A stretch of DNA of 64,000 bases. It comes from an uncultured Candidatus Saccharibacteria bacterium. Its GTDB lineage: Bacteria; Patescibacteriota; Minisyncoccia; Phycocordibacterales; UBA9973. The stretch is taken from positions 5,577-69,576 of the forward strand of contig CAYVDC010000001.1 in the NCBI GenBank assembly GCA_964450735.1, given 5' to 3'. Both the position numbers and the translations under genes were made by a program. Shown here piece after piece: positions 1 through 64,000 of the stretch. Position 1 is the first letter of the stretch. Each line of letters opens with the position of its first letter. The notes under the pieces were generated by a model. It searched no databases. It was given only the letters and a program-made list of their open reading frames with translations, and was not told the DNA's origin.

Positions 1-633
1 ACGAATAGGGTCAATTAATAAACCAATACCAGCACCTTCTTTAGAAGCACTTGCAATGTTATTAATAGTTTCTTGTATCCCTTCTTTGGAGTCCATCAAC
101 AAATGTGTCAAATTACAAGAGATATAAGATGCTCTATCCGTTCCTACATTTGTTAAAATTGGTGTTGCTACACTAATTCTTTTAGCTTTTAATTCTTCTG
201 AAAATTCCTTCCTTTCTTCTTCATCTTTTCCTAAGAAATTAGCCACTCTATCATACATCATAGAGGGAAGTTCTATTGGATTACCCGCATCGTCTCTCTT
301 GCTATAACTTCTCAAAAATGTGACAGCACCAAAAAAGTCATATTTTAAATCAACTTCTTCCGGAACTACTCCAATTCCTTTTCCTTGTCTTGTTAATAAA
401 ATTCTTGCCCCAAGAACACTATAATCAGGATGTTCTGTCATTAAATCTGCGCATTTAAAAGCAATTATTTCATCAATATTAGTGGTGTCCATTCCATCTG
501 AAATGGAAGGTATCACTTTTTGAAAAACATAATCAGGATTGGTTTTTAAATCTTTTGATTGTGCTTTTATTCTATTTAAGATTTTATTAGGCATGAATGG
601 TTGCAATGAACCATCGTTTTTTAATATTTTCAT
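1..633 (-). CDS. nrdA: Ribonucleotide reductase class I large subunit (NrdA), N-terminal 211 aa; gene continues beyond window start
   Basis: ATG at 633-631 (complement). Translation MKILKNDGSLQPFMPNKIL... is ATP-cone-like. It also contains the ...CNLTHLL... and ...EGAGIGLLIDPIR motifs typical of class I RNR alpha. It starts 10 nt after the nrdB stop. The frame is open to position 1. Confidence 0.8.
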   Translation of the reverse strand, partial: MKILKNDGSLQPFMPNKILNRIKAQSKDLKTNPDYVFQKVIPSISDGMDTTNIDEIIAFKCADLMTEHPDYSVLGARILLTRQGKGIGVVPEEVDLKYDFFGAVTFLRSYSKRDDAGNPIELPSMMYDRVANFLGKDEEERKEFSEELKAKRISVATPILTNVGTDRASYISCNLTHLLMDSKEGIQETINNIASASKEGAGIGLLIDPIR

Positions 634-643
634 TTATTTTTTA

Positions 644-1594
644 TTAAAAATCTTCTAAAAAAATGTTTTCATTTTCACTTGGAATTTCTATCCTTGTGTA
701 TTCCCCCACTCTATTTTCAAAGAAATTATTCTTTCTTTTTAATGCAATTCTATTCATGTAGTCTAATGGATTAGAAACATTGAATTTAGGAGGAACATTG
801 TAATTAATAAGAATACTATCTGTGATATATTGAACAAACTGTATCATATCTTCTTTAGTAAGTCCTTCCAAGCCATCAGGCATACTTTCTTCTACAAAAG
901 TTTTCTCCACTTCGTAACATCCCAACACTATCTCTTCTAATTCTTCATTTGAAAGTTTATATTCCTCTTGTAAATAATTATTATAAAGATGGAGTCCGAA
1001 TTCATAATGAAGATTTTCATCTCCCATAATTAATTCATTGGCTGTACAAAGTCCTAACATTTTATTTCTACTTCTAAAATAGAATATTCCTGCAAATGTT
1101 GAGGAAAAACTAAGACCTTCCACCAATGAAAATGCTACCAATCTATGTGCAAATGATTGGTGTCCTATCCATTTTAAAGCCCATTCTGCTTTCTTTTTCA
1201 CTGTTTCTATCTCAGAGATAGCATTAAACATCTTTAATTGTTCTCCCCTATCTTTTATATAGGTGTCAATTAAAATTGAATATTGATTACTATGTACTTG
1301 TTCAATAAATGTTTGATGACCATAGAAATATTGTGCTTCCAATATATCCACTTCATTTAGAAAATTAACAGCTAAATTTTCTAACACCAACCCATCACTT
1401 ATAGTGAAAAATGCCAACAAATTCTTCAAATATTCCTGCTCTAAAACAGGAAGTTCGTTGAATCTATCGGCACTTAAATCATTTTCTTCCACCACCCATG
1501 TTTGGGCTTCTGCTTTTTTATAAAAACTCCATAAATCCCCATGTGTAATTGGGAAAATACTCCATCTTTTTTCAATATCATTACTTTTGAGCAT
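644..1594 (-). CDS. nrdB: Ribonucleotide reductase class I small subunit (R2)
   Basis: 316-aa ORF. The WSIFPITHGDLWSFYKKAEAQTWVVEE N-terminus and iron-ligand/tyrosyl-radical-region motifs (EGL.FS.FA.IFYFRSR, GDENLHYEF) are typical of NrdB/NrdF. Confidence 0.85.
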   Translation of the reverse strand: MLKSNDIEKRWSIFPITHGDLWSFYKKAEAQTWVVEENDLSADRFNELPVLEQEYLKNLLAFFTISDGLVLENLAVNFLNEVDILEAQYFYGHQTFIEQVHSNQYSILIDTYIKDRGEQLKMFNAISEIETVKKKAEWALKWIGHQSFAHRLVAFSLVEGLSFSSTFAGIFYFRSRNKMLGLCTANELIMGDENLHYEFGLHLYNNYLQEEYKLSNEELEEIVLGCYEVEKTFVEESMPDGLEGLTKEDMIQFVQYITDSILINYNVPPKFNVSNPLDYMNRIALKRKNNFFENRVGEYTRIEIPSENENIFLEDF

Positions 1595-1871
1595 ATTCTC
1601 CTGTATAAAGTCTTATAAATTCTTCATGTGTTTTAATAATTCTCCATTCTTCTTCTAAACAATAGCTATTTTTTATTTGGACAAATAGTGAAGTGTCTTT
1701 TCTATTTAATAAAAATTTGTCACCAAATTTACTTTCAAATCTATGAATGTATTTTTTATCATCAAAATTGACAGATTTTCCAAGAAAAATAACTATCCAA
1801 AATATTATTTCCTTGAACATAGCTAAAAAACAAAGGAAATTGGAACATTCATATATCCTGATTTTTTCCAA
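1581..1871 (-). CDS. hypothetical protein (96 aa)
   Basis: ORF on the dominant coding strand. No recognisable motif. Overlaps the nrdB start by 14 nt. Confidence 0.3.
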   Translation of the reverse strand: MEKIRIYECSNFLCFLAMFKEIIFWIVIFLGKSVNFDDKKYIHRFESKFGDKFLLNRKDTSLFVQIKNSYCLEEEWRIIKTHEEFIRLYTGEYAQK

Positions 1872-2077
1872 TTTTTTCCATAATAAGCCTCCATTGCTGC
1901 TTTATAATGAGCAATAGCCACTCTTAATTCGTTTTTTTCTTCCTTTGATTTTTTATACACTTCAAACGAAAGATGATTGGCACGAGGATTTTGAACTTCT
2001 CGTTGAATTGTTTGTTGATTATACCAACGTCTGTTAGCATCTTCTCTATCTGTAACAGTCACTAATTCTAACACCAT
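1823..2077 (-). CDS. hypothetical protein (84 aa)
   Basis: ORF on the dominant strand. Overlaps the previous ORF by 49 nt, so one of the two starts is probably internal. Confidence 0.3.
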   Translation of the reverse strand: MVLELVTVTDREDANRRWYNQQTIQREVQNPRANHLSFEVYKKSKEEKNELRVAIAHYKAAMEAYYGKNWKKSGYMNVPISFVF

Positions 2078-2103
2078 AGTTAATTTTGTTTATTTGTTTT
2101 TTT

Positions 2104-2160
2104 GTGGTAGCCGACGGAATCGAACCGCCAATGTTTCTAATGTAACTGATTTACAGTCAG
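2104..2160 (-). tRNA. tRNA 3'-half fragment (pseudo-tRNA). It has an anticodon arm with a GUA (Tyr-type) loop, a T-arm GGCGG-TTCGATT-CCGTC, and an acceptor 3' strand GGCTACC-A. No matching 5' acceptor strand or D-arm was found.
   Basis: The minus strand reads ...GCTGA CTGTAAA TCAGT ...GGCGGTTCGATTCCGTCGGCTACCA. This includes a canonical T-loop and a 7-nt anticodon loop with U33. The complementary 5' acceptor strand GGTAGCC is absent within 200 nt on either side. Confidence 0.4.
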
Positions 2161-2182
2161 CCTCCTTCACCGTTCAAAAAAT

Positions 2183-2596
2183 CTAAGAAAAATTATGTAT
2201 CTTAGTCTTTTCTTCTTGTTTCAACCAACCACTACTTTTTAGTACGTCGTTGCCGAGTCTGTCATCCATAGTTAGGTTGTCCACAAGCGTAAATTCGGAC
2301 AAACGTTGCCCTATGTTATCATTATATATTCTAATTCCCTCTCTTTCAATATTAATTGCTGCGTTTAAGTCACGGTCAATAACGTTTTCACATTCCTCAC
2401 AAATAAATTCTCTATCCTTTAATGTTAAATTGCCATTCTTCCATCCACATTGGCAACAAGTTTTTGACGATGGAAACCATCTGCCAACAAATATTAACTC
2501 TCTACCATACCACTTTGATTTATATTCCAATTGTCTCCTCATTTCATATAACCCAAGTTCCTGAATAGACTTAGCTAATTTATGGTTCTTCATCAT
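2183..2596 (-). pseudogene. tnpB: IS200/IS605-family TnpB (OrfB), C-terminal fragment carrying the zinc finger and RuvC-III region
   Basis: Contains ...WFPSSKTCCQCGWKNGNLTLKDREFICEECENVIDRDLNAAINI.... The CxxC...CxxC finger followed by the DRDxNAAxNI motif is the hallmark TnpB C-terminus. The N-terminal two thirds of the protein are missing from this ORF. Confidence 0.7.
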
Positions 2597-3444
2597 TCCA
2601 CTAACATATTTTTATCCCAATCATTTTTGAATTTGTTGTATTTGATATTTGTGATTGTTTCTAATTCATTTTTTAATATAATTTTAAGGTTATATCCAAT
2701 TTCAATAAACAATCCGCATTTTTTCTTGGATTTATCAGAAAACATTCCTTTTATTTCAACCCATTGATTATCTTTTATTAAATAGAAATCGGGGGTATAT
2801 CTTAATCCGTTTAATAATTTTATAGTCTTATATTCATATTCCCATTCAATTAAATTATTTGTTAAATATTGAGCATACATAACTTCAAAACCACTTCTCA
2901 TTTTAATAAAAACACCATTTTTGTAAACTCCCCATTTTCTAGTTGAACACATTTTAGTGCTGTTATTTAAACCTATTCGACTACCAGTGATACTAACCAT
3001 TTCTTTTTGATAACACCCACAACTTTTAACTTTACCAGATACTAAATCAGCGTAATAATTTCTTTTAATATTACCACAGTCACATTTTGTTATATAGTAA
3101 TAACCCCCATTCTTATCATTCTGTTCAATATTTACAATGGTCAATCTATTAAATTTCTCACCAATCTTTGAATTTGCTGTTTTTGTATGTTTTTTATTTA
3201 AATTTCCAATACCAACTGAACATCCACACCCAATAATTTTACCGCTAGTTAAAACACTACCTCTAATTATTTTCTCATTACCACAATCACATTTACATAA
3301 ATATTCTTTTCCGTGATTCCCTGTGTGATTTAATTTAACTACTGTCAATTTTCCAAATTTAATACCAGTCAAGTCTTTTCCTTTACTCCCGCCAATTTTA
3401 TTACTCATATTGTTATATATTTTATCTATATATAAATATAACAA
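2593..3444 (-). CDS. putative homing-type endonuclease with two N-terminal zinc-ribbon DNA-binding repeats and a C-terminal PD-(D/E)xK-like nuclease domain
   Basis: Two repeats of the form FGKLTVV...YLCKCDCGNEKII...SGKIIGCGC and FNRLTIV...ITKCDCGNIKR...SGKVKSCGC. C-terminal ...RYTPDFYL...QWVEIKG... resembles a PD-(D/E)xK motif. It sits exactly between the two TnpB fragments. Confidence 0.45.
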   Translation of the reverse strand: MLYLYIDKIYNNMSNKIGGSKGKDLTGIKFGKLTVVKLNHTGNHGKEYLCKCDCGNEKIIRGSVLTSGKIIGCGCSVGIGNLNKKHTKTANSKIGEKFNRLTIVNIEQNDKNGGYYYITKCDCGNIKRNYYADLVSGKVKSCGCYQKEMVSITGSRIGLNNSTKMCSTRKWGVYKNGVFIKMRSGFEVMYAQYLTNNLIEWEYEYKTIKLLNGLRYTPDFYLIKDNQWVEIKGMFSDKSKKKCGLFIEIGYNLKIILKNELETITNIKYNKFKNDWDKNMLVE

Positions 3445-3482
3445 TATTTAGTTTTTTCTAAAATAATAACTTGGTTTTTTAA

Positions 3483-3809
3483 TTATTTTTGTTCATTGTT
3501 TTTAGATTTAAACTTAGGAAACCCTTTATGCCGTTTAAAGAAGTTTTTATATGCTTGTTCTAAGTTAATAATAGATTGTTTCAAAACTTTAGTATTATGT
3601 TCTTTTAACCAAATGTATTCAGTTCTTAGATTACTATGAAAGAAATGACCTAAATCTGATAGCGATGTATTTTGTTTATTTGAATCATAACGTTGTTTTT
3701 TGTATGATAAACATTGATTAAAGACAAACCGATAAGACCCAAAAAGTGAGTTTATCTTATGTTTTTGCTTATCATTTAGATATAATCTTATCTTTATTGC
3801 TTTTAACAT
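3483..3809 (-). pseudogene. tnpB: IS200/IS605-family TnpB (OrfB), N-terminal fragment
   Basis: MLKAIKIRLYLNDKQKHKINSLFGSYRFVFNQCL...EYIWLKEHNTKVLKQSIINLEQAYKNFFKRHKGFPKFKSKNNEQK matches the conserved TnpB N-terminus (KxxKxRxYPxxxQ...FG..RFVxN...AxKNFF...GxPKFKSK). The ORF terminates after roughly 108 aa. Confidence 0.7.
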
Positions 3810-4057
3810 TATTTCTTAACTTATTTTTCTTTTTTTTCTACGTTCAACACTACGCTTATCATAGAGATAACCATAAATACTATCAATTATTAACACCAAA
3901 TCAGTTACCAAATCTTCTTGTTCACTTACATTATTTTTCTCAATATATATCATCTCAACCCCATATATATTAAACAAATTATATTGAAACTTTGTTAATC
4001 TATTTTTATCCTAATCTTACATCTTTCATATTTGTTTATTTATATTTTGAGCAATAA

Positions 4058-4131
4058 GTGGGACTCAAACTCATAGCCCCCGACTTGGAAGGACGGTGCG
4101 CTAACCAATTGCGCCATTATTGCTTATGTTC
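4058..4131 (-). tRNA. tRNA-Gly (anticodon UCC)-like, 74 nt, with a non-canonical T-arm
   Basis: Minus strand reads GCAATAA TG GCGC AATTGGTTA GCGC A CCGTC CTTCCAA GTCGG ... TTATTGC T. The 7-bp acceptor stem is perfect and the D-arm is textbook. The CUUCCAA anticodon loop is the same as T4 tRNA-Gly. The anticodon stem has one U-U mismatch. The 17 nt where the T-arm should be (ATGAG TTTGAGT CCCAC) do not pair canonically. Confidence 0.5.
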
Positions 4132-4361
4132 AAATTTTCTTTCTTCCAAATTTCTTTCATTTCTTCAAATGTTTTGTATTTATTTCGTTTTCTAAATGAA
4201 GAAGATTCAATAAAATCTGAATGATATTTCTCTAACAAATATAACACTTTTTTTTCAATTAATGAATAAACTTCATCTTTAAATTTAGTTGAAAATGTGG
4301 CATTTGGATAAGAGCCTATCATTTTCATCACATCTCTAACACCAAACTCATATCCGTCCAT
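4101..4361 (-). CDS. hypothetical protein (86 aa)
   Basis: ORF on the dominant strand. Its 3' end overlaps the tRNA-Gly-like gene by about 30 nt, so the true stop or gene status is uncertain. Confidence 0.35.
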   Translation of the reverse strand: MDGYEFGVRDVMKMIGSYPNATFSTKFKDEVYSLIEKKVLYLLEKYHSDFIESSSFRKRNKYKTFEEMKEIWKKENLNISNNGAIG

Positions 4362-4362
4362 A

Positions 4363-4569
4363 TTATTTTTTTAATTTTTCCACTTTAAAAAGAAGAGCGT
4401 TTAAACAAGCAACGTCCATTTCTATAAATTGCCCATATTCTTCACAATAACTTTCCATATCTTTGTCTAATTGATATAATTCCTTTTCGATTAATTCGAT
4501 AACATCTAAAATAGCTTCATTATATATTTCAGATTCTCTTACAAAAGGAAACTCTAATTGAACACCCAT
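4363..4569 (-). CDS. hypothetical protein (68 aa)
   Basis: Small ORF tightly packed with its neighbours on the minus strand. Confidence 0.3.
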   Translation of the reverse strand: MGVQLEFPFVRESEIYNEAILDVIELIEKELYQLDKDMESYCEEYGQFIEMDVACLNALLFKVEKLKK

Positions 4570-4573
4570 GTTG

Positions 4574-4807
4574 TTATAAATATTTTTTTAAAATGTTTAT
4601 CTTACGTCTTTTTAATGTGAATGAAGATTCATCATTTATCAAGTCATCTAATTCTTCTTCTGTACATTTCTCACAGAGCAGGTCTAATTCTTCATCGTTT
4701 ATTCGATAGGTTAATTTCATAGAATTATCTATCAAATGAAGAAATCCTCCCTTACTAACAAGTTTTAGGAATTCCTCTCCAAAATTTCTTCTCTCTATTC
4801 TGCTCAT
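4574..4807 (-). CDS. hypothetical protein (77 aa)
   Basis: Small ORF. Its start overlaps the next gene's stop by 4 nt, suggesting translational coupling. Confidence 0.3.
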   Translation of the reverse strand: MSRIERRNFGEEFLKLVSKGGFLHLIDNSMKLTYRINDEELDLLCEKCTEEELDDLINDESSFTLKRRKINILKKYL

Positions 4808-5196
4808 TGTTTATTCTCCTTCTCAAACCAAAAGAAATATTTTTTATATTCATCGTGAAATAGTAAATAGACATAAACATCTTCCATCTCGTCATACCAA
4901 ACATTTATAGCGTCCGCATCTCTTTTCATTGTAATATCAAATGATTTCATCAGGAGATTTCTTCCAAAATCATCTACACAGATTATCATTGAAAATTTAC
5001 AAACATTACAGCTATCTAAAAAATAAAAATGGGTGTAATGCTCATTTGATTTGTAAATCACTCTATGTGTTCCGTTTAAAACGGTGTCAATAGAATATTC
5101 AACATCATTTAATATTTTCTCTCTTTTTTGACCAATTCTTGATTGAGAATAACAAATCCCACATATAAAACATAATAAAAACATCAAAACTTTCAT
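4804..5196 (-). CDS. secreted or lipoprotein-like small protein (130 aa)
   Basis: N-terminal MKVLMFLLCFICGICYSQ looks like a signal peptide. Cys-rich. Confidence 0.4.
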   Translation of the reverse strand: MKVLMFLLCFICGICYSQSRIGQKREKILNDVEYSIDTVLNGTHRVIYKSNEHYTHFYFLDSCNVCKFSMIICVDDFGRNLLMKSFDITMKRDADAINVWYDEMEDVYVYLLFHDEYKKYFFWFEKENKQ

Positions 5197-5220
5197 AAAT
5201 GAACAGCCATTTGGCTGTGT

Positions 5221-5610
5221 TTAATTTGTTAAATAATAAACGACAGGAAGTTCCCCTTCTAAATACACCCTACAAATAACATCATTATCAATTATCCATA
5301 AATTTTCAGAAGGATAAGGCTTTTTATAAGAAGATTTCAATTTATTGAAAAATACCTTGAAAGATTCTTTGTCTTTAAAAATGAAAGAAACACAATCGCA
5401 TCTATCAGAAGTGTTTATGAAATAAATCGTGATGACATCTTCTGTTTCTGTTCTACAAAAAAAGACACTATCTTCATTTTTTGAAAATTTCATAGTAGAA
5501 TTTTCTTTTACAATATCTTTTCTATATTTTCCTAAATATTTAGGCTGTCCCCATCCAATTATTGAACATAATAGAAAAGAAATGAGGAATAGGTATTTTT
5601 TCATATCCAA
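5221..5610 (-). CDS. secreted small protein (129 aa)
   Basis: N-terminal MDMKKYLFLISFLLCSIIGWGQ looks like a signal peptide. Confidence 0.4.
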   Translation of the reverse strand: MDMKKYLFLISFLLCSIIGWGQPKYLGKYRKDIVKENSTMKFSKNEDSVFFCRTETEDVITIYFINTSDRCDCVSFIFKDKESFKVFFNKLKSSYKKPYPSENLWIIDNDVICRVYLEGELPVVYYLTN

Positions 5611-5831
5611 TTTTTTTCATTTAAAAATAACATAGACTCTTCAATTATCATTTTTCCAACTAAAATGCTGTATTTTTTATATTTTGATATTCCAAATGAT
5701 TCTGAATATCTATCAGATATTTCCTTATGGGAAAACATTTTATTTAAAACATCATTCTTGACCGAAGAGGCTAAGGGCTTCTTCAATTTCTCTCGTATCT
5801 TTTTTTGCATATCTTGTGAAAGAGAGTTCAT
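5601..5831 (-). CDS. hypothetical protein, probably starting at an internal Met
   Basis: Overlaps the upstream gene by 80 nt if the first Met is used. An internal Met would remove the overlap. Confidence 0.25.
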   Translation of the reverse strand: MNSLSQDMQKKIREKLKKPLASSVKNDVLNKMFSHKEISDRYSESFGISKYKKYSILVGKMIIEESMLFLNEKNWI

Positions 5832-6405
5832 TGAAATAAGATGGTTTTAATTTTTTTACTTCTGAAATAGCATCCATTAATAAATATGGTTTAAATTCAG
5901 GATGTCCATCAATTCCAACGTCCATAGACCTACCATTTATAAATCTATCTTCTCCCACAGACCTTAAACTTCCATGAAAATGGAGTCCATTCCTCCCACC
6001 TCTTCCTTTCCAATGTAACATAGGACAATGTGTACATGAAATTAAATATCCTCTGTAAGAAAAACTTAATTCATATTCTACATAGGTGAACATCACTTCT
6101 CTCACTATTCTTGGTTGGTCAAATTCTCCCATCACCAAATAAACATCTTTACAATTCAGTCTATCAAAGAATTCATGTGCATAAAACGCTCCTCCAAATG
6201 AAAAGTTACCTATGGATATAAGCGTATCTTCTTTTTTTACAACAGAATTAATTGAATTTACTAAAGCGGTGTCATGTTCATCTAAAGAATTATATTTTCT
6301 AAGGAAGGAACTTGGATGCCACTCACTTGTTGCTTCTACAATATTTCTTCTATGATAACACCAATCACCGCTTATGTAAATGTTTTTATGAGAAAGGTTA
6401 ATCAT
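5752..6405 (-). CDS. calcineurin-like metallophosphoesterase (small YfcE/Vps29-type)
   Basis: Motifs IYISGDWCYH (D-x-H/GD), GNFSFG, MGEFD, CTHCP and HFHGSL (GHxH) appear in the order expected for the metallophosphoesterase fold. Confidence 0.45.
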   Translation of the reverse strand: MINLSHKNIYISGDWCYHRRNIVEATSEWHPSSFLRKYNSLDEHDTALVNSINSVVKKEDTLISIGNFSFGGAFYAHEFFDRLNCKDVYLVMGEFDQPRIVREVMFTYVEYELSFSYRGYLISCTHCPMLHWKGRGGRNGLHFHGSLRSVGEDRFINGRSMDVGIDGHPEFKPYLLMDAISEVKKLKPSYFNELSFTRYAKKDTREIEEALSLFGQE

Positions 6406-6874
6406 TTACAAATTTAAGAACTTTTTGTAAATATTTCTTATCTTCTGCATATTTTTTTTGAATATATGCTAAATACTCTTTTTCAGTGAACTTTTCAATG
6501 TTCTTGTATTGCTGATAATAAGAATAATCTAAAACACTATCTTTCCAATGTCTGTATTTAGCATATCCTGTTTTTGTAAAATTTAAAGCAGTGGTGGGTC
6601 TTTTTCTTGGAACTTTCATTCCAAATAAATTATTATTTTCCCTGAACACCTTGCTTTTAAAACCATTTGTTTCGTGAAATGCTTGTGCATATACGATTTT
6701 TTGATTTGTTATTCCCAATTCTTTAATAAACTTTTTCAAATTTTCTTTAGAAAAAGATTCATCATTTATCACTTTAAGAGTGGTTTCAATTCTCTTGAAA
6801 ATGAAAGATGAATCTTTTTGAGCTAAGGAAGGTGTTGAAAAAAGTAATAGAATTGCTATTATTTTTCCATTCAT
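6398..6874 (-). CDS. secreted GH73-family N-acetylglucosaminidase (FlgJ/LytD-like peptidoglycan hydrolase)
   Basis: Signal peptide MNGKIIAILLLFSTPSLAQ. AQAFHETNGFKS...FRENNNLFGMKV matches the GH73 glucosaminidase core (A.A.LESGWG.S...NNLFGIK). Confidence 0.55.
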   Translation of the reverse strand: MNGKIIAILLLFSTPSLAQKDSSFIFKRIETTLKVINDESFSKENLKKFIKELGITNQKIVYAQAFHETNGFKSKVFRENNNLFGMKVPRKRPTTALNFTKTGYAKYRHWKDSVLDYSYYQQYKNIEKFTEKEYLAYIQKKYAEDKKYLQKVLKFVND

Positions 6875-6880
6875 AATTTG

Positions 6881-7156
6881 TTATTTATGAGCTTTTCGTG
6901 TTTCATATACTTCCCAAATAGCAGAACGCTCTTCTTTGTTGAATGGGGAAGACTCTAAAGCTCGTTTTAACGCCAATTTTCTACCAACTTCTTTCTCAAA
7001 ATTATCTCGTTTAGAACAGCGAGAAATTCCTGTTATCACCACATCTGTATCCATATTCTTAATAAAGGCAATGGTTTCCTGTTGTGATTTGTCAGCAGGG
7101 CGATTGTATCCGAATCCAATTCGGTAGGTTTGATTGTTTAAATTTACAGACTTCAT
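6881..7156 (-). CDS. hypothetical protein (91 aa)
   Basis: ORF on the dominant strand. No assignable motif. Confidence 0.35.
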   Translation of the reverse strand: MKSVNLNNQTYRIGFGYNRPADKSQQETIAFIKNMDTDVVITGISRCSKRDNFEKEVGRKLALKRALESSPFNKEERSAIWEVYETRKAHK

Positions 7157-7380
7157 TGTTATGTTTGGTTTAAATTGTTTTACAATCCAAAGAGCAGTGC
7201 TGTTATTTCAATGATAAGAGCATACCCTATTATTTTCTCAAAAATGTAATTCTTGTCATTTAAGAATAACACCAATTTTCTATATTAGTTTCCATTTTAG
7301 TTCTCATTTTTACATAACTATCTATTAAAACTTGTAAAAATTATATTTTATTGATATTTTACAAATTAAAATTAGAATAA

Positions 7381-8556
7381 TTATATTTTCACAAACTTTT
7401 TATAAGCATCATCGTAATTTTTTCTTCGCTTAGGTCTGTCTCCCCAAAGGTCAGAAAAACTTTCATCATCTTGATAAACTAAACATTCTTTTGATATATA
7501 AAACATTCTATCCATTGGAAAATTTACATAGAAATAATCTATTGTTGTAAAATCTTTCGGATTGTAGCTTAATAATTTATCAAAAAATACATTGTTTACC
7601 AAATAAGCATGTGCGCCATAAACTCCTCCTGTACATTCGTAAATGTTTTCTGTCACTTTTATACAATCGTTGTTTGGCTCTCCTCCTAAATACAATATGT
7701 CCCAATTTTGATTAGGAAGTTCCGATAATAGATTTTTAAACTTCTTTTCAAATCCTTCCATGAAAATACAATCATCTTCAAATATCAGAATATTGCTTAA
7801 ATTTTGCTTCTGAGCCTCTGAAATTATATTGTAATGTGAATATGCTCCTGCCACTTTAAAGTGCTGTCTTGGGTCTTTATTTTTCGTTATACCAAGCGTT
7901 TTAATGTCTTCTTCTGATAATACAGTGGCACTTATTCTTTCTATTGGAAATTGAAAATTGGATGTTTGTTTTTCAAAAGAAATTCTTCTATCGGTTCTTG
8001 TATCAACATTAATGTAAACAGCTTTTTCAATGTTAAATTTAATGTTTTTATTATGAACCCACACAGAATGTCCTTCTTTATAAAAATCATCTTCAAATCT
8101 TTCGTTTACAGCCCTCACTACTCCTTCCCAACAGGGGTCGTAATCATGTCCAGCCATCATCCCCCCATTTTTAAGTTTGGGATACCACAGTTCTATGTCT
8201 TTTTTTACATATTCGTAGGTGTGGTTGGCATCAATATAAATGAAATCAAAATAGTTATTTTCAAATAATGATGCTCCACTATGAGAATCTATTTTGAAAT
8301 AAGTAAATAAATGAGAAATTTGAGAAGTGTTTCGTATGAATTGAACAAAATCTTCTTCATTCTCCCATAAATCTATGGAATATATGTTTAATTTTTTATT
8401 TTGCTTTAAACTCTCAATAACCAAAAAGCTAATAGACTTCCCTCTATAAGTTCCTATTTCAATAACATTAGCCCCATCAGGAAGATTGGAAACAGTTTGT
8501 TTATAAAATTCTTCATAATCAAACCATCCTTCAAGTTTTTGGTAAAAATGATTCAT
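7381..8556 (-). CDS. bifunctional class I SAM-methyltransferase-like N-domain plus glycosyltransferase family 25 (LPS/LOS-type) C-domain
   Basis: N-terminal VIEIGTYRGKSISFL is Gly-rich SAM motif I-like. C-terminal KAVYINVDTRTDRRISFEKQ...GAYSHYNIISEAQ...ILIFEDDCIF... matches GT25 (YVINL.RR.DRR...GC..SH..I...ILEDD). Confidence 0.5.
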   Translation of the reverse strand: MNHFYQKLEGWFDYEEFYKQTVSNLPDGANVIEIGTYRGKSISFLVIESLKQNKKLNIYSIDLWENEEDFVQFIRNTSQISHLFTYFKIDSHSGASLFENNYFDFIYIDANHTYEYVKKDIELWYPKLKNGGMMAGHDYDPCWEGVVRAVNERFEDDFYKEGHSVWVHNKNIKFNIEKAVYINVDTRTDRRISFEKQTSNFQFPIERISATVLSEEDIKTLGITKNKDPRQHFKVAGAYSHYNIISEAQKQNLSNILIFEDDCIFMEGFEKKFKNLLSELPNQNWDILYLGGEPNNDCIKVTENIYECTGGVYGAHAYLVNNVFFDKLLSYNPKDFTTIDYFYVNFPMDRMFYISKECLVYQDDESFSDLWGDRPKRRKNYDDAYKKFVKI

Positions 8557-8748
8557 TTAGTCTAATAGCATTTCTTTTTTAGTTGACGTTTTTTCTTCCC
8601 AAAGTTTATTAGCCAATGATAGAACAGTTGATTTATCTCTATCAGAAAGCGTGTCATATCGACTGAATCCTTTGTAAAAGTTGTCAGGGGTTGATTTGAG
8701 AAACTTAACAGCTTCTTCAAATTCATTGTAATTAAATCTAATTATCAT
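8557..8748 (-). CDS. hypothetical protein (63 aa)
   Basis: Small ORF. Overlaps its neighbour by 4 nt. Confidence 0.3.
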   Translation of the reverse strand: MIIRFNYNEFEEAVKFLKSTPDNFYKGFSRYDTLSDRDKSTVLSLANKLWEEKTSTKKEMLLD

Positions 8749-9185
8749 ATTCTTTTAAGCGATTTTGTTAAAAACTTGATGTAAGCTATCATTATTTTTA
8801 TAAATGACTTTTTAATGAATAAGAATGTTTTTTTCTTCACTTCTTTGCTATGAGAAGGCTTATGTTCTTCATATAAGAGAAGTTTTTGTTTATACCTATC
8901 AATCTTTCCTTTATTACGTTTGTACATTTGGAAAAATTCATCTTTGTTATTATTCCCATCCCTAAATTTCCAAATAGAATCTGATAGGGTGGCAATCCAC
9001 TCTTTTTTATTATCATATTCCTTTACATCGGACATTTTCTTATGATTTTTGTAAAAATTAAGTTCCACAGAATCATAAGTGGGTTTTCTTTGAATAACAA
9101 GATTATAGGGTTCGTTATAGAGATTTATTTCTCTTTCCACTACATCCCCTAAAATCAAATTGTTTGCTTCTAATTGCTCAGTCAT
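8745..9185 (-). CDS. hypothetical protein (146 aa)
   Basis: ORF on the dominant strand. Confidence 0.35.
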   Translation of the reverse strand: MTEQLEANNLILGDVVEREINLYNEPYNLVIQRKPTYDSVELNFYKNHKKMSDVKEYDNKKEWIATLSDSIWKFRDGNNNKDEFFQMYKRNKGKIDRYKQKLLLYEEHKPSHSKEVKKKTFLFIKKSFIKIMIAYIKFLTKSLKRI

Positions 9186-9234
9186 AATCTTTATTGTTTA
9201 ATGAAATGCAAAACTAACGGAATAAAATTTAAAA

Positions 9235-9906
9235 TCAAAGATTAATTCCTAATTTTTCCATATTTCTTATAAGGTCTTCGCTTATTTCCATCACTTTAGC
9301 CTCAGAAAGTGCAGATTCTTTATTTAAAGACACAATATCTTTCAATTTTCTTTCCTCTAATAACTTTTCCTGCATATGATTGTACACATCTGACACTGTT
9401 AAAAAGTAACAATTATAACATTTAACACCTAAATTATGTATATCAATGTTATTATGATTGTCATCTTTATAATACAATAAAAGAGGAACTTTTAAATCAG
9501 ATGGTCTTCTATCTCCAAATCCACATTCATCACATTTTTCAATCAAAAATCCATGCCTAAATAAGAAATGTTTAAAATCATCATGTCCTAAATATTTATG
9601 TAACTTTCCTTCTTTGAAAAGTTCTATATGCTTATCTTCAACTTCATTGTATTTTAAACTTTTTAGTTTTAGGTTTTTCTTAACATAAACATTATTTGTT
9701 TTAAAAATAGAAAAATACTCAAACCATGTTTTACTACTGTTTGGTTTTTTAAATTCTTTTAAAATGTTTTTACATAAATTGGAAGTGATGTCTAATTTAA
9801 GAGCCACTTCTTCTATTGTAAGAGAATTAGAACAAACAAAGTTTATATCTTCTTCTGTAAAAACATTTTGATTATCTTTTTTTGACAGTTTCGTGTATGT
9901 CCGCAT
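9235..9906 (-). CDS. HNH-type homing endonuclease-like protein with an N-terminal HTH-like region
   Basis: C-terminal KCDECGFGDRRPSDLKVPLLLYYKDDNHNNIDIHNLGVKCYNCY contains a zinc-linked CxxC...DxNHxN..HNL...CxxC HNH signature. Confidence 0.45.
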   Translation of the reverse strand: MRTYTKLSKKDNQNVFTEEDINFVCSNSLTIEEVALKLDITSNLCKNILKEFKKPNSSKTWFEYFSIFKTNNVYVKKNLKLKSLKYNEVEDKHIELFKEGKLHKYLGHDDFKHFLFRHGFLIEKCDECGFGDRRPSDLKVPLLLYYKDDNHNNIDIHNLGVKCYNCYFLTVSDVYNHMQEKLLEERKLKDIVSLNKESALSEAKVMEISEDLIRNMEKLGINL

Positions 9907-10300
9907 TGTTTTTTATGAAAAACCATAATGTTTGTACATTTTCTAAATATACATCATTGTTGTTAACATCTTTAAGTGGAATTAAGTTTCCATTTTCGTC
10001 AATTCGACCAAAACAATAGAAATAAATTAAATCTTTCACTGTTTTATCAAATGAGAATTCTAATAAACTATCAACTAACTCATAAAATCTTTCTTCAATA
10101 GTGGAAAGGTCTATTCCAAAATCCCTATAAATTAAAGCAGTTCTGTTATCAACGATTTCTAATGTAGAAATTATTTTTTCAAATAACAACCTTTTTCTGT
10201 CTTCCTCTGTTATTTTCTTTCTACTTAATGATAGCTTAGACTTTGTTATCTTCTCTAAGCTGTTTTTTATATTTTCTATATTGTCGTCTGGGGATTTCAT
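9872..10300 (-). CDS. hypothetical protein (142 aa)
   Basis: ORF on the dominant strand. Confidence 0.35.
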   Translation of the reverse strand: MKSPDDNIENIKNSLEKITKSKLSLSRKKITEEDRKRLLFEKIISTLEIVDNRTALIYRDFGIDLSTIEERFYELVDSLLEFSFDKTVKDLIYFYCFGRIDENGNLIPLKDVNNNDVYLENVQTLWFFIKNNADIHETVKKR

Positions 10301-10598
10301 TAATTTTTCGTTTAACGTCTAATAAATTTTGGCATTTTTCAAAATCTTCAATATTTTCATAATAGGATATGGCACTATTTAATGCGTTTCCCCATTGTTC
10401 TCTGTCAATTTTAACACAATATCCCGAATGATTAATGTGAAAAAGATTGGCATAGTCTTTTTTAATAGAATTCTTTATTGAAGCATATACATTTTCATAT
10501 ATAGCTTTTAAAAACCAATCAGTTTTCTCTAAATTGGAAAGCATTTCCTCACTTGGAAACTGAATAAATAAATCAGGTATTTTCGGGGTGGTTGGCAA
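10236..10598 (-). CDS. hypothetical protein (120 aa)
   Basis: ORF on the dominant strand. Confidence 0.3.
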   Translation of the reverse strand: MPTTPKIPDLFIQFPSEEMLSNLEKTDWFLKAIYENVYASIKNSIKKDYANLFHINHSGYCVKIDREQWGNALNSAISYYENIEDFEKCQNLLDVKRKINEIPRRQYRKYKKQLREDNKV

Positions 10599-10941
10599 AG
10601 CTATCTTTGATTAGTTTTTCAAAATATACAAGTCTAATTAAATATCCCACAGTGTTTTCATAAGCAACGTCCCCATCAATATCCACTGATAGTCCCACCT
10701 TTCCTAAATTTTGATTTAATTGTAATTGAAGTTGGGTGGAAAGTTCTTCTGAAATAGGTTGTCCGTTCAATGGACTTAATTGGATACGAATTCCCTGCTT
10801 TGTGGGGTCTTCATTGGCATCAATTTTAAGTCTATACGGCACTCCATTATAAACTATCTTGCTCAGGCTCTCCTTTAGGATTGATTTCAGGTTCATTTTT
10901 TGATTTTTTAAACTTTTCAATAGTGGTGAAACCAAGACCAA
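10573..10941 (-). CDS. hypothetical protein (122 aa)
   Basis: ORF on the dominant strand. Confidence 0.3.
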   Translation of the reverse strand: MVLVSPLLKSLKNQKMNLKSILKESLSKIVYNGVPYRLKIDANEDPTKQGIRIQLSPLNGQPISEELSTQLQLQLNQNLGKVGLSVDIDGDVAYENTVGYLIRLVYFEKLIKDSFANHPENT

Positions 10942-11110
10942 TCAATACAATTGACAAAAGACCATCAAATATAAATACACTTATTTGATAATTAGTCAAT
11001 AAGTCTATAATAGAAATAACATCTATAACTAATAGAGTGGTGAGGGCGGCAAATCGCTTTGAAGAAATAGCACCTTTTGAACTAAATAGACTTATTAAAA
11101 ATGATTTCAC
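10847..11110 (-). CDS. small membrane protein (87 aa)
   Basis: Two hydrophobic segments (LTTLLVIDVISIIDLL and LLSIVLIGLGF). Confidence 0.3.
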   Translation of the reverse strand: MKSFLISLFSSKGAISSKRFAALTTLLVIDVISIIDLLTNYQISVFIFDGLLSIVLIGLGFTTIEKFKKSKNEPEINPKGEPEQDSL

Positions 11111-11134
11111 GACACTGTTTTCTTATAAATAGTG

Positions 11135-11629
11135 TCATTTATTCTTTTTAACAGTGTTAGACTTAACTAAATCAATTAATTCTTGTAAACAATAGTAAAC
11201 ATTAGAAAGTCCTGCTTTATCATCTAAAAGAACATTGTAATAAATCTTTCTTGGTTCTTTTTCATATTTCATCTTTTCAAAATATTCTAAAGCAATGGGA
11301 GAATTTTCATTTATTTTATCAAATGGAAGAGAGTGTTCTTTCCAAAACGATTTAACATGATTTTCATCTCTATTTGCCGTAAAAATAATAATATAAGCAT
11401 CTAAATATGTTTTACAATCTCGAACCAACCTCCTCACCATTTCATGTTCCCCGTCAGAGTGCCATTTTTCGATAGTGTCGTCGTGGTCAACTGCTATGAT
11501 GTAATGTGGATATTTTTTATATTCATCCACCATCCTATCCATCACCTTTTGAGGACGCATAAAATAGTCCAATTTACGTTGCTCCTTTATATGTTTTAAA
11601 TTAACTATTTCAAACGGTTTTATTATCAT
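11135..11629 (-). CDS. HAD-superfamily phosphatase-like protein
   Basis: IIAVDHDDTI resembles HAD motif I (DxDxT). NVLLDDKAG resembles motif IV (DD). Confidence 0.4.
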   Translation of the reverse strand: MIIKPFEIVNLKHIKEQRKLDYFMRPQKVMDRMVDEYKKYPHYIIAVDHDDTIEKWHSDGEHEMVRRLVRDCKTYLDAYIIIFTANRDENHVKSFWKEHSLPFDKINENSPIALEYFEKMKYEKEPRKIYYNVLLDDKAGLSNVYYCLQELIDLVKSNTVKKNK

Positions 11630-11870
11630 ATTTTGATATAGTTTTTACAATCCAATCAGAATATCCATCGGGGTTATATGGTTCTAAACCTGCTTCCACC
11701 ATTTCAAAAGTGTTAAATCCTTCTTTATAAGCATTTTTTAGTAAGATGTATAATGCCTGATAGCTTATATTAAATGATGTACTTTTTTCTTCTTCTCTTA
11801 TATTAGTCCCATTCATGTAAATATAAATTTCTATTTTCCACCCCACAATGTAATGCTTTTTCAATATCAC
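11610..11870 (-). CDS. hypothetical protein (86 aa)
   Basis: ORF on the dominant strand. Confidence 0.3.
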   Translation of the reverse strand: MILKKHYIVGWKIEIYIYMNGTNIREEEKSTSFNISYQALYILLKNAYKEGFNTFEMVEAGLEPYNPDGYSDWIVKTISKYDNKTV

Positions 11871-12048
11871 AATGATATATGATGGTTTCTTTTTCAGGAC
11901 TCACCATGCAAGTTATACCCATTAAAGCATTATAAAATTTATCCATATTAAGTCCTTCAAATTTAGAAATAATTTCATCTATTTCAGACCTAACAAATCC
12001 TTGTGGATATTTTGTTTTGAAATTATAAACTTCTTCGCGGATATTCAT
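11803..12048 (-). CDS. hypothetical protein (81 aa)
   Basis: ORF on the dominant strand. Confidence 0.3.
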   Translation of the reverse strand: MNIREEVYNFKTKYPQGFVRSEIDEIISKFEGLNMDKFYNALMGITCMVSPEKETIIYHCDIEKALHCGVENRNLYLHEWD

Positions 12049-12230
12049 TATATTTCTCTTAAAAATAATGTAAGAGCCTCATTCAAATCAGGACTATCAA
12101 CTTCGATTTCTCCATCGCCAACCAAATAATTTCCTGCATAGTAGAATATAGAGATTTCTTCTCCTAATTCTTTTACAATTTTTTCAATAAGTTGTTCTGT
12201 TGTCATTTTATTTTAATTTTTAAAAAGAAA

Positions 12231-12320
12231 ATTCCCCAAGTCTCAAATTTTCCATGCGCATTTCAGAGCCTGTTTACTCATTGAAGCGCATGATAGTTTC
12301 CACTTGGGCTTTCGATTGGG
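12231..12320 (-). repeat. 90-bp imperfect palindrome forming a three-segment hairpin. Paired segments are AATTCCCCAA/TTGGGGAATT, CCCAAGT/ACTTGGG and CATGCGC/GCGCATG. On the minus strand it is followed by TTCTTTTT, so it may act as a terminator or structured RNA.
   Basis: Inverted-repeat arms read directly from the sequence. It lies downstream of the methyltransferase gene that ends at 12467. Confidence 0.45.
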
Positions 12321-12466
12321 GAATTTATTCCGCAATAATTATATACTTTAAACCATTTTCCATTTCAATAAGTTCACCACTATTCATTATTTTGTCAAAA
12401 ATGTCAGGTTCTAATATCGAATAAAACCATTCTATTGTATTTTGAATTATAATCTGTTTCCCTGTT

Positions 12467-12985
12467 TTAGTCTCCATTTTCTGCCATCACCATAAAAGAA
12501 TTGTTTAAATCTATTCCACTGACAAATATATTTTTCCAATCTCTATCTACTAAATAATCTCTTAGAATTGTTGGGGATAGATGATGAATATGTTTCCTAT
12601 TATTCCAACATCTCCAATAAATTTGTGAATAATCAGGAAGATAGAGAAATAATACACCATTGTTTACTAATTTAGTTTTCCAATAATCCAACACTTCCAC
12701 CCAATCATCAATGTGTTCAATACAATGACTACTAAAAATATAATCAAATTGTCCTGATGGGAGATTTAGGGCATGTAATAAATGATTTTCTTCATCATAT
12801 TCATTAAATTCTAAATCAATTGGGATGGAAAAAGGAAAAGCCCAATGTCTATATTTACATCCAACATCAACTCCCCTTCCTTTACAAACATTTAATGCAA
12901 ATGGAATTGCAAATCGAGCCGCATTTCCTTCTGTTTGAAATTTCGGATATGAAGCTCCTTTATATTCTATAACATCAATAGGCAT
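12467..12985 (-). CDS. class I SAM-dependent methyltransferase
   Basis: GRGVDVGCKYRHW matches motif I (G.D.GCG). FDYIFSSHCIEHI is typical of the Methyltransf_11/23 type. Confidence 0.55.
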   Translation of the reverse strand: MPIDVIEYKGASYPKFQTEGNAARFAIPFALNVCKGRGVDVGCKYRHWAFPFSIPIDLEFNEYDEENHLLHALNLPSGQFDYIFSSHCIEHIDDWVEVLDYWKTKLVNNGVLFLYLPDYSQIYWRCWNNRKHIHHLSPTILRDYLVDRDWKNIFVSGIDLNNSFMVMAENGD

Positions 12986-12987
12986 TT

Positions 12988-13605
12988 CTATAAATTCAAA
13001 TAAAAGTTGTTTTGTGATTCTTGCTTTTCAATAGTTTTTATGTGATGAAAGAACATTGTTGGTGGAAGATAGGAATATGTTTTATAATTTGTCAATTTTT
13101 CATGCACTTTATTCATCCATTTTATCCCTTTTCCATTTTTAAATATTCTCCATTGATAATCTTCTCCATTAATGTTCCCAAATCCATCCATTTTCCATCC
13201 CCATTTTTTCAAATGTTCTTGTGTTATTCCTAACACTTTGTTCTTTCTTGGAATTGCAAATATATCAATAACATCGTTCACAATCAATACATTTTTGATA
13301 TATTTTAAAAACAATTCACATGGAATTTCATCAGCATCTATTTGCACTATATATTCTCCTATTGGTGAATAGTTAAATAGTTGATTTTTGAAATTAGCAA
13401 AATGATTATTCAATGGATACCCATAACTTCTAATAGGTGCTACTTCTTTAAACGAATTTATAACACTTTTTACTCCTTCTGTCACTTTAGAAGTGTCATA
13501 TTGGATGATGATTTCATCTTCTATTAATGTCGGAACAAGTGTTGTTAGAAGATTTTTCAATTCATCTTCTTCATCACAAGCTGTAATAAAATATGTTAGT
13601 TTCAT
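12988..13605 (-). CDS. glycosyltransferase family 2-like protein
   Basis: ITACDEEDELKNLL...IIIQYDTS...IVQIDADE matches the GT2 N-terminal pattern with a DxD-like IDADE. Confidence 0.45.
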   Translation of the reverse strand: MKLTYFITACDEEDELKNLLTTLVPTLIEDEIIIQYDTSKVTEGVKSVINSFKEVAPIRSYGYPLNNHFANFKNQLFNYSPIGEYIVQIDADEIPCELFLKYIKNVLIVNDVIDIFAIPRKNKVLGITQEHLKKWGWKMDGFGNINGEDYQWRIFKNGKGIKWMNKVHEKLTNYKTYSYLPPTMFFHHIKTIEKQESQNNFYLNL

Positions 13606-14042
13606 AGTTTATCCAATGAAAGTCCAATAGCAGAACAGGCTTCTTCAAAGAAATGATAGGGAAATAAAACAGATTTTTCAAAATTAGCCCTTCCATCTTC
13701 CTTTGGAGCTATTCTCCATTTACAATCATCTTTATTGCTTCCATCTAAGAACATAATAATATGTTTATTATCAAAAAAGAATGGAGACCAAAAGTTTCCT
13801 TCTTCATCTAAAATAGAAACATCTTTAAATAGTTCGGGAACTGCTTCTGAATCCATGTATTTTTCTGACAATAGTTTTCCATCAATTATTTTATTCATTG
13901 ATTTAACACATGTCAATCCACATGATTTACATATAGAACTATTTAATTCGTTAATAGTGGTGACTTCTTCCCCATTTCCACATGGACATTTTTCAACGGA
14001 AAGTGTATATTCGTTTTCTAATTCAAATTCTTTATCTTTCAT
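13602..14042 (-). CDS. hypothetical Cys-rich protein (146 aa)
   Basis: CPCG...CKSCGLTC cysteine cluster. Translationally coupled to the flanking glycosyltransferase genes. Confidence 0.35.
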   Translation of the reverse strand: MKDKEFELENEYTLSVEKCPCGNGEEVTTINELNSSICKSCGLTCVKSMNKIIDGKLLSEKYMDSEAVPELFKDVSILDEEGNFWSPFFFDNKHIIMFLDGSNKDDCKWRIAPKEDGRANFEKSVLFPYHFFEEACSAIGLSLDKL

Positions 14043-15328
14043 GGCATATTATAATCAAAATTGATAAAATCGGGAAGGACAATTTCTCTTTCGATTGGAA
14101 TAAATTCATCTATAATTTTTTCTAATTCATTTTTCATTTTTGAAAGAGAAAATTTATTAGAATGTATTTGTTGAAGTTTAGCTCCTTTCAAATGTCCTTT
14201 ATAGTCATCGAAAACTTCTTTCATCACTCTCGCCGCATCTTGATAATCAATAGTGAACCATGAAGATTCAGGAATTAACATATCTTTTACAACAGCACTT
14301 CCGTCAATCTTGTCAATTACTCCTCCGATTAAATTAACATATCTCTTATCCAAATAATCAAGATGTCCACTCCAATTTGAAACTACTATTGGCTTTCCTG
14401 CGGATGCCGTAAATTCTAAAATAGGTTTTCCAAACCCTTCTCCCTTAGTAAATGAAACAAAACTCTTCACTTTTCTATGATTGTAGAGTTCATTCATTTC
14501 TTCGTCTGATAATTCTCCATGAATCAAATAGATGTTAGGGAGTATTGATGCTGATACAGAGTTTCTGATAGAATTTATTTTATTTAAAATATCATCTCTA
14601 TCTAAAATTGACGTTGTTGCACCGCTTGTTTTCAATATTAATGCAGGACGATTAGTTGTTTTGTTTTTAAAAGTTTCCAAAAACACTTTAACTAACATTC
14701 CAACGTCTTTTCTATCATGTCCAATGTTTCCTTGAAGCCATGTTCCCACAAATAAAAAACAAAAATCTTCACTAATTTCTCTCATTGTCTCAGAGAGGTC
14801 TTGTGATTTATATTCTTTTATTGAATTTAATGGTTTGAAAATTTCTTCATTAAACCCTTCAAATAACACTTTTATCGGTTTAACCACTTCAATTGGTGTC
14901 ACAGACCCATCAGCTTCATTTCTTAATTCATATTTGGTGTCTAAAAATATCTTTTTAGTAAATTCAGAAGGAACTATAACCAAATCGGCTTTATTACATC
15001 CTTCAATCCAAGCAGATGGAGCTACTGTTGTTTCAATACCGGAAGTGAATAAAATGTTATATTCTCCCACAGGATTAAACTCATTTGGGATACCAACATG
15101 AATATAAACATCAGGTTTTTTAGAAAGAACATTTTCTCTTACATACTTTTTTACAACATCATCATCGGGGAGATAACCAAATTTAGTGTTCCCCCATTTT
15201 AAACTAATTAAATGTATATCCCAATCTTCATGTTTTAAATCTATGATGGATTTACAAATGTCATATGATTTCTTTCCATATCCTGAAAGTGTATCAAAAC
15301 ATGAAGTGATTACAGCATATTTTTTCAC
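14039..15328 (-). CDS. GT-B fold glycosyltransferase (GT4 / Glycos_transf_1-like)
   Basis: C-terminal TKGEGFGKPILEFTASAGKPIVVSNWSGHLDYL matches the E.FG...EA.A.G.PVI...GG motif of retaining GT4 enzymes. Confidence 0.55.
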   Translation of the reverse strand: MKKYAVITSCFDTLSGYGKKSYDICKSIIDLKHEDWDIHLISLKWGNTKFGYLPDDDVVKKYVRENVLSKKPDVYIHVGIPNEFNPVGEYNILFTSGIETTVAPSAWIEGCNKADLVIVPSEFTKKIFLDTKYELRNEADGSVTPIEVVKPIKVLFEGFNEEIFKPLNSIKEYKSQDLSETMREISEDFCFLFVGTWLQGNIGHDRKDVGMLVKVFLETFKNKTTNRPALILKTSGATTSILDRDDILNKINSIRNSVSASILPNIYLIHGELSDEEMNELYNHRKVKSFVSFTKGEGFGKPILEFTASAGKPIVVSNWSGHLDYLDKRYVNLIGGVIDKIDGSAVVKDMLIPESSWFTIDYQDAARVMKEVFDDYKGHLKGAKLQQIHSNKFSLSKMKNELEKIIDEFIPIEREIVLPDFINFDYNMP

Positions 15329-16758
15329 AATGAAATAGGGTGTTTTTGGTAATGTTTGTTTTGTAATTTCTTCACTTTTATAACATCGAATCTACTTCTT
15401 CTCTTAACAGATTGAATGGTGGCTTCTATTCCGTCAATAATACCATTAGCCATGTCCGTAGATTTCATTTTAGCCTCTTGTGAAATAGCCCAAGCTCTCC
15501 CCGCCAATCCACATTCTCTTCTTTCCTCTGATGGGAGTTGATATGTATTATATAGCTCATTAGCCACTTCTTGTGGGTCAACTCTATCATCAAAGATATA
15601 GGGAGTGGGTGGACTTCCTAATAGAGAAATGTTAGAAGGGAATATTGGGATAGCCCATTTTCCACATTTTTTATATTTTCCTCTATGATTGGTTTGAAAT
15701 GTTTCATTAAAATCAATCCAATTTCCTTTTTCATCTTCAAATCTCATTTGGTCTTGAATACCTCCTGTTACATTTCCCAAAATCATTCTACCTGCCATCA
15801 TAGATTCTGTCATCGACAGCCCCCATCCCTCATTAGAAGATATTAACATTGTCACATCAGCACAATTATATAGGAAATTCATCATGTCAATTCCATATTT
15901 TCCATCTGTAAAGAATACGTTGTATTTTTTTTCATCTCCAAACAACATATCTTTTACGGCAAACAAATCTGTTCCATTTACATCTATGGGGTCTGTGTGT
16001 AAAACAAGTCCCACTTTTTCAATTTCCTTATCAGAGAGTTTGTCACAAAATAATTTGAATGAAAGGAGAACGTCAGCAGGAGATTTTCGTCTAATATTAC
16101 GGGAATTCCATAAAGCAACAAAATCTAATTTCTTTCCACCAAATAAATTGTTTTTAAATTCTAAATATTCTTTAGTTTCAATCACAAGTGGATAAAACGC
16201 TTTATGATTGATTCCATGTGGAACAAATGAAGTGTATTTCTCACTTGCTTTATCTCCAAGAACTAATTTATTAATGTTATAGGTTTGTTTTGAAATAGCA
16301 ATAAGTCCGTCACATGATTCATAATAAGGCTTATTGTACATAGGAAGTGGCAGGTCATCCCAAATGTTATAATAAACAATGGGAATTTGAGTTCTAATAT
16401 CTCTTTCTACATTAAAAAGCCATCCATAATAACGTGGGTCTGTTATTATCATTAAAGCATCAGGTTTTTCTGTTTTTATGAGAAATTTAACTAAATCTTC
16501 ATCTCCATACCCATCAACACATATAGTATGAACCCAACTATCTTTTAAATTAGCCACTTCATTCACACTTGTTGACATATCAAATCTAACACCTTTATCG
16601 GGATGATTTTGCAGTCCACCAATACATATCCAATTATAAACATGAGCAGAGTTCACTATAATTTCTCTTGAAATAGTAGCCACTCCACTATGAGTTCTAA
16701 TATCATCACTAATGAGAAGAATTTTTCTTCTATTATCCCTTTCAATATATTTGTGCAT
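15325..16758 (-). CDS. GT-B fold glycosyltransferase (GT4-like)
   Basis: SSNEGWGLSMTESMMAGRMILGNVTGGIQDQM matches the EGFGL...EAMA.G.P.I....GG motif. The N-terminal half is Rossmann-like. Confidence 0.55.
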   Translation of the reverse strand: MHKYIERDNRRKILLISDDIRTHSGVATISREIIVNSAHVYNWICIGGLQNHPDKGVRFDMSTSVNEVANLKDSWVHTICVDGYGDEDLVKFLIKTEKPDALMIITDPRYYGWLFNVERDIRTQIPIVYYNIWDDLPLPMYNKPYYESCDGLIAISKQTYNINKLVLGDKASEKYTSFVPHGINHKAFYPLVIETKEYLEFKNNLFGGKKLDFVALWNSRNIRRKSPADVLLSFKLFCDKLSDKEIEKVGLVLHTDPIDVNGTDLFAVKDMLFGDEKKYNVFFTDGKYGIDMMNFLYNCADVTMLISSNEGWGLSMTESMMAGRMILGNVTGGIQDQMRFEDEKGNWIDFNETFQTNHRGKYKKCGKWAIPIFPSNISLLGSPPTPYIFDDRVDPQEVANELYNTYQLPSEERRECGLAGRAWAISQEAKMKSTDMANGIIDGIEATIQSVKRRSRFDVIKVKKLQNKHYQKHPISL

Positions 16759-16763
16759 AAATT

Positions 16764-16961
16764 TTAATATTGACTTCCTGATATTTTTAAATCCAAATGA
16801 GCCTCTATTTTTTTTCTAAATTCTTCATCGGTGATGTAAAGGTGCATGGCTCTATTTAACAGTTTTTGTTGACTGAAATCGCGCATAATAGCTAAATATT
16901 TAAAACTCTTATGCAGTTCTGTTAAAATATCAGTGGAAGTGAGTTTATTATTCTTATCCAT
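16764..16961 (-). CDS. hypothetical protein (65 aa)
   Basis: Small ORF on the dominant strand. Confidence 0.3.
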   Translation of the reverse strand: MDKNNKLTSTDILTELHKSFKYLAIMRDFSQQKLLNRAMHLYITDEEFRKKIEAHLDLKISGSQY

Positions 16962-17130
16962 ATATCTATATTTTCATATACATATATAGAATATACACAA
17001 AAAAATATATTATTTGTAAAAATAATATATTTTTCCGTCAATTTTACTCAAACAGCCATAAAATTCTTTCATTTCAATATAACATATTCCCATAGAAAAA
17101 ATCAAATAGTCTTTTTTATCAAATGAAGAA

Positions 17131-17487
17131 TTACTGATTATGTTCAATGTAATTAAGTTCTATAAATTTCTTTTGAATTACACCATTTTGATTTAATTCA
17201 TTTTCTGTCCAAAAATAATCATTTATTGTTAAATATTCGACAGCTTGTATGAATTTATTTGAAAAATCTTTTATATCACCAACAATATTTGTTGAAAATC
17301 TTTCAAATATAGAAACAAACGACAGTCCTTCTATTTCTGATTTTTTCTCTCGTGTTATATTGGTGGGAATTCTTGTTAGAAACTTAGCAAAGAAATTACA
17401 ATCATCTACTAAGTATCCATTATTTCTCCTTTCAGGATGTTTTTTATAAAATTCCAATGCTTGTGAAATGAATTCCTTTTCTGTCAT
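17131..17487 (-). CDS. hypothetical protein (118 aa)
   Basis: ORF on the dominant strand. Confidence 0.35.
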   Translation of the reverse strand: MTEKEFISQALEFYKKHPERRNNGYLVDDCNFFAKFLTRIPTNITREKKSEIEGLSFVSIFERFSTNIVGDIKDFSNKFIQAVEYLTINDYFWTENELNQNGVIQKKFIELNYIEHNQ

Positions 17488-17490
17488 TGG

Positions 17491-17826
17491 TTATTTCCAA
17501 AATTGTTCAAAATAATCACTTGGGTTCAAATTTCTCTTTTTGAGAATCAAATATTTATCTTCTTTCGTTAAAGAAAGTTCAGCAAATACATTTTTCTTTT
17601 CTAAAACGGCTGTTATAACACGTTCTGATAGTTCATCTACGACAGGAGTTTCCACAATTTCGGGGGTTTTATTAATTCCAATTTCGGCTTCAAAAGATGA
17701 TTTATAACATTTAATGGTGAGAATTATCCCATCATCTGTTATTTTTCCCTTTGTTATTTCTATTTTTTCAACACTTGCATCTTGCAATATGGTTGAAATT
17801 TGATTAAATAGTTCTGTATTGTTCAT
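17491..17826 (-). CDS. hypothetical protein (111 aa)
   Basis: ORF on the dominant strand. Confidence 0.35.
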   Translation of the reverse strand: MNNTELFNQISTILQDASVEKIEITKGKITDDGIILTIKCYKSSFEAEIGINKTPEIVETPVVDELSERVITAVLEKKNVFAELSLTKEDKYLILKKRNLNPSDYFEQFWK

Positions 17827-18062
17827 TTTATTACAACTTCTCCTTCTAAAAATCCATAATTAGAATGTTCTCTGAAATATTTAACATGCGTTAAAGTGTC
17901 TTCTGTCAACACCCACATGCTCGCATCTTTCCAAGTGATGTTTAAGAATTTTTCATTCTTATTCAAAACTATTTCTGTTTTTCCACCAAATAATTTTGTA
18001 CGTTTATTATCCGTACAACTAAATAAAAAAATTAAAAGGAGTATTAAAAATAATTTATTCAT
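17823..18062 (-). CDS. putative lipoprotein (79 aa)
   Basis: MNKLFLILLLIFLFSCTDNK is a signal peptide with a lipobox-like FSC. Confidence 0.35.
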   Translation of the reverse strand: MNKLFLILLLIFLFSCTDNKRTKLFGGKTEIVLNKNEKFLNITWKDASMWVLTEDTLTHVKYFREHSNYGFLEGEVVIK

Positions 18063-18353
18063 TTATTTTATGTTTTTTAATTTTTCTCCAAAAATTCCTC
18101 TCATTACAATTACATCGTCTCTTAAAACAATACAATGTAGTCCCAATTCATCATCTACACTGTCATTGCAAATGACACTCTGAACATTAATTCCCTTGTG
18201 GACAATGGATGGAATTGGAATTATATGTTTTCCTTTAAAAATGTCCAATTGCGAAAGTTCCTTTTCATACAATTTCAATAAACTATATGAAATCAGCATG
18301 TTTTCTCCACCATTTTTAATGATGAATCGTTTTAATTGCTCAATCATGCGCAA
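18063..18353 (-). CDS. hypothetical protein (96 aa)
   Basis: ORF on the dominant strand. Confidence 0.35.
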   Translation of the reverse strand: MRMIEQLKRFIIKNGGENMLISYSLLKLYEKELSQLDIFKGKHIIPIPSIVHKGINVQSVICNDSVDDELGLHCIVLRDDVIVMRGIFGEKLKNIK

Positions 18354-18388
18354 AATTAAATAGAATATTTGAATATTCCAAATTTTAT

Positions 18389-18859
18389 TTAAGAAATTTC
18401 TGTTGTTTCGTCGTCTTTAACAACATTTGTTTTCTTAATAGGAGCTTGTTTTCCTTTATTAAACTTATTTCTCTTCTTTGAAGGAGTAAAGAACATTGAC
18501 ATATCCGAAGTAACACTTCCCATTCTACTGTCTGGTGGGTTATATCCCGGACGCACCACTCTTTTCTTACGTTTAACAATACGAATATTTTTCATCATAT
18601 CCGTTCTATATAATCTCCATTCAGGAACTCTTCTTCTTTTACTCCATCCACCTACATGCCATCCCGCCACCACTTCATTTCCCGTTTCAATATGATGACC
18701 TAATGTGAATGGTTCTATGAATCTTTTATGGTATTTGTCATCGGGAGTTCCATCAATATTTTTATAAAAGAATTCAATAGCATCGCCATTTTCAATGGCT
18801 TGTTTTATTTTATCTCCATTAATGGATTCTGTAAGAAATTTGACTAAGGAAAGTTCCAA
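18389..18859 (-). CDS. hypothetical protein (156 aa) with a basic C-terminal half
   Basis: ORF on the dominant strand. KRRRVPEWR...KRKKRVV basic stretch. Confidence 0.35.
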   Translation of the reverse strand: MELSLVKFLTESINGDKIKQAIENGDAIEFFYKNIDGTPDDKYHKRFIEPFTLGHHIETGNEVVAGWHVGGWSKRRRVPEWRLYRTDMMKNIRIVKRKKRVVRPGYNPPDSRMGSVTSDMSMFFTPSKKRNKFNKGKQAPIKKTNVVKDDETTEIS

Positions 18860-18876
18860 TTTTTATTATAAATATT

Positions 18877-19623
18877 CTAAACAAGAACGATTCTCCAAAA
18901 ATCACTTGCTAAGTCTTTGTTTAATATAAATTCATATGGAAAATATCCATATCCTCCATCTCCCCATGATGTTCCCCAAGAATTTCTAAACTTAAATAGC
19001 TTTGTTTCATCATCATATCCCACTAAAGCTAAAGCATGTCCTCCTAAAAATTGCTCTGTTGGGTGGGGAATTGGAACTATTCCTGTCTTACTAACAACTT
19101 CTGATTCAAAACTCTCATACACCGAAACACCAATGGCTATACAATATTTTTGAGCTAAACATGACTTAATAGAAATAATGTCTTGATTAACGGATTCATA
19201 TTGTTTGACAGGATGTTGTTTAGCCTCTGTAATACATTTCCTACTTGGTGCTTTTGTAAATTTGTCAATGTTATAAGGGAGAAGTTCTTCTGAACAATAT
19301 CCATTCTTTCCAACACCTTTTATCACATCTCTAATAGTTGCGCCACTATCTTCTTTGATAGTTCCTTCTATTTTTCTAGCTTGGTAATATATCCAAAGTC
19401 TTGATGGGTGAAATTCTGTCAAACTTTCTATTTTACGTCTAACAGCAATTAAAGCGGCTGTTGCATGACTTGTGCATGACCCCAATGCTAATTGGTCGTA
19501 TATAGGAGGACAGAATTCAGTTAAATCAACTTTCTTTGGAAGGTCTTCTACATGAATTTGTGGAGAAAATTTGAAATCTCTTTCGTCTTTCTCTTGAAAT
19601 TTATAGTTGTATATTCTTTTCAT
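18877..19623 (-). CDS. papain-like (C1 family) cysteine peptidase
   Basis: QLALGSCTSHA (active-site Cys), GGHALALVGYDD (His) and NSWGTSWGDGGYGYF (Asn/Trp) appear in the canonical C1 order. Confidence 0.6.
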   Translation of the reverse strand: MKRIYNYKFQEKDERDFKFSPQIHVEDLPKKVDLTEFCPPIYDQLALGSCTSHATAALIAVRRKIESLTEFHPSRLWIYYQARKIEGTIKEDSGATIRDVIKGVGKNGYCSEELLPYNIDKFTKAPSRKCITEAKQHPVKQYESVNQDIISIKSCLAQKYCIAIGVSVYESFESEVVSKTGIVPIPHPTEQFLGGHALALVGYDDETKLFKFRNSWGTSWGDGGYGYFPYEFILNKDLASDFWRIVLV

Positions 19624-19681
19624 TTACCAAACTTTAATATAAATATTTAGTCTGGCTTCTCTTGTTTGATGATATTTTTCA

Positions 19682-20767
19682 TCAATTACTTAATGGAATT
19701 TTAATGAATGGATGGTGTTGATAATTAATTAGTTCAAAATCTGATATGTCATATTCAGAAATATCATCTACCTTCCTATTTTTCACTTTCAATATCGGAA
19801 GTTGATATAAAGGTTTGGTAAATTGAGTTTCAACATATGGAATTTGATTCTCATATACATGAACATCTCCCCCATCAAATATTAATTCATCAGGAATCAT
19901 GTTCACTTCTTTAGCAATGATTTCTAATAAAAGAGCGTACACCATCATATTAGTTGGAAGTCCAAGAGGAAGGTCTGTACTTCTCATATTAAACTTTAAA
20001 GAAAGAGCTTTAGTTGGAATATTAGCCCAATTCAATTCTTGCTCAATTTGTTCGTTTGAAACTCCCTCGTAATTTTGCCCTACATTGAACGATATTCCTC
20101 CCGATGATACAATCCTATGGAAATAATTAAATCGTTCGTTAAAAGTCAAATTTCGTGCGTTAAATTGGAAGTTTGTATGACATGGATTTAACACCATTTC
20201 ATTTAACCGAGAAACATCCCAATTATCCACTAAAATTCGCCTACTATTTGGATTGTTTTTTAATTCCTTAATAGCGTTAGCTATTTGGTCGATTTTGCCT
20301 TCCTCTGATGAAAAATTTCTCCATTGATAGGGATACAGTGGGCCGACATCTCCAAACTTTTTACAAAAAACATCGTCTGTTAAAACACGTTGTTCAAATT
20401 CTAAAAAAGTAAAACCCCTAACTTTATTTTCTTGAACATCTTCTATCAAATAATCATAATCAGGCTCTTCAAGTGTGTTTGTAAAATTCAAATAACTTTG
20501 ATAACAATCCCCAGTCCATATGTGACAATTGTTTTCTAAAAGAAATTTAATAGAGGTGTTTCCTTTTAAGAACCAAAGAAGTTCAACAACAGCATTATTA
20601 AAATTTATTTTTCTACTTGTTAGAATTGGGAATCCGTCTGACATTTTATGTCTTATTGTTCTTCCAAAAACACTTAATGTTTTCCCATTTCTCCCTTCTT
20701 TTTCATATCCATTATCTAAAACATCTTGTAAGATGCTTAAATATTGTTCTTCATAACTTTTATTCAT
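19682..20767 (-). CDS. thyA: thymidylate synthase family enzyme (ThyA/Td type; dUMP-specific Asn retained) with two insertions
   Basis: Near-identical blocks to E. coli ThyA: DGFPILTSRKINFNNAVVELLWFLKG, GKIDQI...LKNNPNSRRIL, LNPCHTNFQFN (catalytic Cys), and MRSTDLPLGLPTNMMVYALL (Arg/Asp and the dUMP-specifying Asn). A roughly 50-aa insertion follows IWTGD, as in the L. casei and T4 type. A second insertion of about 45 aa follows the PCH motif. Confidence 0.8.
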   Translation of the reverse strand: MNKSYEEQYLSILQDVLDNGYEKEGRNGKTLSVFGRTIRHKMSDGFPILTSRKINFNNAVVELLWFLKGNTSIKFLLENNCHIWTGDCYQSYLNFTNTLEEPDYDYLIEDVQENKVRGFTFLEFEQRVLTDDVFCKKFGDVGPLYPYQWRNFSSEEGKIDQIANAIKELKNNPNSRRILVDNWDVSRLNEMVLNPCHTNFQFNARNLTFNERFNYFHRIVSSGGISFNVGQNYEGVSNEQIEQELNWANIPTKALSLKFNMRSTDLPLGLPTNMMVYALLLEIIAKEVNMIPDELIFDGGDVHVYENQIPYVETQFTKPLYQLPILKVKNRKVDDISEYDISDFELINYQHHPFIKIPLSN

Positions 20768-20787
20768 AAAATTTTTCTTTATTGGTT

Positions 20788-21315
20788 TTAAAATGAATAA
20801 GATTCTTCTGTTGCAGGAATATATCGTCCTTCCACCTCTTTTATCAATCCAAACTTTCCATCTTTCACCCCATAAATCATTTTTTTAATTTTTGGTTGAA
20901 GAGGAAAAGAATAAAAAATGGTTGAATTTCCTTTATAAACTAATTCAATACAGGTGTCTTTTACAATTGTATCAATTAATTCCCATTTTATGAAATTATC
21001 TGTTGCTATTGTCACACTATTTCCACCATTTATTTTTAAAGAATTAGCATCAGATGTAAGATATGAAATCCCAGAGATTGTTCCACATCCTGTGAGCTGA
21101 ATAGTTCCTGTTTTTACTTCTTCTTTCTTTTCTTCTAATGGAATTGCCCATTTTTTAGCAAACCTTTCATCAGTGTCAATTTTCACTATAAAATTTTGAA
21201 ATGTCAAAGAAAGAGCCGAAGATAACATTCTCTCAAAGTCAGCATCTCCATCATAACGATTCAAATATTTTGAATAAGAAGCCTTGTAATCAATTTTTGT
21301 TGTTTTGTTTTTCAT
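20788..21315 (-). CDS. hypothetical protein (175 aa)
   Basis: ORF on the dominant strand, between thyA and the GMP-reductase-like gene. Confidence 0.35.
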   Translation of the reverse strand: MKNKTTKIDYKASYSKYLNRYDGDADFERMLSSALSLTFQNFIVKIDTDERFAKKWAIPLEEKKEEVKTGTIQLTGCGTISGISYLTSDANSLKINGGNSVTIATDNFIKWELIDTIVKDTCIELVYKGNSTIFYSFPLQPKIKKMIYGVKDGKFGLIKEVEGRYIPATEESYSF

Positions 21316-21318
21316 TGT

Positions 21319-21549
21319 TTATTGTAATTTAACTTTTTGTAAAAATTTAGATAGGAAGTCACATCTTTCATATTGTTCTGTTTCTTCATAGAACTTTATC
21401 ATTTTTTCTATTCTTGAAAATGAAGAACTATCAATTTTCTTTAGGTTTTTTAAATTAAAGAGGATGATGTAATATAAATTATATTCTTCTTCCAATGACA
21501 CTTTTCTATTTTCAATAGGTTTTTCTGCATAAGGAAATTGCAATTTCAT
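21319..21549 (-). CDS. hypothetical protein (76 aa)
   Basis: Small ORF. Confidence 0.3.
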   Translation of the reverse strand: MKLQFPYAEKPIENRKVSLEEEYNLYYIILFNLKNLKKIDSSSFSRIEKMIKFYEETEQYERCDFLSKFLQKVKLQ

Positions 21550-21582
21550 TATTTTATCCGATTATATTAATAATCAAAATCT

Positions 21583-21804
21583 TTATTTTTGTTTAATGTT
21601 AGGAGTTTTATGATAGGAATTAAAAAATCCATCAATAATACTTGAATATTGATTTGGATATTCCACTTCAAACATTCCATCCAAAGGATTGACATCTGTG
21701 ATGTTAAAACTGAATATTTTATTAGCTTGTTCAAATTTCCTTTTGATTTTATTGAAAATTTGTAATATTCGTGCTTTCTCTTCTAATTTGAATGATTTTT
21801 TCAT
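21583..21804 (-). CDS. hypothetical protein (73 aa)
   Basis: Small ORF. Confidence 0.3.
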   Translation of the reverse strand: MKKSFKLEEKARILQIFNKIKRKFEQANKIFSFNITDVNPLDGMFEVEYPNQYSSIIDGFFNSYHKTPNIKQK

Positions 21805-21810
21805 CTGAAT

Positions 21811-22758
21811 TTAATATAAATATCCATATTTCACTGAATTAAAACAGGATAGGGTAGTTCCTCCCCCATATGAAATTGAAGATTGTAAGTCTTCTTTCAT
21901 TTCTTCATATTTTTCTAAATAAGTCATGGGTGTATATTCGATTTCAATTCTTTTTCCTTCAATATTTCTATTATGTCCTTTGGTATATTCAGACGCAGAG
22001 CCATAATATATTTTTCTCATTCCTGTAACGGTGTTAATAGTTTCTGATGGGCTATCACTTAAAGAGGCAAACATTCCTCCCACCATCACCATTGTTGCTC
22101 CTGCCACTAATGCTTTAGGAATGTCTCCATTTTCTCTAATTCCTCCATCTGCTATAATGGGGAGAGTGCTTTGTTTTGAACATTCCAATACAGCATCAAA
22201 TTGTGGAAATCCAAATCCTGTTTTGTTATATGTAATGCAACTTTTTCCCATTGCTATTCCCACTTTAATAGCATTCACTCCACACTCAGTTAAATACTCA
22301 ACTCCTTCCTTAGTTGCTACATTTCCTGCTATAATAAATGCGTTATTAAATACATTTTTAATGTTATTTATTGTATTTTTAATTAACAATGAATGTCCAT
22401 GTGCAATGTCAATAGTGATACAATCTACATCATTTCCATTTTCTTTTATTCTCTTTAACATTTCAATATCTTCATCTTTTACTCCTATTGAAAGAGAAAT
22501 ATATTTGTTTTCATTTCTGAGAGAATAATCTTTCACCCAATTAATTATTTCCTCCTGAGAATAGAATCTATGAAGAATGTAAAAATAATTATTTTCAATA
22601 AGTTGTTCAGCTATATTAAAATCTATTACACATTTCATATTTGAAGGAATAATAGGGAGACCCCAACAGCGATTGGCAAAATAAACACTTGTTTCCGCTT
22701 CGCTTCTGGTGGTTAATGTTGAACATTTAGGAATTAAATAGATTCTGTTATAACTCAT
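21811..22758 (-). CDS. IMPDH/GMP-reductase family enzyme lacking a CBS domain (GuaC-like, 315 aa)
   Basis: CITIDIAHGHS, IIAGNVATKEGVEYL...NAIKVGIAMGKSCITYNKTGFGFPQFDAV (catalytic Cys loop) and IIADGGIR...GATMVMVGGMFA match the IMPDH/GMPR TIM barrel. The length and absent CBS domain favour a GMP-reductase-type enzyme. Confidence 0.65.
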   Translation of the reverse strand: MSYNRIYLIPKCSTLTTRSEAETSVYFANRCWGLPIIPSNMKCVIDFNIAEQLIENNYFYILHRFYSQEEIINWVKDYSLRNENKYISLSIGVKDEDIEMLKRIKENGNDVDCITIDIAHGHSLLIKNTINNIKNVFNNAFIIAGNVATKEGVEYLTECGVNAIKVGIAMGKSCITYNKTGFGFPQFDAVLECSKQSTLPIIADGGIRENGDIPKALVAGATMVMVGGMFASLSDSPSETINTVTGMRKIYYGSASEYTKGHNRNIEGKRIEIEYTPMTYLEKYEEMKEDLQSSISYGGGTTLSCFNSVKYGYLY

Positions 22759-23368
22759 TAGTTTTTTTGTTAGTTTTTCTTGTTTTTTTGAGTTCAGATA
22801 GTTTTTTAGCTTGTGCTTTTCTCCAATTTCTTACAGACATTAATGACTTATCCACTTTTTTATAAACATAATCAGCTATTCTTCTTCCTTTTTCATTTAA
22901 AACATATCTCTCTTTGTAAGCTGAATAGAATATACATTCAAGTAAATCATTGTCTGTTAAGAATTTAAAGAATCCTTCGTCTAAATAATTTTTAGTAGCT
23001 TGTCTTGAATTCTGAGTGATACAATAGTAATAATTTTTGTCTAATTTTAATTTTGTTATTGGAACTTCTTTCCAAATAGAGTTTAAAGATTGAAATTGTA
23101 GTTTAGATTTTGTATATGTTTTCTTTAAACTGTCTTTGTTTAAAATTCTATTGTTACATAACAATTTTTCTGAATAAATTAGTTCCTCTTCTTTTAAAGT
23201 TTTTAAAATATTTACTAATTTCTCATAACTTTCAGTCTGAGCAGCTACACTTTTGACAAAAAAACTAATTTTATTAGCTCTATGTTTAAAAACAATATCA
23301 GTCCATTCTGTTGGACTTATTTCTGTTGAAATATATGTTGGAACAAAATTATTAAATTCTTTTCTCAC
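22748..23368 (-). CDS. hypothetical protein (206 aa), first gene of the leftward block, GTG start
   Basis: ORF abuts the GC island at 23366. The start codon is GTG (complement of 23366-23368). The C-terminus is basic. Confidence 0.35.
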   Translation of the reverse strand: MRKEFNNFVPTYISTEISPTEWTDIVFKHRANKISFFVKSVAAQTESYEKLVNILKTLKEEELIYSEKLLCNNRILNKDSLKKTYTKSKLQFQSLNSIWKEVPITKLKLDKNYYYCITQNSRQATKNYLDEGFFKFLTDNDLLECIFYSAYKERYVLNEKGRRIADYVYKKVDKSLMSVRNWRKAQAKKLSELKKTRKTNKKTNEL

Positions 23369-23849
23369 GTGTGTGCGCGCATACGTGCGCGATATTAATT
23401 TAATATATTATTAAAAATAATATATTAGTTTTTATTTAAAAGTTAAATTATTTTATTTTAATTTATTTTTAATAAATTATATTTTCTTATTTTTATTTTA
23501 AAATGTTTTAAATGTTAAAAATATAATTTTAAATGTTTTATTTTAAATTTAAAATAATTATTTAGAAAATTTATATTAAAAATTTTCTATTATATATATT
23601 CTAATTAATTCTAATAATGATAAAACTACTAACGCGCCTGCGCGTGATGCGCCTACGTGCGCACGTATATGCGCGAGGATAAAATATTTAAAATAGAAAA
23701 CAAGAATTTTAACATTTTTTAACATATCTATTCAGATGAAACATTTTATACACAAATTTAACTAAATTTATTTGTTTTTCAAAGAAAATGTTATGAAATT
23801 TGAAAAATTATTTCACCCGCGTATGCGTACATGTACATGCGCGTGTATG
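23366..23849. promoter_or_regulatory. Candidate origin / divergent regulatory region. Three GC-rich palindromic islands with alternating purine-pyrimidine sequence (23366-23391, 23632-23675, 23817-23849) flank a roughly 240-bp near-pure A/T tract that contains repeated AAATGTTTTA units.
   Basis: Island 1 is CACGTGTGTGCGCGCATACGTGCGCG. Island 2 is ...TGCGCGTGATGCGCCTACGTGCGCACGTATATGCGCG. Island 3 is CCGCGTATGCGTACATGTACATGCGCGTGTATG. Perfect palindromes include CACGTG, TGCGCGCA, ACGTGCGCACGT and CATGTACATG. AAATGTTTTA occurs at 23501 and 23531. The region lies at the strand switch. Confidence 0.35.
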
Positions 23850-23917
23850 GAAAGGAAAATGGAGCAAAAGTTGAAACCTTAATAACAACCAAACACCAGA
23901 ATCGTTTTTAAGCCACC

Positions 23918-23999
23918 AAATTTGCCCTACAATCAATTATCTTTCTTTGAATGATAAAATATATGTCTTAGAATAGTTCGTCGATTGTAGGGCAAATTT
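23918..23999. repeat. Perfect 17-bp inverted repeat AAATTTGCCCTACAATC ... GATTGTAGGGCAAATTT with a 48-bp spacer, about 100 bp upstream of the first rightward gene
   Basis: Arms at 23918-23934 and 23983-23999 are exact reverse complements. Confidence 0.6.
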
Positions 24000-24095
24000 G
24001 AGGGGGTTTCTTAATTTTAAAATATTTTTTCAATATATTTGGAAAGTTTAATAATTTGTTCTACCTTTGCATAGAATTTAAAACCAACAGAAAAT

Positions 24096-24689
24096 ATGCT
24101 AAATGCTGACCAAATAAAAGACAATTTTTCCAATTATTGTCAATTGTTGGAAAAAATAACAGAACCGAGAAAATCAATTGTTCTCAAATACATTTTAGAA
24201 AATGCTGACAACATAGCCACTTCTCCTGCAAATACAGCCACTGAATATGGATATTGTTATTATGGGGGATATGTAGAGAGAACATTGAAAATTGTAGAAG
24301 TGGCTAAACATTTACATGCTATTTGGTCTAAATTTACACCCATTTCCTATTCAGGAAATGAATTGTTATTTTCAGCCATCTTATGTGAATTGGGAAAGGT
24401 GTTACATGGAAACACTCCTGTTTTTTCTGAAAATACAACTGAATGGGAAATCAAAAAAGGAATGATTTTCAAAAGAAATCAAGAAGTTCCTTTTATGAAG
24501 AATTCTGATAGAACATTGTTTAATTTGTCAAATTTAGGAATAACACTTTCTGAAAATGAATTTTATGCAATTAAACTATCTCAGGGGATGTATGAAGAAG
24601 AGAATAAATCCTATCTTCAATATTCCAATTTAAAAAATAAACAATTACATCACTTAATCCATCAGGCGAGTTTAATTTCAAACCAATGA
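24096..24689 (+). CDS. hypothetical protein (197 aa), first gene of the rightward structural block
   Basis: ORF on the dominant strand. Its size and position ahead of the gp5-like gene recall T4 gp53, but no motif supports this. Confidence 0.4.
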   Translation: MLNADQIKDNFSNYCQLLEKITEPRKSIVLKYILENADNIATSPANTATEYGYCYYGGYVERTLKIVEVAKHLHAIWSKFTPISYSGNELLFSAILCELGKVLHGNTPVFSENTTEWEIKKGMIFKRNQEVPFMKNSDRTLFNLSNLGITLSENEFYAIKLSQGMYEEENKSYLQYSNLKNKQLHHLIHQASLISNQ

Positions 24690-24955
24690 TTTACTCTTTG
24701 TTATTTTTAGGAATTGTTACACTTTCAGTGATATTGTTTTTTTCAATGAGAAAAATTAAACAATATGAAGAATATGTCATCCTATGGGAAGATAGAAGAG
24801 AGGTGATAAGAAAAATAATTATCAACAGCGAATTAAAACTAAAAGAAATTGATTACAAAGGTAGTTTTGAAGCTGATGATGAAGTGGGATATTTCTTTAC
24901 AATGTTAAAAGAAACACAAAAACTTTTAAATGATGTAGAAACAGAAATATTGTAA
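24686..24955 (+). CDS. small membrane protein (89 aa)
   Basis: N-terminal hydrophobic helix MIYSLLFLGIVTLSVILFF. Confidence 0.35.
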   Translation: MIYSLLFLGIVTLSVILFFSMRKIKQYEEYVILWEDRREVIRKIIINSELKLKEIDYKGSFEADDEVGYFFTMLKETQKLLNDVETEIL

Positions 24956-25012
24956 GATTTTGTTGGTCATAATGTTAATTAATAAAGGTTTTGGTTCTAC
25001 TGAAACCTTTAT

Positions 25013-25729
25013 TTGTTTTATATGCTTGGACAAAATTATAAAAGAAAACGTGTTGTCTATTTTACCAAAGAAACACAAGATGCAATTATTAGATATAATT
25101 CATCAGAAAGTCATGTGACTAAAAATGCTATTTATGAAAAATTTATTCATAATGTTTTTGATAAGTTAGTAGAAAACATTGTTCATAAATTCAAATTCTA
25201 TTATACAGATGTGGATTCGATGCGTCAGTTGAAACATGAGGTGATAATCCATTTGTATAACAATCTTCACTTGTACAATCCCTTAATGGGAAAAGCCTAT
25301 TCCTACTTTGGAACTGCGGCTAAACGATTTCTCATTCAATATAATGAGAAAAATCATAAACGACTTATTCAAAAGAGCGAACCTGCGGAAGTAGATGCAC
25401 TTGACCTTTCATATAGAAAATATGAATTGAATGAATATGAACAACATGAGAACTCAACAGACTATTTCACCGATTTATTCATTGAATATTTAGAAAGCAA
25501 TGATAGATACTTGTTTAAGGGAAAACCTGAAAGGCAAGTGGTCGATTCTTTCATTTCCATCTTAAAAGAAAGAAAGAATGTTGAGATATTCGATAGAAGG
25601 TCATTAAATGTGTATATTAAGTCTATTACAGATGTTTCTCAGCAGAAAATTAACGAAGTGTTTCTTTCCCTTAAAAAGTTATATTTATTATTGAGTAAGA
25701 AATACGATGAAACAGGAACTATTCACTAA
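25013..25729 (+). CDS. hypothetical protein; possible gp55-like late sigma factor (weak)
   Basis: N-terminal KETQDAIIRYNSSE... and ...YSYFGTAAKRFLIQ resemble sigma-70 region 2-like segments of T4 gp55. Similarity judged by eye only. Confidence 0.3.
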   Translation: MFYMLGQNYKRKRVVYFTKETQDAIIRYNSSESHVTKNAIYEKFIHNVFDKLVENIVHKFKFYYTDVDSMRQLKHEVIIHLYNNLHLYNPLMGKAYSYFGTAAKRFLIQYNEKNHKRLIQKSEPAEVDALDLSYRKYELNEYEQHENSTDYFTDLFIEYLESNDRYLFKGKPERQVVDSFISILKERKNVEIFDRRSLNVYIKSITDVSQQKINEVFLSLKKLYLLLSKKYDETGTIH

Positions 25730-25734
25730 AACAT

Positions 25735-26082
25735 ATGAAATCAAAAAGTGCTTTAGACGAAAGAATATTTAAAAACACTAAATATGCAGATTTAACAGAG
25801 GAAATCTACAATGAATATAAGGAAAAGAAAGAGATGATAGATGATGTCATCAGTCAAATTGTTCCGTTCATTGCTGAGAAATCAGATGCTATTCATTTTA
25901 CACCCATTATTAAAGCATATATTGATGCAGGTGCTAAAAACTCTTCAAATATGATAACGATGATGGGAATATTACAGAAAGTGTTGGCTAAAGAAGCAGG
26001 AGACTCTGATAAAGAAATGGGTGGATTGGAGAAAGAACTTTCTGAATTGTTGAAAAATAGTAAAAATATAAAACTCCCTTAA
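25735..26082 (+). CDS. hypothetical protein (115 aa)
   Basis: ORF on the dominant strand. Confidence 0.4.
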   Translation: MKSKSALDERIFKNTKYADLTEEIYNEYKEKKEMIDDVISQIVPFIAEKSDAIHFTPIIKAYIDAGAKNSSNMITMMGILQKVLAKEAGDSDKEMGGLEKELSELLKNSKNIKLP

Positions 26083-27638
26083 TGAAATCATATTTAGGAG
26101 AATCAACGTTTCTTCCATCAGAATTAACAAAATCAGTTTCCTTTCAAATAGCAAGGGTGGAAGATGTTATTTTAAATGATTCTCATAAAGAATATGAAAA
26201 ATTAGGAAAAGAACATTCGATTGGTGTAATAAAATATCAACTTATTAATGAGGATAAGACAACAAATGTTAATTCATTATCAATTGCCTATCCACTTCTC
26301 CCATTTTTAAAACATTACCCAATTAAATATGAAACTGTTTTTATTGTTTACGGACTTCCATCAGCTAAAACAGATAGTAAAAATTCATACAGTTCAACTT
26401 ATTACATCACAGATGTAAATTTATTTAACAATCCACAACTCAATCAACTATTCTTCTCTCAGGAGGAAAAGAAAGAGTGGGAAATGAAAAATGTTAATTT
26501 CACTCCATTACAACCCAAAGAAGGGGATTTTATATTAGAGGGAAGATGGGGAAATTCAATACGAATGGGGAATGATGGAAAGGGAAATTCACTCACCATC
26601 ATTAATAATAGAACTAATGAAAGTGGAAATGGATTTGTAAATGAAAACTTTGAAAAAGATTCATTTATGTTAATTTCAAATAAAATATCTATTCCCATTA
26701 TTCCGGCATATACGAGATTAAAATCATTTGATGTAGAATTAGTTGTAAATAAAACATCAGAAACAATAAATAAGAATAATGCTCCATCCTCTGATAGTAA
26801 AATAACAAATGATGAAACAAAATTATCTTCTTCTGAATATACACCCATTGAAAATAGTCCAACAGGGTCTGTTAAACAAGAAGTTTTTAAAAGAGAAGAA
26901 TTTTCAGAAAGTGAAGAAAGTGTTTTAGAAGTAATTACCCCCATTTCATATATTGATTTCTTGGGGAGATTGGAGAATACATCTATGGAAGTGATTGAAG
27001 GGAGACTGCCACCACAAGTGAAGCCTATTAAAATAAACAGTTCAACACTCACCTCTCCTTATGTTGGAGCAGTGGATGTAGCTATTCCTATGCAGATAAG
27101 AGCGTTATTGGATACAATAGCTTATTGTGAAGGAACATTAGGACAGAGTAAAAATGGGTATGATATTATTGTTGGATTCGGGAGAAATAGAGCATTAATT
27201 GTTTCTGATTGGAACGTTAATTATACAGGAGGACATCCGACATTAAAATTAAAAGATGGTGCTTATTTCAAAGGAAGTGATGGGGTGACATATAAATTAC
27301 AATCTTCTGCAAGTGGACGTTATCAATTTATTAAAGGAACATGGGACTTATATAAACCATCAACAGAATTCAATAAGAAAAATCAAGACTTAGCTTGTGA
27401 TGCTATTCTAAGAAGAGATGTTTTCAAAAACTATCCTTTATATTATCAATTTCTTCACAAGTATATCAACGATGATAATCATATTACACCTGTAATTAGT
27501 CAATTATCAAGACAATGGGACTGTTTTCCAAAATACCCTGACAAGAACATCAGTTATTATTCCCATAAGACAAGATTTTCAATGAAAGATGTGAGAGACA
27601 TCTATAACAAATGTTACGGATTTTACACTAATCAATGA
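26082..27638 (+). CDS. baseplate hub/cell-puncturing protein with a lysozyme-like domain (T4 gp5-like)
   Basis: C-terminal ...IAYCEGTLGQSKNGYDIIVGFG... resembles the T4-lysozyme E...D...T-I-G-x-G catalytic motif. The size and position ahead of the gp25/gp6 homologues fit. Confidence 0.45.
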   Translation: MKSYLGESTFLPSELTKSVSFQIARVEDVILNDSHKEYEKLGKEHSIGVIKYQLINEDKTTNVNSLSIAYPLLPFLKHYPIKYETVFIVYGLPSAKTDSKNSYSSTYYITDVNLFNNPQLNQLFFSQEEKKEWEMKNVNFTPLQPKEGDFILEGRWGNSIRMGNDGKGNSLTIINNRTNESGNGFVNENFEKDSFMLISNKISIPIIPAYTRLKSFDVELVVNKTSETINKNNAPSSDSKITNDETKLSSSEYTPIENSPTGSVKQEVFKREEFSESEESVLEVITPISYIDFLGRLENTSMEVIEGRLPPQVKPIKINSSTLTSPYVGAVDVAIPMQIRALLDTIAYCEGTLGQSKNGYDIIVGFGRNRALIVSDWNVNYTGGHPTLKLKDGAYFKGSDGVTYKLQSSASGRYQFIKGTWDLYKPSTEFNKKNQDLACDAILRRDVFKNYPLYYQFLHKYINDDNHITPVISQLSRQWDCFPKYPDKNISYYSHKTRFSMKDVRDIYNKCYGFYTNQ

Positions 27639-28069
27639 GCTATAAACCACAGGATGTAAATTCATATACAGGGAGACAAATCGTTTTAAATTCAGGGAGA
27701 CTTGTTTTTAATTCGGGGGAAGATTCTGTTTTAGTTTTTGCAGATAAGTCTATTCTATTAGCCTCTAATGGAAGCGTTAATATAGATGCCGAAAATCATT
27801 TCATTGTAAACACCCCAAAGATTTATTTAGGAGTGGAAGCTAAGAATGAAAAAGAACCAATTCTCTTGGGGGATAGCACCTATCAGTTATTAAAGAATTT
27901 ATTAAAGAAACTCTCAACATTCACAGATAAACTTTCCAATGTAAAGGCAACTCCAATGGGAACGCCCATATTAGAGCTAAATATCGCTTCTACGCAATTA
28001 AAAGTTTCAGTGGATAGTTTACTCAAAGATGTGGAGAAAATCAAATCTAAGCGAAATTACACGGTATGA
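27635..28069 (+). CDS. beta-helix-like spike protein (gp5 C-terminal domain or gp5.4-like)
   Basis: Repetitive VLNSGRLVFNSGEDSVLVFADKSILLASNGSVNIDAENHFIV pattern typical of a beta-helix. Confidence 0.35.
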   Translation: MSYKPQDVNSYTGRQIVLNSGRLVFNSGEDSVLVFADKSILLASNGSVNIDAENHFIVNTPKIYLGVEAKNEKEPILLGDSTYQLLKNLLKKLSTFTDKLSNVKATPMGTPILELNIASTQLKVSVDSLLKDVEKIKSKRNYTV

Positions 28070-28719
28070 TAGAGAAGATTGGGGGACTATTATCTACACT
28101 TCTGAAAAATATATTCAAAAATATATCTTCTATCAATAATTCTATTGAAAAAGGAGAAGATGTGAATAGAATCCTACCCCTTATCAATAAAACAAAATCA
28201 GACATTGAATTTTTGAAAGGATTTGTAGAAAGGATTTCTGCTTTAATTTCTTCTTTGAGTAAAGTGTTGAGTTTATTTAGCATACTTCCCTTACCAACAG
28301 CCCCATTTCCAATTACAGTGGGACTAATAATGAAATTATCGAGCAAATTGATAGAATTGAAGAAAATAATTGATTCAATTGCTCAAATGTTAAAAATGGC
28401 ATTGTCTTTATTAAGTGAAATTGATATACAAATGGCAAATATTGAAAAAAATGTTTCTCATTTAATAATCAATTCAGAAGAAAACGTTTCTCCCACCAAT
28501 AATGATGATAAATTCGCAGTGATAAAGGGAATGACCTATAATGGATATGTATTTGATGTTGTAGAAGATGTCAGCAAAGTGGAAGGAGCTAAAAAGAGAT
28601 ATGCTGTTGCTTATGACCAAACTATGAATGTAAAATACAAAACCACCTCATCTTATACATTAAGTCCTGATGTTTTAATCGAAGAATTAAAACTAAAGAT
28701 AGATAACAACAATTTGTAA
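28066..28719 (+). CDS. hypothetical structural protein (217 aa)
   Basis: ORF on the dominant strand. Coiled-coil-like. Confidence 0.4.
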   Translation: MIEKIGGLLSTLLKNIFKNISSINNSIEKGEDVNRILPLINKTKSDIEFLKGFVERISALISSLSKVLSLFSILPLPTAPFPITVGLIMKLSSKLIELKKIIDSIAQMLKMALSLLSEIDIQMANIEKNVSHLIINSEENVSPTNNDDKFAVIKGMTYNGYVFDVVEDVSKVEGAKKRYAVAYDQTMNVKYKTTSSYTLSPDVLIEELKLKIDNNNL

Positions 28720-28731
28720 ATATTTATAATT

Positions 28732-29064
28732 ATGAAGACGCATGAATTAACTCAAATTATCGAAGAGAGCGTAAAAAAAGCTGTCAGAGATGAACTGAAA
28801 AGTTTGTTAGTAGAACTTTTGGTTAAAAATCAAAATGGATTAGTTGAAAATAAACAACCAATGTTTAATGTAAACGCACGTCAAAATCAAGAGGTTGATA
28901 AGACACAAGTGAGTCAATTTAGACAAAGTATGCTTTCCGAATTCGGAAGTATTGGAAATGTAAATGTTCCACCTGTCAATGAGAATGCTTCTGTTGCTAA
29001 TTTATTCAAAGATGTAGCAGGAAGAATGAAACAAGAAGACTTTATCAATTTTAGAAAAGGGTGA
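28732..29064 (+). CDS. hypothetical protein (110 aa)
   Basis: ORF on the dominant strand. Confidence 0.4.
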   Translation: MKTHELTQIIEESVKKAVRDELKSLLVELLVKNQNGLVENKQPMFNVNARQNQEVDKTQVSQFRQSMLSEFGSIGNVNVPPVNENASVANLFKDVAGRMKQEDFINFRKG

Positions 29065-29447
29065 GATTTGTAAACAGCGACATCACCCAATTCAACAGAA
29101 AGTTGGGATATGGAATTTCACTTCCTTTTAATTCAGAAGGAGTGTTCACTTCTACATTTTCTGCAAGAGAGCAAGTGAGATATAATTTAATCAACTACAT
29201 CCTTACCAATCATGGAGAGAGATATATGAACGTTGGTTATGGAGCAAATCTCTCTTATTATTTATTTGAACAACAAAGTGAAGAAAATGATGGGATTGAA
29301 AAGACGTTACAAGAAGCCCTAAACACCCATTTTTCAGATGTCATCACCACAAACGTAGCAATGAATAGAGATGGAGCAGGATATGTTATAAAAATAAAAT
29401 ACAAATATCGCTCAGAACGAGAAGATACACTTGAAATTACAATTTAA
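29061..29447 (+). CDS. baseplate wedge protein (T4 gp25 / GPW family-like)
   Basis: 128 aa. Lies immediately upstream of the gp6-like gene, as in many T4-like genomes. Its length matches gp25 (132 aa). Confidence 0.45.
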   Translation: MRFVNSDITQFNRKLGYGISLPFNSEGVFTSTFSAREQVRYNLINYILTNHGERYMNVGYGANLSYYLFEQQSEENDGIEKTLQEALNTHFSDVITTNVAMNRDGAGYVIKIKYKYRSEREDTLEITI

Positions 29448-31264
29448 TGGAAACAGACATTCAATATATCAATAAAACATACGATGATTATAAGAAATCT
29501 CTAAAGGATTTAACCAAAACCTATTTTCCAAACACTTATAATGATTTTACGGAAGATAGTATTGGACTTATATTCATGGAACAGGCTGCTATGGTGGCAG
29601 ATGTATTGAGTTTCTATCAAGACACCCAAATTCAAGAGAATTTTCTTTTATATGCTAAAGAAAAGAAGAATTTATATGCAATTGCTTATCAATTGGGATA
29701 TAAACCGAAAATAACATTTCCATCAACAGTGGAGATAGATGTTTTTCAACAAATTCCTTCTAAAATCATCAGTGGGTCATCTTTTCCCGATTATGATTAT
29801 GCTTTATATATTGCACCTGAAACAGTTTTACATTCAATTTCAACAGGAAAATCATTCTTAATTCAAGAATCTATTGATTTTTCATATTCTTCCTCTTTCA
29901 ATCCCACCACAATACAAGTATATACTAAGAATGTTTCCACTTCTCAACCGGAATACTATCTTCTGTCCAAAAAAGCCACTGCTATTTCAGCAGAAATAAA
30001 ATCCACTTCTTATTCAATAGGAGAACGTCAAAAGTTTCTTAATATTGAGATAAATGACAGTGAAATCATTGGTATTTTAGATGTTTATGATAGCGATGGA
30101 AATAAATGGTGGGAAGTGGATTATTTAGCACAAGATAGTGTCTTTGAAGACCTAAAATCGGACATTTCAGAAGCTGAATATATTCTTAAAATAAAGAAAG
30201 TGAATAGACGGTTTACAAGTAGATTCACCGAAGATAATAAATTAGTATTAGAATTTGGTTCAGGAACTTCTGATTTTGCTGATGAAGAAATTGTTCCTAA
30301 TTCGGATAATGTGGGTATAGGACTGTTAGATAGTAAGAGTAAATTGAATTATTCTTATGATAGTTTAAATTTCTTATTTACTAATAGCTACGGACTCTCT
30401 CCGAAGAACACCACATTGACAATAAGATATTTAGTTGGAGGTGGATTTGATTCAAATGTTCCTTCAAATGATATTTCAAACATATCAAGTGTTGTGGTGA
30501 CACCTAAATCTAATTTGAATAGTGGTATTGCTACATTTGTAAGAAATTCATTAGCTGTTAATAATGCTTCTTCATCTAAAGGAGGGAGAGATGGAGAAAC
30601 TGTTGAAGAAATTAGACTAAATGCTCTTTCTAATTTCAATGGACAGTCGAGAGTGGTGACTAAGAATGACTATCTTATCAGAGCTTTAAGTCTTCCACCT
30701 AAATATGGAGGAATAGCAAAGGCGTATGTGAACAATGAACCAATATTTCAAAGTGAATTTGATAATTCTATATCAAATGTTTCTCTTTATCTATTGGGAT
30801 ATGATATAGATAAGAAAATTACGAATGTAAGCGAGCTTACAAAGAAAAACGTTAAAACATATTTAAGTCAATATAGAATGATAACAGATAGCATCAATAT
30901 TAAAGATGCTTATTATGTTAATTTCACCGTTGACTTTGATATTATAGTGCTTCCCACTTATAATAACAAAGAAGTGTTACTTAAAGCTATTGATGCTATT
31001 AAGGAATTCTTTAATATTGATGGGTGGCAAATCAATCAACCAATTATTTTAAGTGAATTGTATAATAAAATATCCACCGTTAAAGGAGTACAATCAATTA
31101 TTAAAGTGGATTTGAAAAACGTGAGTGGTGGAGATTATTCTCCATATTCATATGACTTAACAAGTGCAAAACGAAACAATATCATCTATCCATCCATAGA
31201 CCCATCAATATTTGAAATCAGATTTCCTGATAATGATATAAAGGGTAGGATAATAACCTATTAA
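29447..31264 (+). CDS. baseplate wedge protein (T4 gp6 / Baseplate_J-like)
   Basis: 605 aa. N-terminal ...IGLIFMEQAAMVADVLSFYQDTQIQENFLLYAKEK... matches the Baseplate_J family. Confidence 0.55.
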   Translation: METDIQYINKTYDDYKKSLKDLTKTYFPNTYNDFTEDSIGLIFMEQAAMVADVLSFYQDTQIQENFLLYAKEKKNLYAIAYQLGYKPKITFPSTVEIDVFQQIPSKIISGSSFPDYDYALYIAPETVLHSISTGKSFLIQESIDFSYSSSFNPTTIQVYTKNVSTSQPEYYLLSKKATAISAEIKSTSYSIGERQKFLNIEINDSEIIGILDVYDSDGNKWWEVDYLAQDSVFEDLKSDISEAEYILKIKKVNRRFTSRFTEDNKLVLEFGSGTSDFADEEIVPNSDNVGIGLLDSKSKLNYSYDSLNFLFTNSYGLSPKNTTLTIRYLVGGGFDSNVPSNDISNISSVVVTPKSNLNSGIATFVRNSLAVNNASSSKGGRDGETVEEIRLNALSNFNGQSRVVTKNDYLIRALSLPPKYGGIAKAYVNNEPIFQSEFDNSISNVSLYLLGYDIDKKITNVSELTKKNVKTYLSQYRMITDSINIKDAYYVNFTVDFDIIVLPTYNNKEVLLKAIDAIKEFFNIDGWQINQPIILSELYNKISTVKGVQSIIKVDLKNVSGGDYSPYSYDLTSAKRNNIIYPSIDPSIFEIRFPDNDIKGRIITY

Positions 31265-31268
31265 TAAC

Positions 31269-31745
31269 ATGAGAGAAGTAGGAAAATGGTGTACATATGC
31301 AGAGACATATAAATCACAAACAGCGTCGAGAAAAGGAATTGATAATGAACCTAATGACGTTCAATTCGCCTCTATTTTAAAAACATATAAAGCTATATAT
31401 GAACCAATTTGTAATGCTTTCAAAAGGAAACTTCCTATTAGTTCGTTTTTTAGATGCAAAAAGCTAAATACAGCCATTGGTGGGGCTAAAACGAGTCAAC
31501 ATATGTTAGGAGAGGCTATTGATATTGATTGTGACAGTGTTACAGGAACAACCAATAAACAATTATTTAATTGGGTGTTAAAAAATTTAGACTTTGACCA
31601 ATTGATTTTAGAAGCTCCTGATAAAAATAATAATCCTTCATGGGTTCATATTTCTTATAAGTCGAAAGAAGCTAATAGACACCAAGTGTTAAGGATGGTG
31701 AGACATAATGGAGTTTCCACGTATCAAAATATTACTTCTTGGTAA
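31269..31745 (+). CDS. endolysin, L-alanyl-D-glutamate peptidase (peptidase M15 family)
   Basis: SQHMLGEAIDID is the SxHxxGxAxD zinc-ligand motif of M15/VanY peptidases. A downstream WVH motif is also present. Confidence 0.65.
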   Translation: MREVGKWCTYAETYKSQTASRKGIDNEPNDVQFASILKTYKAIYEPICNAFKRKLPISSFFRCKKLNTAIGGAKTSQHMLGEAIDIDCDSVTGTTNKQLFNWVLKNLDFDQLILEAPDKNNNPSWVHISYKSKEANRHQVLRMVRHNGVSTYQNITSW

Positions 31746-32034
31746 TATTTATATAAAATTCTTAAAAATGAACAATATTAACAAAGAAATGCGTAAAATG
31801 ATTAGTGGATATACTCATTTCGCATTGAGAAAAGCAGATAATAAAATAATGAATGGGTGGGATTATAAGGGAATAGATGCAGATGAATTAACATATGATA
31901 AAAAACATTATTTCATTTTTGATTTGAATGACATGGATATTCCTGTAAAAGATGTAAAAATAGTTGGAAAGAAATTTCTCATTAGAAATGGAATCGACCC
32001 CTTAGACATTAACAATTGGTTTAAGTTTGAATAA
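31708..32034 (+). CDS. hypothetical protein (108 aa)
   Basis: ORF on the dominant strand. Confidence 0.35.
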   Translation: MEFPRIKILLLGNIYIKFLKMNNINKEMRKMISGYTHFALRKADNKIMNGWDYKGIDADELTYDKKHYFIFDLNDMDIPVKDVKIVGKKFLIRNGIDPLDINNWFKFE

Positions 32035-32053
32035 ATTTGTTTATAATATCTGC

Positions 32054-32066
32054 TATTTATATAAAA
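32054..32066 (+). promoter_or_regulatory. Late-promoter-like motif TATTTATATAAAA. Related copies occur at 38394-38407, 52286-52300, 54687-54699, 58658-58673 and 62461-62482.
   Basis: A recurrent AT motif 8-30 bp upstream of rightward structural genes (110 bp upstream for the 62461 copy). It resembles the T4 late -10 element TATAAATA. Confidence 0.4.
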
Positions 32067-32075
32067 TGCTTTTAG

Positions 32076-33092
32076 ATGGCAGTTATTTCAATATTCCCCA
32101 ACAAAGACACTACAATATATTCATATGACAGCACTCTTAATACAGGAGTGGATGAATTATTAGAATTAAAAGTTCTAACTAACAGCTATACAGGGATAAG
32201 CAGAGCGTTGATTTCATTTTCAACACAAGATATTACAAATGTTTATTCTTCCTATCTATCAGGTTCTACTTATGATGTTTTCCTTAAATTATATGAATGT
32301 AATTCAAGAGAACTACCTGAAAATTACACAATTGATGTAAAAGTCCCATCTCATACTTGGGAAATGGGACTTGGAACGTATGCTTATTATCCATCAACTA
32401 CATCTTCCGCTAATTGGGACACCTATTCAGCTTCTTTGTATTGGTCAGGTAGTTATTATATATCTTCTCCCGCTTATAGTCAATCTTTCGGATATTACGA
32501 TAGTAAAGACTTAAATCTTTCAGTAAAAGATATTTTTTCCTATCATCTATCTACTTCTAACACAGGATATTTGTTAAAATTCTCAAATGTCGAAGAAAGT
32601 GCTTCATTAAATTCAACACTTCGATTCTTTTCAAGAGATACAAATACAATTTATTCTCCTAAATTAGAATGTAAATTTGATGATGCAAATTATTCACCTG
32701 CCGTTTCTTCAAGTTATTTAAGTTCAGCTAATAGTAGAATAAGTTTGAAAAATAATAAAGATAGATTTTATATTGACAATAAAGTGAGAATAAATGTCTA
32801 TGGAGGTGATTTATACCCCATAAGAACATTTACTACAAGCTCTTTATATAACGTTCATAAATATCTCCCAAGTAGTTCATATTATAAATTGAGAGATGTG
32901 AAAGCAGACCTCACAATAATTGATTTTGATACCACTTACACTAAACTTTCAGCAGATGGAACATGTAATTATTTTCATCTCTACACTCATAACTTAGAAC
33001 CTAATAGATATTATGAATTACAAGTGAGAAGTGATATAAGTGGCAGTGCTTTATTCTCAGATAAACATATATTCTATTTAGAAAATAAATGA
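32076..33092 (+). CDS. baseplate or fibre structural protein (338 aa), Ser/Tyr-rich
   Basis: ORF in the baseplate cluster. Low-complexity S/Y/N-rich composition. Confidence 0.4.
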   Translation: MAVISIFPNKDTTIYSYDSTLNTGVDELLELKVLTNSYTGISRALISFSTQDITNVYSSYLSGSTYDVFLKLYECNSRELPENYTIDVKVPSHTWEMGLGTYAYYPSTTSSANWDTYSASLYWSGSYYISSPAYSQSFGYYDSKDLNLSVKDIFSYHLSTSNTGYLLKFSNVEESASLNSTLRFFSRDTNTIYSPKLECKFDDANYSPAVSSSYLSSANSRISLKNNKDRFYIDNKVRINVYGGDLYPIRTFTTSSLYNVHKYLPSSSYYKLRDVKADLTIIDFDTTYTKLSADGTCNYFHLYTHNLEPNRYYELQVRSDISGSALFSDKHIFYLENK

Positions 33093-33415
33093 TAGTTTCG
33101 CTCAACCTAAATTCAACCACTTTTGGAAAACAAACATTCCAAGATGTTGTAGATGACAAGTTTTCTCAATTCACACAACCTGTTGTTGTTAAGGAAGAAG
33201 TGTCATTAGAGGAATTTTTCAAAATATTTGATGATGTTTTTTACAACATTCCGAAATATGGAGAAACTAATTCACATCAATTCATTTTTAACAAAGTGAG
33301 TGAGTATTTAGGAGTTCAAAAATCTGACATAAGTGATTTATTAGAAGAAGTAACCACACTTAAAACACAATTAGTAGATAGTTTTAAAGATATTGAAGAA
33401 TTATCCCTTAAATGA
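33089..33415 (+). CDS. hypothetical protein (108 aa)
   Basis: ORF on the dominant strand. Confidence 0.35.
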   Translation: MIVSLNLNSTTFGKQTFQDVVDDKFSQFTQPVVVKEEVSLEEFFKIFDDVFYNIPKYGETNSHQFIFNKVSEYLGVQKSDISDLLEEVTTLKTQLVDSFKDIEELSLK

Positions 33416-36400
33416 AAATAATAAACTTACATAATATAGAACTTGTTCCAAGAATAAACAAAAAGGATTCAAGTTTATTAACTAATAAGTCTGTCTATAA
33501 GAAATTTGGAACAGGGGATGATTTCGCCGAATTGCATTTCTTCACAAAAGATAGTGTTTATGTAAACAGTAATTATAATTACACTTCTTACACTCCAAAT
33601 AAAGAATTGGAAGTGAAGGAAGATGGATTTATTCAATCAATAGATGTTGATTTAGAAAAAGATTGCATAGATAATGGACTTACCAATGGTAGTTTTGTTC
33701 TCTATTATTCATTCTTTAGACATATTTTTAGTAAAATATCAGATGAATTTTTCATTAATACTATTTCTTCTGATAGAACAGAACTGGTTCTTAAAACTAT
33801 AAAACTTTCAGAATCTTCTGTTGCAGAAGTGTTGGATAAGTTGATTTATGATATAAATTCTCAATCATACATCAACAATTTTGTTTTAAATTTTGGAAAA
33901 AATAGAATATATTTAATTACTAATTTCTTTTACAGAATTACAGAAGATGGATTTGAGTTATGTGTAAAATTATATGCTCCTCTTTCTTCTGATGTAGATG
34001 TAAAATCGACATGTAGCTTTTTAGAGGAAATATCTGATTCAAACAAGTTCACCATTGAATTATTTGATGAAATTGAACCCATTCGGGGCATTTCCCTTAG
34101 AGGGGCTAATTTTGATTTAGAGGTGGATGATAAAATATCTATCACCACTGATTATAAGAACAGAAATACACTCATTTCTAATTCATATACAAGTAGTTTA
34201 TACGCTTACATCAATGATAGTTCTATTGATTTAAGTATTGATTATAGTAGCTTTTCTAATTTTATCAATTTCAGTTCAGCTAAACAAAGAATAAATGGTT
34301 TTTTATACAAATTAGAACTTCTCGAATCTTTAGAATCAAATTTATATTACATCAATAATATTTCATCAAGTGTTGCTTATATAAGTGATAATAAACAAGT
34401 GATTGATGAAAAAATAGAAAATATTAAAAATGGATTTGACCATTATGAAAGATTTTTATATAATGAAAGTAGTTCATATTCATTTCCAAAACAATCTAAC
34501 GGAAAGCCATTTTCACTCTCTGCTTCCATTTCAACCACTTGGATTGGTTCTGATATTGAAATAGATGCTAATTATGGAGGAATCATCCTTTCAGCCTCTC
34601 TCTATGATGGAGATAATAGAGGTGGATTGGTATATTCAACCCCCGAATACATTAGAATAGATAGTAGAAATAATGGATATGATGTCTTTATTAACATGAT
34701 AGCCCATCATTTTGATAACTTATGGGTGTATATAAAAGACACGACATCATTATATCAAGGATTTAACAATTATCGAAAAGGAATATCTTCTGATTTAGTT
34801 GTTAAAATGCTTTCTTCTTTTGGAATTAAGTTATATGATGTTAGAGATGACTACGATTTAGTTTCTTCTATTATCGAAACAGATTTAAGTGGAACGAAGG
34901 AATATCCATACACCATTACCAATAATGACCATTTAACAAGAGATATTCTTAAAAAAGAAATATATAAAAGGCTATATCACAATCTCCCCATTCTATTAAA
35001 ATCAAAAGGGTCATATTATGGTACTAAATTGTTATTAAACATATTTGGTATTCCTGATACGATGTTGAGAATATTTGAATATGGGTATTATGATAAAGAT
35101 AATACGACATTAGAAGATAAAAGAAACGTTTTCAATTATGCCCTTCAAATAAGTGGGTCTAATAGAGTGTATTCTAATTTCATTACATCTTCTATTTCAA
35201 GTTTTAGTTCATTTGAATTTAGATTTAAAGAAAGTGATAGTGGAAGTGGAAATTTAGTTACATTTTCTCCAAGTGGAAGCGAAACAGGCAGTTTATCTAT
35301 TCAATATTCCAACCAAACAGGAAGCTATTCAACTGTTACATTCAAATTGAGTGGCAGTTCAAGTAGTTTGAGCGATATTCCAATACATCAAGATAAATGG
35401 TTTAATTTTTTAATTAATAGAAGCACTACCGGTTCAATTCTCACTCATAATTTCTACATTGGTTGGAGGGACGAGTATGACGTTCCTGTTATTAAATCAG
35501 CATCACTCTCAATCACTTCTTCGTATAATTGGGTGAGAAGTAGATATGTATTTGGGCAAACAGGAAGCCTTTCTTCTCCTAATGGAAAGATACAAGAGGT
35601 GAGACTTTGGAGTGAATTACTAAATACATCTTCATTAAAAAATCATATACTAAATCCTCTCTCAATAAGAGGAAATTATACATCTTCATATGATAATGTT
35701 CTTAAAAGAAATTATTTAGGAACAAATGTTTATAAGTACAATCATTATTTAACAAGTTCGATGGATAATTTGAACTTTGTTAGCTATTCAAATGATTATA
35801 ATTATGCTTATAATTACGAAACCATCTATTTAGATAGTCCGAGTGTTGCTGGATTTAAAGTGAATACCACTAAAATAAGTATTGATTCTTCTTCTATTGA
35901 GGACGGAGTGCTTTCTGCTTATATTCCAACAACTAAAAAAGAAGAAATTTGGACAAAATATAATTATAACACTTATCAAATTGGACTTTCACCTTCCGAT
36001 GAAATAGACTTTGATATTATTTCTAAATTGGGATATTTTAATGTAGAAGATATTATTGGCAATCCTGCTTATTATTATTCATCAAGCTATGATGAATTGA
36101 GAGTGGTGTCTAATAACTATTTTGATGAATATATTTCAAAATACAATTACCAAGACTATATTAGAATATTAAAATGGTTTAATAATTCTTTATTTAAAAC
36201 ATTAAAAGACTTTTCTGTTGCTAAATCCACATTAAGTGTTGGATTTATTCAAAAACCACATATTCTTGAAAGAATAAAAATGAATAATGCTTATGTTTCA
36301 TTTGCTCAAAGTGGAATATATAGCATTAATTTAGGGAGAACATTATTTCAATATAACAGCAGTTCTCTCTATTCAAAACTTTCAACTAATAAAGTGGAAG

Positions 36401-38388
36401 CATTTAATGGAAAAATAACGGGGAGTGCTTTACTAATGGGAAAAGAATTTAATATGTTAAATTCCAACCCATATTTAAACACCATTTCACCAAATTACAA
36501 ATTATTCCCTCATAGTAGATGGGACGTATTGCAAAATAATTTCAGAAATAATAGACTTTCTTATTTTAGAACCAATCAAGAAGTGGTGGGAGGAGTTACA
36601 TTAAGTTCTTCTGCACAAATTGATGACTATATTGAATATAATACTTCTTCTAAGAGAGGACGTTATGATGGGTGTAAATTAACAATCAAAACATTAAATG
36701 AATTTACTGTTGATGACGTTTCTTATGGAAAAATCCCTGCTATAAAATCAAATGTTAATAGAGTGGGAGTGTTTACAGAGGTGACGAAGAATGTTCTTCT
36801 CCCCGAACTATCTGAAATTCATGTTAAATGTTTAGTTGATAAGAACGGAACTATCACTTCATTAAATTCAAGAAATAAGAATTGGTTTGAAGTTCAAAAT
36901 ACATTTAAAGACGGAGACAATTTAATTGTTTCATTATTTGATAATCAAAAATATGGAAATCAAAAGAATGTAGATGGTACAAAACCCATTTACAATTCAG
37001 GATATAGATATGCTCCATCATTATATTTTTCAGATGAAGATAGAATTTTAACATTTAATATCAATTCAGCTAAAAATCAAAATAAAACTGTTCAAGAAGC
37101 TAATAATTTCTTTTGGGCTTATGAACCCAAAGCAAGAGATATTAGTAAAAAAGCTGTTTTATATGACCTCTATCCAAGTGTTAAATTAGATGATGGAGGA
37201 AATTATGTAGTGGGAAGTGAGTTAACAAAAGCATTTAGCACCTTCACTATTCCATCAACAGGACAATATACGTTTAATTGCACACTTTCTCTTAAAATAA
37301 GACTTAAAAAGAGAGATAGTTTTGCTAAATATACATTGGCTATTTATAAAAATTCTCCATTAGACACTGCTAACTTGTTACAATCTGAAACATTGGAGTT
37401 TGTTAATAAAAGTACCACCAATTATTTAGATTTTATAACAACTAATATGAATAGTAGTGGATGGAACTATTTATTTAGTTCATATTGGGGACTGAATGAA
37501 AATGCTTCTGTCCAAATCCCATTAAATATTTCTGCTGTTTGGACTAAAAAACAAACAGGAGTGGATGTCGTTGGTTCTTGGACTATTTTCACCAATCAAT
37601 ATGGATATGACACTCCTAAAGTGTATGAAGTGAACGGAAATTACAGAGATGTCATTGGATATGATTCCACAAAAACATTAGATTTTAGACTTCCATTCGA
37701 TGCCACCACCAATATTAATTACAACTTAGGGAGTGATTTTAAAAAAGGAGAGAAAGTCTATTTCATCCTTTCAGAAGAAGGACTTAGTGAAACTGAAATA
37801 AACGCTGTTCAAATTACGAATGGGGAAGTGAATGTTAATATCAACAGTAAGATATTAGACCCTGAAACAAAAAATTTGATAAAATCTATGAGTGGGAATT
37901 CTATTGTTATCAATGGAAATCTTTCATATCATTCTCTTATTGAAAGTTTATTTAATCCTGATAGTTCCACTTTATATAAAAAGTATGGAGATGTTGATGT
38001 TAATTTTTCTTTACAAGTGGGGGACTATATAAGATTTTTTAATAAAAATACAAATGAATATAATGTTCATCAAATAACAAGTGTAACGAAAGCAACAGGA
38101 GTGAGTGCTTATATTGATTTATATTTTCCTGAAATCACTTTAGGTGTCACCCCTGCATTATTGGATAGTTTGACACCTGATAGTTATTTAGAAGTGCTGT
38201 TTTACAGGAAGGTTCAAGATGAAACCACTGTGATGTTGAATTATAATATCAAAGATGTGAACACTTCTTATGGAATATTAATTCCACATAACATTTCAGA
38301 AGAAACGATGAATAATATTGACGTGATAATAAAAGAACTTAAAACTAAATTAATCAACGAAAACAATATTAACATAACACCAAATTAA
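33412..38388 (+). CDS. very large baseplate/fibre structural protein (1658 aa; gp7-position)
   Basis: Uninterrupted 4.9-kb ORF downstream of the gp6-like gene. N/S/Y-rich composition. Confidence 0.5.
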   Translation: MKIINLHNIELVPRINKKDSSLLTNKSVYKKFGTGDDFAELHFFTKDSVYVNSNYNYTSYTPNKELEVKEDGFIQSIDVDLEKDCIDNGLTNGSFVLYYSFFRHIFSKISDEFFINTISSDRTELVLKTIKLSESSVAEVLDKLIYDINSQSYINNFVLNFGKNRIYLITNFFYRITEDGFELCVKLYAPLSSDVDVKSTCSFLEEISDSNKFTIELFDEIEPIRGISLRGANFDLEVDDKISITTDYKNRNTLISNSYTSSLYAYINDSSIDLSIDYSSFSNFINFSSAKQRINGFLYKLELLESLESNLYYINNISSSVAYISDNKQVIDEKIENIKNGFDHYERFLYNESSSYSFPKQSNGKPFSLSASISTTWIGSDIEIDANYGGIILSASLYDGDNRGGLVYSTPEYIRIDSRNNGYDVFINMIAHHFDNLWVYIKDTTSLYQGFNNYRKGISSDLVVKMLSSFGIKLYDVRDDYDLVSSIIETDLSGTKEYPYTITNNDHLTRDILKKEIYKRLYHNLPILLKSKGSYYGTKLLLNIFGIPDTMLRIFEYGYYDKDNTTLEDKRNVFNYALQISGSNRVYSNFITSSISSFSSFEFRFKESDSGSGNLVTFSPSGSETGSLSIQYSNQTGSYSTVTFKLSGSSSSLSDIPIHQDKWFNFLINRSTTGSILTHNFYIGWRDEYDVPVIKSASLSITSSYNWVRSRYVFGQTGSLSSPNGKIQEVRLWSELLNTSSLKNHILNPLSIRGNYTSSYDNVLKRNYLGTNVYKYNHYLTSSMDNLNFVSYSNDYNYAYNYETIYLDSPSVAGFKVNTTKISIDSSSIEDGVLSAYIPTTKKEEIWTKYNYNTYQIGLSPSDEIDFDIISKLGYFNVEDIIGNPAYYYSSSYDELRVVSNNYFDEYISKYNYQDYIRILKWFNNSLFKTLKDFSVAKSTLSVGFIQKPHILERIKMNNAYVSFAQSGIYSINLGRTLFQYNSSSLYSKLSTNKVEAFNGKITGSALLMGKEFNMLNSNPYLNTISPNYKLFPHSRWDVLQNNFRNNRLSYFRTNQEVVGGVTLSSSAQIDDYIEYNTSSKRGRYDGCKLTIKTLNEFTVDDVSYGKIPAIKSNVNRVGVFTEVTKNVLLPELSEIHVKCLVDKNGTITSLNSRNKNWFEVQNTFKDGDNLIVSLFDNQKYGNQKNVDGTKPIYNSGYRYAPSLYFSDEDRILTFNINSAKNQNKTVQEANNFFWAYEPKARDISKKAVLYDLYPSVKLDDGGNYVVGSELTKAFSTFTIPSTGQYTFNCTLSLKIRLKKRDSFAKYTLAIYKNSPLDTANLLQSETLEFVNKSTTNYLDFITTNMNSSGWNYLFSSYWGLNENASVQIPLNISAVWTKKQTGVDVVGSWTIFTNQYGYDTPKVYEVNGNYRDVIGYDSTKTLDFRLPFDATTNINYNLGSDFKKGEKVYFILSEEGLSETEINAVQITNGEVNVNINSKILDPETKNLIKSMSGNSIVINGNLSYHSLIESLFNPDSSTLYKKYGDVDVNFSLQVGDYIRFFNKNTNEYNVHQITSVTKATGVSAYIDLYFPEITLGVTPALLDSLTPDSYLEVLFYRKVQDETTVMLNYNIKDVNTSYGILIPHNISEETMNNIDVIIKELKTKLINENNINITPN

Positions 38389-38417
38389 TTTCTATATTTA
38401 TATAAAAACTAAACATC

Positions 38418-39071
38418 GTGAGCTATTTAAGTAATACAGTAATAACAGTGGATGCTATTTTGACTAAAAAAGGCAGAGAACTGTTAGCCAAAAATGATGG
38501 AAGTTTCAAAATTACACAAGTTGCATTTGGTGATGATGAAATAGACTACACTTTGTACAATCCATCACACCCAAAAGGTTCTGCTTTTTATGGAGAGGCA
38601 ATAGAAAACACTCCTATTTTAGAAGCATTTCCTGACGAGACTCAATTATTGAAATCTAAATTGGTGACACTTCCTCGCGGAACATCTAAACTTCCTGTGG
38701 TGTCTATTGGATATAATTCAATCAATTTAAAACAAGGTGCGTCTCTCACCATCACACCGCAAACGTTAAATTATCTAAATGCCACTTCTACTTATGAACC
38801 AAATGGATATGCTGTTACAGTGAGTGATAGTAGATTCCTTTCAATATTTAAAGGAGTGGGAGTTGTTGGAAATCAAACAACAACAGATGTTATTTCTACA
38901 ACAACAGGAACTAATTTATCTAAAACAGAAATAGGAACATCTTTCACGCTAACAGGAACAACGTTAGATACACTTTTTGGAAGTTTAACAAGTATTGTTA
39001 CAAATATAACAGTTGTTGGAAGAGATAGTGGAGCAAGAATTACCATTCCATTAACAATTACTAAAAAATAA
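38418..39071 (+). CDS. structural protein (217 aa), GTG start
   Basis: ORF preceded by a late-promoter-like motif. Thr/Ser-rich. Confidence 0.4.
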   Translation: MSYLSNTVITVDAILTKKGRELLAKNDGSFKITQVAFGDDEIDYTLYNPSHPKGSAFYGEAIENTPILEAFPDETQLLKSKLVTLPRGTSKLPVVSIGYNSINLKQGASLTITPQTLNYLNATSTYEPNGYAVTVSDSRFLSIFKGVGVVGNQTTTDVISTTTGTNLSKTEIGTSFTLTGTTLDTLFGSLTSIVTNITVVGRDSGARITIPLTITKK

Positions 39072-39075
39072 AAAC

Positions 39076-40080
39076 GTGAGTTACTTAAAATTAACAGAAA
39101 AGGATTCAGTTGTCAGTTCAGAAAAAGTAGTGAGACCTGCTTGGTATGGCGAAACCACCACACTTTCAACGTTCTACACTCCTAATTTGAATGAATCTAA
39201 TTACTATATCAACGTATATAAAGAATCACCAATAGCTAACCCATATACGCAACCACAATTTTCAGTTACTTATGGACATGTTTCGGGGAGTGGGTCTATT
39301 GGCTATTTACAAGATAATACTTATTATACAAGAATAATCTATGGACAATATCGTTCACTTATTCTTCAAAATGAAAATTCTTTATTTGATTTTGGTGGAA
39401 GTAGTGGTTCAAGTGATGATATTTTAGTTTTAAGTGTCGCTCGTAATTGTTTCAAAGAATCTTTAAAACCTTCTGGGTTTAATATTAAATTGAAAAACGG
39501 TTCAACTGTTTTAAATTTAACAGATAATTCAAAAGACCTTTCTTCTCCAAAATATTTAGCTTCCAATCGTTATTATGATATTGTAAGTGGAAGTGATGGA
39601 AATATGGCTTTTGGACAAGCTATTTTGAACACAAGTAGGGGTAGTTATGGATTTTTCTTTCCTGATTTGGGAACTATTGTTTTTAATCCAAGAGCATTAT
39701 CTTTAACAAGTGGAAGTAAAGGAGTGGGACTTAGTATTGCAAGCGGAACTACAACCAATTCAGATAATAACGCTAAACGTTTATATGATTTGATAGTTTC
39801 GGGGCAATCCTTCAAACTTTCATCAGAAGAAACTGTCACTTCTCGCTATTTTTTCATTACAGCACCAAGTTCAGAATTCAATTACACCACTAATCCATCT
39901 GTTATAGATGATAATGGAAATTTGATTTATAGTACATTAGTTGACAGCCCCGAAACATTCATCACCACCATTGGTCTTTACAATGATAGTAATGAATTAT
40001 TAGGAGTTGCCAAATTATCCTCGCCAATAAAAAAGAATTTTATTCAACAATTATTATTTACAGTTAAATTAAGTTGGTAA
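39076..40080 (+). CDS. baseplate structural protein (334 aa). Its C-terminal module is duplicated in the 49482-49790 ORF.
   Basis: C-terminal ...ETFITTIGLYNDSNELLGVAKLSSPI... is repeated almost verbatim in the ORF at 49482-49790. The size equals T4 gp8, but this is a positional guess. Confidence 0.4.
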   Translation: MSYLKLTEKDSVVSSEKVVRPAWYGETTTLSTFYTPNLNESNYYINVYKESPIANPYTQPQFSVTYGHVSGSGSIGYLQDNTYYTRIIYGQYRSLILQNENSLFDFGGSSGSSDDILVLSVARNCFKESLKPSGFNIKLKNGSTVLNLTDNSKDLSSPKYLASNRYYDIVSGSDGNMAFGQAILNTSRGSYGFFFPDLGTIVFNPRALSLTSGSKGVGLSIASGTTTNSDNNAKRLYDLIVSGQSFKLSSEETVTSRYFFITAPSSEFNYTTNPSVIDDNGNLIYSTLVDSPETFITTIGLYNDSNELLGVAKLSSPIKKNFIQQLLFTVKLSW

Positions 40081-40081
40081 C

Positions 40082-43000
40082 TTGTCAGTTTATAAAAGAT
40101 TACACAAATCGGATGTCATCACATCCCCATATGAAGCCAATAAACTTTTCAATCTTTCCTATAACACTTTTAGCAGAATATGTTCAAATGTAAGTGGGAG
40201 TGATGATGGTGTAAAAATTTATGTAGGAACTAAACTAACAGGGAGTTTCACTCCCGATTTAGAGCCAACAAGCGAGGGGGAATATCAAAGACTTATTTAT
40301 GACAGTATCAATCATCTTTATTATCAACAATATAATGAAGAATTAGATAATGATATAAATAAACAATCTTTATATTATGTTTCTTCTTCTCAATTTAGAG
40401 CCACTTCTTCATATTTTGATTATAATAACAATGACAGGATTGTAAAATACTTTCCCACTGCATCTTATTCTACTATTCGTGTTATTTCGATTCCTAAAAA
40501 TCTTTATGGAAATGAAATAGTTCCTACCAATTTTGTTCTATCATCATCTGCTTATGATGTAATTGATGATGGATATGGAAATTTAATAGATACAAACACA
40601 GATGAATATATTGGAAATATATTTTATAAACAGGGGATAGCCGTTATCACTAATGAATTATATCAATGTATGTTTCCAATTCCACCTGTTGCGGTGGCAA
40701 ATGCATTTAGATTTAATGAATTAACATCGAATAAAGTATTCAACCTTCTAAGTAATGATGTTACTTATTGTGGAGCAACAGTAAATACTTCTTCAATTGA
40801 ATTTTTTGAAACAAGTAGTGGATTTGTTTATTCAACAACAGGTTCAAATTTCTTATTTTTGAATTCTTCTGTTGGAAATTATTCATCAAGTTATTTCTTT
40901 AAAGATAGTAATGGACTTTGTAGCAATCCATCAAAAATAAACATTGAAGTATATAGAGATTGTGATTTTTCTGTAAATGTTACACAAATAGCATATACAG
41001 GAAGCACTTCACCATGTACTTCTACTGTGTGTGATATAGATTTTGTAAAACTCCCTGTAAGTAGTTCATGTACTTCCACATTATATCCAATAGATTTTTC
41101 TGCTAACGTTGCTTTATTAACGTCAAGTAGGGCTAATGGAATACATGATTTCATGCTTACATTCAATGCTACTGAAAATGCAACATGGAGTATAAGTAAA
41201 AATGGAGGAGCGACGTACACTACATTGTTAAGTGGAAGTTCTATCATTTCAGGTAGTACAAGTTTATTAGCAACAAGTAGTAGTTTCAAAAATGATTTTT
41301 CATTTTTATTAAGAGCTACAAATGCAAGTAGTTCTTTTGTGGAATATCATTTTGAAATAAACCCATTATTAACAAATAGTTATACATTTACACAAAAGAA
41401 GAAGTATGACTATTATAGCGTTCCTTCCGCAAGTTGTTACCCAAATATATATAAAGTGCTAAGTAGTGGATGTAACATTTCATCATCAACTTACACTTAT
41501 ACGGGAGAGATGTCAGGAGTGGCATTGACAGAGAATAGACTTGCTGTGATTGGTTGTAGGGGAAGTATAAAGGTGACAGCCACCACTACTTGTTGCGGAA
41601 CGTGTGAAAAAATAATTTATTTTAATGGGGACTGTTATGGAAATTCATTATGTAAAGCTGATGAATTAAAATTAGAAGTTTTTCCAACAAACACCCCTAA
41701 TAATTATTTAGTTTTCGCTAATTTTGAGAATGGATACCTTTCCGCTTATTCAAATTGGAGTACAAGTGGCAGTGGAATAAGTATAACAAGCGATAATGAC
41801 GGATTATGGGTAGAAGTAACAATAGCAAGTGGTAGTGCAGACACTTATTTGACATTTAATTGTTCAACTTGGTGTGAAAATCTTTCAAAAACAGTGAGAT
41901 TTAGCTATAATCCGCTTACAACCACAACAACGCTTCCCATATCAACAACAACTTCCACCACATCAGACCCAAATCATGCTGTTGAAGGAGTGGTGGTTTT
42001 ATACGCCGATTTAGAACTTACAAAAGATGCGGAAACAACTTCTCCTTACAGTGGACAAACAATAAGAGTGAATCTTTCTGTATTTAACAGAGGCCCAGCA
42101 GCAGCCACAAGTGTTGTGGTGAAAGATGAACTTCCAACAGGAATGACATATGTTTCTGCTATTTCAAGTGGAACAAATCTAATTTCAGGGTCTGTAATAG
42201 GAAATATTCCCATCATCTATCCCAACCAATATGATACAATTTCATTCTATGCTTCAATAAGTGGAAGCGTTGGCGAGGAAATTTGTAATTTTGCACAAAT
42301 AATGTCCGCAAATGAAATTGATACAGATTCTACACATGGTTCTGTTGATGATGCGGATGATGAAGCATATTTATGTTTAAGAGTGATAGGTACAACCACC
42401 ACTTCAACAACAACATCTACAACGATAAGTGGAAGTGGTGGAACGACAACAACGACAACAACATTAGCGCCTTGTGCCCCAATAATAAGACCATATCCCT
42501 ATACAAATTATATTTGTGACTGTGGATTACAATTCTTTTCAACGGGATACCCAAAAGGTAGAATAATAGTGAATGCTATTAATCAATTAACAGGAACATT
42601 TGAAGGACTTGAATATTCTTTCAGTGGAGATTTTGATGAAAATTACGATGATGAAAATATGAGCGAATGTTTAGCGGACGGTTTATATACTGTTTGGGTG
42701 AGAGTGAAAGATAGACCTGATTGTAAATCATCTATCACCGTTCAAGTTAATTGCAGCCCCCAATCAGAAAATGCAGGAACTACCACTACTACATTGTTTA
42801 ACAGTGGAAGTTGGGCATTTTTGGACTCAGTGTGTGTAGATGTTTCTTCTGCCACCACTACGTCTGCTAACAGTTTAGAATTCACTTATCAAACTGGATG
42901 TAACAATGCAGGTTTATTTGTTGCAGTAACAAGTGTGACGGGGGCATCTGGTCAAGTTCAATATAGTATTGATGGGGGAGCTTATCAAGGAAATTCATTA

Positions 43001-44671
43001 TTTTCAAGTCTTTCTGATGGAACTCACACCATCACTATTAAAGATGGAGCAGGAAATACTAAAAGTAAGTCATTCACAAGAGGATGTGGAAGCAATCAAA
43101 CCACCACTACCACCACTGCTACTCCTGGAACTGTTACCACCACCACTAATTTGAATTCAAACATTTTAGAACCTCTAACGCTTAATTATTCGTTAGAATC
43201 TAATTATAACAGTTCATACAATCCAATAGCTAAATTTGGAACATTTACAACCAATGGACAGCCATTTATTTGGGACGTTGGTTATAATACGTTAGGATAT
43301 ACTTACGGAAGCAGTGGATTAAATGTCACTACAATTGGATTTACACATGCTACCAATAGAAGTGCAGGAAGTATAACAGGAATATTAACACGGGATAAAT
43401 TAGCATTGGAGGTAAATGCTGATGCTGATGTATTTAGTCAAACAGATGTTAATTACAGACGAGATTTCACATCTTCTTGTGTGGGATATGATGAATCCTC
43501 TGGGAATGCTTTCTATAATGATGACACTGCTATTTCAAGTCATTTGAATTACATGAATGGAGTGGATGTTGATATTATGTCTTTTGATGTTGAATTAGTC
43601 AATTTAAGAGAATCAAGAGATGCGATTATTCAGAAAAGAAATTGTTTACAAGGAGGAAAATATAAAACTTCTGAAAATGGTGGAACAACTCTTCCATATA
43701 AAAATTGGACAGATGAAATGTTCTATCAACAATATTTGAAAGCATATGCTGATTATTGGGTGAGATTTATTAATATATTGAAATCTAAAAATGCCACTCC
43801 TGCAACAGCTAAAATGAGTTGGTATGGAACAGGTGCTAATCAATCTTATGCAAGTTATCCATATAGCGATGAATCAGCAGGACTCACCACAACACCTGCT
43901 CCACAATGGAATATTTATGGAAATGCAGGATATAGAGTGAGAGATGCTATCACTTATCAAGGAGCAGGTCAAATATATTGTGGAGAACCTTATGGAATAA
44001 GCGATAGTACAATGTTAGCAAGTATGCTTTCTAATTATGAAACACAAAGGAAAGCGGATGGTGTTTCTTCATGGAAAAGAAGTATCACTCACATTAAACC
44101 ATTCAGAGAAAATTACACAGCAGGAAATGCAGATGGAGTGACACCTTGTACAAACTGTGCATGGGCTTCTTCTACAAAACAAATTTCACAAGGAACTGTA
44201 TTTATTCCATTCTTCACAGGAAATGGTGCTTGGATATGGGGAACATACGGAAGGGCTGAGTTTGGTCAATCTATTGACCACATGGTAGCAGCAAGGAAAA
44301 TTTGTTCTTATATCAATCCAATTATTGATGGAAATGAATCATATATAATTCCTGAAATTTCTTTAGATGGTGTTAGATGGTGGGGAAATTCAAATGATTG
44401 GAATGCTGCAACTGATATAAGCAATCCTGATAGATATACAGCTTGGACTATTATTCAAAATAGTAGTTTGAGAAAAGAATTCCCATTAGTAAGAGCTATT
44501 AAAAATGGAAATTCAATAGCTATTTGTGCTACAAGAATTAATGGATTGGAAAATGGAACTATTTCTTTTCAAATAAGAATTCCAAAATCAAATGGAACAT
44601 ATTATGTTGAAAGAATCACCTTAACAGGAAGAGAATGGTTTATTGGTAGAGTTTGGAACATAAACGCATAA
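40082..44671 (+). CDS. giant tail fibre / receptor-binding protein (1529 aa) with a DUF11-like domain, Thr-rich linkers, SprB-type repeats and a C-terminal putative glycoside hydrolase-like domain
   Basis: N-terminal ...GNIFYKQGIAVITNE... is fibre-anchor-like. LELTKDAETTSPYSGQTIRVNLSVFNRGPAAATSVVVKDELPTGMTYV is DUF11-like. TTTT linker runs. Cys-capped modules such as LSDGTHTITIKDGAGNTKSKSFTRGC. Confidence 0.55.
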   Translation: MSVYKRLHKSDVITSPYEANKLFNLSYNTFSRICSNVSGSDDGVKIYVGTKLTGSFTPDLEPTSEGEYQRLIYDSINHLYYQQYNEELDNDINKQSLYYVSSSQFRATSSYFDYNNNDRIVKYFPTASYSTIRVISIPKNLYGNEIVPTNFVLSSSAYDVIDDGYGNLIDTNTDEYIGNIFYKQGIAVITNELYQCMFPIPPVAVANAFRFNELTSNKVFNLLSNDVTYCGATVNTSSIEFFETSSGFVYSTTGSNFLFLNSSVGNYSSSYFFKDSNGLCSNPSKINIEVYRDCDFSVNVTQIAYTGSTSPCTSTVCDIDFVKLPVSSSCTSTLYPIDFSANVALLTSSRANGIHDFMLTFNATENATWSISKNGGATYTTLLSGSSIISGSTSLLATSSSFKNDFSFLLRATNASSSFVEYHFEINPLLTNSYTFTQKKKYDYYSVPSASCYPNIYKVLSSGCNISSSTYTYTGEMSGVALTENRLAVIGCRGSIKVTATTTCCGTCEKIIYFNGDCYGNSLCKADELKLEVFPTNTPNNYLVFANFENGYLSAYSNWSTSGSGISITSDNDGLWVEVTIASGSADTYLTFNCSTWCENLSKTVRFSYNPLTTTTTLPISTTTSTTSDPNHAVEGVVVLYADLELTKDAETTSPYSGQTIRVNLSVFNRGPAAATSVVVKDELPTGMTYVSAISSGTNLISGSVIGNIPIIYPNQYDTISFYASISGSVGEEICNFAQIMSANEIDTDSTHGSVDDADDEAYLCLRVIGTTTTSTTTSTTISGSGGTTTTTTTLAPCAPIIRPYPYTNYICDCGLQFFSTGYPKGRIIVNAINQLTGTFEGLEYSFSGDFDENYDDENMSECLADGLYTVWVRVKDRPDCKSSITVQVNCSPQSENAGTTTTTLFNSGSWAFLDSVCVDVSSATTTSANSLEFTYQTGCNNAGLFVAVTSVTGASGQVQYSIDGGAYQGNSLFSSLSDGTHTITIKDGAGNTKSKSFTRGCGSNQTTTTTTATPGTVTTTTNLNSNILEPLTLNYSLESNYNSSYNPIAKFGTFTTNGQPFIWDVGYNTLGYTYGSSGLNVTTIGFTHATNRSAGSITGILTRDKLALEVNADADVFSQTDVNYRRDFTSSCVGYDESSGNAFYNDDTAISSHLNYMNGVDVDIMSFDVELVNLRESRDAIIQKRNCLQGGKYKTSENGGTTLPYKNWTDEMFYQQYLKAYADYWVRFINILKSKNATPATAKMSWYGTGANQSYASYPYSDESAGLTTTPAPQWNIYGNAGYRVRDAITYQGAGQIYCGEPYGISDSTMLASMLSNYETQRKADGVSSWKRSITHIKPFRENYTAGNADGVTPCTNCAWASSTKQISQGTVFIPFFTGNGAWIWGTYGRAEFGQSIDHMVAARKICSYINPIIDGNESYIIPEISLDGVRWWGNSNDWNAATDISNPDRYTAWTIIQNSSLRKEFPLVRAIKNGNSIAICATRINGLENGTISFQIRIPKSNGTYYVERITLTGREWFIGRVWNINA

Positions 44672-44682
44672 TTTAAGAAACA

Positions 44683-46989
44683 GTGAGTGTTAAAAAATAT
44701 ATAAGAGTTAGGAATGAACAAGGATTTGATAGATTTTACGAATGTAGTAGTAATCTCCTATCTGATTCTTCATGTTTTAATGAATTCAAAGCATCCCAAA
44801 CCCCCACTTTATTAACACTTCTTCCGAATGGAGTGGCAGTGGCATGTCCACAACTCACCACTACATCAACAAGCACGACATCTACGACAAGTACGTCCAC
44901 CACTACAACACAACCATACACAGGAAGTTCAACAAGTACGACATCTACGACAACAGCCGCATATACGGGCAGCAGTACGTCCACTACGACATCAACAAGC
45001 ACTTCTACAAGTACAACCACAACACTTATTCCATTAGATTTTGATTTTAAAACAGATTGTAATGATAATACGGGGCTTGCTGTGATTATTACAGTGGTAA
45101 CAGGTAGTTATAATGGAGTGCAGTATAGAATGGATGGGGGTGCTTTTCAAAGTAATCCATTATTTGTTGGATTGGCTGATGGGACTCACACCATTACAGT
45201 GGTGGATGGATTGGGAAGAATAAAAGATAAAACATTCACTCGTACTTGTGCAATCACCACATCAACAAGCACTTCTACAAGTTCAACAAGTACATCAACA
45301 AGTAGTACATCTACGAGTACAACCTTAACGTCCACTACTTCTACAACGTCAACAAGTACAACCACGACACTCCCATATACAGGAAGTTCAACAAGTACAT
45401 CAACGTCAACAAGTACGAGTACAAGTACGTCAACAAGCACTTCCACCACCACAAGACCCCCCGTTACACTTCCTTCAAGTTCAAATAACTTGATTGGAAT
45501 GTCAAACGTAGATGTAGTGTCAAAAGGAGCAGATAATATATTAATTTACATGATTCAAGAATCCACCACTCCTGTTTCTTTAGCAGGAAATGGTCAAATC
45601 ATGTCTATTAATGGAGAAGATGGTGGAACAAGATTTATAAATGGAACAACAATTCCCACTGTATATGGAGTCGCAGGTTATTCCCCATCCATAGCACCAT
45701 ATGATTTCAGAAGATTTGGTTTTAATTTAGCAAGAATTAGAACTGAAAATTCAGGAAGCATTGATGTTAAATGGAAAGTGTATGGTAAGGTGTTAGACCC
45801 AACGGGATATAATAATTTTTGGATGGTGACGAACCTATTCAGAGATGTTTTAATGACTACAAGAGATTGTAATGCTGTTGAATGTAATGGGATGGATTGG
45901 AATAGAAATCCATCCTATTCAGGTACACCTTCTTATTACCCCGAAGCACTTGGAGCAGGTTCTTATTATTGTAATTCAACAGATTCATTTGTTTATTTAG
46001 GATATTTGAGATATACCTATAATAGCATTACATTTGCAGAAAACTTCACATTTACTCCAGACGCATCTGTTATTCAAAATACATTGAATCAAGAATCAGT
46101 TTCAACAATGAATTTCTGTAATTTTGATTCAACTCAATTTGAAGCAGATGATAGTGAAAAAGTAAGAAAAACATTTATTCACACAGGGGGTAATTCCACC
46201 ATATTTTATAAATTTGATTCCACTTTAGCCTCTAATTTTCAAGTGATAAGTGATAGTGGTAACATCCTATCACAAACAACTTGTGTAAGTGGAACTCATT
46301 ATGGATATTTCAATGTGTCAAATGGAGATGCTATCACATTATATGTAAATGGAGCATGTTCAACACCAAATACAAGTTGGACATTGGATATGGGATGTTG
46401 TGATATTACAGCGATAATGAATGTAACATCTGATTGTACAGAAACACATGGAAAAGTTTGTATTAAAGCATCTTCTACACTTATTCCTTCAAGTAAATTT
46501 GAATATTTAGTAGATGGAGTTGTTCAAACTTCATTAGGTTCATGTGCAGGAGGAGTATTAGTTGATGCTTTATTAGGAACACGTTCTATTTCTGTTAGAC
46601 ATAAAGAAATTACAACATGTGCTAAAACAGAAATAAAAATTGTAAACTGTGTAGCTGAAAATAACATCACAACATCTACAACAACAGCTTCTCCATCCTC
46701 ATGTTCTGTTAGCTTTTCGGAAGCAAGACATGACACGGATTTAACATGTAATTCTTTACAAGGATATTTATATGTACATGTGGATTCAAGTAATACAAGT
46801 GGATTGATTCAATTTAGAGTGTTAGTTGGTAGTGCTGCCGTGATAGATTGGACTACTCCTCAATTAGAAGATGAAGCATTGTTTTTATTAAATCATGGAA
46901 CTTATAGAGTTCAAGTGAGAGATGCAAATGAAACTTCTTGTACAGCAACCGTAAATAATGTAGTTTTAAGTTATACTAATTGTGTTTAA
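44683..46989 (+). CDS. tail fibre protein (768 aa) with long S/T repeat linkers and SprB-type repeat modules
   Basis: LADGTHTITVVDGLGRIKDKTFTRTC and LNHGTYRVQVRDANETSCTATV match the SprB-repeat signature G-T-Y-x-V-x-V-x-D-x-N-x-C. Tandem PYTGSSTSTSTS repeats. Confidence 0.55.
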   Translation: MSVKKYIRVRNEQGFDRFYECSSNLLSDSSCFNEFKASQTPTLLTLLPNGVAVACPQLTTTSTSTTSTTSTSTTTTQPYTGSSTSTTSTTTAAYTGSSTSTTTSTSTSTSTTTTLIPLDFDFKTDCNDNTGLAVIITVVTGSYNGVQYRMDGGAFQSNPLFVGLADGTHTITVVDGLGRIKDKTFTRTCAITTSTSTSTSSTSTSTSSTSTSTTLTSTTSTTSTSTTTTLPYTGSSTSTSTSTSTSTSTSTSTSTTTRPPVTLPSSSNNLIGMSNVDVVSKGADNILIYMIQESTTPVSLAGNGQIMSINGEDGGTRFINGTTIPTVYGVAGYSPSIAPYDFRRFGFNLARIRTENSGSIDVKWKVYGKVLDPTGYNNFWMVTNLFRDVLMTTRDCNAVECNGMDWNRNPSYSGTPSYYPEALGAGSYYCNSTDSFVYLGYLRYTYNSITFAENFTFTPDASVIQNTLNQESVSTMNFCNFDSTQFEADDSEKVRKTFIHTGGNSTIFYKFDSTLASNFQVISDSGNILSQTTCVSGTHYGYFNVSNGDAITLYVNGACSTPNTSWTLDMGCCDITAIMNVTSDCTETHGKVCIKASSTLIPSSKFEYLVDGVVQTSLGSCAGGVLVDALLGTRSISVRHKEITTCAKTEIKIVNCVAENNITTSTTTASPSSCSVSFSEARHDTDLTCNSLQGYLYVHVDSSNTSGLIQFRVLVGSAAVIDWTTPQLEDEALFLLNHGTYRVQVRDANETSCTATVNNVVLSYTNCV

Positions 46990-47700
46990 ATGCCTTATAA
47001 ATTTAGAATAGCAGATAGTGGTAGTAGCAATGTCAATTATTATAACATTTATTTAGATGATTATAATAATAAATTAGCTTCAAATGTTCTTCTCCCCTAT
47101 GATGTGGTGGTGAATGATTGGAAGCCAAGTTTTCTATTTATTGTTGAGAATAATATGTTCACTTGTGGTGCTGTTAAGAATATTTTGATTAACAATCTCA
47201 CTACAACTACAAGCACTCAACCTGTTTTAACATTAACAACCAATTCTTATACACCACCAAGTACATCTACCACTACACTCCCTGCAACAACAACAAATCC
47301 ACCAACAACAACACAAACAACCCCATCGCCGTCAACCACAACTTCAACGAGTTCTACAACAAGTTCTACAACACAAGCACCAAATGTAAATGTTTATTTA
47401 ACAGCACATTTTGACGATGATGCAGGACTTATTGTAATAGATGCCTATTTAAGAAATAATAATGGAACTCCATATATCAGTTTAATAGATTTTTATATAG
47501 AAGGAACTCTTTATTATAGAAATTCTATTGGAGGATTTACATCTTCAACACCATTTTCATTATATATACCCATTGGATATTCTACCAATCACACAGTGTT
47601 TGCCATAGCTAATGTTGAATCATTAGAATATGCGTGTATAAGTTCTGTGACACCAAGTAGCAGTGGGGGAACTACATTCACAATTATATCATCATGTTAA
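46990..47700 (+). CDS. fibre-associated protein (236 aa) with a Thr/Pro-rich linker
   Basis: TTTSTQPVLTLTTNSYTPPSTSTTTLPATTTNPPTTTQTTPSPSTTTSTSSTTSSTTQ linker between two globular segments. Confidence 0.4.
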   Translation: MPYKFRIADSGSSNVNYYNIYLDDYNNKLASNVLLPYDVVVNDWKPSFLFIVENNMFTCGAVKNILINNLTTTTSTQPVLTLTTNSYTPPSTSTTTLPATTTNPPTTTQTTPSPSTTTSTSSTTSSTTQAPNVNVYLTAHFDDDAGLIVIDAYLRNNNGTPYISLIDFYIEGTLYYRNSIGGFTSSTPFSLYIPIGYSTNHTVFAIANVESLEYACISSVTPSSSGGTTFTIISSC

Positions 47701-47701
47701 T

Positions 47702-49495
47702 ATGTTATACCTTTCAGCACAACCCGACAATGACTATTTTTTATGGCAACTCCAAGTGCAATTCAATAATTTTGAAAGAATGGGAATTCCCCTTTCAAAT
47801 GTTTATGCGTTAGTTGCTCATAGAGGAGAAGAATCTACTCCACAATTTATACAATATGCAAATGAAACAAAAGCTAATATTCTTTTTTATAAGGATGAAA
47901 TTCCTGATAGAAAATATATTCCTGCTATTCGTCCCCACATTATAAAACAATTTTTTAAAGCCCATCCCGAATTAGTAGATGAATATTTCTTCTACCATGA
48001 TAGTGATATATTATTTACAAAACTTCCTAATTGGGAGGAATTGATGGATGGAAATTGGAAGGTGAGTGATACGATTGGATATATTGGATATGAATACATC
48101 ATAGAAAAAGGAACTAATGTTCTTTTAGATATGTGTGATATTATTAAAATACCACCAAAAGTGGTAAGAAATAATCAAAAGTTTTCAGGGGGATGTCAAT
48201 ATCTATTAACAGGAACGAATAGTGAATTTTGGGATAAAGTGGAAAAGGATTGTGAAGCTATTTATACATCACTAAGAGATAGAGTGGAAGAATATGGAAT
48301 TAGTTGGAGTAGAAGTTCAGGAAGACCTCCAAGTGAATATCATCCTATACAAGAATGGTGTAGTGATATGTGGTGCGTTTTATGGAACGCGTGGCTTAAA
48401 GGATATAGAACAGATGTCGTAAAAGATTTGTCATTTTCATGGGCTACTAACACGATAGATGAACTTTCCAACCACAATATATTTCATAATGCAGGTGTGG
48501 TGGATGAACAAAAAGGTCATTTATTTTTTAAAGGAGATTATATTACAAGACTTCCCTATCACTTTGATTTAAGTTTTGTTGACAGAAATTATTGTAGCTA
48601 CTTCTACGTTCAAGAAATAGAGGACACTAAAATCAATTTGGGGCTTTCTCCTGCACGCAAAGTGAAGAAGGATAGAAACTATACCAACCCCAAAGTTAGT
48701 TGCGTGATGACCACATATGGACGTTTTAACACGGTGGAAAGAAGCATTGGGTTTTGGAGAAAACAAGATTATAAAAATAAGGAACTTATTATACTAAATA
48801 CAGCCCCCACTCCGTTAACACTTTCAGTAGAGTTGGAGGATTGTGGAATAAAAATTATTAACCAATCCTGTCAAACGGGAACTAATATTCCATATTCTAA
48901 TGTTGGGAAAATAAGAGAGGATGCTTTGCGCTACGCAACAGGTGATATTTATATATGTTGGGATGATGATGATATGTTTCTTCCCTTTCATATAAAATAT
49001 GGTGTTAAACATCTATTGGAATGTAAAAAAGATGCTTGGATGCCCAAAAGAAGCATTTTTACAGGGAATGGTGGAGACAGCTTTATGTATGCACAAAACG
49101 CATTTGAAGCCTCTGTTTTAGTTTGGATAGATGCTATTTGGAGATATGGATTTTTATATGAAAATGGAAGTGAACATTTATCATGGAGACGTGGATTGGT
49201 GGACGATGACCAATTGGATGAAAATTTTGATGTCAATCCATTAGAATCATATGTCTATATTTGGGGAGAAAAAGAATCGAGCCATAAACAATCAGGAGAT
49301 ATAGATAATCCAAATAATTTTGAAAATCATAAATCAAATTCAACTGATTTTGGTAATCGTCATTTAGGAATATACGATGAAAGAAAATTGGAAGAATGGT
49401 ATATGAAAATTGTTGATTTTGTTGGACATGCTTATTTAAACAAACATATTCAACCTTATTTAAAATATAACACCGTATATAGTGATAATTCATAG
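47702..49495 (+). CDS. two-domain glycosyltransferase with a GT2-like C-terminal domain. The probable start is Met at 47702 rather than the listed 47663.
   Basis: KVSCVMTTYGRFNTVERSIGFWRKQDYKNKELIILN is GT2 motif-like. YICWDDDDMF is DxD-like. The N-domain has YHDSDILF, also DxD-like. The upstream gene ends at 47700. Confidence 0.5.
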   Translation: MLYLSAQPDNDYFLWQLQVQFNNFERMGIPLSNVYALVAHRGEESTPQFIQYANETKANILFYKDEIPDRKYIPAIRPHIIKQFFKAHPELVDEYFFYHDSDILFTKLPNWEELMDGNWKVSDTIGYIGYEYIIEKGTNVLLDMCDIIKIPPKVVRNNQKFSGGCQYLLTGTNSEFWDKVEKDCEAIYTSLRDRVEEYGISWSRSSGRPPSEYHPIQEWCSDMWCVLWNAWLKGYRTDVVKDLSFSWATNTIDELSNHNIFHNAGVVDEQKGHLFFKGDYITRLPYHFDLSFVDRNYCSYFYVQEIEDTKINLGLSPARKVKKDRNYTNPKVSCVMTTYGRFNTVERSIGFWRKQDYKNKELIILNTAPTPLTLSVELEDCGIKIINQSCQTGTNIPYSNVGKIREDALRYATGDIYICWDDDDMFLPFHIKYGVKHLLECKKDAWMPKRSIFTGNGGDSFMYAQNAFEASVLVWIDAIWRYGFLYENGSEHLSWRRGLVDDDQLDENFDVNPLESYVYIWGEKESSHKQSGDIDNPNNFENHKSNSTDFGNRHLGIYDERKLEEWYMKIVDFVGHAYLNKHIQPYLKYNTVYSDNS

Positions 49496-49790
49496 TGGAA
49501 GTTTTGGTATTTCGTTTTTGAATAGGCATGTTATTTATGAGAACATCATTAAAATAACTGTTAAAGAGAAAGATTTTAATATTTCTTACAATAGGAGTTT
49601 ATTACAAGATTCTTCTAATTTAAGTGGAAGTGTTAAACCATTTGTGACAGGGAGTGACTTCGTTCCCTATGCCACCACCATTGGAATTTATAATGACAAT
49701 CAGGATTTATTAATGGTGGCTAAACTTTCTCAACCAATCCCCATGTCTAATTACACGGATATGAATTTTTTGATTAAATTTGATAATTAA
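49482..49790 (+). CDS. truncated paralogue of the C-terminal module of the 39076-40080 protein (102 aa)
   Basis: ...VPYATTIGIYNDNQDLLMVAKLSQPIP... parallels ...ETFITTIGLYNDSNELLGVAKLSSPI... in the 39076-40080 protein. Confidence 0.3.
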   Translation: MIIHSGSFGISFLNRHVIYENIIKITVKEKDFNISYNRSLLQDSSNLSGSVKPFVTGSDFVPYATTIGIYNDNQDLLMVAKLSQPIPMSNYTDMNFLIKFDN

Positions 49791-49795
49791 GTTTT

Positions 49796-50734
49796 ATGAA
49801 TATTGAACTCCTTTCTTTAATAGAATCTGTATTAGGAAATGGAGATAGAAAAGCAAGGGAAAACTATGCTTTCTATTGTCCAAATTGTAAACATCATAAT
49901 AAGAAATTAGAAATTGATTTACACACTGATAGCTATTTACAAAATAAATGGGGATGTTGGGTGTGTGGATTTAAAGGAAGAACTGTTAGAGCATTATTTA
50001 GAGTGCTTAGAGTTCCCATTGAAAAAATGGAAAAACTAAATTCTCTAATTAGGTATAAATCTGATGGAGAAGAGCATAGAGAAGAAGTGATTTCATACCC
50101 CCCTTCTTTTAAATTCATCAAAGACTATAATAATCTAAGAGGATTTGAAAGACTCTTTGCCAAAACTGCTATACGTTATTTAGAAAAGAGAAATGTTGTT
50201 TTTGATGATATTGTAAAATATAACATAGGAATATGTACAGAAGGAAAGTTTAAAAATAGAATTATATTTCCCTCTTACGATGGAGATGGAGTATTGAATT
50301 ATTTTACAGGAAGAATTGTAGTTGAAAAAGGACTTCCTCCTTACACCTTCCCCGAATCTAATAAGAATTTAATTCCATATGAGTCTCATATTAATTTTAG
50401 TGAACCTGTTGTTTTATGTGAAGGAGTTTTCGATGCAATAGCCATTAGAAATAATGCTATTCCATTATTGGGAAAATTCGTTAGTGAAACTTTACATGAA
50501 GCACTTGTCAATAAATCAAATGATATTTATATATGTATGGACAAGGATGCTATGAGAGAGGCGTTACATTTAGGAATGGAATATAAATCTTATGGAAAAA
50601 ATGTTTATGTTGTTGAACTTCCCGAAAAAGACCCATCAGAAATGGGATGGGAAGAAGTGAATAAATTAATAAGAAAAACACCAATTCTTTCAGATAGGAA
50701 AATATTGGAAATGAAATTCAAATATAATATTTAA
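49796..50734 (+). CDS. DnaG-type DNA primase (T4 gp61-like): zinc-binding domain plus TOPRIM
   Basis: CPNCKHHNKKLEIDL...WGCWVCGFKG forms a zinc ribbon. VVLCEGVFDAIAI is the TOPRIM glutamate motif. YICMDKDAMREA is DxD-like. Confidence 0.55.
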   Translation: MNIELLSLIESVLGNGDRKARENYAFYCPNCKHHNKKLEIDLHTDSYLQNKWGCWVCGFKGRTVRALFRVLRVPIEKMEKLNSLIRYKSDGEEHREEVISYPPSFKFIKDYNNLRGFERLFAKTAIRYLEKRNVVFDDIVKYNIGICTEGKFKNRIIFPSYDGDGVLNYFTGRIVVEKGLPPYTFPESNKNLIPYESHINFSEPVVLCEGVFDAIAIRNNAIPLLGKFVSETLHEALVNKSNDIYICMDKDAMREALHLGMEYKSYGKNVYVVELPEKDPSEMGWEEVNKLIRKTPILSDRKILEMKFKYNI

Positions 50735-51720
50735 TGAAATCGTTATACGGAATTGTAACTAATTTGTTGGTTGAAAATGAATATGAATTAAATAATTTAT
50801 ATGAAAATCAAGATAAAAACATCATCAATGAATTTATCAAATTCTGTAAACAAGAAATTGGATTCCAAACCCATCCCATTGTAACATTTACTAAGAAAAA
50901 AGAAAATACTAAAACATTAGGACATAACGATTTATCAAATAACAAAATAATGGTTTATATACAAGATAGATTGATGGCTGATGTAATGAGAACATTGGCA
51001 CATGAGTTTGTTCATACAAAACAAAAAGATTTGAATGTATTGAATGTTAATAGTGGAAATGATGGAAGTGAACATGAAAACGAAGCTAATTCTAAAGCAG
51101 GGGAGATATTAAGAAAATTTGGAAAAAAATTTCCTGAAATATATTCTCAAAAGTTTCCTGTAAATGCTTATAAAAACACTTATTTTGATAATAAAATATT
51201 AAAAGAATCTGACGGAGTGTATGAATATGGGTGTTTAATGTTAAAATTAAACATTGATAATTGGAAAGATGTTATTGGAAAGATAAGTGATGATGATTTA
51301 TATATGAGTGAAGAAAATGGTGGATATGGAAAAGAGAAAACTCCTCACATCACCATTTTATATGGATTTCTTCCCACAACAAATTATAATGATGTTGAAA
51401 AAGTTCTTTCTAAATTAAAAAAGCCCATAAATGTTACATTAGATAAACTCTCTTTATTTAAAAATGAAGAATTTGATGTATTGAAATATGATGTAAGTGG
51501 AAGGATATTACATTCATTAAATAAATTATTTTCAGAGAAATTTGAGAATGAAAATAAATTTACAGAATATGTTCCTCATTGTACAGTGGCATATATTATA
51601 AAAGGACAGGGTGGTAAATATATCAAACCAATTTCTCCTTTTAAAGCATCTTGTGATGAATTTATATATTCCTTTCCTAATGGAGAAAAGAAAACATTTA
51701 GAATAAATAACAATGTCTGA
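50734..51720 (+). CDS. fusion protein: N-terminal HExxH metallopeptidase-like domain plus C-terminal 2H phosphoesterase domain (LigT/Acb1-like)
   Basis: LAHEFVHTKQ is an HExxH motif. The C-terminal half has two H-x-T-hydrophobic motifs, KTPHITILYG and YVPHCTVAYI, about 90 aa apart, which is the 2H-family signature. Confidence 0.5.
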   Translation: MKSLYGIVTNLLVENEYELNNLYENQDKNIINEFIKFCKQEIGFQTHPIVTFTKKKENTKTLGHNDLSNNKIMVYIQDRLMADVMRTLAHEFVHTKQKDLNVLNVNSGNDGSEHENEANSKAGEILRKFGKKFPEIYSQKFPVNAYKNTYFDNKILKESDGVYEYGCLMLKLNIDNWKDVIGKISDDDLYMSEENGGYGKEKTPHITILYGFLPTTNYNDVEKVLSKLKKPINVTLDKLSLFKNEEFDVLKYDVSGRILHSLNKLFSEKFENENKFTEYVPHCTVAYIIKGQGGKYIKPISPFKASCDEFIYSFPNGEKKTFRINNNV

Positions 51721-52285
51721 ATCATATTTAAAAAAAGAAATAAATAATGCTGACTTACAAAGGGTTCGCAATTTAATTACAAAACAATTCACGAATGGAA
51801 CTCAAATTCAAGGTGGATATGTAAAGAAATCTATTCCGAGAAATGAGGGGGATATTTGGGCAGAGAATAATAAGAAATTCACCATTAAAAATGGAATAAA
51901 AATAAACATCACTTCAACAGATGATGTTAGAGCTTCTGTTATAGTTCCATTATTTTGTCCTAAATGTTCTTCTATAATGAAACATGAGAACGATAAGAAG
52001 ATGTATGGTATTTATGGACATTGTTTTTCATGTCAAATTAAAGAAGAAACGGAAATGAAGATAAATGGAACATATGTTGAATTTGAAAAAAGTAAATTGA
52101 GACAAAATCTAATTTCAATTGCTGATGAAATAGAAGAAGAGTTGGTGGATATGGTGCATAATCCCATTTCTTCTTATGTAACAGAAGCAGGAGATAGCGA
52201 GAATTGGGTTGGGGATGTTAATAACGAAGAAGCCATAGCTAAAGTGAAAGAAATAGCTAAAAAGCTCAGAAATGTTAAATTCTAA
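51713..52285 (+). CDS. zinc-ribbon protein (190 aa)
   Basis: CPKCSS...(20)...HCFSC forms a zinc ribbon. Confidence 0.4.
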   Translation: MSESYLKKEINNADLQRVRNLITKQFTNGTQIQGGYVKKSIPRNEGDIWAENNKKFTIKNGIKINITSTDDVRASVIVPLFCPKCSSIMKHENDKKMYGIYGHCFSCQIKEETEMKINGTYVEFEKSKLRQNLISIADEIEEELVDMVHNPISSYVTEAGDSENWVGDVNNEEAIAKVKEIAKKLRNVKF

Positions 52286-52305
52286 TATTTATATAAAAAA
52301 GAAGA

Positions 52306-52851
52306 ATGAAGAATAAACAATTAGTTAAAGAATACTTGAAAAAAATAGCCACCAAAATAATTAAAGAGAATGTGGATGGAAATATACAAGATGAATTAGA
52401 TTCATTGAATAAAGCCAATGGCTATGGTGTTGATAATGAAATTGGACGATTTAACATTGTTCTTCACCCACAAGAAAATAGCATAGCAGAAGAATTAATG
52501 TTAGAAACAGATTTATTTGAATTTGTTAAGAAAATAACAGGAGGAGAATTGAAATTGGAACAAGTGGCAGGATTTTATAAGAAACCCACCACTGCTCAAC
52601 GTAAATCTGAAAAGATATTAAAAGAATATAGCAAAACTCTTTTAGAAACAAGAAAAACTCAAATCAAAGAACTTCAACGTAGAAAAGAATATTTAGAAAA
52701 TAGACTAAAAGCTACTAATAAATTTTATAAAAATCAACCATTGGATGAAACTGTTAAAGTTAAAGTGGGAAAAATGCAAGAGGGAATTTCTTTCATTGAT
52801 GGGAAGATAAATGAAATAACAAAGAAAATTGAAGCATCCAAATCTAAGTAA
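52306..52851 (+). CDS. coiled-coil protein (181 aa); weak candidate small terminase subunit
   Basis: Lys/Glu-rich heptad-like sequence. Preceded by a late-promoter-like motif. Confidence 0.35.
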   Translation: MKNKQLVKEYLKKIATKIIKENVDGNIQDELDSLNKANGYGVDNEIGRFNIVLHPQENSIAEELMLETDLFEFVKKITGGELKLEQVAGFYKKPTTAQRKSEKILKEYSKTLLETRKTQIKELQRRKEYLENRLKATNKFYKNQPLDETVKVKVGKMQEGISFIDGKINEITKKIEASKSK

Positions 52852-53374
52852 AATATTATTGGAAGAAATAGGAAATGCTTTAGAAAAGAAAGCTCCCCCT
52901 ATTTTAATGAGATATGACCTCATTTTAAACAAAGTTCCTTCTTTAAAAAAGGGAATTGAATTAATTTTAACAAAAAGTTTTAGGTTTTTTGTTAAAGATG
53001 TATTAATTTTGTCCCCTAAACCAACAACTTTCAGGGTTGTTCTCAATAATGGTTTTACATTTCAAATGTCCTATCAAGGAAAAGGTAATTTTATGGCTAA
53101 AATATCAGGAAAGAAATATCTTTTAGACACTGCCACAGGAGTTACCCAAGCATCACAAGCGGTTTCTGATTTATTATCAATGGGAAGTAAACCTCTCCCT
53201 GCGGCAGAGTCAATAGATAAAACTGATTCAACAGATTCAAGTTTTTCTTCTTCTGATGGAGGTGGTAGTATGGGTGGAAATGATGAAAATCTCCCTACAT
53301 TTGAACCAATAGATAATGAACCTGAAATATCAGATGAAGAATTCGATTCGTTAGAAAAAGACGACGAAGAATAA
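52829..53374 (+). CDS. protein with an acidic Ser/Asp-rich C-terminal tail (181 aa)
   Basis: C-terminal ...SSDGGGSMGGNDENLPTFEPIDNEPEISDEEFDSLEKDDEE. Confidence 0.4.
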   Translation: MKHPNLSKILLEEIGNALEKKAPPILMRYDLILNKVPSLKKGIELILTKSFRFFVKDVLILSPKPTTFRVVLNNGFTFQMSYQGKGNFMAKISGKKYLLDTATGVTQASQAVSDLLSMGSKPLPAAESIDKTDSTDSSFSSSDGGGSMGGNDENLPTFEPIDNEPEISDEEFDSLEKDDEE

Positions 53375-53396
53375 AACAACAATCTAAATTTATATT

Positions 53397-54683
53397 ATGC
53401 CAAAGATTAAAGAATTCATTCAGTTTTTTATTGCTGAGGGAAAGGGGGAAAATTCATGGAATGAATTAGCTCGTCGATTTTCCTTTGAAAATGGAGAAAA
53501 ATTGAGAACTTATGTTCGACATAATTCTAATAAATTTTCAAAAATTATTTCAGAAGAAGAACCTGCTCCTAATTATGATAAAATCTACTATAAAGGTGAT
53601 AGTTGTTCAATTGAAAAGAAAATATTAAGGGATATTAGGAATGAATCTGAACTAATTGAAGCCTGTAATATTGATACTGATAAATGGCTTGTTTCAAGTT
53701 GGAAATGTTCATCTTGGGAATCCCCCTCAAAGGATGGAGAGAGCAAAAGACTTTATGCTGTTAGTGTAGAATTAAAGAAAAAAGACGCTTCTTCATTAGA
53801 ATACTATTTTTCATCTCTTTCTGAAAGACTTTGCTCCACAATTCCTCCCATCTATATAAAAAGAAAAGTTGATAACGAAAAATCTTTATTTTTATACACT
53901 TCTGATAAACATATTGGAGCATTAACAAAAAAATCAAGCATATATAAGAATGATTATACGGCTGAAATATTTAGAAATAGATTATTGAGTTTATTGGATG
54001 AAATTCAATATCAATTTGAACTATATGGACGCTTTGACACTATTCATTTTGTAGATTTAGGAGATGCTTTAGACGGATTTAATGCTAAAACCACAAGAGG
54101 CGGACATACACTTCCACAAAATCTCTCAAATGAAGAACAATTTGATGTATTTGTTAATGTTCATAAAGAATTCTTCGATTCTTTAGTGAAAATGGATGTT
54201 ACAAATAATATTAAATATTTAGCAACGTATAAGGATAACCATTCGGGCAGTTTTTCTTATTTTGCCAATAGAGCTTTACAAATATATCTCAATCATTGCT
54301 ATCCTGATATTGAAACTATAATTTTAGATAAATTTATAGAACACTATTACTATGGAAAGCATTGTTTTCTATTTACACATGGAAAAGATGAAGAAGATAT
54401 GAAACATGGCTTCCCCTTTCATCTTACAGATAAAGTGGAAAACTATATCAATGATTATATTAATTATTTTAATATAAAAGCTGATGCCATCCACGTTATT
54501 AAAGGAGATTTACATAGAAGCGCATCGGAAGAAGCTCGTAGATTTAGATATAAGAACGTAATGTCTGTTTATGGAGGCAGTAAATGGATACATACCAATT
54601 TCGGAACATGCAAAGCAGGGATAAATTTCGATATTGTATGGAAAAATGAAGGAAGAGTGTTGGAACAGAAAATAACATTTTAA
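53397..54683 (+). CDS. calcineurin-like metallophosphoesterase domain protein (428 aa)
   Basis: Ordered motifs LYTSDKHIG (DxH), HFVDLGDALDG (GD), YKDNHSG (GNHE-like), LFTHGKD and VIKGDLHRS. Confidence 0.4.
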   Translation: MPKIKEFIQFFIAEGKGENSWNELARRFSFENGEKLRTYVRHNSNKFSKIISEEEPAPNYDKIYYKGDSCSIEKKILRDIRNESELIEACNIDTDKWLVSSWKCSSWESPSKDGESKRLYAVSVELKKKDASSLEYYFSSLSERLCSTIPPIYIKRKVDNEKSLFLYTSDKHIGALTKKSSIYKNDYTAEIFRNRLLSLLDEIQYQFELYGRFDTIHFVDLGDALDGFNAKTTRGGHTLPQNLSNEEQFDVFVNVHKEFFDSLVKMDVTNNIKYLATYKDNHSGSFSYFANRALQIYLNHCYPDIETIILDKFIEHYYYGKHCFLFTHGKDEEDMKHGFPFHLTDKVENYINDYINYFNIKADAIHVIKGDLHRSASEEARRFRYKNVMSVYGGSKWIHTNFGTCKAGINFDIVWKNEGRVLEQKITF

Positions 54684-54709
54684 CTTATATTTATATGAAA
54701 CAAAAAGAA

Positions 54710-54880
54710 CATGAGTAAGGATGTAATTTTAGGAGTAATTCGCCATTTTCTCACCATCGCAGGTGGTGTATTGGTGACAAAGGGTAATTTAGACGTGACA
54801 GATGCAGATACATTGGTTGGAGCAGTGATAGCCATTGTAAGTGTTGTTTGGTCAATCGTTTCTAAGAAAAAAGCTGTGTA
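54710..54880 (+). CDS. small membrane protein (56 aa), holin-like
   Basis: MSKDVILGVIRHFLTIAGGVLVTKGNLDVTDADTLVGAVIAIVSVVWSIVSKKKAV has two hydrophobic helices and a charged C-terminus. Too short to appear in the ORF track. A late-promoter-like motif lies just upstream. Confidence 0.3.
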
Positions 54881-54903
54881 AATCAATAGCTTTTCCCATT
54901 TAA

Positions 54904-54936
54904 AAACGCAACTCATTAGCTTGGGTTGCGTTTTTT
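54904..54936 (+). terminator. Rho-independent terminator: stem AAACGCAAC/GTTGCGTTT, 12-nt loop, then TTTTTT
   Basis: Stem arms at 54904-54912 and 54925-54933 read from the sequence. The U-tract runs 54931-54936. Confidence 0.5.
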
Positions 54937-54987
54937 GCGTTATACCCATGTAGTTTGTAAGAATTTTGATATTTATTAATAAAGAGC

Positions 54988-55164
54988 ATGAGAAATCCAA
55001 AGATAGAACTACTTATCGTTAAAGAATATTTGAAAAAACTAAACGAAGACGTGAGTGCTATTAGTCAAAGTGAAAAAAATGCTAAAAGAGTAGAGATTCA
55101 GGCTTCAATTAAAGCGGCACAAGAGAGAATTAAAACTTTACAAGCACAATTGAGGACATTATAA
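54988..55164 (+). CDS. small coiled-coil protein (58 aa) immediately upstream of the large terminase gene
   Basis: MRNPKIELLIVKEYLKKLNEDVSAISQSEKNAKRVEIQASIKAAQERIKTLQAQLRTL. Below the ORF-track size cutoff. Confidence 0.3.
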   Translation: MRNPKIELLIVKEYLKKLNEDVSAISQSEKNAKRVEIQASIKAAQERIKTLQAQLRTL

Positions 55165-55170
55165 TCCTTT

Positions 55171-56856
55171 ATGAATTATACAAAAGAAGAACTTAAAAAG
55201 ATAGCATTAGAAGAATATGCTAAGTGTGCAAATGATTTAATTTATTTTGCAAAGAAATACGTTTATATAAAACACCCCACAAGAGGTAGAATTTTATTCA
55301 ATCTATATCCATTTCAAGAGCAAGTAATTAGAGACCTCTATTTACATGATAAGACAATCATACTAAAAGCAAGACAATTAGGTATTTCCACACTTCTTTC
55401 TGCTTATGCTGTTTGGTTAATGACATTTAAGGAAGACCAAAACATTGTTGTACTTGCCAGTAAGTTAAAAGTTGCTCAGGAAATCATGGATAAGGTGAAA
55501 GTGATGTATTATAGCCTTCCTACATTTCTAAGAGGAACAAATCCTCCCGATAAAGACAATACACAGACTTTACAAATTAAAAATGGTTCAAGAATTAGTG
55601 CATTTTCAGCAAATAGCGATGAAGGTCGTTCACAAGCAGCATCCGTTGTTATAATTGATGAATTTGCATTTATTCAAAGAGCAGAAGACCTTTGGACATC
55701 TGTTTTCCCAACTATTTCAACAGGTGGTAAAGCAATTCTATTGTCAACTCCTGCGGGAATGGGTGGGACTTTCCATAGACTGTGGACACAAGCAGAAACA
55801 GGAGAAAATGCCTTCTTTCCGATTAAATTAAAATGGGATGTTCACCCTGAACGTGACCAGTCTTGGAGAGATGAACAAGAAAAGGCAATGGGTAAGAGGA
55901 AAGCGGAACAGGAGAACGATTGTGACTTCTTAGCTTCTGGTGACACTGTTTTTGACACAGAAACTCTTGTTCATTACAATTCTCTCATCACAGAACCCAT
56001 TGAAAAGAGAGGACAAATGAGAGATTTTTGGATATGGAAATATCCTGACTTTGGAAGAACATATTCTATCATTGTGGACACCGCAAGAGGAGATAGTGCC
56101 GATTATTCATCAATTTCAGTTTACGATTCAGAGGAAATGGAGCTTGTTGCCGAGTTTAAAGGTAATTTAGACACGCCTGTATTGGCAACATTAGCGGTTG
56201 CCGTTGCCACAGAGTATAATCAAGGACTTCTCATCGTTGAAAACACAGGAATTGGATGGGCTACTGTTCAAAAAGTGGAAGAATTGGGATATATTAACAC
56301 TTATAAGTCATTAAAGAGTTCCACCACCCTTTCTGTTGAACAATATATGGCTAAACAGATGAATAGTGATAACTATGTGAATGGATTTTCAAATAATGTA
56401 GGAACAAGACCATTAATCATCAATAAATTGATAGAATTTATTAGTAATAGACTTATAAAGAACCCTTCTAAGAGATTTCACGATGAATTGAAATCATTTA
56501 TATGGAATAATGGAAAAGCAGCAGCTTCTGAGGGGGGAAATGATGATTTAATCATTCCTTGTGCTATTTTTTGTTATTTAAGAGAGAATTTTCTCACTTA
56601 TAACAAAGTTGCTGAAAGTTTTTATAGAGCAAGTGTCTCTGGTATCAAATCAGGGAGAGATTATTATAATATAATGCCTGATGGTGATTTTTTCAATCAA
56701 CATTACAGTTCCACATTTCAACAACACAACCTTCTCCCTGATTATAGAGAAATTGACAACGCAATGTATAGTGGAAAGCAAAATGATGCGTTTAGACAAT
56801 GGAATATGAAATATGGGAATAATTACATTAATTTCGATTGGTTGATAGAAAAATAA
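55171..56856 (+). CDS. terminase large subunit (T4 gp17-like)
   Basis: Walker A IILKARQLGISTLLSAY (compare gp17 SRQLGKT). Walker B VVIIDEFAF. The C-terminal nuclease region has conserved acidic residues. 561 aa. Confidence 0.85.
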   Translation: MNYTKEELKKIALEEYAKCANDLIYFAKKYVYIKHPTRGRILFNLYPFQEQVIRDLYLHDKTIILKARQLGISTLLSAYAVWLMTFKEDQNIVVLASKLKVAQEIMDKVKVMYYSLPTFLRGTNPPDKDNTQTLQIKNGSRISAFSANSDEGRSQAASVVIIDEFAFIQRAEDLWTSVFPTISTGGKAILLSTPAGMGGTFHRLWTQAETGENAFFPIKLKWDVHPERDQSWRDEQEKAMGKRKAEQENDCDFLASGDTVFDTETLVHYNSLITEPIEKRGQMRDFWIWKYPDFGRTYSIIVDTARGDSADYSSISVYDSEEMELVAEFKGNLDTPVLATLAVAVATEYNQGLLIVENTGIGWATVQKVEELGYINTYKSLKSSTTLSVEQYMAKQMNSDNYVNGFSNNVGTRPLIINKLIEFISNRLIKNPSKRFHDELKSFIWNNGKAAASEGGNDDLIIPCAIFCYLRENFLTYNKVAESFYRASVSGIKSGRDYYNIMPDGDFFNQHYSSTFQQHNLLPDYREIDNAMYSGKQNDAFRQWNMKYGNNYINFDWLIEK

Positions 56857-56859
56857 CAC

Positions 56860-58653
56860 ATGAAACAAATAGATAATTCTGTTTTTGGACGATTAAAACG
56901 TTTATTTTCTAAAGATGTCATAGTGAGGAACATCGGAGGGAATAAATTGAAGATAATGGACATTTCCCAAATCCAAAGAGATGGGGAATTGGCTTCTAAC
57001 AGCCTAATAGACCGTTCTAACAGGCTTTACACCTCTAAACCATATGAATTCTCCATCCCATCTAATCAATCGTTACAAGCGGTAAAAACACAACTGTACG
57101 CTGATTATGAAATGATGGACACAGATGCTATTATTGCTTCTGCATTGAATATTGTGGCAGATGAATCAACATTAAAGAATGATTTTGGTGAAGTGTTGAA
57201 AATTAAGTCAGATGATGAAGATATTAAGCTAATTTTGACTAATTTGTTCTATGATGTCCTCAATATTGAGTTTAATTTGTGGGGATGGATAAGAAATATG
57301 TGTAAATATGGAGATTCCTTCTTATTTATCAAAATAACAGAGAAATTTGGCATTACAAACGTGATTCCCCTTTCTGCTTATGATATGTTTCGCTTAGAAG
57401 ACCCCGAAACAGGAGAAACTAAGTTCCAATTGTTAGAAAACAGCCCATTTTCTAATACAGGAGGGGTGAGAAGGGAGTTTGATAACTATGAAATAGCCCA
57501 TTTCAGACTGATTGGTAACAGTAATTTCCTTCCTCATGGATGTTCTTACATAGAAGCAGCAAGAAAGACGTATAAAATGTTAATGTTGGTGGAAGATGCC
57601 GCTTTATTACATAGAATTGTTCGTTCTGCTGACAAAAGAGCCTTTTTTATCAATGTTGGGAACATTCCTCCTAATGAAGTGGACACATTCATGGAAAAAG
57701 TGATTTCCACTGTCAAAAAAGCCCCATATCAAGACCCAATCACAGGAGATTACAATTTGAAGTATAATATGATGAATCTTCTTGAAGATTTTTATATTCC
57801 TGTGCGTGGAAATGATGCAAATACACGAATTGAATCAGTTTCAGGGCTTAATTACTCAGGAATGGAGGATGTTGAGTATTATAAGAACAAATTATTTGCA
57901 GCATTAAACATTCCTAAAGCATATTTTGGAGAAGTGGAAGATTTGAATGGAAAATCAACTATTTCTCAATTAGATATTCGTTTTTGTAGAACAATTCAAC
58001 GTATTCAGAAGATAGTTCTTTCAGAATTGAATAGAATTGCTGTGATTCACTTATATGCACAAGGATATACAGATAATAATGTCTTAAACTTTGAATTAGA
58101 GCTTTCTTCACCTTCAATTATTGAGCAACAAGAGAAAATAGCCATTTGGAAAGATAAAGTGGACTTAGCTTCTCAAATGATGGACACTAAACTCTTACCA
58201 ACTGATTGGATTTATCATAATATATTCAACATGAGTGAAGATGAATATGATGAATTAAGAGATTTGGTTATAGAAGATAATAAACGATTCTTTAGACTTA
58301 ATCAGATTGAAACAGAAGGAAATGACCCTGTTGAAACAGGAGATTCTTATGGAACGCCACATGATTTAGCCACCATCTATAAAAATAATGCTTCTGCACC
58401 ACAAGATTTGCCTGATGGATTTGATGAAAACCCTGTTGGACGACCTCCTAAACATGTTTCGGTCTATGGAACAGATGCAAGTTCATTTGGGCGTGACCCA
58501 TTAGGAAAGAAAGAATTAAATCCTAATAGAGTGGACTATTCTATGAATCAAAATAGAAAAGTGAGTGCCTATCAGCTTGAAAATGTGGAAAAAACACTAT
58601 TAACTGAATCATTTTCCAAATTAAAAATATTTGATGAAGAATTATTGGATTAA
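56860..58653 (+). CDS. portal protein (T4 gp20-like)
   Basis: 597-aa ORF directly after terL, as in T4-like genomes. ...FYIPVRGNDANTRIESVSGLNYSGMEDVEYYKNKLFAALNIPKAYFG... fits the conserved gp20 core. Confidence 0.65.
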   Translation: MKQIDNSVFGRLKRLFSKDVIVRNIGGNKLKIMDISQIQRDGELASNSLIDRSNRLYTSKPYEFSIPSNQSLQAVKTQLYADYEMMDTDAIIASALNIVADESTLKNDFGEVLKIKSDDEDIKLILTNLFYDVLNIEFNLWGWIRNMCKYGDSFLFIKITEKFGITNVIPLSAYDMFRLEDPETGETKFQLLENSPFSNTGGVRREFDNYEIAHFRLIGNSNFLPHGCSYIEAARKTYKMLMLVEDAALLHRIVRSADKRAFFINVGNIPPNEVDTFMEKVISTVKKAPYQDPITGDYNLKYNMMNLLEDFYIPVRGNDANTRIESVSGLNYSGMEDVEYYKNKLFAALNIPKAYFGEVEDLNGKSTISQLDIRFCRTIQRIQKIVLSELNRIAVIHLYAQGYTDNNVLNFELELSSPSIIEQQEKIAIWKDKVDLASQMMDTKLLPTDWIYHNIFNMSEDEYDELRDLVIEDNKRFFRLNQIETEGNDPVETGDSYGTPHDLATIYKNNASAPQDLPDGFDENPVGRPPKHVSVYGTDASSFGRDPLGKKELNPNRVDYSMNQNRKVSAYQLENVEKTLLTESFSKLKIFDEELLD

Positions 58654-58667
58654 AACGATATTTATAC

Positions 58668-58686
58668 AAAAAGACTTAATCTTTTT
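58668..58686 (+). terminator. A/T hairpin AAAAAGA-CTTAA-TCTTTTT followed by TT; weak intrinsic terminator after the portal gene. It overlaps a late-promoter-like motif.
   Basis: Perfect 7-bp stem read from the sequence. Confidence 0.3.
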
Positions 58687-58690
58687 TTAA

Positions 58691-59545
58691 ATGAAATTGA
58701 AACATTCTAAAATAAAAAACACGGGCATATTATTTGAATTGCTGACACGTCAAATCACTTCTGATATTATATCTGGAAAGAGCCAACCCGTAGCTATGAA
58801 TCTTTTGAAAAAGTATTTTCATAATACGGAGATAGCAAAAGAATACACGCTCTATAAGTCTTTAACTAATAAGGGAAATAGTCCATTAACAGAATCAAAA
58901 GCTGATAAGTTTATTGATACAGCTATTGATTTATATTCCAATATCAATAGGGAAAAACTGCGTAGAGAAAAGTATAATTTGATTAAAGAAATAAAGAATA
59001 ATTATAATATTGATACCTTTTTAAAAGCAAGAGTGGATAATTATAAATTATACGCTTCTGCTTTCAGTTTATTTGAACATAAATGTAATCCATCCGTTGT
59101 CAATCCTGAATTTGTTCTTAACAATAGATATGTTCTTTTAGAATTCTTGACAAGTGACACCACTCCTGTCGAAAATGCTATTTTAAATGAATATAATTCT
59201 AAATCAAAGGGAGAAAGAGGATTGATATTTAAAATATTGGTTGATAAATTCAATAGCAAATATTCAAAAGACCTTTCTGATGAACAACAATTGGTATTGA
59301 AAGAATATATTTCATCCATTTCCAATCTTCCTGCATTAAAAGATTTTGTTAGTGCTAAAACGATGGAAGTGAAGAAATATTTGAAATATCAAGCGAAAGT
59401 GATAGAAGACACTTCTACTAAAATCAAATTAACAGAAGTGATAAGTCACATTCCTGTTATAGATAAGAATTACATATTAAAAGATGGAGATGTTTTACAA
59501 CTTCTTCAATTATTGGAACTTAAAACGGAATTAGAAGCATTATGA
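58691..59545 (+). CDS. head assembly/prohead core candidate protein (284 aa)
   Basis: Lies between the portal and protease genes (the gp67/gp68 position in T4). Confidence 0.35.
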   Translation: MKLKHSKIKNTGILFELLTRQITSDIISGKSQPVAMNLLKKYFHNTEIAKEYTLYKSLTNKGNSPLTESKADKFIDTAIDLYSNINREKLRREKYNLIKEIKNNYNIDTFLKARVDNYKLYASAFSLFEHKCNPSVVNPEFVLNNRYVLLEFLTSDTTPVENAILNEYNSKSKGERGLIFKILVDKFNSKYSKDLSDEQQLVLKEYISSISNLPALKDFVSAKTMEVKKYLKYQAKVIEDTSTKIKLTEVISHIPVIDKNYILKDGDVLQLLQLLELKTELEAL

Positions 59546-59916
59546 CAACCAATTTAGGAGGAAGTACATTCTCAGGTGGTTCAGGAGAACAACATTTCGG
59601 AGGAAACAAGAAAATGTTAGTGAAAAAGAAACTAAAAGAAATAATTCAGAAAGAAATAGCTTCTCGTAAATCTATTAATGAGGCTTCTTATAAAGAATTT
59701 AAGAAGAACGAAGGAAGTCCTAAACAAAAAATAGGAACAGCTATTAAAGAAATTAAAAGACAAATTACAGAAGTGGAAAAACGAATTTCCCATTGTATCA
59801 AATTGAAAGAGGAGATGGGAGTGAACACTTATTGGAATTCTACATCAAAATATCTTTCAAACCTTTCAGAAAAACTAAATCGCTTATCAATTAATATTAA
59901 AAATCTTTCAGCATGA
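59542..59916 (+). CDS. prohead core candidate (124 aa). Its N-terminus copies the predicted mature N-arm of the major capsid protein.
   Basis: MTTNLGGSTFSGGSGEQHFGG parallels major capsid protein residues ...SITTNLGGSTFTAGSGEQWAG.... The rest is Lys/Glu-rich. Confidence 0.4.
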   Translation: MTTNLGGSTFSGGSGEQHFGGNKKMLVKKKLKEIIQKEIASRKSINEASYKEFKKNEGSPKQKIGTAIKEIKRQITEVEKRISHCIKLKEEMGVNTYWNSTSKYLSNLSEKLNRLSINIKNLSA

Positions 59917-60299
59917 CAATTAAGGAACTCTATAAACAATGTTGTGGGGAACAAATATCAAAACGTAAATTTTTAAATGAATGTTTACGCAATAATTCTG
60001 TAAATGGATTTCTCTCCCCAATGAATTCCTTTGAAGATGTTGTTAAAATATTGAAAAATAAAGGAATTATCTCTGAATGTGAATGTGAAAAGCAAGAAGA
60101 ACCAATAGATGAATATCATGTAGAAGATAATCCATATAAAGATGGGTCTTATCCATTTATTGTGATATTAAAAGTGGTGATAAATGCAGAAGATGAAGAA
60201 GAAGCTAAACAAAAAGGAGAAGACCTTTGTAATAGCATTTATGGAAGTGAAGATGTTAAAGCCACTGTAATTAAAACGTTAGGAGGAAATAAGATATGA
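59913..60299 (+). CDS. hypothetical head-module protein (128 aa)
   Basis: ORF translationally coupled within the head gene block. Confidence 0.35.
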   Translation: MTIKELYKQCCGEQISKRKFLNECLRNNSVNGFLSPMNSFEDVVKILKNKGIISECECEKQEEPIDEYHVEDNPYKDGSYPFIVILKVVINAEDEEEAKQKGEDLCNSIYGSEDVKATVIKTLGGNKI

Positions 60300-60877
60300 T
60301 GTTAGTTGATTTTATTGGGTATTTGAATCTCACCCCTGCTCAAATTAATGAGTCTATAATGAAAAATAATGGACTTTTAGTGGTAGAAGGTGTCATTCAA
60401 CGTGCAAATGCTAAAAATGGCAATGGACGGGTTTATCCAAAGATGATATTAGAAAGAGAAGTGACTAAATATCAAGATTTAATTACTAATAATAATGCTT
60501 TAGGATGTTTAGACCATTATGACACACAAATTGTAGAATTAAAGAACGCTTCGCATAAAATAACTAAATTATGGTGGGAAGGTGATGATTTATGTGGTAG
60601 AATGGAGATTCTTTCCACTCCATATGGAAATATTGCCAAAGAATTGTTCTTAAATAAAGTGAATGTAGGTATTTCTTCGAGGGGAACGGGTAGTGTGAAG
60701 AATATAGGGGAAGTAATAGAGGTTCAAGATGATTTTGAATTGGTATGTTGGGACTTAGTATCAGTCCCGTCAACTAAAGGAGCGTATTTGAACATGATAA
60801 GTGAAGGAATCTCTCCTCAAAACACCAAATATAATAAAATTAACAACATTGTCAACGACATTCTAACTAATTATTAG
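60296..60877 (+). CDS. prohead core protease (T4 gp21-like)
   Basis: ...NGNGRVYPKMILEREVTKYQDLI...LGCLDHYD... resembles the gp21 family N-terminal region. Position is immediately before the scaffold and capsid genes. Confidence 0.55.
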   Translation: MMLVDFIGYLNLTPAQINESIMKNNGLLVVEGVIQRANAKNGNGRVYPKMILEREVTKYQDLITNNNALGCLDHYDTQIVELKNASHKITKLWWEGDDLCGRMEILSTPYGNIAKELFLNKVNVGISSRGTGSVKNIGEVIEVQDDFELVCWDLVSVPSTKGAYLNMISEGISPQNTKYNKINNIVNDILTNY

Positions 60878-62028
60878 TGGATAAAATAAAAGGAGGACTT
60901 GCTGATAATGTCCCTGATGGGAAATTTAATTTAGTTTCATTGTTAAAAGGAATTAAAGTGGAAATGGAACACACTTCTGATAAGGAAGTGGCTAAGGAAA
61001 TAGCAAAAGACCACCTTTCAGAAGACCCATTATATTATCAGAAGTTAAAATCCCTCAATTTAGAAAGTATTTTAAAAGAAGCATCTCCATTTTCAGAATT
61101 CATAGGAAAAGAACTATCTGATGAATATGAAATAACAGGAATAAAAACAGATGAAGATGGAAATATAAAGATTTCTCTTTATAATCTATATTCAGGAAAA
61201 AATCAAGACTATATAGAATATAATAGAGAAGAAAAGAAGTTTTATATTAATCAATTGGGAACTCGGTTATCAATTCCCGATGAATACCATTCATTTAATA
61301 TCCAAAGTCATAATTTATTAAATGCTATTATTTCAAAAAGCACTCCTAAAATTGAAAAATTAAATAATAGCGCTGACACTTCTTCTTATAGAGGATATTT
61401 GAAACACATTCCCTCCGATGCTGTAACTTATTACAGAATATTTCCAAAAGATAGTCATTTAGAAAATAAAATCAAGCTACAATTTCGTAAATTGAAAAGA
61501 ATAGCAGAAAAGAATAAATGGAACTTAGAAAGAGAAGTGATTCATACTAAAAAACACGACTTTCTTATTCATTTTAAGAAAGGAGACGAAAGTTTAAGGT
61601 ATATTCCATTCGTAGAAGATAAAACGGGAGAGGGACAAAACGATTTCACCACTGTTCATAGAATATTTTACAATGAAAGATGGTGGGAATTTAACGATGT
61701 TGATAAATGCTTTGGAATGGCTGAGTATATCCTTTCAGGAAAGGAAAAGAAAGAAAATGTAAATAATAAAAATGAAGATATAATAAAATCTCTTCTTAGA
61801 ATAGTAAAAGACCATTTGAAAAAAGACGGAGATGTGAAATCATTATATAACATAGCCGTAAGAGCAACAGAAGAAGGGGATGAAACAAGTGTAGCAGGAT
61901 TGGTGAAAACCATTTCAAATAAATTGTTACAAAAAGAAGATGTTAAAATAGAAATTCCCAAAAAGAAAAAATCAGAGATAGTTTATATTGAAAAAATTGT
62001 TCAATTTTTATTAAATAAAGATAAATGA
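60877..62028 (+). CDS. prohead core/scaffold-associated protein (383 aa)
   Basis: Lys/Glu-rich coiled-coil segments. Lies between the protease and the acidic scaffold. Confidence 0.35.
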   Translation: MDKIKGGLADNVPDGKFNLVSLLKGIKVEMEHTSDKEVAKEIAKDHLSEDPLYYQKLKSLNLESILKEASPFSEFIGKELSDEYEITGIKTDEDGNIKISLYNLYSGKNQDYIEYNREEKKFYINQLGTRLSIPDEYHSFNIQSHNLLNAIISKSTPKIEKLNNSADTSSYRGYLKHIPSDAVTYYRIFPKDSHLENKIKLQFRKLKRIAEKNKWNLEREVIHTKKHDFLIHFKKGDESLRYIPFVEDKTGEGQNDFTTVHRIFYNERWWEFNDVDKCFGMAEYILSGKEKKENVNNKNEDIIKSLLRIVKDHLKKDGDVKSLYNIAVRATEEGDETSVAGLVKTISNKLLQKEDVKIEIPKKKKSEIVYIEKIVQFLLNKDK

Positions 62029-62426
62029 AATTATTTGAAATATTTCTATTAGAAGATAGAATAGAATATCTGAAGAATAAATACGTAGTTGATGGAAAAT
62101 TGACAACAGAGCAATTTAATAATATTGTACAATCAGACCCTACAAAAAATAAAATTTATGTTCAATGGCTTCTCAATAAATTAAATAAAGAAAATCCTCC
62201 AAGATTTTTTGAAGATTTATATAAAATAAAAGAATATTTAGACATATTCGACAGACTTAAAAATAAATTTAAAGAAAAAGATATTAATGAATATTCATTT
62301 GAAGAATTTAAGAATGATGCTATTAGAATTAAAAATGAGAGTGGAGATTTAGAATTTAAAGATGATGGTGGTTCAAAAGACCCTAATCAACTTTCCCTTT
62401 TTGAAATATTAAAAAAACTTTCATAA
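62025..62426 (+). CDS. hypothetical head-module protein (133 aa)
   Basis: ORF on the dominant strand. Confidence 0.35.
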   Translation: MKLFEIFLLEDRIEYLKNKYVVDGKLTTEQFNNIVQSDPTKNKIYVQWLLNKLNKENPPRFFEDLYKIKEYLDIFDRLKNKFKEKDINEYSFEEFKNDAIRIKNESGDLEFKDDGGSKDPNQLSLFEILKKLS

Positions 62427-62592
62427 AAATATTTTTAATATTTCCTAATATTTTTTAATTTATTTATATTTATATGTGAAACTTAATTCTTAGTTTCATT
62501 CTTCTAAGCAATTCCCCGAAATATTGCTTCAAATAATTTAAAATACTCATTATACTTCCATTAAGTATAGTTCCATAATTAAAATAAGGAAA

Positions 62593-63522
62593 ATGTCAAA
62601 GACAAAAACATTGTTAGAACAAGCTATTGCTGACGCAAATGACTTGAAAACACTCGCATTGGAAAATGCAAAACGCACAATTAACGAATCCGTAGATTCA
62701 AATTTAAAATCCATGATTGATTTAAAACTTCAAGAAATGGAAGACGAAGATGTTTCTTATGAAGATGATGAAGACATCAACGTTGATGAAATTCTAAAAG
62801 AATTGGAAGACGAAGAAGAAACAGAGGAAACAGAAGAAACAAGTCCCGAAGAAGATATTGAACCCGATGGAGACGTTGATTTAGAAAAAGAAGTGGGCAG
62901 TATGACAGCAGATGATTTGAAAGCCTTGATAGCAGATGTCATTTCAGAACTAATTCCAACAGGAACAGCAGGTGTAGAAGATAGTGTTGATTTAGACACT
63001 CCATCCAACGATGAAATGGGTATTTCGACAGACGGAGACTCACAAGAAGACGAGGATGAATTAGATTTGGATGAATTGTTAGCTGAATTAGATGGAGAAG
63101 ATGAAAGAAATTATTCCAATCTTCAACAAGAATTGAATGAAGCTAAAAAAGCAATAGGAAAATATCAAGAAGCAATCAAAGAAGTGAAATTGTTCAATGC
63201 TAAACTCTTGTATTTGAATAAAATCCTGAGTGAATATACACTTCCTTCTAATGTTAAAATGAAATTAGCTGAAAAGCTGGACGGAGTAACAAGCAGAGAA
63301 TCTGCAAAGATGATTTACGAATCATTTAAAATTTCGATGAGTTCTAAAAAACCATCATTAACCAAAAAACCAATTAACGAATCTCTCAAAAAATCAATTG
63401 CATCTAATGTAAAACCAAACCTTTTACATGAAAATGGTAAAACTCAAACCAATAAGCAAATTATTGATGCGGGAACTATCAATCGTATGCAAATTTTAGC
63501 AGGGATAAAAAAACCTAACTAA
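62593..63522 (+). CDS. major prohead scaffold protein (T4 gp22-like), highly acidic
   Basis: Asp/Glu runs (EDEDVSYEDDEDINVDEILKELEDEEETEETEETSPEEDIE...). Coiled-coil. Immediately upstream of the capsid gene. Confidence 0.45.
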   Translation: MSKTKTLLEQAIADANDLKTLALENAKRTINESVDSNLKSMIDLKLQEMEDEDVSYEDDEDINVDEILKELEDEEETEETEETSPEEDIEPDGDVDLEKEVGSMTADDLKALIADVISELIPTGTAGVEDSVDLDTPSNDEMGISTDGDSQEDEDELDLDELLAELDGEDERNYSNLQQELNEAKKAIGKYQEAIKEVKLFNAKLLYLNKILSEYTLPSNVKMKLAEKLDGVTSRESAKMIYESFKISMSSKKPSLTKKPINESLKKSIASNVKPNLLHENGKTQTNKQIIDAGTINRMQILAGIKKPN

Positions 63523-63528
63523 GAAAAA

Positions 63529-64000
63529 TGGTAAATTTAAAAAACTTTATTACAGAAACTGAGCAAAAAATTCAAGCCATTTCGGAACAGGCTTCTAATT
63601 ATGCTCAAAATTGGGAGAAAACAGGCTTGCTTGAAGGGTTGAAGTCACAAGACAAACTCAACATTGCAACATTGTTGGAGAACCAAATGAAAAACATCAT
63701 CACGGAATCTATTACGACCAATTTGGGTGGTTCTACATTCACGGCGGGTAGTGGTGAACAATGGGCGGGGATTGCTCTTCCAATGGTGAGAAAAATCTTT
63801 GCTGAAACTATTTCAATTAAAGAAATGGTGAGTGTTCAACCAATGCAACTTCCAACAGGTCTTATTTTCTATCTTGATTTTAAATATGGCACTACTAAAA
63901 CTCCATTTGCCACCACTGACAGTGTTTATGGTGTGACAGATACAGAAGATGTAGATGCTTCGGGTGGATTGTATGGTGTTGGTCGTTATACATATTCAAT
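63529..64000 (+). CDS. major capsid protein (T4 gp23-like), N-terminal 157 aa; continues beyond window end
   Basis: ...TTNLGGSTFTAGSGEQWAGIALPMVRKIFAETISIKEMVSVQPMQLPTGLIFYLDFKYG parallels gp23 ...MGMVRRAIPNLIAFDICGVQPMNSPTGQVFALRAVYG. A candidate protease site I-T-E|S lies before the TTNLGG segment. Confidence 0.8.

Follow-up and report, generated by a model that had tools for sequence, protein, structure and literature searches.

Why should a stretch of AT-rich phage intergenic DNA carry three GC-rich, strictly alternating tracts, in the one large gene-free gap of the sequence analysed and at the point where both transcription arms diverge? In large environmental Bacteroidota phages, hardly any origin or early control region has been mapped, and the module described here is a compact candidate (~450 bp) common to related phages. 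The window, that is, the whole 64,000-nucleotide stretch that we analysed, comes from a Bacteroidota-type myovirus of which Flavobacterium phage Immutovirus is a distant relative; its host is probably a strain of the Flavobacteriia. Its baseplate wedge protein shares ~43% identity with those of its nearest cultured relatives, Immutovirus and Microcystis phage Mel-JY01, so that the term T4-like, used in a first-pass annotation of this DNA, applies only loosely. The same annotation proposed that the gap is either a replication origin or a divergent promoter hub. Both are still the two best explanations. The gap contains conserved divergent promoters, and its layout is kept in four lineages.

Anatomy of the gene-free gap

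The intergenic gap spans positions 23369-24095 (727 bp, compared to 730 bp in the first-pass annotation). The gap and the genes on either side of it hold the following features:

22748-23368, minus strand: first leftward gene (206 aa), with its start codon inside island 1
23366-23391, unstranded: island 1 (the 'big' island, on the GMP-reductase side), CACGTGTGTGCGCGCATACGTGCGCG, 26 nt of strict alternation, 69% GC
23392-23632, unstranded: AT tract, candidate DNA-unwinding element, 241 bp, 5.4% GC, with short tandem and direct repeats
23498-23538, plus strand: AAATGTTT-type repeat units at 23501, 23510 and 23531 (two exact copies and one variant)
23612-23641, unstranded: most conserved intergenic block, TAATAATGATAAAACTAC-TAACGCGCCTGC, nearly invariant between window-type and L040-type phages
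23633-23677, unstranded: island 2 (the 'small' island), 45-nt GC-rich segment including the strict 22-nt run TACGTGCGCACGTATATGCGCG at 23654-23675
23753-23783, minus strand (23783->23753): P_left, Bacteroidota-type promoter predicted at the motif level, TTTG-N19-TAAATTTG
23814-23850, unstranded: island 3, with the 32-nt alternating run CGCGTATGCGTACATGTACATGCGCGTGTATG at 23818-23849, between the two divergent promoters
23917-23934 and 23983-24000, unstranded: perfect 18-bp inverted repeat, its arms separated by 48 nt
24038-24069, plus strand: P_right, Bacteroidota-type promoter, TTTG-N20-TACCTTTG, 26 nt upstream of the ATG at 24096
24096-24689, plus strand: first rightward gene (197 aa), 30% identical to an Immutovirus protein annotated as a phosphohydrolase

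The three strictly alternating pyrimidine-purine, CpG-rich runs (26, 22 and 32 nt; 53-69% GC) lie where the first-pass annotation had placed them, at the lengths given there, and far exceed chance expectation. In 300 first-order Markov simulations, the longest alternating run averaged 12.2 nt and never exceeded 17 nt, and among the other runs of 40% GC or more in the 64 kb, the longest measures 12 nt. CpG is depleted across the window (observed/expected ratio of 0.51), which contains only five CpG-dense clusters, three of them being the islands. Likewise, six of the seven copies of TGCGCG found on both strands of the window map to the island region. Island 1 contains the hairpin CGCGCA-TACG-TGCGCG (23376-23391) and extends over the GTG (23368-23366) at which the leftward 206-aa gene starts. 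The strict run of island 2 had been described correctly, but it is preceded by CGCGCCTGCGCGTGATGCGCC and belongs to a GC-rich segment larger than had been recognised. Islands 1 and 2 flank the AT tract on either side; as had been anticipated, this tract is almost pure A/T, and it is the lowest-GC 241-bp segment of the 64 kb, the next lowest reaching 18.7% GC. Identical island-region sequences were recovered in the independent assemblies L042, L043 and L044, thereby excluding an assembly artefact, and L066 and L067 carry near-identical ones.

The AAATGTTT-type units do exist, but 'iteron-like', as they had been called, is a weak label for the window genome because they are few; the relatives L040, L055 and L065 carry 7-8 copies (spacing of 8-26 bp, mostly 8-15), and the near-identical L066 has one extra unit. 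Helically phased A-tracts in the spacers were not significant, and the repeats are not helically phased. The perfect inverted repeat has the expected 48-nt spacer, with arms of 18 rather than 17 bp, but it is not a conserved element as a whole: relatives keep only the outer ~11 bp (CCACCAAATTT / AAATTTGRKGG) and the inner block TTGATAAAATATAT. We rejected it as a conserved hairpin, the outer 11 bp being invariant and showing no covariation on either strand. We also discarded a 49-aa open reading frame called by gene callers at 23576-23725 in L042 and L066, as no equivalent was called in L040-type genomes and no matching frame was found by eye in the L040 leader. Searches against Rfam at permissive and gathering thresholds returned no gathering-level match in the region (best sub-threshold scores of 13-24 bits against thresholds of 37-100), and the sole ARAGORN prediction in the 64-kb window was a tRNA-Gly at 4049-4123. 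A known RNA or a tRNA/intron remnant, which the first-pass annotation had set against its own reading, was therefore rejected.

Layout and alternation in related phages

We compared the layout in four metagenomic lineages (the L040 clade, L014, L070 and L069). The GMP reductase of L014, a neighbour of the module, is only ~52% identical to that of the window, and L069 and L070 share the L014 gene arrangement. All four lineages have in common a big alternating island, an AT-rich spacer with short repeats and a small island, and in the 64 kb, as at each relative locus, this module occurs once and in a syntenic position. The spacers of the relatives (190-600 bp, 9-19% GC) cannot be aligned between clades; those of L070 and L014 contain 16-19% GC, the extreme AT content being specific to the window lineage. 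Alternating runs in the relatives measure 15-39 nt (26-39 nt in the lineages with saturated spacers), and the remaining sequence retrieved for these phages showed no other. Island 1 and the big islands of L070, L014 and L069 are homologous, with the shared TTCTCA(C/T)G as anchor, and the L040 clade has a shorter version of island 1. Island 3 is confined to the window-type lineage; when aligned by hand with the core of the L070 big island, it agrees at ~24 of 26 positions and needs one 2-nt indel. Megablast of the phage collection gave no match, IMG/VR protein scans with both flanking genes found nothing, and the other scans for relatives returned L014 as the only true one. A metagenome DNA-pattern scan with CTCGCCCACGTATAG yielded chance matches only among the first 120 matches listed. 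The complete genome of Immutovirus, whose genes nearly all point in one direction and do not form divergent arms, has no comparable island or AT tract.

Counted from the shared TTCTCA, the islands stay in phase and their letters differ almost only by transitions. The variable tract of the small island is 19 nt long in the L040 clade; 12 of its columns vary, 11 of them by transitions only. Over the island columns of this clade, 11 are transition-only versus 2 with transversions, compared to 46 versus 46 in the rest of the intergenic region, an excess that is modest when set against the other G/C columns of the same region (11:2 versus 20:11). Because the spacers cannot be aligned between clades while the islands change almost only by transitions, purine-pyrimidine alternation, and not the sequence, appears to be conserved, which strengthens the Z-DNA-prone character attributed to the islands in the first-pass annotation. 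Such an apparent conservation of a structural property while the sequence drifts makes the locus an unusually clean natural case. That related phages keep the layout despite the changed sequence argues for a real functional DNA module.

A single inversion separates the window-type from the L014-type gene order, and its breakpoint coincides at the module with the divergence point of both transcription arms, indicating that islands of high GC in the AT-rich intergenic DNA of a phage can mark genome organisation, a point of use for annotation. Presence at the strand switch in both gene orders is not independent evidence, since a single inversion could carry the module along. The breakpoint also brings in an improbable alternative, in which the tracts have no dedicated function and are recombinogenic non-B DNA, (CG)n-type remnants at an inversion/duplication junction, or a decayed insert of MITE type whose terminal inverted repeats are imperfect. 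Island 3 would then be a partial duplicate of the big island, which it resembles, and independent CpG-to-TpG/CpA decay of a (CG)n ancestor could account for the variation of island 2. However, each lineage has one copy of the module, at a syntenic position, an alternation of 26-39 nt persists even where the spacers are saturated, and a neutral remnant would be expected to gain transversions like its flanks, where they affect 46 of the 92 variable columns. The ends of the module, TCTCAYG... and ...CRTGAGA, are weakly inverted, but the flipped polarity of the small island in L069 weakens their reading as terminal inverted repeats. Direct repeats lie outside both islands in L014 (77 nt) and L070 (29 nt) and are too long to be target duplications. 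Lacking dispersed copies, the module was rejected as a MITE or other insertion element.

Promoters, flanking genes and the proposed function of the module

We defined Bacteroidota sigma-A promoters by a -33 TTTG and a -7 TAnnTTTG box with a spacing of 17-23 nt. The gap contains two divergent, conserved host-type promoters with the consensus TTTG-N19/20-TAnnTTTG, P_left and P_right, which are among the seven full consensus matches in the 64 kb, six of the seven agreeing with local gene orientation. P_left is fully conserved in L040, and its -7 box is conserved in L055; P_right is kept in both. Transcription from P_left is predicted to run leftward into the 206-aa gene and, on its way, to cross island 2, the AT tract, which begins ~114 nt downstream of the predicted start, and island 1. 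On the other side, the gene at 24096 had been taken for the first late gene; its promoter is instead of the host-type consensus, and it is not preceded by the strand-specific TATTTATAWA motif found upstream of structural genes.

The best explanation for these features is that the module acts through its physical properties and not through a fixed sequence. Specifically, we propose, with a probability of roughly 35%, that the region is a conserved, non-coding, structure-prone module that operates at the DNA level as a transcription-activated replication origin. In this scenario, the host-type early promoter P_left would fire into the module, and early transcription from the divergent promoters would deliver negative supercoiling, an RNA-DNA hybrid or both to the 5%-GC tract. 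Unwinding of this tract would then let it act as the origin from which the phage replicates, much like the T7 primary origin or T4 oriF/oriG. The alternating CpG-rich tracts (two in the shared layout, three here) could adopt left-handed (Z) or hairpin/cruciform forms; being stiff and structure-prone, they would delimit the unwinding zone and absorb or gate superhelical stress.

The T7 primary origin comprises the promoters 1.1A and 1.1B followed by an AT-rich region, and T4 oriF and oriG combine a promoter with a downstream unwinding element that forms an R-loop. At the level of motifs, the gap is similar in that a promoter reads into an exceptionally AT-rich tract. It is also located at the 5' end of an expressed gene, without DnaA boxes or long iterons. 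It differs in that its promoter follows the host-type Bacteroidota consensus instead of being phage-specific, and in that its AT tract of ~240 bp is flanked by alternating CG-rich tracts, which are not known from T7 or T4 origins. No cluster of DnaA boxes was found: the region contains one match with one mismatch, and the whole window 34 compared to 26.6 expected. The cumulative GC skew does reach its minimum at 22-24 kb, a check suggested in the first-pass annotation, but this minimum coincides with the strand switch and is inseparable from gene orientation, and hence is not independent evidence.

Iteron-type origins such as lambda ori, P1 oriR and those of many plasmids carry repeats of 17-22 nt. 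The module resembles them by its short direct repeats next to an AT-rich region with GC-richer flanks, and by a repeat family that changes between lineages along with the adjacent gene. Unlike theirs, its units are 8-17 nt long, present in only three copies, variable in number between genomes and irregularly spaced, and are not accompanied by DnaA boxes or a recognised initiator. We rejected an iteron-type theta origin array, for which we looked for at least 3-4 repeats of ~17-22 bp, as the AAATGTTT-type units measure 8-11 nt and number three here. The four 17-nt units in the spacer of L069 were also rejected as iterons because they equal a strand-specific late-promoter-like motif, TATTTATA, pointing toward the big island.

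No recognisable initiator, helicase or primase gene was found next to the module. The first gene beside the big island belongs to a 206/210-aa family or to a 244-248-aa family depending on the clade, with no detectable homology between the two families and empty PDB sequence searches. For the 206-aa protein of the window, searches of Pfam (best E = 0.033, well short of the cut-off), PHROG and PDB sequences returned nothing significant, and the single-sequence AlphaFold model of this protein was unusable (pLDDT 38.8). The 247-aa protein of L014 has a weak, sub-threshold match to a MerR-type helix-turn-helix. A first gene and spacer repeats that both differ between clades are what an exchangeable initiator-plus-sites cassette would be expected to show.

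Nearly as likely as the origin is that the module is a control element through which early transcription responds to supercoiling. The divergent early promoters would generate negative supercoiling, which would flip the tracts to Z-DNA or extrude them and melt the AT tract, thereby tuning or insulating both early units; alternatively, the tracts would be bound by a structure-specific phage or host protein. Conserved divergent consensus promoters share the gap, with island 3 exactly between them, and the late-promoter-like repeats of L069 are aimed at the big island. Immutovirus, with nearly all its genes in one direction, has no such module, so that the presence of the module follows divergent transcription no less closely than replication. 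Retention of alternation while the sequence varies fits structure-specific over sequence-specific recognition; as the TGCGCG core is not conserved in relatives, the sequence-specific palindrome-binding regulator proposed in the first-pass annotation finds no support. However, in L040-type phages both islands lie downstream of P_left and not between the promoters, and island 3 is missing. Moreover, the big island is placed at 0 to ~280 nt from the gene start, unlike an operator: it abuts or overlaps the start codon in window-type and L040-type phages and lies 90-280 nt away in L014, L070 and L069.

Z-DNA-forming alternating tracts flip under transcription-driven supercoiling. All three islands consist of at least ~12 bp of alternation rich in CG and CA/TG, the sequence pattern of Z-DNA; in sequence, these tracts and those of the relatives resemble known Z-DNA tracts by their 22-39 bp of strict alternation with CG, CA/TG and few TA steps, and by their position near divergent promoters and a competing, easily melted tract. 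Competition between the B-Z transition and strand separation is a subject treated theoretically in PMC3024258 and PMC3343103. A rough nearest-neighbour estimate for the B-Z transition by itself places that of the window islands at a -sigma of ~0.043-0.051, which we count in favour of the origin reading; it is also more supercoiling than is normally unconstrained in vivo, which argues against the control element. Whether the alternation itself, through its left-handed or other non-B capacity, is the selected character of paired elements gating the unwinding of the AT tract is more doubtful than either function, although it may be so. In a non-systematic literature search, we found no description of such elements in phages and no natural Z-DNA regulatory element. 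To our knowledge, no natural Z-DNA regulatory element is established in bacteria or phages, nor any functional natural Z-DNA element in a phage. If selection did act on alternation, we know of no earlier natural, evolutionarily conserved Z-DNA-type functional element in a bacteriophage, be it for origin firing or for early-promoter control. The apparent conservation of alternation makes the old question of a selected function for Z-DNA-prone tracts in prokaryotic systems directly testable.

Leader RNA, genome ends and recurring motifs

The abutment of island 1 on the start codon also suggested an RNA-level role, in which a ~380-nt 5' leader transcribed from P_left would hide the start codon by pairing of island 2 with island 1 or by an attenuator hairpin, thereby controlling translation or termination of the early leftward operon. 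Minimum-free-energy folds of the window and L040 leaders do pair the two islands, and a terminator-like hairpin followed by a T-run occurs on the minus strand at 23645-23632. The window fold is more stable than shuffled sequences (z = -4.6), but the L040 fold is no better than shuffles (z = -0.05), complementarity between the islands falls to ~7 bp in L055 in a hand comparison of the alignment, and the alignment fold of the island-2 leader has no supporting covariation (covariation term of +1). The big island is far from the gene start in L014, L070 and L069, an RNA stem has no need of strict alternation, and island 3 cannot belong to the P_left RNA because it lies upstream of P_left. We consider this role unlikely, and rejected the long-range pairing or attenuator as a single-sequence prediction.

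Less probable still is a function in packaging or as a genome terminus. Phage P1 pac has hexamer clusters on both sides of a bent centre, and in the window clusters of the GC-containing hexamer TGCGCG/R similarly flank a bendable AT-rich centre; alternatively, these clusters could bound a short terminal repeat, in which case the 'divergent' arms would really read inward from the physical ends. Several metagenomic contigs end in or beside the region (L053, L061, L063 and the 63-kb contig of L052, for example), as would be expected simply from tandem repeats and strain-variable sequence breaking contigs, but in several long contigs (L042, L066 and L067) the region lies away from the ends. Unlike in P1 pac, the hexamer is not conserved between related phages and no terminase gene is adjacent in the window; the first gene of L069-type phages has a very weak small-terminase match (E = 0.056). 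The protelomerase target telRL of N15-type linear plasmid prophages, with its central TACGCGCGTA, is comparable in placing a CG-rich, alternating core between divergent genes of a phage genome. In contrast to telRL, the gap has three separate tracts and lacks a long perfect palindrome of tens of bp, the longest perfect dyads being ACGTGCGCACGT (12 nt) and CATGTACATG (10 nt), and no protelomerase was seen among the open reading frames scanned; we therefore rejected a protelomerase target.

The first-pass annotation had further noted recurrence of the island core near 12.2 and 18.3 kb, suggesting a dedicated DNA-binding protein or a restriction/modification site. CATGCGCA is indeed present at 12253/12286 and 18345, but this is at chance level (three TGCGCA outside the region compared to 3.7 expected), and the arms of the 12231-12320 palindrome (AATTCCCCAAGTC / GATTGGGGAATT) are unrelated to the islands. 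GCGC also occurs at about its expected frequency outside the region (13 versus 15.7), which argues against a restriction/modification site. Other sites are strongly avoided in the window: GATC is absent compared to 164 copies expected, and CTAG occurs 3 times compared to 124 expected.

Anatomy of the strand-switch gap

The window has a GC content of about 30% and is depleted in CpG (observed/expected 0.51). Its largest true intergenic region is the 727-bp gap at the strand switch, where leftward genes extend up to 23368 and rightward genes start at 24096. The left flank codes for nucleotide metabolism (a GMP-reductase-like protein, a thymidylate-synthase homologue and the ribonucleotide reductase small subunit), the right flank for baseplate and other structural proteins. 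Three strictly alternating pyrimidine-purine runs, or islands, had been reported in this gap by the first-pass annotation, and we recovered all three with the same coordinates and lengths.

Features of the strand-switch gap
23366-23391, island 1, strictly alternating pyrimidine-purine run, 26 nt
23633-23677, island 2, full GC-rich segment, 45 nt
23654-23675, island 2, strictly alternating run, 22 nt
23818-23849, island 3, strictly alternating run, 32 nt
23783 to 23753, minus strand, predicted promoter P_left, full consensus match
24038-24069, plus strand, predicted promoter P_right, full consensus match, 26 nt before the ATG at 24096

Elsewhere in the 64 kb, the longest alternating run of 40% GC or more reaches 12 nt, and in 300 first-order Markov simulations the longest alternating run averaged 12.2 nt and never exceeded 17 nt. 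Six of the seven TGCGCG copies in the window fall inside the island region. Between islands 1 and 2 lies a 241-bp AT tract with 5.4% GC, the minimum of the window (the runner-up has 18.7%), which contains three AAATGTT(T/A) units. The inverted repeat described near island 3 is present with its 48-nt spacer, its arms being 18 bp rather than 17 bp long.

Scanning for the Bacteroidota housekeeping-promoter consensus (TTTG, 17-23 nt, TAnnTTTG) returned seven full matches in 64 kb, six of which agree with local gene orientation. The two matches in the gap, P_left and P_right, are both kept in related phages and enclose island 3 together with the inverted repeat. The predicted P_left transcript would cross island 2, then the AT tract and island 1, before entering the first leftward gene (206 aa), whose GTG start codon lies inside island 1 and whose N-terminus is conserved at the protein level. 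A 49-aa ORF across island 2 (23576-23725, minus strand) is called as a gene in the assemblies of two near-identical relatives (L042 and L066); none is called in the more diverged L040, in whose leader we saw no matching frame by eye, and the ORF is probably non-coding.

A candidate late promoter is the motif TATTTATA(A/T/C)A, which is the T4 late -10 sequence TATAAATA in reverse complement. All nine plus-strand matches in the window (31746, 32054, 37341, 38395, 48259, 48946, 50524, 52286 and 58659) belong to the right, structural arm, several inspected copies standing 8-30 nt upstream of structural-gene starts; one minus-strand copy occurs at 3438. Since this strand-specific motif is missing from the gap, the gene at 24096, previously labelled the first late gene, looks early instead. 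The spacer of L069, a distant relative, holds four to five copies of the motif. Downstream, a 238-aa protein (25013-25729, plus strand) without a Pfam hit is 48% identical to a protein of another distant relative, L014; genes at the corresponding position in L049 and L069, just upstream of the hub gene, give weak or faint Sigma70_r2 hits, and the 238-aa protein is a candidate for a phage sigma factor acting at the late motif.

Conservation of alternation among related phages

Relatives gathered by exact-protein look-ups, here designated by L-numbers, form three groups: near-identical copies of the region from independent assemblies (L042, L043, L044, L066 and L067), a clade in which the 24096 gene shows about 74% amino-acid identity (L040, L050, L051, L055, L057, L058 and L065), and a more distant group (L014, L070 and L069). 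L014 shares with the window 52% identity in GMP reductase, 39% in the 24096-gene homologue, 48% in the 25013 gene, 39% in the hub protein and 36% in a WYL-domain gene. Every relative recovered carries the same three-part layout, or module, in its strand-switch gap: a big alternating island, an AT-rich spacer and a smaller island. The big island, always on the GMP-reductase side, measures 15 nt in the L040 clade, 29 nt in L069 and 39 nt in L070 and L014. The spacers range from 190 to 600 bp, contain lineage-specific short repeats and are unalignable between clades. No comparable alternating run was found in the other sequence examined from these relatives.

The big islands can be aligned across clades; they share a TTCTCA(C/T)G start, keep alternation in phase over 26-39 nt and differ almost only by transitions. 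Aligned by hand with the core of the L070 big island, island 3 agrees at about 24 of 26 positions, one 2-nt indel being needed. In the L040 clade, island 2 has a 19-nt tract of constant length between almost invariant flanks; 12 of the 19 columns vary, 11 of them by transitions only. Inside the islands, the window and L066 differ three times, always by CpG to TpG/CpA. For both islands of the L040 clade, transition-only and transversion columns stand at 11:2, against 46:46 in the remaining intergenic sequence; the excess is modest, since the ratio is 20:11 at the other G/C columns of that sequence. More telling for selection on this property is that alternation persists across lineages in which neighbouring non-coding DNA is saturated.

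The first-pass annotation had also proposed a palindrome-binding regulator or a restriction/modification site recognizing the shared GC core. Such a sequence-specific function is unlikely because relatives do not keep the TGCGCG core and, outside the region, GCGC occurs at about its expected frequency (13 versus 15.7); the supposed recurrences of the core at 12.2 and 18.3 kb are chance-level copies. The 12231-12320 element lies in a 118-bp intergenic gap of 36% GC; it is a long-range inverted repeat of its own, AATTCCCCAAGTC ... GATTGGGGAATT, unrelated to the islands and possibly a structured RNA or terminator.

That the region acts as an RNA leader might be supposed from single-sequence folds, in which island 2 pairs with island 1. 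Against this, the L040 leader folds no better than shuffled sequences, hand comparison suggests that about 7 bp of the pairing are left in L055, folding of alignments for the island-2 leader and the inverted-repeat block gave no supporting covariation, and island 3 lies outside any P_left transcript; we give this reading a low probability. As single strands the islands form moderate hairpins only (stems of 6-15 bp, z of -1 to -2.5), with unconserved palindrome centres. Searches of the region detected no Rfam family and no tRNA remnant, against the tRNA- or intron-relic origin raised earlier, and no DnaA boxes; A-tracts in the spacers showed no helical phasing. A recombination relic and a packaging site are likewise of low probability.

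A possible replication origin or early-transcription control element

Three characters are conserved: strict alternation built from mixed CG, CA/TG and TA steps, the placing of two alternating tracts on either side of an AT-rich spacer with repeats, and a position at the divergence of two transcription arms beside predicted early promoters. Because of this, the module points to a DNA-level element that would act through structure. By a rough nearest-neighbour estimate, the window islands would undergo the B-to-Z transition at -sigma of about 0.043-0.051; transcription-driven supercoiling would be needed to reach it, in competition with melting of the AT tract.

In the T7 primary origin and in T4 oriF and oriG, the 5′ end of a gene has a promoter directed into an unwinding element. 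Here too, a predicted promoter reads into an AT-rich candidate unwinding element at a gene 5′ end. Moreover, the two clade groups have first genes of unrelated families next to the big island, in step with differing spacer repeats, as an exchangeable cassette of initiator plus sites would look. On these grounds we tentatively rank a transcription-activated origin first, with a probability of roughly one in three. A supercoil-sensitive element controlling early transcription is a close second, also tentative: the module is absent from the cultured Flavobacterium phage Immutovirus, whose complete 160-kb genome has nearly all genes on one strand and contains no comparable island or AT tract, and the L069 spacer repeats are copies of the late-promoter-like motif. 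Furthermore, GC skew, suggested at first as a check for an origin, is confounded as evidence with gene orientation, as is strand-switch position; the difference between the two gene orders is one inversion, with which the module travelled.

Neither origins nor divergent control regions are new as kinds of element. In the literature on phages, we found no description of paired alternating purine-pyrimidine tracts around an unwinding tract in which alternation, not sequence, is maintained. Such a conserved pair around a candidate unwinding tract is what appears new here, its function being proposed.

The window-type gene order (18.4-23.4 kb) and that of L014, L069 and L070 differ by one inversion of a block containing the module and the GMP-reductase genes, one breakpoint being at the small island and the WYL-domain gene (window 18389-18859). 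Direct repeats flank both islands in L014 (8138-8214 and 9028-9104; 77 nt, 87% identical) and L070 (5155-5183 and 6071-6099; 29 nt, 93% identical), with the core TATAAAGTCTTTAAATTAAT.ATAAAA. They may be duplicated promoters, since the copy nearest the WYL-domain gene precedes that gene by 34 nt in L014 and by about 60 nt in L070.

The phage and its genome

Among cultured phages, the closest relatives are Immutovirus and Microcystis phage Mel-JY01, whose baseplate wedge proteins show about 43% identity. No nucleotide-level match to the window was found in the phage collection; the phage is thus a myovirus of an uncultured lineage, to which the earlier term T4-like applies only loosely. The relatives L041 (GCA_013558375.1) and L055 (GCA_050655915.1) come from contigs of NCBI genome assemblies, and in one of the two the contig number is very high; this suggests phage or bacterial sequence inside a host-associated or eukaryote assembly.

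A tRNA-like sequence at 2113-2178 (minus strand), about 1.9 kb from tRNA-Gly (4049-4123), has a good T-arm and covers model positions 10-63 at a sub-threshold 21.9 bits (gathering score 29); uncalled by ARAGORN, it is possibly a degenerate or unusual tRNA.

Excluding 23360-23860, the window contains no GATC (164 expected), 3 CTAG (124 expected), 2 GGCC (21 expected) and 6 CCGG (22 expected). Such very strong avoidance of specific 4-bp palindromes presumably reflects restriction avoidance; GCGC and ACGT are not avoided in the window.

The thymidylate-synthase homologue has 361 aa, against 266 positions in the Pfam profile that it spans, so that an insertion of roughly 95 aa is implied. Together with two glycosyltransferases and a methyltransferase/glucosyltransferase-like fusion, it may produce hypermodified DNA bases, whereas Immutovirus has a 7-deazaguanine (DpdA/QueCDEF) pathway. 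The window genes of this set, the thymidylate-synthase homologue included, are located at 19682-20767, 14039-16758 and 7381-8556, all on the minus strand. Hypermodified bases, if made, would alter both B-Z energetics and CpG mutation.

Follow-up and report, generated by a model that had tools for sequence, protein, structure and literature searches.

The question raised by this locus is whether the Thr/Ser linkers of a set of phage tail fibre proteins are substrates of the glycosyltransferase (GT) encoded directly behind them. The window, i.e. the whole stretch of DNA that was analysed, comprises 64,000 nucleotides. The parts from p334 to p102 all lie on its plus strand.

Phage, host and position of the cassette

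The region at 40082–49790 is best explained as a distal tail fibre cassette that serves host recognition in a T4-like myophage related to immuto and infecting a Bacteroidota host. Directly upstream lies p334 (39076–40080), which was used as synteny anchor. It is a homologue of gp106 of Flavobacterium phage vB_FspM_immuto (hereafter immuto; tblastn, 40% identity at 100% query coverage) and has 232 relatives in viral contigs. In immuto, the p334 homologue precedes genes annotated as tail fibre and tail spike, and the slot of the first fibre gene, p1529, is a tail-fibre slot. The cassette was assigned to the tail because a baseplate wedge gene lies upstream, the gene order is immuto-like, and among relatives the N-terminus is kept while the C-terminus is swapped. 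The region ends with p102 (49482–49790), a small ORF whose product is a paralogue of the last third of p334 (33% identity to residues 239–332, E = 1e-8, blastp) and conserved in relatives L002 and L003. A DNA primase gene follows.

The sequence-only reading had proposed a Flavobacteriia-type host. A Bacteroidota or Flavobacteriia host is supported by homology to immuto (portal 55% identical, p334 40%), by the gene order conserved between the window and that phage and by a G+C content of about 30%. The host is probably a member of the Flavobacteriia. Further GT and methyltransferase genes are present in the window at 7381–8556 and 14039–16758.

Modular fibre proteins

ORF calling confirmed the reading frames and coordinates reported before. 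The modular tail fibre or receptor-binding protein p1529 (40082–44671; 1529 aa, 36 Cys) is followed by a second modular fibre protein, p768 (44683–46989; 768 aa, 32% Ser+Thr, 22 Cys), and by the small p236 (46990–47700; 236 aa), which consists of an N-terminal domain, a Thr/Ser/Pro tract (aa 91–131; 47260–47382) and a C-terminal domain. The three are best explained as proteins assembled like bacterial fibrillar adhesins, each with a conserved N-terminal attachment part. The N-terminal ~750 aa of p1529 are kept in relative L004 (30% identity), where the C-terminus is replaced. For p768, an orthologue in L002 is 72–81% identical, and its C-terminal module has a homologue at the C-terminus of L004_1182. 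The N-terminus of p236 is 44% identical to that of L004_448, a protein that bears a Thr/Ser tract, DUF5977 and an SprB-like module.

Folded parts of the fibres are set apart by pure Thr/Ser spacers, as had been noticed earlier. Their lengths are 16 and 27 aa in p1529, 62, 73 and 14 aa in p768, and 12 and 26 aa in p236. The linkers of p1529 span aa 613–628 (41918–41965; TTTTTLPISTTTSTTS) and aa 768–794 (42383–42463). Tract 1 of p768 (aa 56–117; 44848–45033) includes PYTGSSTST repeats, and tract 2 (aa 188–260; 45244–45462) contains short DNA tandem repeats, with periods of 12 and 21 detected by TRF at 45259–45304. Among the 83 non-overlapping ORFs of the window, pure Thr/Ser tracts occur only in these three, all of them directly upstream of the two-domain GT gene (47702–49495).

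Ig-like stalk modules, homologous to surface proteins of Bacteroidota, are confined to the two large fibres and comprise a single CLIPPER/DUF11 domain plus four units of SprB type. The former (p1529 aa 643–751; 42008–42334) matches PF01345 with E = 2.5e-15 (57 bits, Pfam cutoff 24.6) and TIGR01451 with E = 5e-10, so that the DUF11-like domain suspected before is real. CLIPPER/DUF11 is a CnaA-like stalk domain of fibrillar adhesins (PMC12617251).

For SprB, at least five copies had been claimed. With an HMM that covers the whole 76-aa repeat unit and was derived exclusively from Bacteroidota SprB proteins verified by Pfam, four modules were recovered, and every other ORF in the window scored E > 0.7. 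Two are clear units: module B (p1529 aa 925–1003; 42854–43090; i-E 4e-12 at 940–999), bracketed by Cys940 and Cys1002, and module C (p768 aa 118–190; 45034–45252; i-E 4e-11 at 125–181), which is 56% identical to B. Module C also gave a weak match to Pfam BiPBP_C, a secondary match that genuine SprB proteins give too. Two are divergent: module A (p1529 aa 826–893; 42557–42760; i-E 5e-4, 13.7 bits), conserved in L004_1182, and module E, which forms the C-terminus of p768 (aa 674–768; 46702–46986; i-E 3.6e-5 at 707–761) and is 38% identical to the C-terminus of L004_1182. The fifth, the Cys-rich module D (p768 aa 572–656; 46396–46650), is SprB-like in pattern only and was not significant (i-E 7.2), though alignable with the others. 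At HMM level the match thus depends on the full-unit model; Pfam's short one (PF13573) gave none on whole proteins at E ≤ 1, nor on isolated modules at E ≤ 10. PF13573 spans only the first 37 residues of the ~76-aa unit, and the signature strings quoted earlier fall in the unmodelled second half. It is silent because the 'GGtaPY' half, the part it models, is degenerate in the phage units.

The proposed sharing of modules with host surface proteins was supported by a pattern scan of the genomes of 185,579 species with modules B and C, which yielded 15 confirmed loci, all in Bacteroidota (35–57% identity). Four of six host proteins tested were Pfam-verified SprB-repeat proteins, with between 4 and 24 repeat stretches per protein; two of these four also matched a T9SS sorting domain (Por_Secre_tail in L012, CHU_C in L022).

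The glycoside hydrolase-like end of p1529 is a finding beyond the earlier reading. The distal domain (aa ~1030–1529; 43169–44668) was modelled with AF2 (pLDDT 85.4, pTM 0.87) as a (beta/alpha)8 barrel with a C-terminal beta-sandwich. A Foldseek search of the PDB returned GH66 dextranase 5axg (E = 5e-6), then GH5, GH30, GH140 and GH164; no Pfam or CAZy-type sequence match was obtained. The candidate catalytic residues Glu1171 (43592–43594) and Glu1343 (44108–44110), E168 and E340 in domain numbering, are nearly invariant and stand just after strands 4 and 7 of the model (162–166 and 331–339). The domain is rare, with 10 relatives among 1.84e9 representatives. Judged from the predicted fold, the head of p1529 is most likely polysaccharide-binding or depolymerising.

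The glycosyltransferase and its probable substrate

The two-domain DxD GT reported after the fibre genes was confirmed by Pfam, invariant acidic motifs and fold matches. Its start was set at the ATG at 47702, backed by homologues, giving 597 aa. The N-domain (aa 1–~320; 47702–48661) is GT-A-like and belongs to phrog_4417 (E = 4e-67), an uncharacterised family. The C-domain (aa ~330–597; 48689–49495) is a GT2-type GT-A domain with matches to PF00535 (E = 1.4e-8; residues 346–469 of the 610-aa GTG-start ORF, equal to 333–456 in 597-aa numbering) and, by profile, to SpsA (1h7l, E = 3e-9). HDSD in the N-domain (D100/D102; 47999–48007) and WDDDD in the C-domain (D421–424; 48962–48973) are invariant across 26 homologues. 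In Foldseek searches with the AF2 model (pLDDT 89), the best matches were two-GT-A-domain enzymes (E down to 3e-13, ~600–720 aligned columns). Structural and sequence matches also include the serine-rich-repeat adhesin GTs GlyE (5gvv) and GalT1/CgT (5hea).

The N-domain is tightly coupled to virion proteins with Ser/Thr tracts, a finding that goes beyond the earlier reading. Among relatives anchored on p334 whose downstream sequence reaches at least 9 kb, a tract ORF was present in 9 of 9 GT-positive and 0 of 34 GT-negative loci (Fisher 1.8e-9); in immuto, a cultured GT-negative relative, the 30-kb tail region is free of tracts. N-domain loci carried a tract ORF in 50 of 56 cases (median gap 21 bp; 45 upstream on the same strand). 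The ORF immediately upstream of the N-domain gene had a tract in 42 of 54 loci, the other 12 being under the strict tract threshold, compared with 2.2% of other ORFs in N-domain loci and 0.6% in N-domain-free loci (p = 4e-47). The association held in 15 of 20 N-domain clusters; the loci are not phylogenetically independent, and clustering lessens this problem without removing it. By homology, the neighbouring tract proteins sort into 20 groups unrelated to one another, and the contigs concerned include those of T4-like and crAss-like phages and some phage contigs of >200 kb. Where a GT2-type C-domain occurs alone, tracts were found in just 5 of 34 loci.

Stand-alone N-domains are encoded inside the structural operon of cultured phages. 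In those of Enterococcus, Clostridium and Lactobacillus, poly-Thr is found on tail tube, head or head-associated proteins; in Chryseobacterium phage MA9V-3 the tracts are on unannotated proteins. Six N-domain loci lacked any tract ORF; in four of these the ORF next upstream has Thr-rich linkers that stay below the threshold, and in the remaining two the linker is weak or further upstream. One prediction failed: a crAss-like contig with P0125 has two tract proteins and no GT homologue in the 22 of 27 kb covered, so tracts can occur where no such GT is encoded nearby.

Because the N-domain family almost always adjoins such tracts in unrelated phages, the fibres are probably sugar-coated, and the linker glycosylation claimed by the sequence-only reading is supported on these comparative grounds. 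The whole reading, an adhesin-like fibre cassette whose Thr/Ser spacers are O-glycosylated by the adjoining GT, is given a probability of about 0.65. A soluble, bifunctional two-GT-A enzyme, encoded last in the cassette ahead of p102, would act in the cytoplasm and modify the spacers either before the fibres assemble or in the course of assembly. The N-domain would act as initiating, tract-directed transferase and place the first sugar on Ser/Thr, the GT2 domain would add a second, and the spacers may become stiff, protease-resistant, mucin-like rods. Such fibres, expected earlier to be a rare feature, are probably less rare: relatives of the GT (N-domain, GT2 domain or both) occur in 128 viral-contig stretches, and the GT is matched by 77 records of cultured phages.

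An acceptor that is a glycan and not a protein is conceivable because the best structural matches are the polysaccharide polymerases K4CP (2z86) and PmHS2 (8vh8), both bifunctional, and the matriglycan polymerase LARGE1. The enzyme would then build or modify a polysaccharide (host capsule, LPS, EPS or a glycan used elsewhere) and travel with the fibres as a co-exchanged host-range determinant. Weak NCBIfam matches of the C-domain to exopolysaccharide and colanic-acid GTs are consistent with this, as is a fibre tip of glycoside hydrolase-like fold, which would make the cassette polysaccharide-centred. It is nevertheless unlikely: adjacency of the N-domain to tract proteins of 20 unrelated families is left unexplained, Gram-positive siphophages keep the N-domain among head and tail-tube genes with poly-Thr-ending products, and near the GT neither a transmembrane segment nor lipid-carrier machinery (flippase, polymerase) was found. 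The phage is moreover lytic-type and T4-like, with the GT gene in the late structural operon.

More doubtful still is that the tracts are glycosylated by other enzymes (a left-arm GT1, GT25 or the host), or that the N-domain transfers sugar-1-phosphate in a Stealth-like phosphoglycosylation. The Stealth_CR2 match of the N-domain (E = 0.04) is far below threshold. The additional GT and methyltransferase genes of the window are possible sources of such enzymes; in other phages the full-length GT has GT25 encoded beside it and Methyltransf_24 occurs fused to the N-domain, so the left-arm GTs more likely elaborate the glycan than replace the GT. Bacteroidota possess a general protein O-glycosylation system, but it is periplasmic, while the fibres would fold in the cytoplasm. 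The coupling statistics favour the N-domain itself.

Thr/Ser low-complexity linkers are common and in many proteins unglycosylated, and two-domain GT-A enzymes of this kind are not known as DNA glycosyltransferases. That the tracts are plain flexible spacers, the GT acts on DNA or some other substrate that is not a protein, and the association stems from common descent of a mobile cassette is very improbable, since the association recurs in phage lineages and tract proteins that are unrelated, and in two bacterial phyla, and the ThyA of the window is by Pfam an ordinary thymidylate synthase, not evidently a hydroxymethylase, even though phage GTs commonly glucosylate DNA (PMC12619734) and the crAss-like tract-bearing fibre has no GT nearby.

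Comparison with known systems

Modules B and C are 35–57% identical to units of the SprB-repeat adhesins of Bacteroidota (gliding-motility/T9SS surface proteins, PF13573) and share with them Cys...G...Y-x-(I/L)DGG-x-(F/Y)Q...L-x-x-G-x-(H/Y)-x-(I/V)-x-V-x-D. In the phage these are isolated single units flanked by Thr/Ser spacers, whereas the adhesins have tandem arrays of 10–40 units; the fibres also lack the signal peptide and T9SS C-terminal domain of the adhesins. Clan GH-A (4/7 superfamily) and GH66 dextranase have the same barrel as the distal domain model, with Glu after strands 4 and 7 and a beta-sandwich behind. The position at the distal fibre end is that of phage tail-spike depolymerases, most characterised examples of which are beta-helix trimers, not TIM barrels.

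The tandem GT-A architecture is that of E. coli K4 chondroitin polymerase, Pasteurella heparosan synthase 2, human LARGE1 and COLGALT1/LH3, in which, as in the phage enzyme, each GT-A domain has its own acidic metal/nucleotide-sugar motif. Identity is only 9–13% and domain orientation differs (rmsd ~20 Å). K4CP, PmHS2, LARGE1 and the like polymerise repeating disaccharides, a mode of action not proposed for the phage GT; on dystroglycan, LARGE1 lengthens a glycan of the mucin-like domain.

In serine-rich-repeat adhesins of Gram-positive cocci, dedicated cytoplasmic GTs (GtfA/B; GalT1, i.e. DUF1792+GT2; GlyE and others), encoded beside the adhesin gene and in some cases bifunctional two-domain enzymes, O-glycosylate long Ser/Thr-rich repeats, a layout similar to the one proposed for the phage. 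The GT2 domain of GalT1 (5hea) and GlyE (5gvv) match the phage GT, a likeness that amounts to generic GT-A similarity (10–17% identity). That system differs in being bacterial, in its accessory Sec export pathway and in its initiating GtfA/B, which is GT-B.

According to PMC12363180 and PMC12619734, which summarise Freeman et al. 2023, mycobacteriophages use GTs of their own to glycosylate the C-termini of capsid and tail-tube proteins, and phage-encoded GTs of Che8 (gp110), Corndog (gp38) and Myrna act on virion proteins in the cytoplasm, as proposed here. The phage GT has no detectable sequence relationship to these enzymes: no mycobacteriophage was matched among 50,697 phage records (tblastn), and none was among the top viral fold matches. 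The host phylum here is Bacteroidota, and the enzyme has its two domains fused in one protein. The presumed acceptors are internal tail-fibre spacers of up to 73 aa instead of C-terminal tails; in the cultured Gram-positive N-domain phages they are presumed to be C-terminal tails of capsid or tail-tube proteins, as in mycobacteriophages.

Genomic setting of the fibre cassette

The window is a phage genome segment with a G+C content of ~30%. Its rightward late operon runs from a baseplate wedge gene (29447-31264) through endolysin-like genes and genes for proteins of 1658, 217 and 334 aa to the fibre cassette, followed by a 102-aa ORF and by DNA primase, terminase and T4-type portal genes. The cassette consists of three fibre ORFs, p1529 (40082-44671), p768 (44683-46989) and p236 (46990-47700), and a two-domain glycosyltransferase gene (GT, 47702-49495); all four were present in the ORF calls for the window as first described. 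The cultured relative Flavobacterium phage vB_FspM_immuto (immuto), which lacks the GT, shares 55% identity in the portal and 40% in p334, the 334-aa protein encoded upstream of the cassette (39076-40080). Gene order is shared as well, with annotated tail fibre and tail spike genes next in immuto, and then primase. The cassette lies in the tail module, 3' of the baseplate wedge gene and syntenic with these tail fibre and tail spike genes, and was therefore assigned to the host-recognition slot of an immuto-like, T4-related myophage.

The 1658-aa protein (33412-38388, plus strand) matched no family in Pfam or PHROG. Its first ~960 residues are 32% identical to immuto gp109, and relatives were found in Microcystis phage Mel-JY01. 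It differs from the downstream fibres in the absence of Ser/Thr tracts and in having only 6 Cys, and this large protein probably belongs to the baseplate or lies proximal to the fibres. Two endolysin/peptidase-like genes inside the baseplate module (26082-27638 and 31269-31745, plus strand) probably encode tail-associated cell-wall hydrolases. A group on the minus-strand arm encodes a papain-family (C1) cysteine peptidase (18877-19623), a thymidylate synthase (19682-20767; 361 aa, with an insertion of ~95 residues beyond the Pfam model) and an IMPDH/GMP-reductase-like protein (21811-22758).

The ORF after the GT, p102 (49482-49790), is paralogous to the C-terminal third of p334 (33% identity, E=1e-8, shared motif TTIG(L/I)YND..(L)L.VAKLS.PI), so that the fibre/GT cassette is flanked by related sequences. 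p102 is conserved in the related loci L002 and L003. The bracketing could be a relic of cassette insertion or duplication, or p102 could be a second small adaptor protein.

Modules, stalk domain and tip of the fibre proteins

The Thr/Ser tracts are pure and up to 73 residues long. Among 83 non-overlapping ORFs of the window they were found only in p1529, p768 and p236, directly 5' of the GT gene. Val-rich ORFs opposite the tracts (44736-45020 and 45186-45452, both minus strand) were rejected as genes, being frame artefacts of ACN/TCN codon repeats. PHROG and Pfam searches of the fibre proteins returned no tail-fibre family, and megablast and tblastn comparison with cultured phages yielded essentially no homologues; the sole tblastn match among phages was N-terminal, at 26% identity, in an uncultured phage. 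The N-terminal ~750 aa of p1529 are kept in a more distant relative (L004, 30% identity), in which the last ~525 aa are replaced, and the L004 fibre ends in a counterpart of the C-terminal module of p768. Receptor-binding fibres are expected to keep their N-terminus and exchange distal parts, the pattern read from these alignments. In the same locus a second fibre of 448 aa (8634-9980 of L004) has an N-terminus like that of p236 together with Thr tracts, nine consecutive prolines (PPPPPPPPP), DUF5977 repeats and a module resembling SprB, which indicates free module shuffling among the fibre genes of this phage group.

The sequence-only reading had claimed at least five copies of an SprB-type module and expected them to be recognised at HMM level. 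With the Pfam SprB model (PF13573) no match was obtained for whole proteins at E<=1 or for isolated modules at E<=10, and the sole Pfam matches of the isolated modules were sub-threshold generic Ig-like families (Big_13, BiPBP_C, FlgD_ig). PF13573 spans the first 37 residues of a ~76-residue unit (the stretch 143-178 of the bacterial protein L012 ends '...SLNGGAF'), and the originally noted signature strings ("L-A-A-G-T-Y-x-I-T-V-R-D-x-N-G-C") fall in the second half, outside the model. Since it covers half of the repeat unit, PF13573 was set aside as the deciding test. A full-unit SprB HMM, seeded on a Pfam-defined stretch and trained on 73 units from four bacterial SprB proteins verified by Pfam, was run on all 186 stop-to-stop segments of the window. 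It matched module B (p1529 940-999, i-E 4e-12), module C (p768 125-181, 4e-11), module E (p768 707-761, 3.6e-5) and module A (p1529 826-893, 5e-4); all remaining window segments had E>0.7. This profile identifies four modules as units of SprB type, B and C clearly so; the claimed fifth, module D (p768 581-650), was not significant (i-E 7.2). Modules B and C, from different fibres, are 56% identical (E~1e-19).

A pattern scan with modules B/C, queried as an alignment of the four closest modules, covered one genome per species (185,579 species). It led to 15 confirmed loci at 35-57% identity (tblastn), in Bacteroidota only, including Rufibacter, Chitinophaga, Flavobacterium, Algibacter, Aestuariivivens and several MAGs. 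Four of six host proteins tested were SprB-repeat proteins by Pfam (4 to 24 repeat stretches, E down to 1e-155), and among these four, T9SS sorting domains were present in L012 (Por_Secre_tail) and L022 (CHU_C). The bacterial SprB-repeat proteins give the same secondary BiPBP_C match as the phage modules. These comparisons support modules common to phage fibres and Bacteroidota surface adhesins. Unlike those of the bacterial adhesins, the phage units are single and Thr/Ser-spaced, with neither tandem arrays nor secretion signals, and the phage fibres had no CHU_C or Por_Secre_tail match in Pfam. A search of 5.8 billion proteins with a 10-module alignment returned no match, a 75-aa module being too short for significance there.

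The closest bacterial-genome matches to a phage module (53-57% identity) were on two Chitinophaga/Chitinophagaceae MAG contigs, L013 (1279-3552) and L014. The proteins concerned escape Pfam SprB, as the phage fibres do (L013: 0 families). Instead of host adhesins, these could be fibre genes of prophages or phage contigs that were binned into the MAGs.

The proposed DUF11-like domain was confirmed as PF01345 at p1529 643-751 (E=2.5e-15, 57.2 bits against a cutoff of 24.6, profile positions 1-106 of 114). DUF11, now named CLIPPER, is a CnaA-like stalk domain of fibrillar adhesins, often with an isopeptide bond, which is absent from some DUF11 domains (PMC12617251). Searching PDB sequences, including 9IFR, with phmmer gave no alignment to this domain. 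Candidate isopeptide residues were noted by eye in the CLIPPER segment (42008-42334): Lys in LELTK, Asp in VKDELP and Asn in CNFAQ. If present, such an intramolecular bond would be notable in a phage fibre.

For the last ~525 residues of p1529, only 10 relatives were found among 1.84 billion representative proteins. A word-indexed protein search missed this domain even though a 76%-identical orthologue (P0121) exists, and its blank result does not indicate absence. One relative, P0125 of a crAss-like phage, carries a T/S tract, an SprB-like module, a second T/S tract and then the p1529-type distal domain; another, P0130, comes from Bacteroidota and has a T9SS sorting domain. No described glycoside hydrolase (GH) family matched p1529 1004-1529 in Pfam, NCBIfam or PHROG, and the relatives were likewise without a GH family match. 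The AlphaFold model of the domain, made from relatives (pLDDT 85, pTM 0.87), comprises an eight-stranded alpha/beta barrel (strands 59-62, 86-88, 104-109, 162-166, 241-244, 289-297, 331-339 and 379-383) and a beta-sandwich. Foldseek placed GH66 dextranase first (E=5e-6), then GH5, GH30, GH140 and GH164. Two nearly invariant residues, E168 and E340 of the domain (Glu1171 in "SFDVE" and Glu1343 in "KPFRENY"), directly follow strands 4 and 7. The predicted structure thus shows the clan GH-A features: the barrel is of (beta/alpha)8 type, and a conserved Glu stands at the C-terminal end of each of strands 4 and 7. From this catalytic geometry of the 4/7 superfamily we infer that the modelled tip would be a polysaccharide-binding or depolymerising head.

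The glycosyltransferase and its coupling to Thr/Ser tracts

Alignment of homologues placed the GT start at the ATG at 47702, giving 597 aa. The C-terminal part (C-domain) matched GT2 (PF00535, 35.3 bits against a gathering score of 23.3), carries a WDDDD motif (D421-D424) invariant in 26 homologues, and resembled SpsA by profile (1h7l, E=3e-9) and, in Foldseek, SpsA, TarS and 6p61 (rmsd 3-6 A); Pfam match, DxD-type motif and fold all identify it as a GT2/GT-A domain. The N-terminal part (N-domain) is phrog_4417, annotated "unknown function" (E=4.4e-67, profile positions 1-292 of 293), and had no relative by sequence among solved GT structures. In its HDSD motif D100 and D102 are invariant and stand immediately after strand 96-98 of a beta-alpha-beta domain. 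The best matches of the GT model (pLDDT 89) were enzymes with two GT-A domains (K4 chondroitin polymerase, LARGE1, heparosan synthase 2, COLGALT1/LH3), and the model also matched GlyE and GalT1, enzymes of serine-rich-repeat adhesins. In Foldseek the two-GT-A-domain enzymes aligned over the full length (~600-720 columns) at 3e-13, against ~1e-8 for single GT2 domains. The N-domain may have a GT-A fold, as these full-length alignments and the motif position suggest.

The nearest entries in a viral structure library were uncharacterised stand-alone N-domains, e.g. Orf49 of Lactobacillus phage LP65. In other proteins the N-domain occurs in fusions with further GT or methyltransferase domains (PF02709, PF10111, PF03414, PF05050, PF13578). 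A chromosomal locus in Chitinophaga polysaccharea (L010, GCA_902150045.1, 2044-12876) encodes an N-domain fused to a galactosyltransferase-related domain, clustered with an HlyD-like protein, a C39-peptidase ABC exporter, small ORFs, one of which ends ...GTADETTTVPGPPAILP, and a LanC-like gene. It has the look of a RiPP/bacteriocin locus, which suggests that members of the N-domain family may glycosylate secreted peptides as well.

Full-length GT homologues were found in the syntenic loci L002 and L004, in crAss-like loci among tail-module and giant-protein genes (L006, L008, L009), and on a 245-kb contig (L011); each of the six has a Ser/Thr-tract protein near the GT. For a contingency analysis, 80 GT-anchored and 80 p334-anchored loci were drawn from IMG/VR, the latter representing the same phage group and the same genomic slot. 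A tract ORF was present in 11/11 p334-anchored loci with the GT and in 1/69 without it, the single exception ending 1.3 kb downstream. When the p334-anchored loci were restricted to those with at least 9 kb downstream, tracts were present in 9/9 GT-positive and 0/34 GT-negative loci (Fisher p=1.8e-9). Immuto served as negative control, and its tail region is without tracts.

Tract ORFs were present at 50 of the 56 N-domain loci (median gap 21 bp), 45 of them upstream on the same strand, and the pattern recurred in 19 of 23 N-domain clusters (70% identity). The ORF immediately upstream of the N-domain gene had a tract at 42/54 loci, compared with 2.2% of other ORFs in the same loci and 0.6% of ORFs in loci without an N-domain (enrichment of the upstream ORF, p=4e-47). 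With tracts masked, homology divided the tract proteins into 20 groups unrelated to one another. Common descent links the loci, an effect that is lessened, though not eliminated, by clustering and by the variety of the tract proteins. At four of the six tract-less N-domain loci, the neighbouring upstream ORF contains linkers rich in Thr or Pro/Thr that stay below the threshold, and at the other two the linker is further upstream or weak. Loci with only a GT2-type C-domain carried tracts in merely 5/34 cases, which identifies the N-domain as the coupled part.

Four cultured phages with a stand-alone N-domain were examined as well. In Enterococcus phage VPE25 the major tail protein ends ...TTTDTTTTTTTTTTAGK. 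Clostridium phage phiCTP1 has poly-Thr ends on the tail tube protein and on a 132-aa protein annotated "major head protein", and its GT gene follows the tail tube gene. The major head and major tail proteins of Lactobacillus phage iLp84 end ...TTTTTTTSK, and the 125-aa gene product encoded before the GT is 41% Ser/Thr. Chryseobacterium phage MA9V-3 encodes two pure tract proteins at most 2.4 kb upstream of the GT, one of them adjacent. A GT was also predicted next to the tract-bearing fibre P0125, and none of this family was found in 22/27 kb of that crAss-like contig, which carries two tract proteins. The implication accordingly runs from GT to tract, and the reverse is not necessary.

On this genomic coupling, glycosylation of the fibre spacers by the GT was given a probability of roughly two in three. 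Less probably, the acceptor would be a non-protein one such as a glycan, the nearest solved structures of the GT being polysaccharide polymerases; set beside these are the model's matches to GlyE and GalT1 and the tract association itself. DNA glycosylation, raised by left-arm glycosyltransferase genes together with the thymidylate synthase, was rated unlikely because of the tract coupling. The left-arm genes, all on the minus strand, encode a Methyltransf_24 + GT25 fusion (7381-8556), a small methyltransferase (12467-12985) and two GT1 (GT-B) enzymes (14039-15328 and 15325-16758). A GT25 gene adjoins the full-length GT in crAss-like loci, and P0023/P0024 combine Methyltransf_24 and the N-domain in one protein. 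The left-arm enzymes may elaborate or methylate the same glycan, or modify DNA or polysaccharide.

The original interpretation agrees with every available computational test and was sharpened: the N-domain is the tract-coupled enzyme, the large fibre has a novel GH-like tip by its predicted structure, and the phenomenon, first thought rare, appears widespread. The underlying observation held almost wholly, the exceptions being the four SprB-type modules in place of at least five and the missing Pfam-level SprB match. For the family as a whole the balance tips slightly towards phrog_4417-type domains forming a widespread family of phage enzymes that O-glycosylate virion proteins and recognise their poly-Thr/Ser tracts, occurring in T4-like, crAss-like and >200-kb Bacteroidota phages and in Firmicutes siphophages. 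In the present phage they would yield mucin-like, glycan-stiffened fibres built of host-adhesin modules, with a new TIM-barrel depolymerase tip.

Implications and relation to known systems

If the coupling is that of enzyme and substrate, a single recognisable phrog_4417-like domain would mark glycosylated virions in at least two bacterial phyla and several phage lineages, including crAss-like gut phages and therapeutic-type Enterococcus/Staphylococcus phages. Presence of the N-domain would then foretell from sequence alone both the glycosylated virions and their modified residues, which matters for how immunogenic and stable phages are and how they adhere to mucus. For glyco-engineering, the soluble GT together with a simple tag of poly-Thr/Ser would also make a minimal orthogonal pair. 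The fibre stalk modules of this phage recur in bacterial surface adhesins, SprB-type units in Bacteroidota and CLIPPER more widely, and are combined with the rare glycoside-hydrolase-like tip of p1529, which, as modelled, is a candidate new depolymerase family.

Virion glycosylation in mycobacteriophages shields the particles from antibodies. To our knowledge, experimental proof of virion glycosylation has so far been limited to a few mycobacteriophages. Phage-encoded glycosylation of virion proteins has been described for Che8, Corndog and Myrna at the C-termini of capsid and tail-tube proteins (Freeman et al. 2023, as summarised in PMC12363180, PMC12619734 and PMC10877033). No relation of the GT to Che8 gp110 or Corndog gp38 was seen, mycobacteriophages being absent from the 77 phage records matched by tblastn (E<=1e-5) and from the best 50 viral fold matches. 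In full-text literature searches, neither the GT family, nor a connection between it and Ser/Thr tracts, nor fibre glycosylation in phages of Bacteroidota was found described.

In architecture the GT resembles bifunctional transferases with two GT-A domains, and its presumed mechanism is closest to the cytoplasmic glycosylation of serine-rich-repeat adhesins. Like the mycobacteriophage systems, the present one pairs a phage-encoded GT with Ser/Thr-rich segments on virion proteins; unlike them, its presumed acceptors are long internal spacers of tail fibres. Phage virion-protein glycosylation as such is already known, and the present case differs from the mycobacteriophages in a GT with no detected relation to theirs, in long internal fibre spacers as presumed acceptors and in being a Bacteroidota myophage.

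Follow-up and report, generated by a model that had tools for sequence, protein, structure and literature searches.

What does a phage protein do that carries an HExxH motif in its N-terminal half and two H-x-T motifs in its C-terminal half? The gene at issue lies in a window of 64 kb, by which we mean the whole stretch of DNA analysed, and the answer depends on whether the C-terminal half is a 2H phosphoesterase related to the anti-CBASS nuclease Acb1 and on the role of the metallopeptidase-like (MPTase) domain to which it is fused. The features referred to throughout are listed here with their positions in the window.

50734..51720, + strand: two-domain MPTase-2H protein, 328 aa plus stop, 8-9 full-length homologues
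50734..50820, + strand: N-terminal leader, aa 1-29 (residues 1-23 with pLDDT <50)
50821..51153, + strand: zincin-like MPTase domain, aa ~30-140 (AF2 pLDDT 94.3, pTM 0.88; Foldseek; BFVD)
51001..51015, + strand: HEFVH, with predicted Zn ligands H90 and H94 and predicted catalytic base E91; invariant
51076..51078, + strand: E115, predicted third Zn ligand, 21 residues past H94 (gluzincin spacing); invariant
51154..51225, + strand: inter-domain linker, aa 141-164 (residues 151-162 with pLDDT <50)
51226..51717, + strand: 2H phosphoesterase domain of an Acb1-related clade, aa ~165-328 (PF13563, Foldseek, phrog_755, hhalign)
51346..51354, + strand: first catalytic H-x-T (H205, I206, T207); invariant in homologues
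51577..51585, + strand: second catalytic H-x-T (H282, C283, T284), preceded by F276 and Y279; invariant

The gene and its surroundings

The coordinates 50734-51720 given for the open reading frame in an earlier note on this DNA are exact. The frame opens with an ATG that overlaps the stop codon of the upstream primase gene (TAATG), to which it is directly and translationally coupled, and at the 3' end it shares 8 nt with the following gene. Likewise, the motifs named there were recovered at HEFVH (aa 90-94, nt 51001-51015), PHITILYG (H205/T207, nt 51346-51354) and PHCTVAYI (H282/T284, nt 51577-51585); only the separation of the two H-x-T motifs, put at about 90 residues, had to be revised, the measured His-His distance being 77. 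Composition-preserving shuffles of the 328-aa protein produced an HExxH in 1.4% of cases and two or more HxT-hydrophobic motifs in 0.7%. Invariance in homologues is more telling than these odds as to the reality of the motifs: the His-x-Thr pair survives careful alignment, and H90, E91, H94, E115, H205, T207, H282 and T284 are invariant across nine full-length homologues of 40-79% identity.

The AlphaFold model of the protein comprises two confident domains with a disordered linker between them, and this linker is about 50 aa longer in homologues of 380 aa. The leader contains a conserved stretch, (I/V)V..L(L)V.E, which is carried by P0001-P0007 and missing from P0008; a role as prohead-protease site or as targeting signal would be pure speculation. 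The rest of the 64-kb window was searched for further copies of the two domains, and none was found.

The gene shares its strand with the structural genes, and terminase and portal genes follow 3.4 kb downstream. Related phages keep the gene between primase and exonuclease/terminase/portal, with P0001 located on contigs of 85-132 kb, and the window itself shows no DNA-level similarity to known phages. The coupling to a primase gene, rather than clear anti-defence gene surroundings, runs against an Acb1-type reading of the protein. The same can be said of the nucleic-acid end-processing functions that adjoin or are fused to relatives of the 2H clade (PNK3P, CCA-adding enzyme, NTase-like domain): P0009 lies ~1.1 kb from the gene of a CCA-adding enzyme, and the stand-alone relative P0024 adjoins a PNK3P 3'-phosphatase gene.

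The C-terminal 2H domain and its relation to Acb1

Assignment of the C-terminal half to the 2H phosphoesterases, as the earlier note proposed, is borne out by Pfam (PF13563, 30.8 bits, above the gathering score of 27) and by the predicted fold, which is modelled with a pLDDT mostly above 90. A Foldseek comparison of the domain with the PDB gave 28 matches at E<=1e-3, every one of them a 2H enzyme, so that no structural match outside this fold was found at that threshold; both HxT motifs are invariant across 12 C-domain sequences. Structure alone confirmed the fold in the comparison with Acb1 and LigT but did not single out one 2H subfamily. The best match was YjcG (2d4g), and the matches to YjcG, Usb1, CPDase, LigT, Acb1, pox cGAMP PDE and VP3 all fell between E 1e-5 and 1e-3. 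A single-sequence phmmer search of the PDB with the whole protein returned noise only. Larger proteins that end in the same 2H clade (L020, 998 aa; L019) were also considered, and their N-terminal parts had no matches in the phage collection or the PDB.

Profile comparisons were more discriminating. The sole PHROG match of the domain is phrog_755 (E 2e-6, profile positions 40-123 of 156), a family that T4 57B/Acb1 itself matches at 228 bits, and a profile of the clade searched against 177,635 PDB sequences retrieved Acb1 chains only (9q2g, 0.0026; 7t26, 0.069); these PHROG and PDB matches, like those to Pfam, are confined to the core between the HxT motifs. The Pfam family of Acb1, PF23474, was matched by nine of 12 clade members, with its cut-off of 27 bits reached by P0010 (33.9 bits) and P0003 (27.1 bits). 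The window protein itself gave no PF23474 match even at E<=10, nor did its isolated C-domain at 0.01. Alignment of the clade profile with a seven-sequence Acb1 alignment (hhalign) gave 93.6% and E 2e-7, spanning both HxT motifs, while against single sequences the values were 31 (47%) for T4 Acb1 and 21 (3.3%) for E. coli ThpR/LigT.

The same relationship is apparent at the level of residues. The Acb1 tetrad H44, T46, H113 and T115 aligns to H205, T207, H282 and T284 by HMMER and hhalign, and clade and Acb1 have in common the pattern [FYW]-x-x-Y-x-[PAG]-H-x-T around the second His (T4 F107, Y110, H113). At the position of F107, 11 of 12 clade sequences have an aromatic residue (F276 in the window protein), and Y110 corresponds to Y279. 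LigT/ThpR and YjcG, which are 2',3'-cyclic phosphodiesterases, share the 2H fold and the HxT pair, but ThpR is without the aromatic residue at position -6 of the second His that clade and Acb1 both possess.

Conversely, several of the ligand contacts of Acb1 are not conserved. Hobbs et al. 2022 described Y12, W74, F107 and W147 as stacking on nucleobases, E141 as reading adenine, and residues 145-152 as a C-terminal lid. The position of Y12 aligns to aliphatic residues in the clade, a Trp after the second HxT is found in just two of 12 members, and an equivalent of E141 could not be placed; the invariant F242 may take the place of W74, judging from the alignment. Since the lid Trp is also absent from some homologues of T4 Acb1, its loss is not decisive. 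The His-His spacing differs as well, at 76-83 residues in the clade (77 in the window protein) and 69-70 in Acb1. Finally, Acb1 (T4 gp57B; Erwinia phage FBB1; Burkholderia phage BCSR5; PF23474, phrog_755), although it is phage-encoded and has the same fold and HxT/HxT tetrad, is a stand-alone protein of ~150 aa, whereas the 2H domain in the window is fused to a metallopeptidase.

In sum, the description of the domain as Acb1-like holds in so far as PHROG, PDB and clade Pfam matches indicate Acb1 as the nearest characterised family, the best assignment available from sequence; it does not hold for membership. As the window protein misses the PF23474 threshold and lacks equivalents of the lid Trp and Y12, it is filed as Acb1-related and is not claimed as a member of the family.

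The N-terminal metallopeptidase domain and its partners

The N-terminal domain has the topology H-EEE-H-H in the AF2 model, with H90, E91 and H94 on helix 81-99 and E115 within a G-S-x-x-E-N-E-A-N motif at the start of helix 113-132. Foldseek related it to the PDB entries of proabylysin (4jiu), SPRTN (6mdw), IrrE (3dti) and selecase (4qhi) and to 4jix, all at weak E-values (0.03-0.3), and fold matches in BFVD reached TM 0.8-0.88. HExxH, R79, D83, R86, Q97 and E115 are invariant in an alignment of 26 and in one of 111 N-domain sequences. The zincin fold matches and the invariant motif uphold the notion of an HExxH metallopeptidase-like N-terminal half, and the model suggests a minimal zincin/gluzincin in which E115 would act as the third Zn ligand next to the two histidines.

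By sequence, the domain is remote from named families. Pfam matches were sub-threshold (M78, 14.1 vs 22 bits; DUF6055, 17.8 vs 27 bits), other weak matches of the clade were to DUF6782, DUF3920 and Tox-MPTase3, and none of the models in the Pfam library, those of polyvalent proteins included, detected the clade; a sequence search of the PDB found nothing for the domain. Minigluzincins (proabylysin, projannalysin, selecase), SprT/SPRTN and IrrE/ImmA (M78) have the same topology in a catalytic domain of ~110 residues with HExxH and a downstream Glu, yet show no significant sequence similarity to the window MPTase, which is set apart from all of these by its invariant R79, D83, R86 and Q97, the G-S-x-x-E-N-E-A-N loop and its use as a phage fusion module.

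This module is widespread. The family comprises 3,902 clusters at 50% identity, in proteins of 128-2,192 aa, and among the top matches the domain is found in the middle (51), at the C-terminus (42), at the N-terminus (34) or alone (16). It remains ~40-50% identical across carriers with very different partners, which include ART-PolyVal, Tad3 (a Thoeris inhibitor), ParB_N, NT5C, Pol-beta NTases, cytidylyltransferase-like domains, amidoligase and Hint; ART-PolyVal, MPTase and amidoligase occur together in P0152 and P0167. The order MPTase-2H was found in at least eight loci and the permuted order NTase-like-2H-MPTase in three, including phage contigs of 187 kb and 372 kb, where the N-terminal Pol-beta-type NTase-like domain retains a conserved GS...DxD. 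Fusion of the two domains in both orders argues for a functional link between them. Split genes, with a stand-alone 2H adjoining a stand-alone MPTase, were not found in the loci fetched. An apparent effector swap in P0016, which is 88% identical to P0005 over aa 1-213 and then continues into a different C-terminus, was discarded: it comes from a fold-back chimeric contig (L015), in which bases 1-874 match L005 in forward and bases 1309-3777 in reverse orientation, and the alternative C-domain is therefore most likely an assembly artefact.

The arrangement had been taken as new to phages, a view that does not stand as regards its kind. [quoted passage not shown] The MPTase topology given there, a helix, three strands, the HExxH helix and a Glu helix, is identical to that of the window domain, and the same MPTase clade co-occurs with ART-PolyVal, ParB_N and amidoligase. 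The window protein accordingly represents, in compact form, the class of polyvalent counter-defence proteins already known from phages, and its activity is a prediction. Typical polyvalent proteins are much larger than its two domains and 328 aa, and their MuF, portal and ArdC-N fusions are absent from the window protein, whose gene adjoins a primase gene. Polyvalent proteins are also characterised by packaging into virions, entry along with the DNA and genes placed amid late or virion genes; the window gene has the strand of the structural genes and lies 3.4 kb ahead of terminase and portal, but is coupled to the primase gene. No literature description of a fusion between an Acb1-like 2H domain and a metallopeptidase was found.

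Predicted function and competing explanations

As best explanation, to which we assign a probability of about one half, the protein would be a compact two-domain effector of the polyvalent type, combining an Acb1-related 2H phosphodiesterase active on nucleotide second messengers with a Zn gluzincin processing module. The C-domain, from a marine-phage clade nearest to anti-CBASS Acb1, is predicted to be a metal-independent phosphodiesterase with an intact HxT/HxT tetrad. Its likely task would be the hydrolysis of second messengers from host signalling defences (cyclic di-/trinucleotides and related 3'-5'/2'-5' species), proceeding via a 2',3'-cyclic phosphate intermediate as in Acb1. The N-domain belongs to an unnamed and very extensive clade of the hub peptidases with which phages equip many different effectors, and is expected to be a minimal Zn gluzincin with H90, H94 and E115 as ligands and E91 as general base. 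Its likeliest role would be the processing or handling of its own fusion, be it to free or switch on the effector beyond the disordered linker or as a step in packaging or maturation, and cleavage of a host protein appears less likely.

If the 2H head does degrade immune nucleotides, evasion of the Acb1 type would be found also in environmental phages of high AT content that have portal and prohead protease genes of the T4 type, as well as in larger phages with contigs of up to 372 kb. The signal specificity of the clade may differ, too. The MPTase hub is probably of more use in practice. Highly conserved and present in large numbers, it escapes all Pfam models searched and is joined to known counter-defence domains (Acb1-like 2H, Tad3, ART-PolyVal) along with many unknown ones; its profile is a ready hook with which new phage anti-defence domains could be found by fusion. 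The window protein, in turn, offers a simple two-domain model for the role of the polyvalent peptidase, which has stood as a prediction since 2017.

Among the alternatives, healing of RNA ends is unlikely but is the rival that fares best. Here the 2H domain would open 2',3'-cyclic phosphate ends on tRNA or mRNA in the manner of LigT/ThpR, as part of phage RNA repair, the ends having been left by metal-independent host ribonucleases such as anticodon nucleases and toxin RNases. The best Pfam and NCBIfam names are indeed the generic 2'-5' RNA ligase and RNA 2',3'-cyclic phosphodiesterase (PF13563, TIGR02258), jumbo-phage 2H enzymes have been interpreted in this way (PMC7824862), and the NTase-like domain of the permuted relatives as well as the genes next to P0009 and P0024 fit the idea. 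Still, the matches to TIGR02258 (30.1 vs 65.7 bits, E 4e-7) and PF02834 (17.2 vs 23.3 bits) are below their cut-offs, and the clade profile matches ThpR less well than Acb1. No RNA ligase or polynucleotide kinase turned up in the annotation of the 64-kb window, which holds half or less of the phage genome, nor did any RNA ligase or kinase in the related loci fetched. According to Iyer et al., an association with RNA ligases never occurs for polyvalent 2H domains or for their solo forms (PMC5512222), and it is hard to see what a peptidase hub would contribute to RNA repair.

Equally doubtful in our estimate is a more specific form of the preferred second-messenger reading, in which the N-domain would be a universal delivery or activation handle, added by phages to counter-defence enzymes, and the window protein a self-processing pro-enzyme that frees or activates an Acb1-like phosphodiesterase. 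In the absence of the lid and Y12, the latter would act on a range of substrates other than that of canonical Acb1.

That both domains are weapons, as the earlier note suggested, we consider rather improbable. The peptidase would then cut a host immunity protein, for instance the cyclase, an effector or a regulator of a signalling defence, and the signal itself would be cleared by the 2H domain. This agrees with the invariance of the predicted gluzincin catalytic residues over thousands of clusters and with the fusion of MPTase and 2H in two independent orders; conflict systems are known to include zincins that cleave proteins of the host, and such a reading is admitted by Iyer et al. (PMC5512222). 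However, the highly conserved peptidase has very different partners and also occurs alone, so that generic handling or processing fits better than a target-specific weapon, and a self-processing or packaging module is also how the polyvalent MPTase is more often read (PMC5512222).

An offensive RNase is slightly less probable still. The C-domain would act as a metal-independent ribonuclease or 3' exonuclease of the Usb1/Mpn1 type on host RNAs, with the peptidase module serving to deliver or activate it, which would make it a counterpart of the PBECR RNase domains of polyvalent proteins; this is one of two readings of polyvalent 2H domains in Iyer et al. (PMC5512222). Usb1 structures do rank among the best fold matches of the C-domain (6pfq at 2.6e-5; 6d2z with TMt 0.59), but fold scores are alike for all 2H subfamilies, Usb1 families gave no sequence-level match for the domain, and the sequence evidence leans towards Acb1.

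Least probable of all is an accessory of nucleotide metabolism or replication outside any conflict, co-expressed with the primase and salvaging cyclic or 2',3'-phosphorylated nucleotides for DNA synthesis, a proposal in keeping with the translational coupling, the conserved place in the primase-exonuclease block and the richness of the window in such genes (RNR small subunit, thymidylate synthase and an IMPDH/GMP reductase-type protein), but at odds with the mostly conflict-type partners of the peptidase hub and with an immune-evasion nuclease as nearest characterised relative. As to expression signals, a promoter/terminator scan around the gene gave sites no more numerous than in shuffles, and the sole strong site on the + strand was located just upstream of the terminase gene.

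The fusion gene and its setting

The earlier note placed an HExxH domain fused to a 2H phosphoesterase domain in an open reading frame at 50734-51720, and these coordinates are exact. Its ATG shares bases with the stop codon of the preceding gene (TAATG), and its 3' end runs into the next gene:

50734-51720, plus strand: fusion gene, 328 aa
51713-52285, plus strand: downstream gene, 190 aa, its start overlapped by the last 8 nt of the fusion gene

The protein carries HEFVH at aa 90-94 and two H-x-T-hydrophobic motifs, PHITILYG (H205) and PHCTVAYI (H282), with 77 residues between the histidines rather than the roughly 90 first estimated. When the protein is shuffled with its composition preserved, two HxT motifs turn up in 0.7% of cases and HExxH in 1.4%. 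Conservation speaks more strongly for the motifs: H90, E91, H94, E115, H205, T207, H282 and T284 are invariant in nine full-length homologues (40-79% identity), as are the catalytic-motif residues of both domains in wider, separate alignments.

The window comes from a tailed, AT-rich (30% GC) phage to which nothing in the phage collection searched is closely related at the DNA level. On the 5' side, the neighbours of the fusion gene encode a family-2 glycosyltransferase and a DNA primase (phrog_47). On the 3' side come three small genes of unknown function, followed by those for an Mre11/SbcD-like exonuclease and for a large terminase and a portal, both of T4 type. Upstream, the same strand carries baseplate and large tail-fibre-like genes, and downstream come head genes and a T4-type prohead protease. 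Related metagenomic phages, at only about 40% protein identity, retain the succession of primase, fusion gene, unknowns, exonuclease-like gene (in loci long enough to include it) and terminase, with the portal behind the terminase wherever a fetched locus extends to it (L001-L003, L005, L006). Thus, the fusion gene is a stable part of the lineage and no recent insertion.

The 190-aa product of 51713-52285 has a zinc-ribbon-like CxxC...CxxC motif (CPKCSS...CFSCQ). A gene of 189-196 aa that matches no family comes straight after the fusion gene in L001-L003 and L005, the likeness being one of size and position; the product may be a functional partner of the fusion protein. The best plus-strand sigma-70-like site in the scanned region (55137-55165, 11/12 matches) sits shortly before the terminase gene, in a region where the total of such sites is no higher than in shuffles. 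Its position hints that the primase-to-exonuclease block, fusion gene included, is a transcription unit apart from the packaging genes.

Elsewhere in the window, a minus-strand block (644-23368) encodes nucleotide metabolism and other functions:

644-1594, minus strand: ribonucleotide reductase small subunit
4049-4123, minus strand: single tRNA-Gly gene, anticodon TCC

The block also holds a thymidylate synthase, an IMPDH/GMP-reductase-type protein, a papain-family cysteine peptidase, several methyl- and glycosyltransferases, endonuclease I and a TnpB-like protein (Cas12f1-like TNB plus HTH_OrfB_IS605), these families being reported per ORF set and not per individual ORF.

The C-terminal 2H domain and its relation to Acb1

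The C-terminal half passes the generic 2H model PF13563 (2'-5' RNA ligase superfamily; 30.8 bits versus a cut-off of 27), aa ~165-325 form a confident domain in the AlphaFold2 model (44-sequence alignment), and all 28 PDB fold matches at E ≤ 1e-3 are 2H enzymes. On these grounds the predicted 2H assignment is secure. The model does not say which subfamily is at hand, as YjcG, Usb1, Deinococcus CPDase, LigT, Acb1, the penguinpox cGAMP phosphodiesterase and rotavirus VP3 all match at E 1e-5 to 1e-3 with TM-scores of 0.5-0.68.

Sequence comparisons all lean towards the phage anti-CBASS nuclease Acb1 as the nearest characterised family. The sole PHROG match of the protein is phrog_755, which T4 gp57B (Acb1) matches over its full length with 228 bits. 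A profile of 12 C-domains retrieved only Acb1 proteins among all PDB sequences (Burkholderia phage BCSR5 9q2g, E 0.0026; Erwinia phage FBB1 7t26, E 0.069), and hhalign against an Acb1 alignment built in-house from seven phages gave 93.6% probability (E 2e-7) with both HxT motifs covered. The Acb1 model PF23474 is matched by 9 of the 12 clade members, two of which reach the cut-off. Against single sequences, the C-domain profile scored 31 (47%) with T4 Acb1 and 21 (3%) with E. coli ThpR/LigT. Counted from the second His, Acb1 and this clade both have an aromatic residue at -6 and Tyr at -3 (F107 and Y110 in T4 Acb1), F107 being a ligand-stacking residue (Hobbs et al. 2022, PMC9117128), whereas ThpR lacks the aromatic at -6.

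Conversely, PF23474 does not hit the window protein itself. The Acb1 matches are confined to the catalytic core, the two histidines are 76-83 residues apart as compared to 69-70 in Acb1, aliphatic residues occupy the Y12 position, and no conserved equivalent of the lid Trp or E141 is seen. The domain is therefore filed as an Acb1-related 2H clade and not as Acb1.

T4 gp57B (NC_000866 73952-74410; 3953-4411, minus strand, in the T4 locus L008) is still labelled "RNA ligase" in RefSeq, as is phrog_755. Many phage "2'-5' RNA ligase" or "RNA ligase" labels inherit this misleading name, including those of Maribacter phages Molly and Colly, whose proteins match the window's 2H domain. In the cultured Pseudomonas phage psageK9 (L014, NC_074661, 41321-43123), a 600-aa "STY1048-like" protein is a case of an Acb1-like head on a larger protein, the domain in which it ends being matched by T4 Acb1 at E 6e-5.

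The N-terminal metallopeptidase-like domain

No library names the N-terminal domain, M78/IrrE and DUF6055 matching below threshold only, and no Pfam model detects its clade. Modelled alone (28 sequences; pLDDT 94.3, pTM 0.88), it consists of a helix, three strands, the HExxH-bearing helix and a helix beginning at E115. In the PDB, the structures closest in fold all belong to zincin peptidases: first the minigluzincins proabylysin, selecase and projannalysin, then SPRTN and IrrE/PprI, with probabilities up to 0.99 but weak E-values (0.03-0.3). H90, H94 and E115, 21 residues past H94, form a predicted gluzincin metal-site pattern; R79, D83, R86, Q97, G111 and A118 are further invariant. Among predicted viral structures, uncultured-phage proteins match at TM 0.8-0.88, several being large proteins with AAA, amidoligase or cytidylyltransferase domains.

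An exhaustive profile search of 1.84 billion cluster representatives returned 3,902 proteins at E ≤ 1e-3 (3,110 at E ≤ 1e-10), 128 to 2,192 aa long. The position of the domain varies among the 143 best new representatives: internal in 51, C-terminal in 42 and N-terminal in 34, while 16 consist of it alone. Partners in 111 representatives include cytidylyltransferase-like domains (15), DUF5661 (9), DUF6934 (7), ParB_N (4), the Thoeris inhibitor Tad3 (2) and NT5C (2), along with Pol-beta nucleotidyltransferases, ART-PolyVal and Hint; two proteins of ~1,470 aa combine ART-PolyVal, this family and amidoligase.

A DUF5661 domain also occurs N-terminally in another window protein:

60877-62028, plus strand: 383-aa protein with DUF5661 (PF18905; motif GIKVEMEHTSD...DHLSEDPLYYQKL)

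This gene is part of the block of head genes that follows the portal, as is the T4-type prohead protease (S77). Together with DUF5661 being the second commonest partner of the peptidase family, this suggests a link between the family and head-internal proteins.

Architectures and proposed function

The order metallopeptidase, linker, 2H is found in the window and in L001-L003, L005, L006, L016 and L017. The same two clades also occur in reverse order behind an N-terminal Pol-beta-type nucleotidyltransferase (NTase)-like domain with a conserved GS...DxD, in proteins of ~557-592 aa:

L004, 7935-9671: NTase-like, 2H, metallopeptidase
L019, 5176-6933: same order
L022, 5131-6906: same order

Two of these three loci lie on phage contigs of 187 kb and 372 kb. 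In L004, genes for a CCA-adding enzyme, NAPRTase and ThyX lie near the permuted gene. The repeated fusion of the two domains, in either order, is good evidence of a joint function. In the full-length model the linker is disordered and pTM reaches only 0.53; accordingly, no fixed contact between the domains is predicted. The 2H clade also occurs solo (181-190 aa) and as C-terminal domain of proteins of 576-998 aa:

L018, 2647-5055
L020, 3426-6419: N-terminal part without match in the phage collection, whole protein without PDB sequence match
L021, 296-3289
L024, 4789-6516

The earlier note did not recognise this arrangement from phages; it is not new in kind. A zincin-like metallopeptidase is the commonest hub domain of polyvalent proteins (Iyer, Burroughs, Anand, de Souza, Aravind 2017, PMC5512222), with exactly the topology seen here, in any position and with enzymatically unrelated effector partners. 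The hub was predicted to act mainly in autoproteolytic polypeptide processing or to be needed for encapsidation, with host proteins as only possible targets. 2H domains were described both as parts of polyvalent proteins and as phage proteins on their own, never associated with RNA ligases, and were proposed to be Usb1-like RNases or to degrade 2-5A and signalling-defence nucleotides (PMC5512222); Acb1 was later shown to degrade CBASS signals (Hobbs et al. 2022, PMC9117128). Literature searches found no description of the two-domain protein or its metallopeptidase clade. It is a minimal polyvalent-type protein, joining an unnamed, very abundant hub clade to an Acb1-related 2H clade.

Building on established folds, catalytic residues, family relations and fusion statistics, we infer substrate, role and peptidase target as follows, at a rough probability of 0.5. 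The 2H head would be a metal-independent phosphodiesterase hydrolysing small nucleotide signals of host defences via an Acb1-like 2',3'-cyclic intermediate, and the gluzincin head a handling module that would cleave or mature its own polypeptide. The earlier note, which left Acb1-like activity and RNA repair side by side, is confirmed in its observation and partly supported in its interpretation. Healing of RNA 2',3'-cyclic phosphate ends is the main rival and less probable: the NTase-like domain of the permuted form, a CCA-adding enzyme gene near the homologue P0009 and a PNK3P gene adjoining the solo relative P0024 speak for it, whereas the protein stays below the cut-offs of both LigT models (TIGR02258, PF02834) and no RNA ligase or kinase was found in the window or fetched loci. 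An offensive Usb1-like RNase, the peptidase itself as a second weapon, and plain nucleotide salvage are each less probable again. Although the polyvalent concept dates back eight years and Acb1 is an established enzyme, the protein offers a clean two-domain test case for the function of the hub peptidase, and the hub profile is of practical use in the search for new anti-defence domains.

One further candidate, P0016, seemed to combine this scaffold with another C-terminal head; if real, this would have argued strongly for a modular exchange of effectors. It was rejected because its contig L015 (JGI 3300020045 Ga0206662_1002809, 1-3777) is a fold-back chimera, bases 1-874 matching L005 forward and 1309-3777 in reverse, which yields a false protein with something other than the 2H domain as its C-terminal half. 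This is a warning for domain-architecture surveys on such metagenomic databases.
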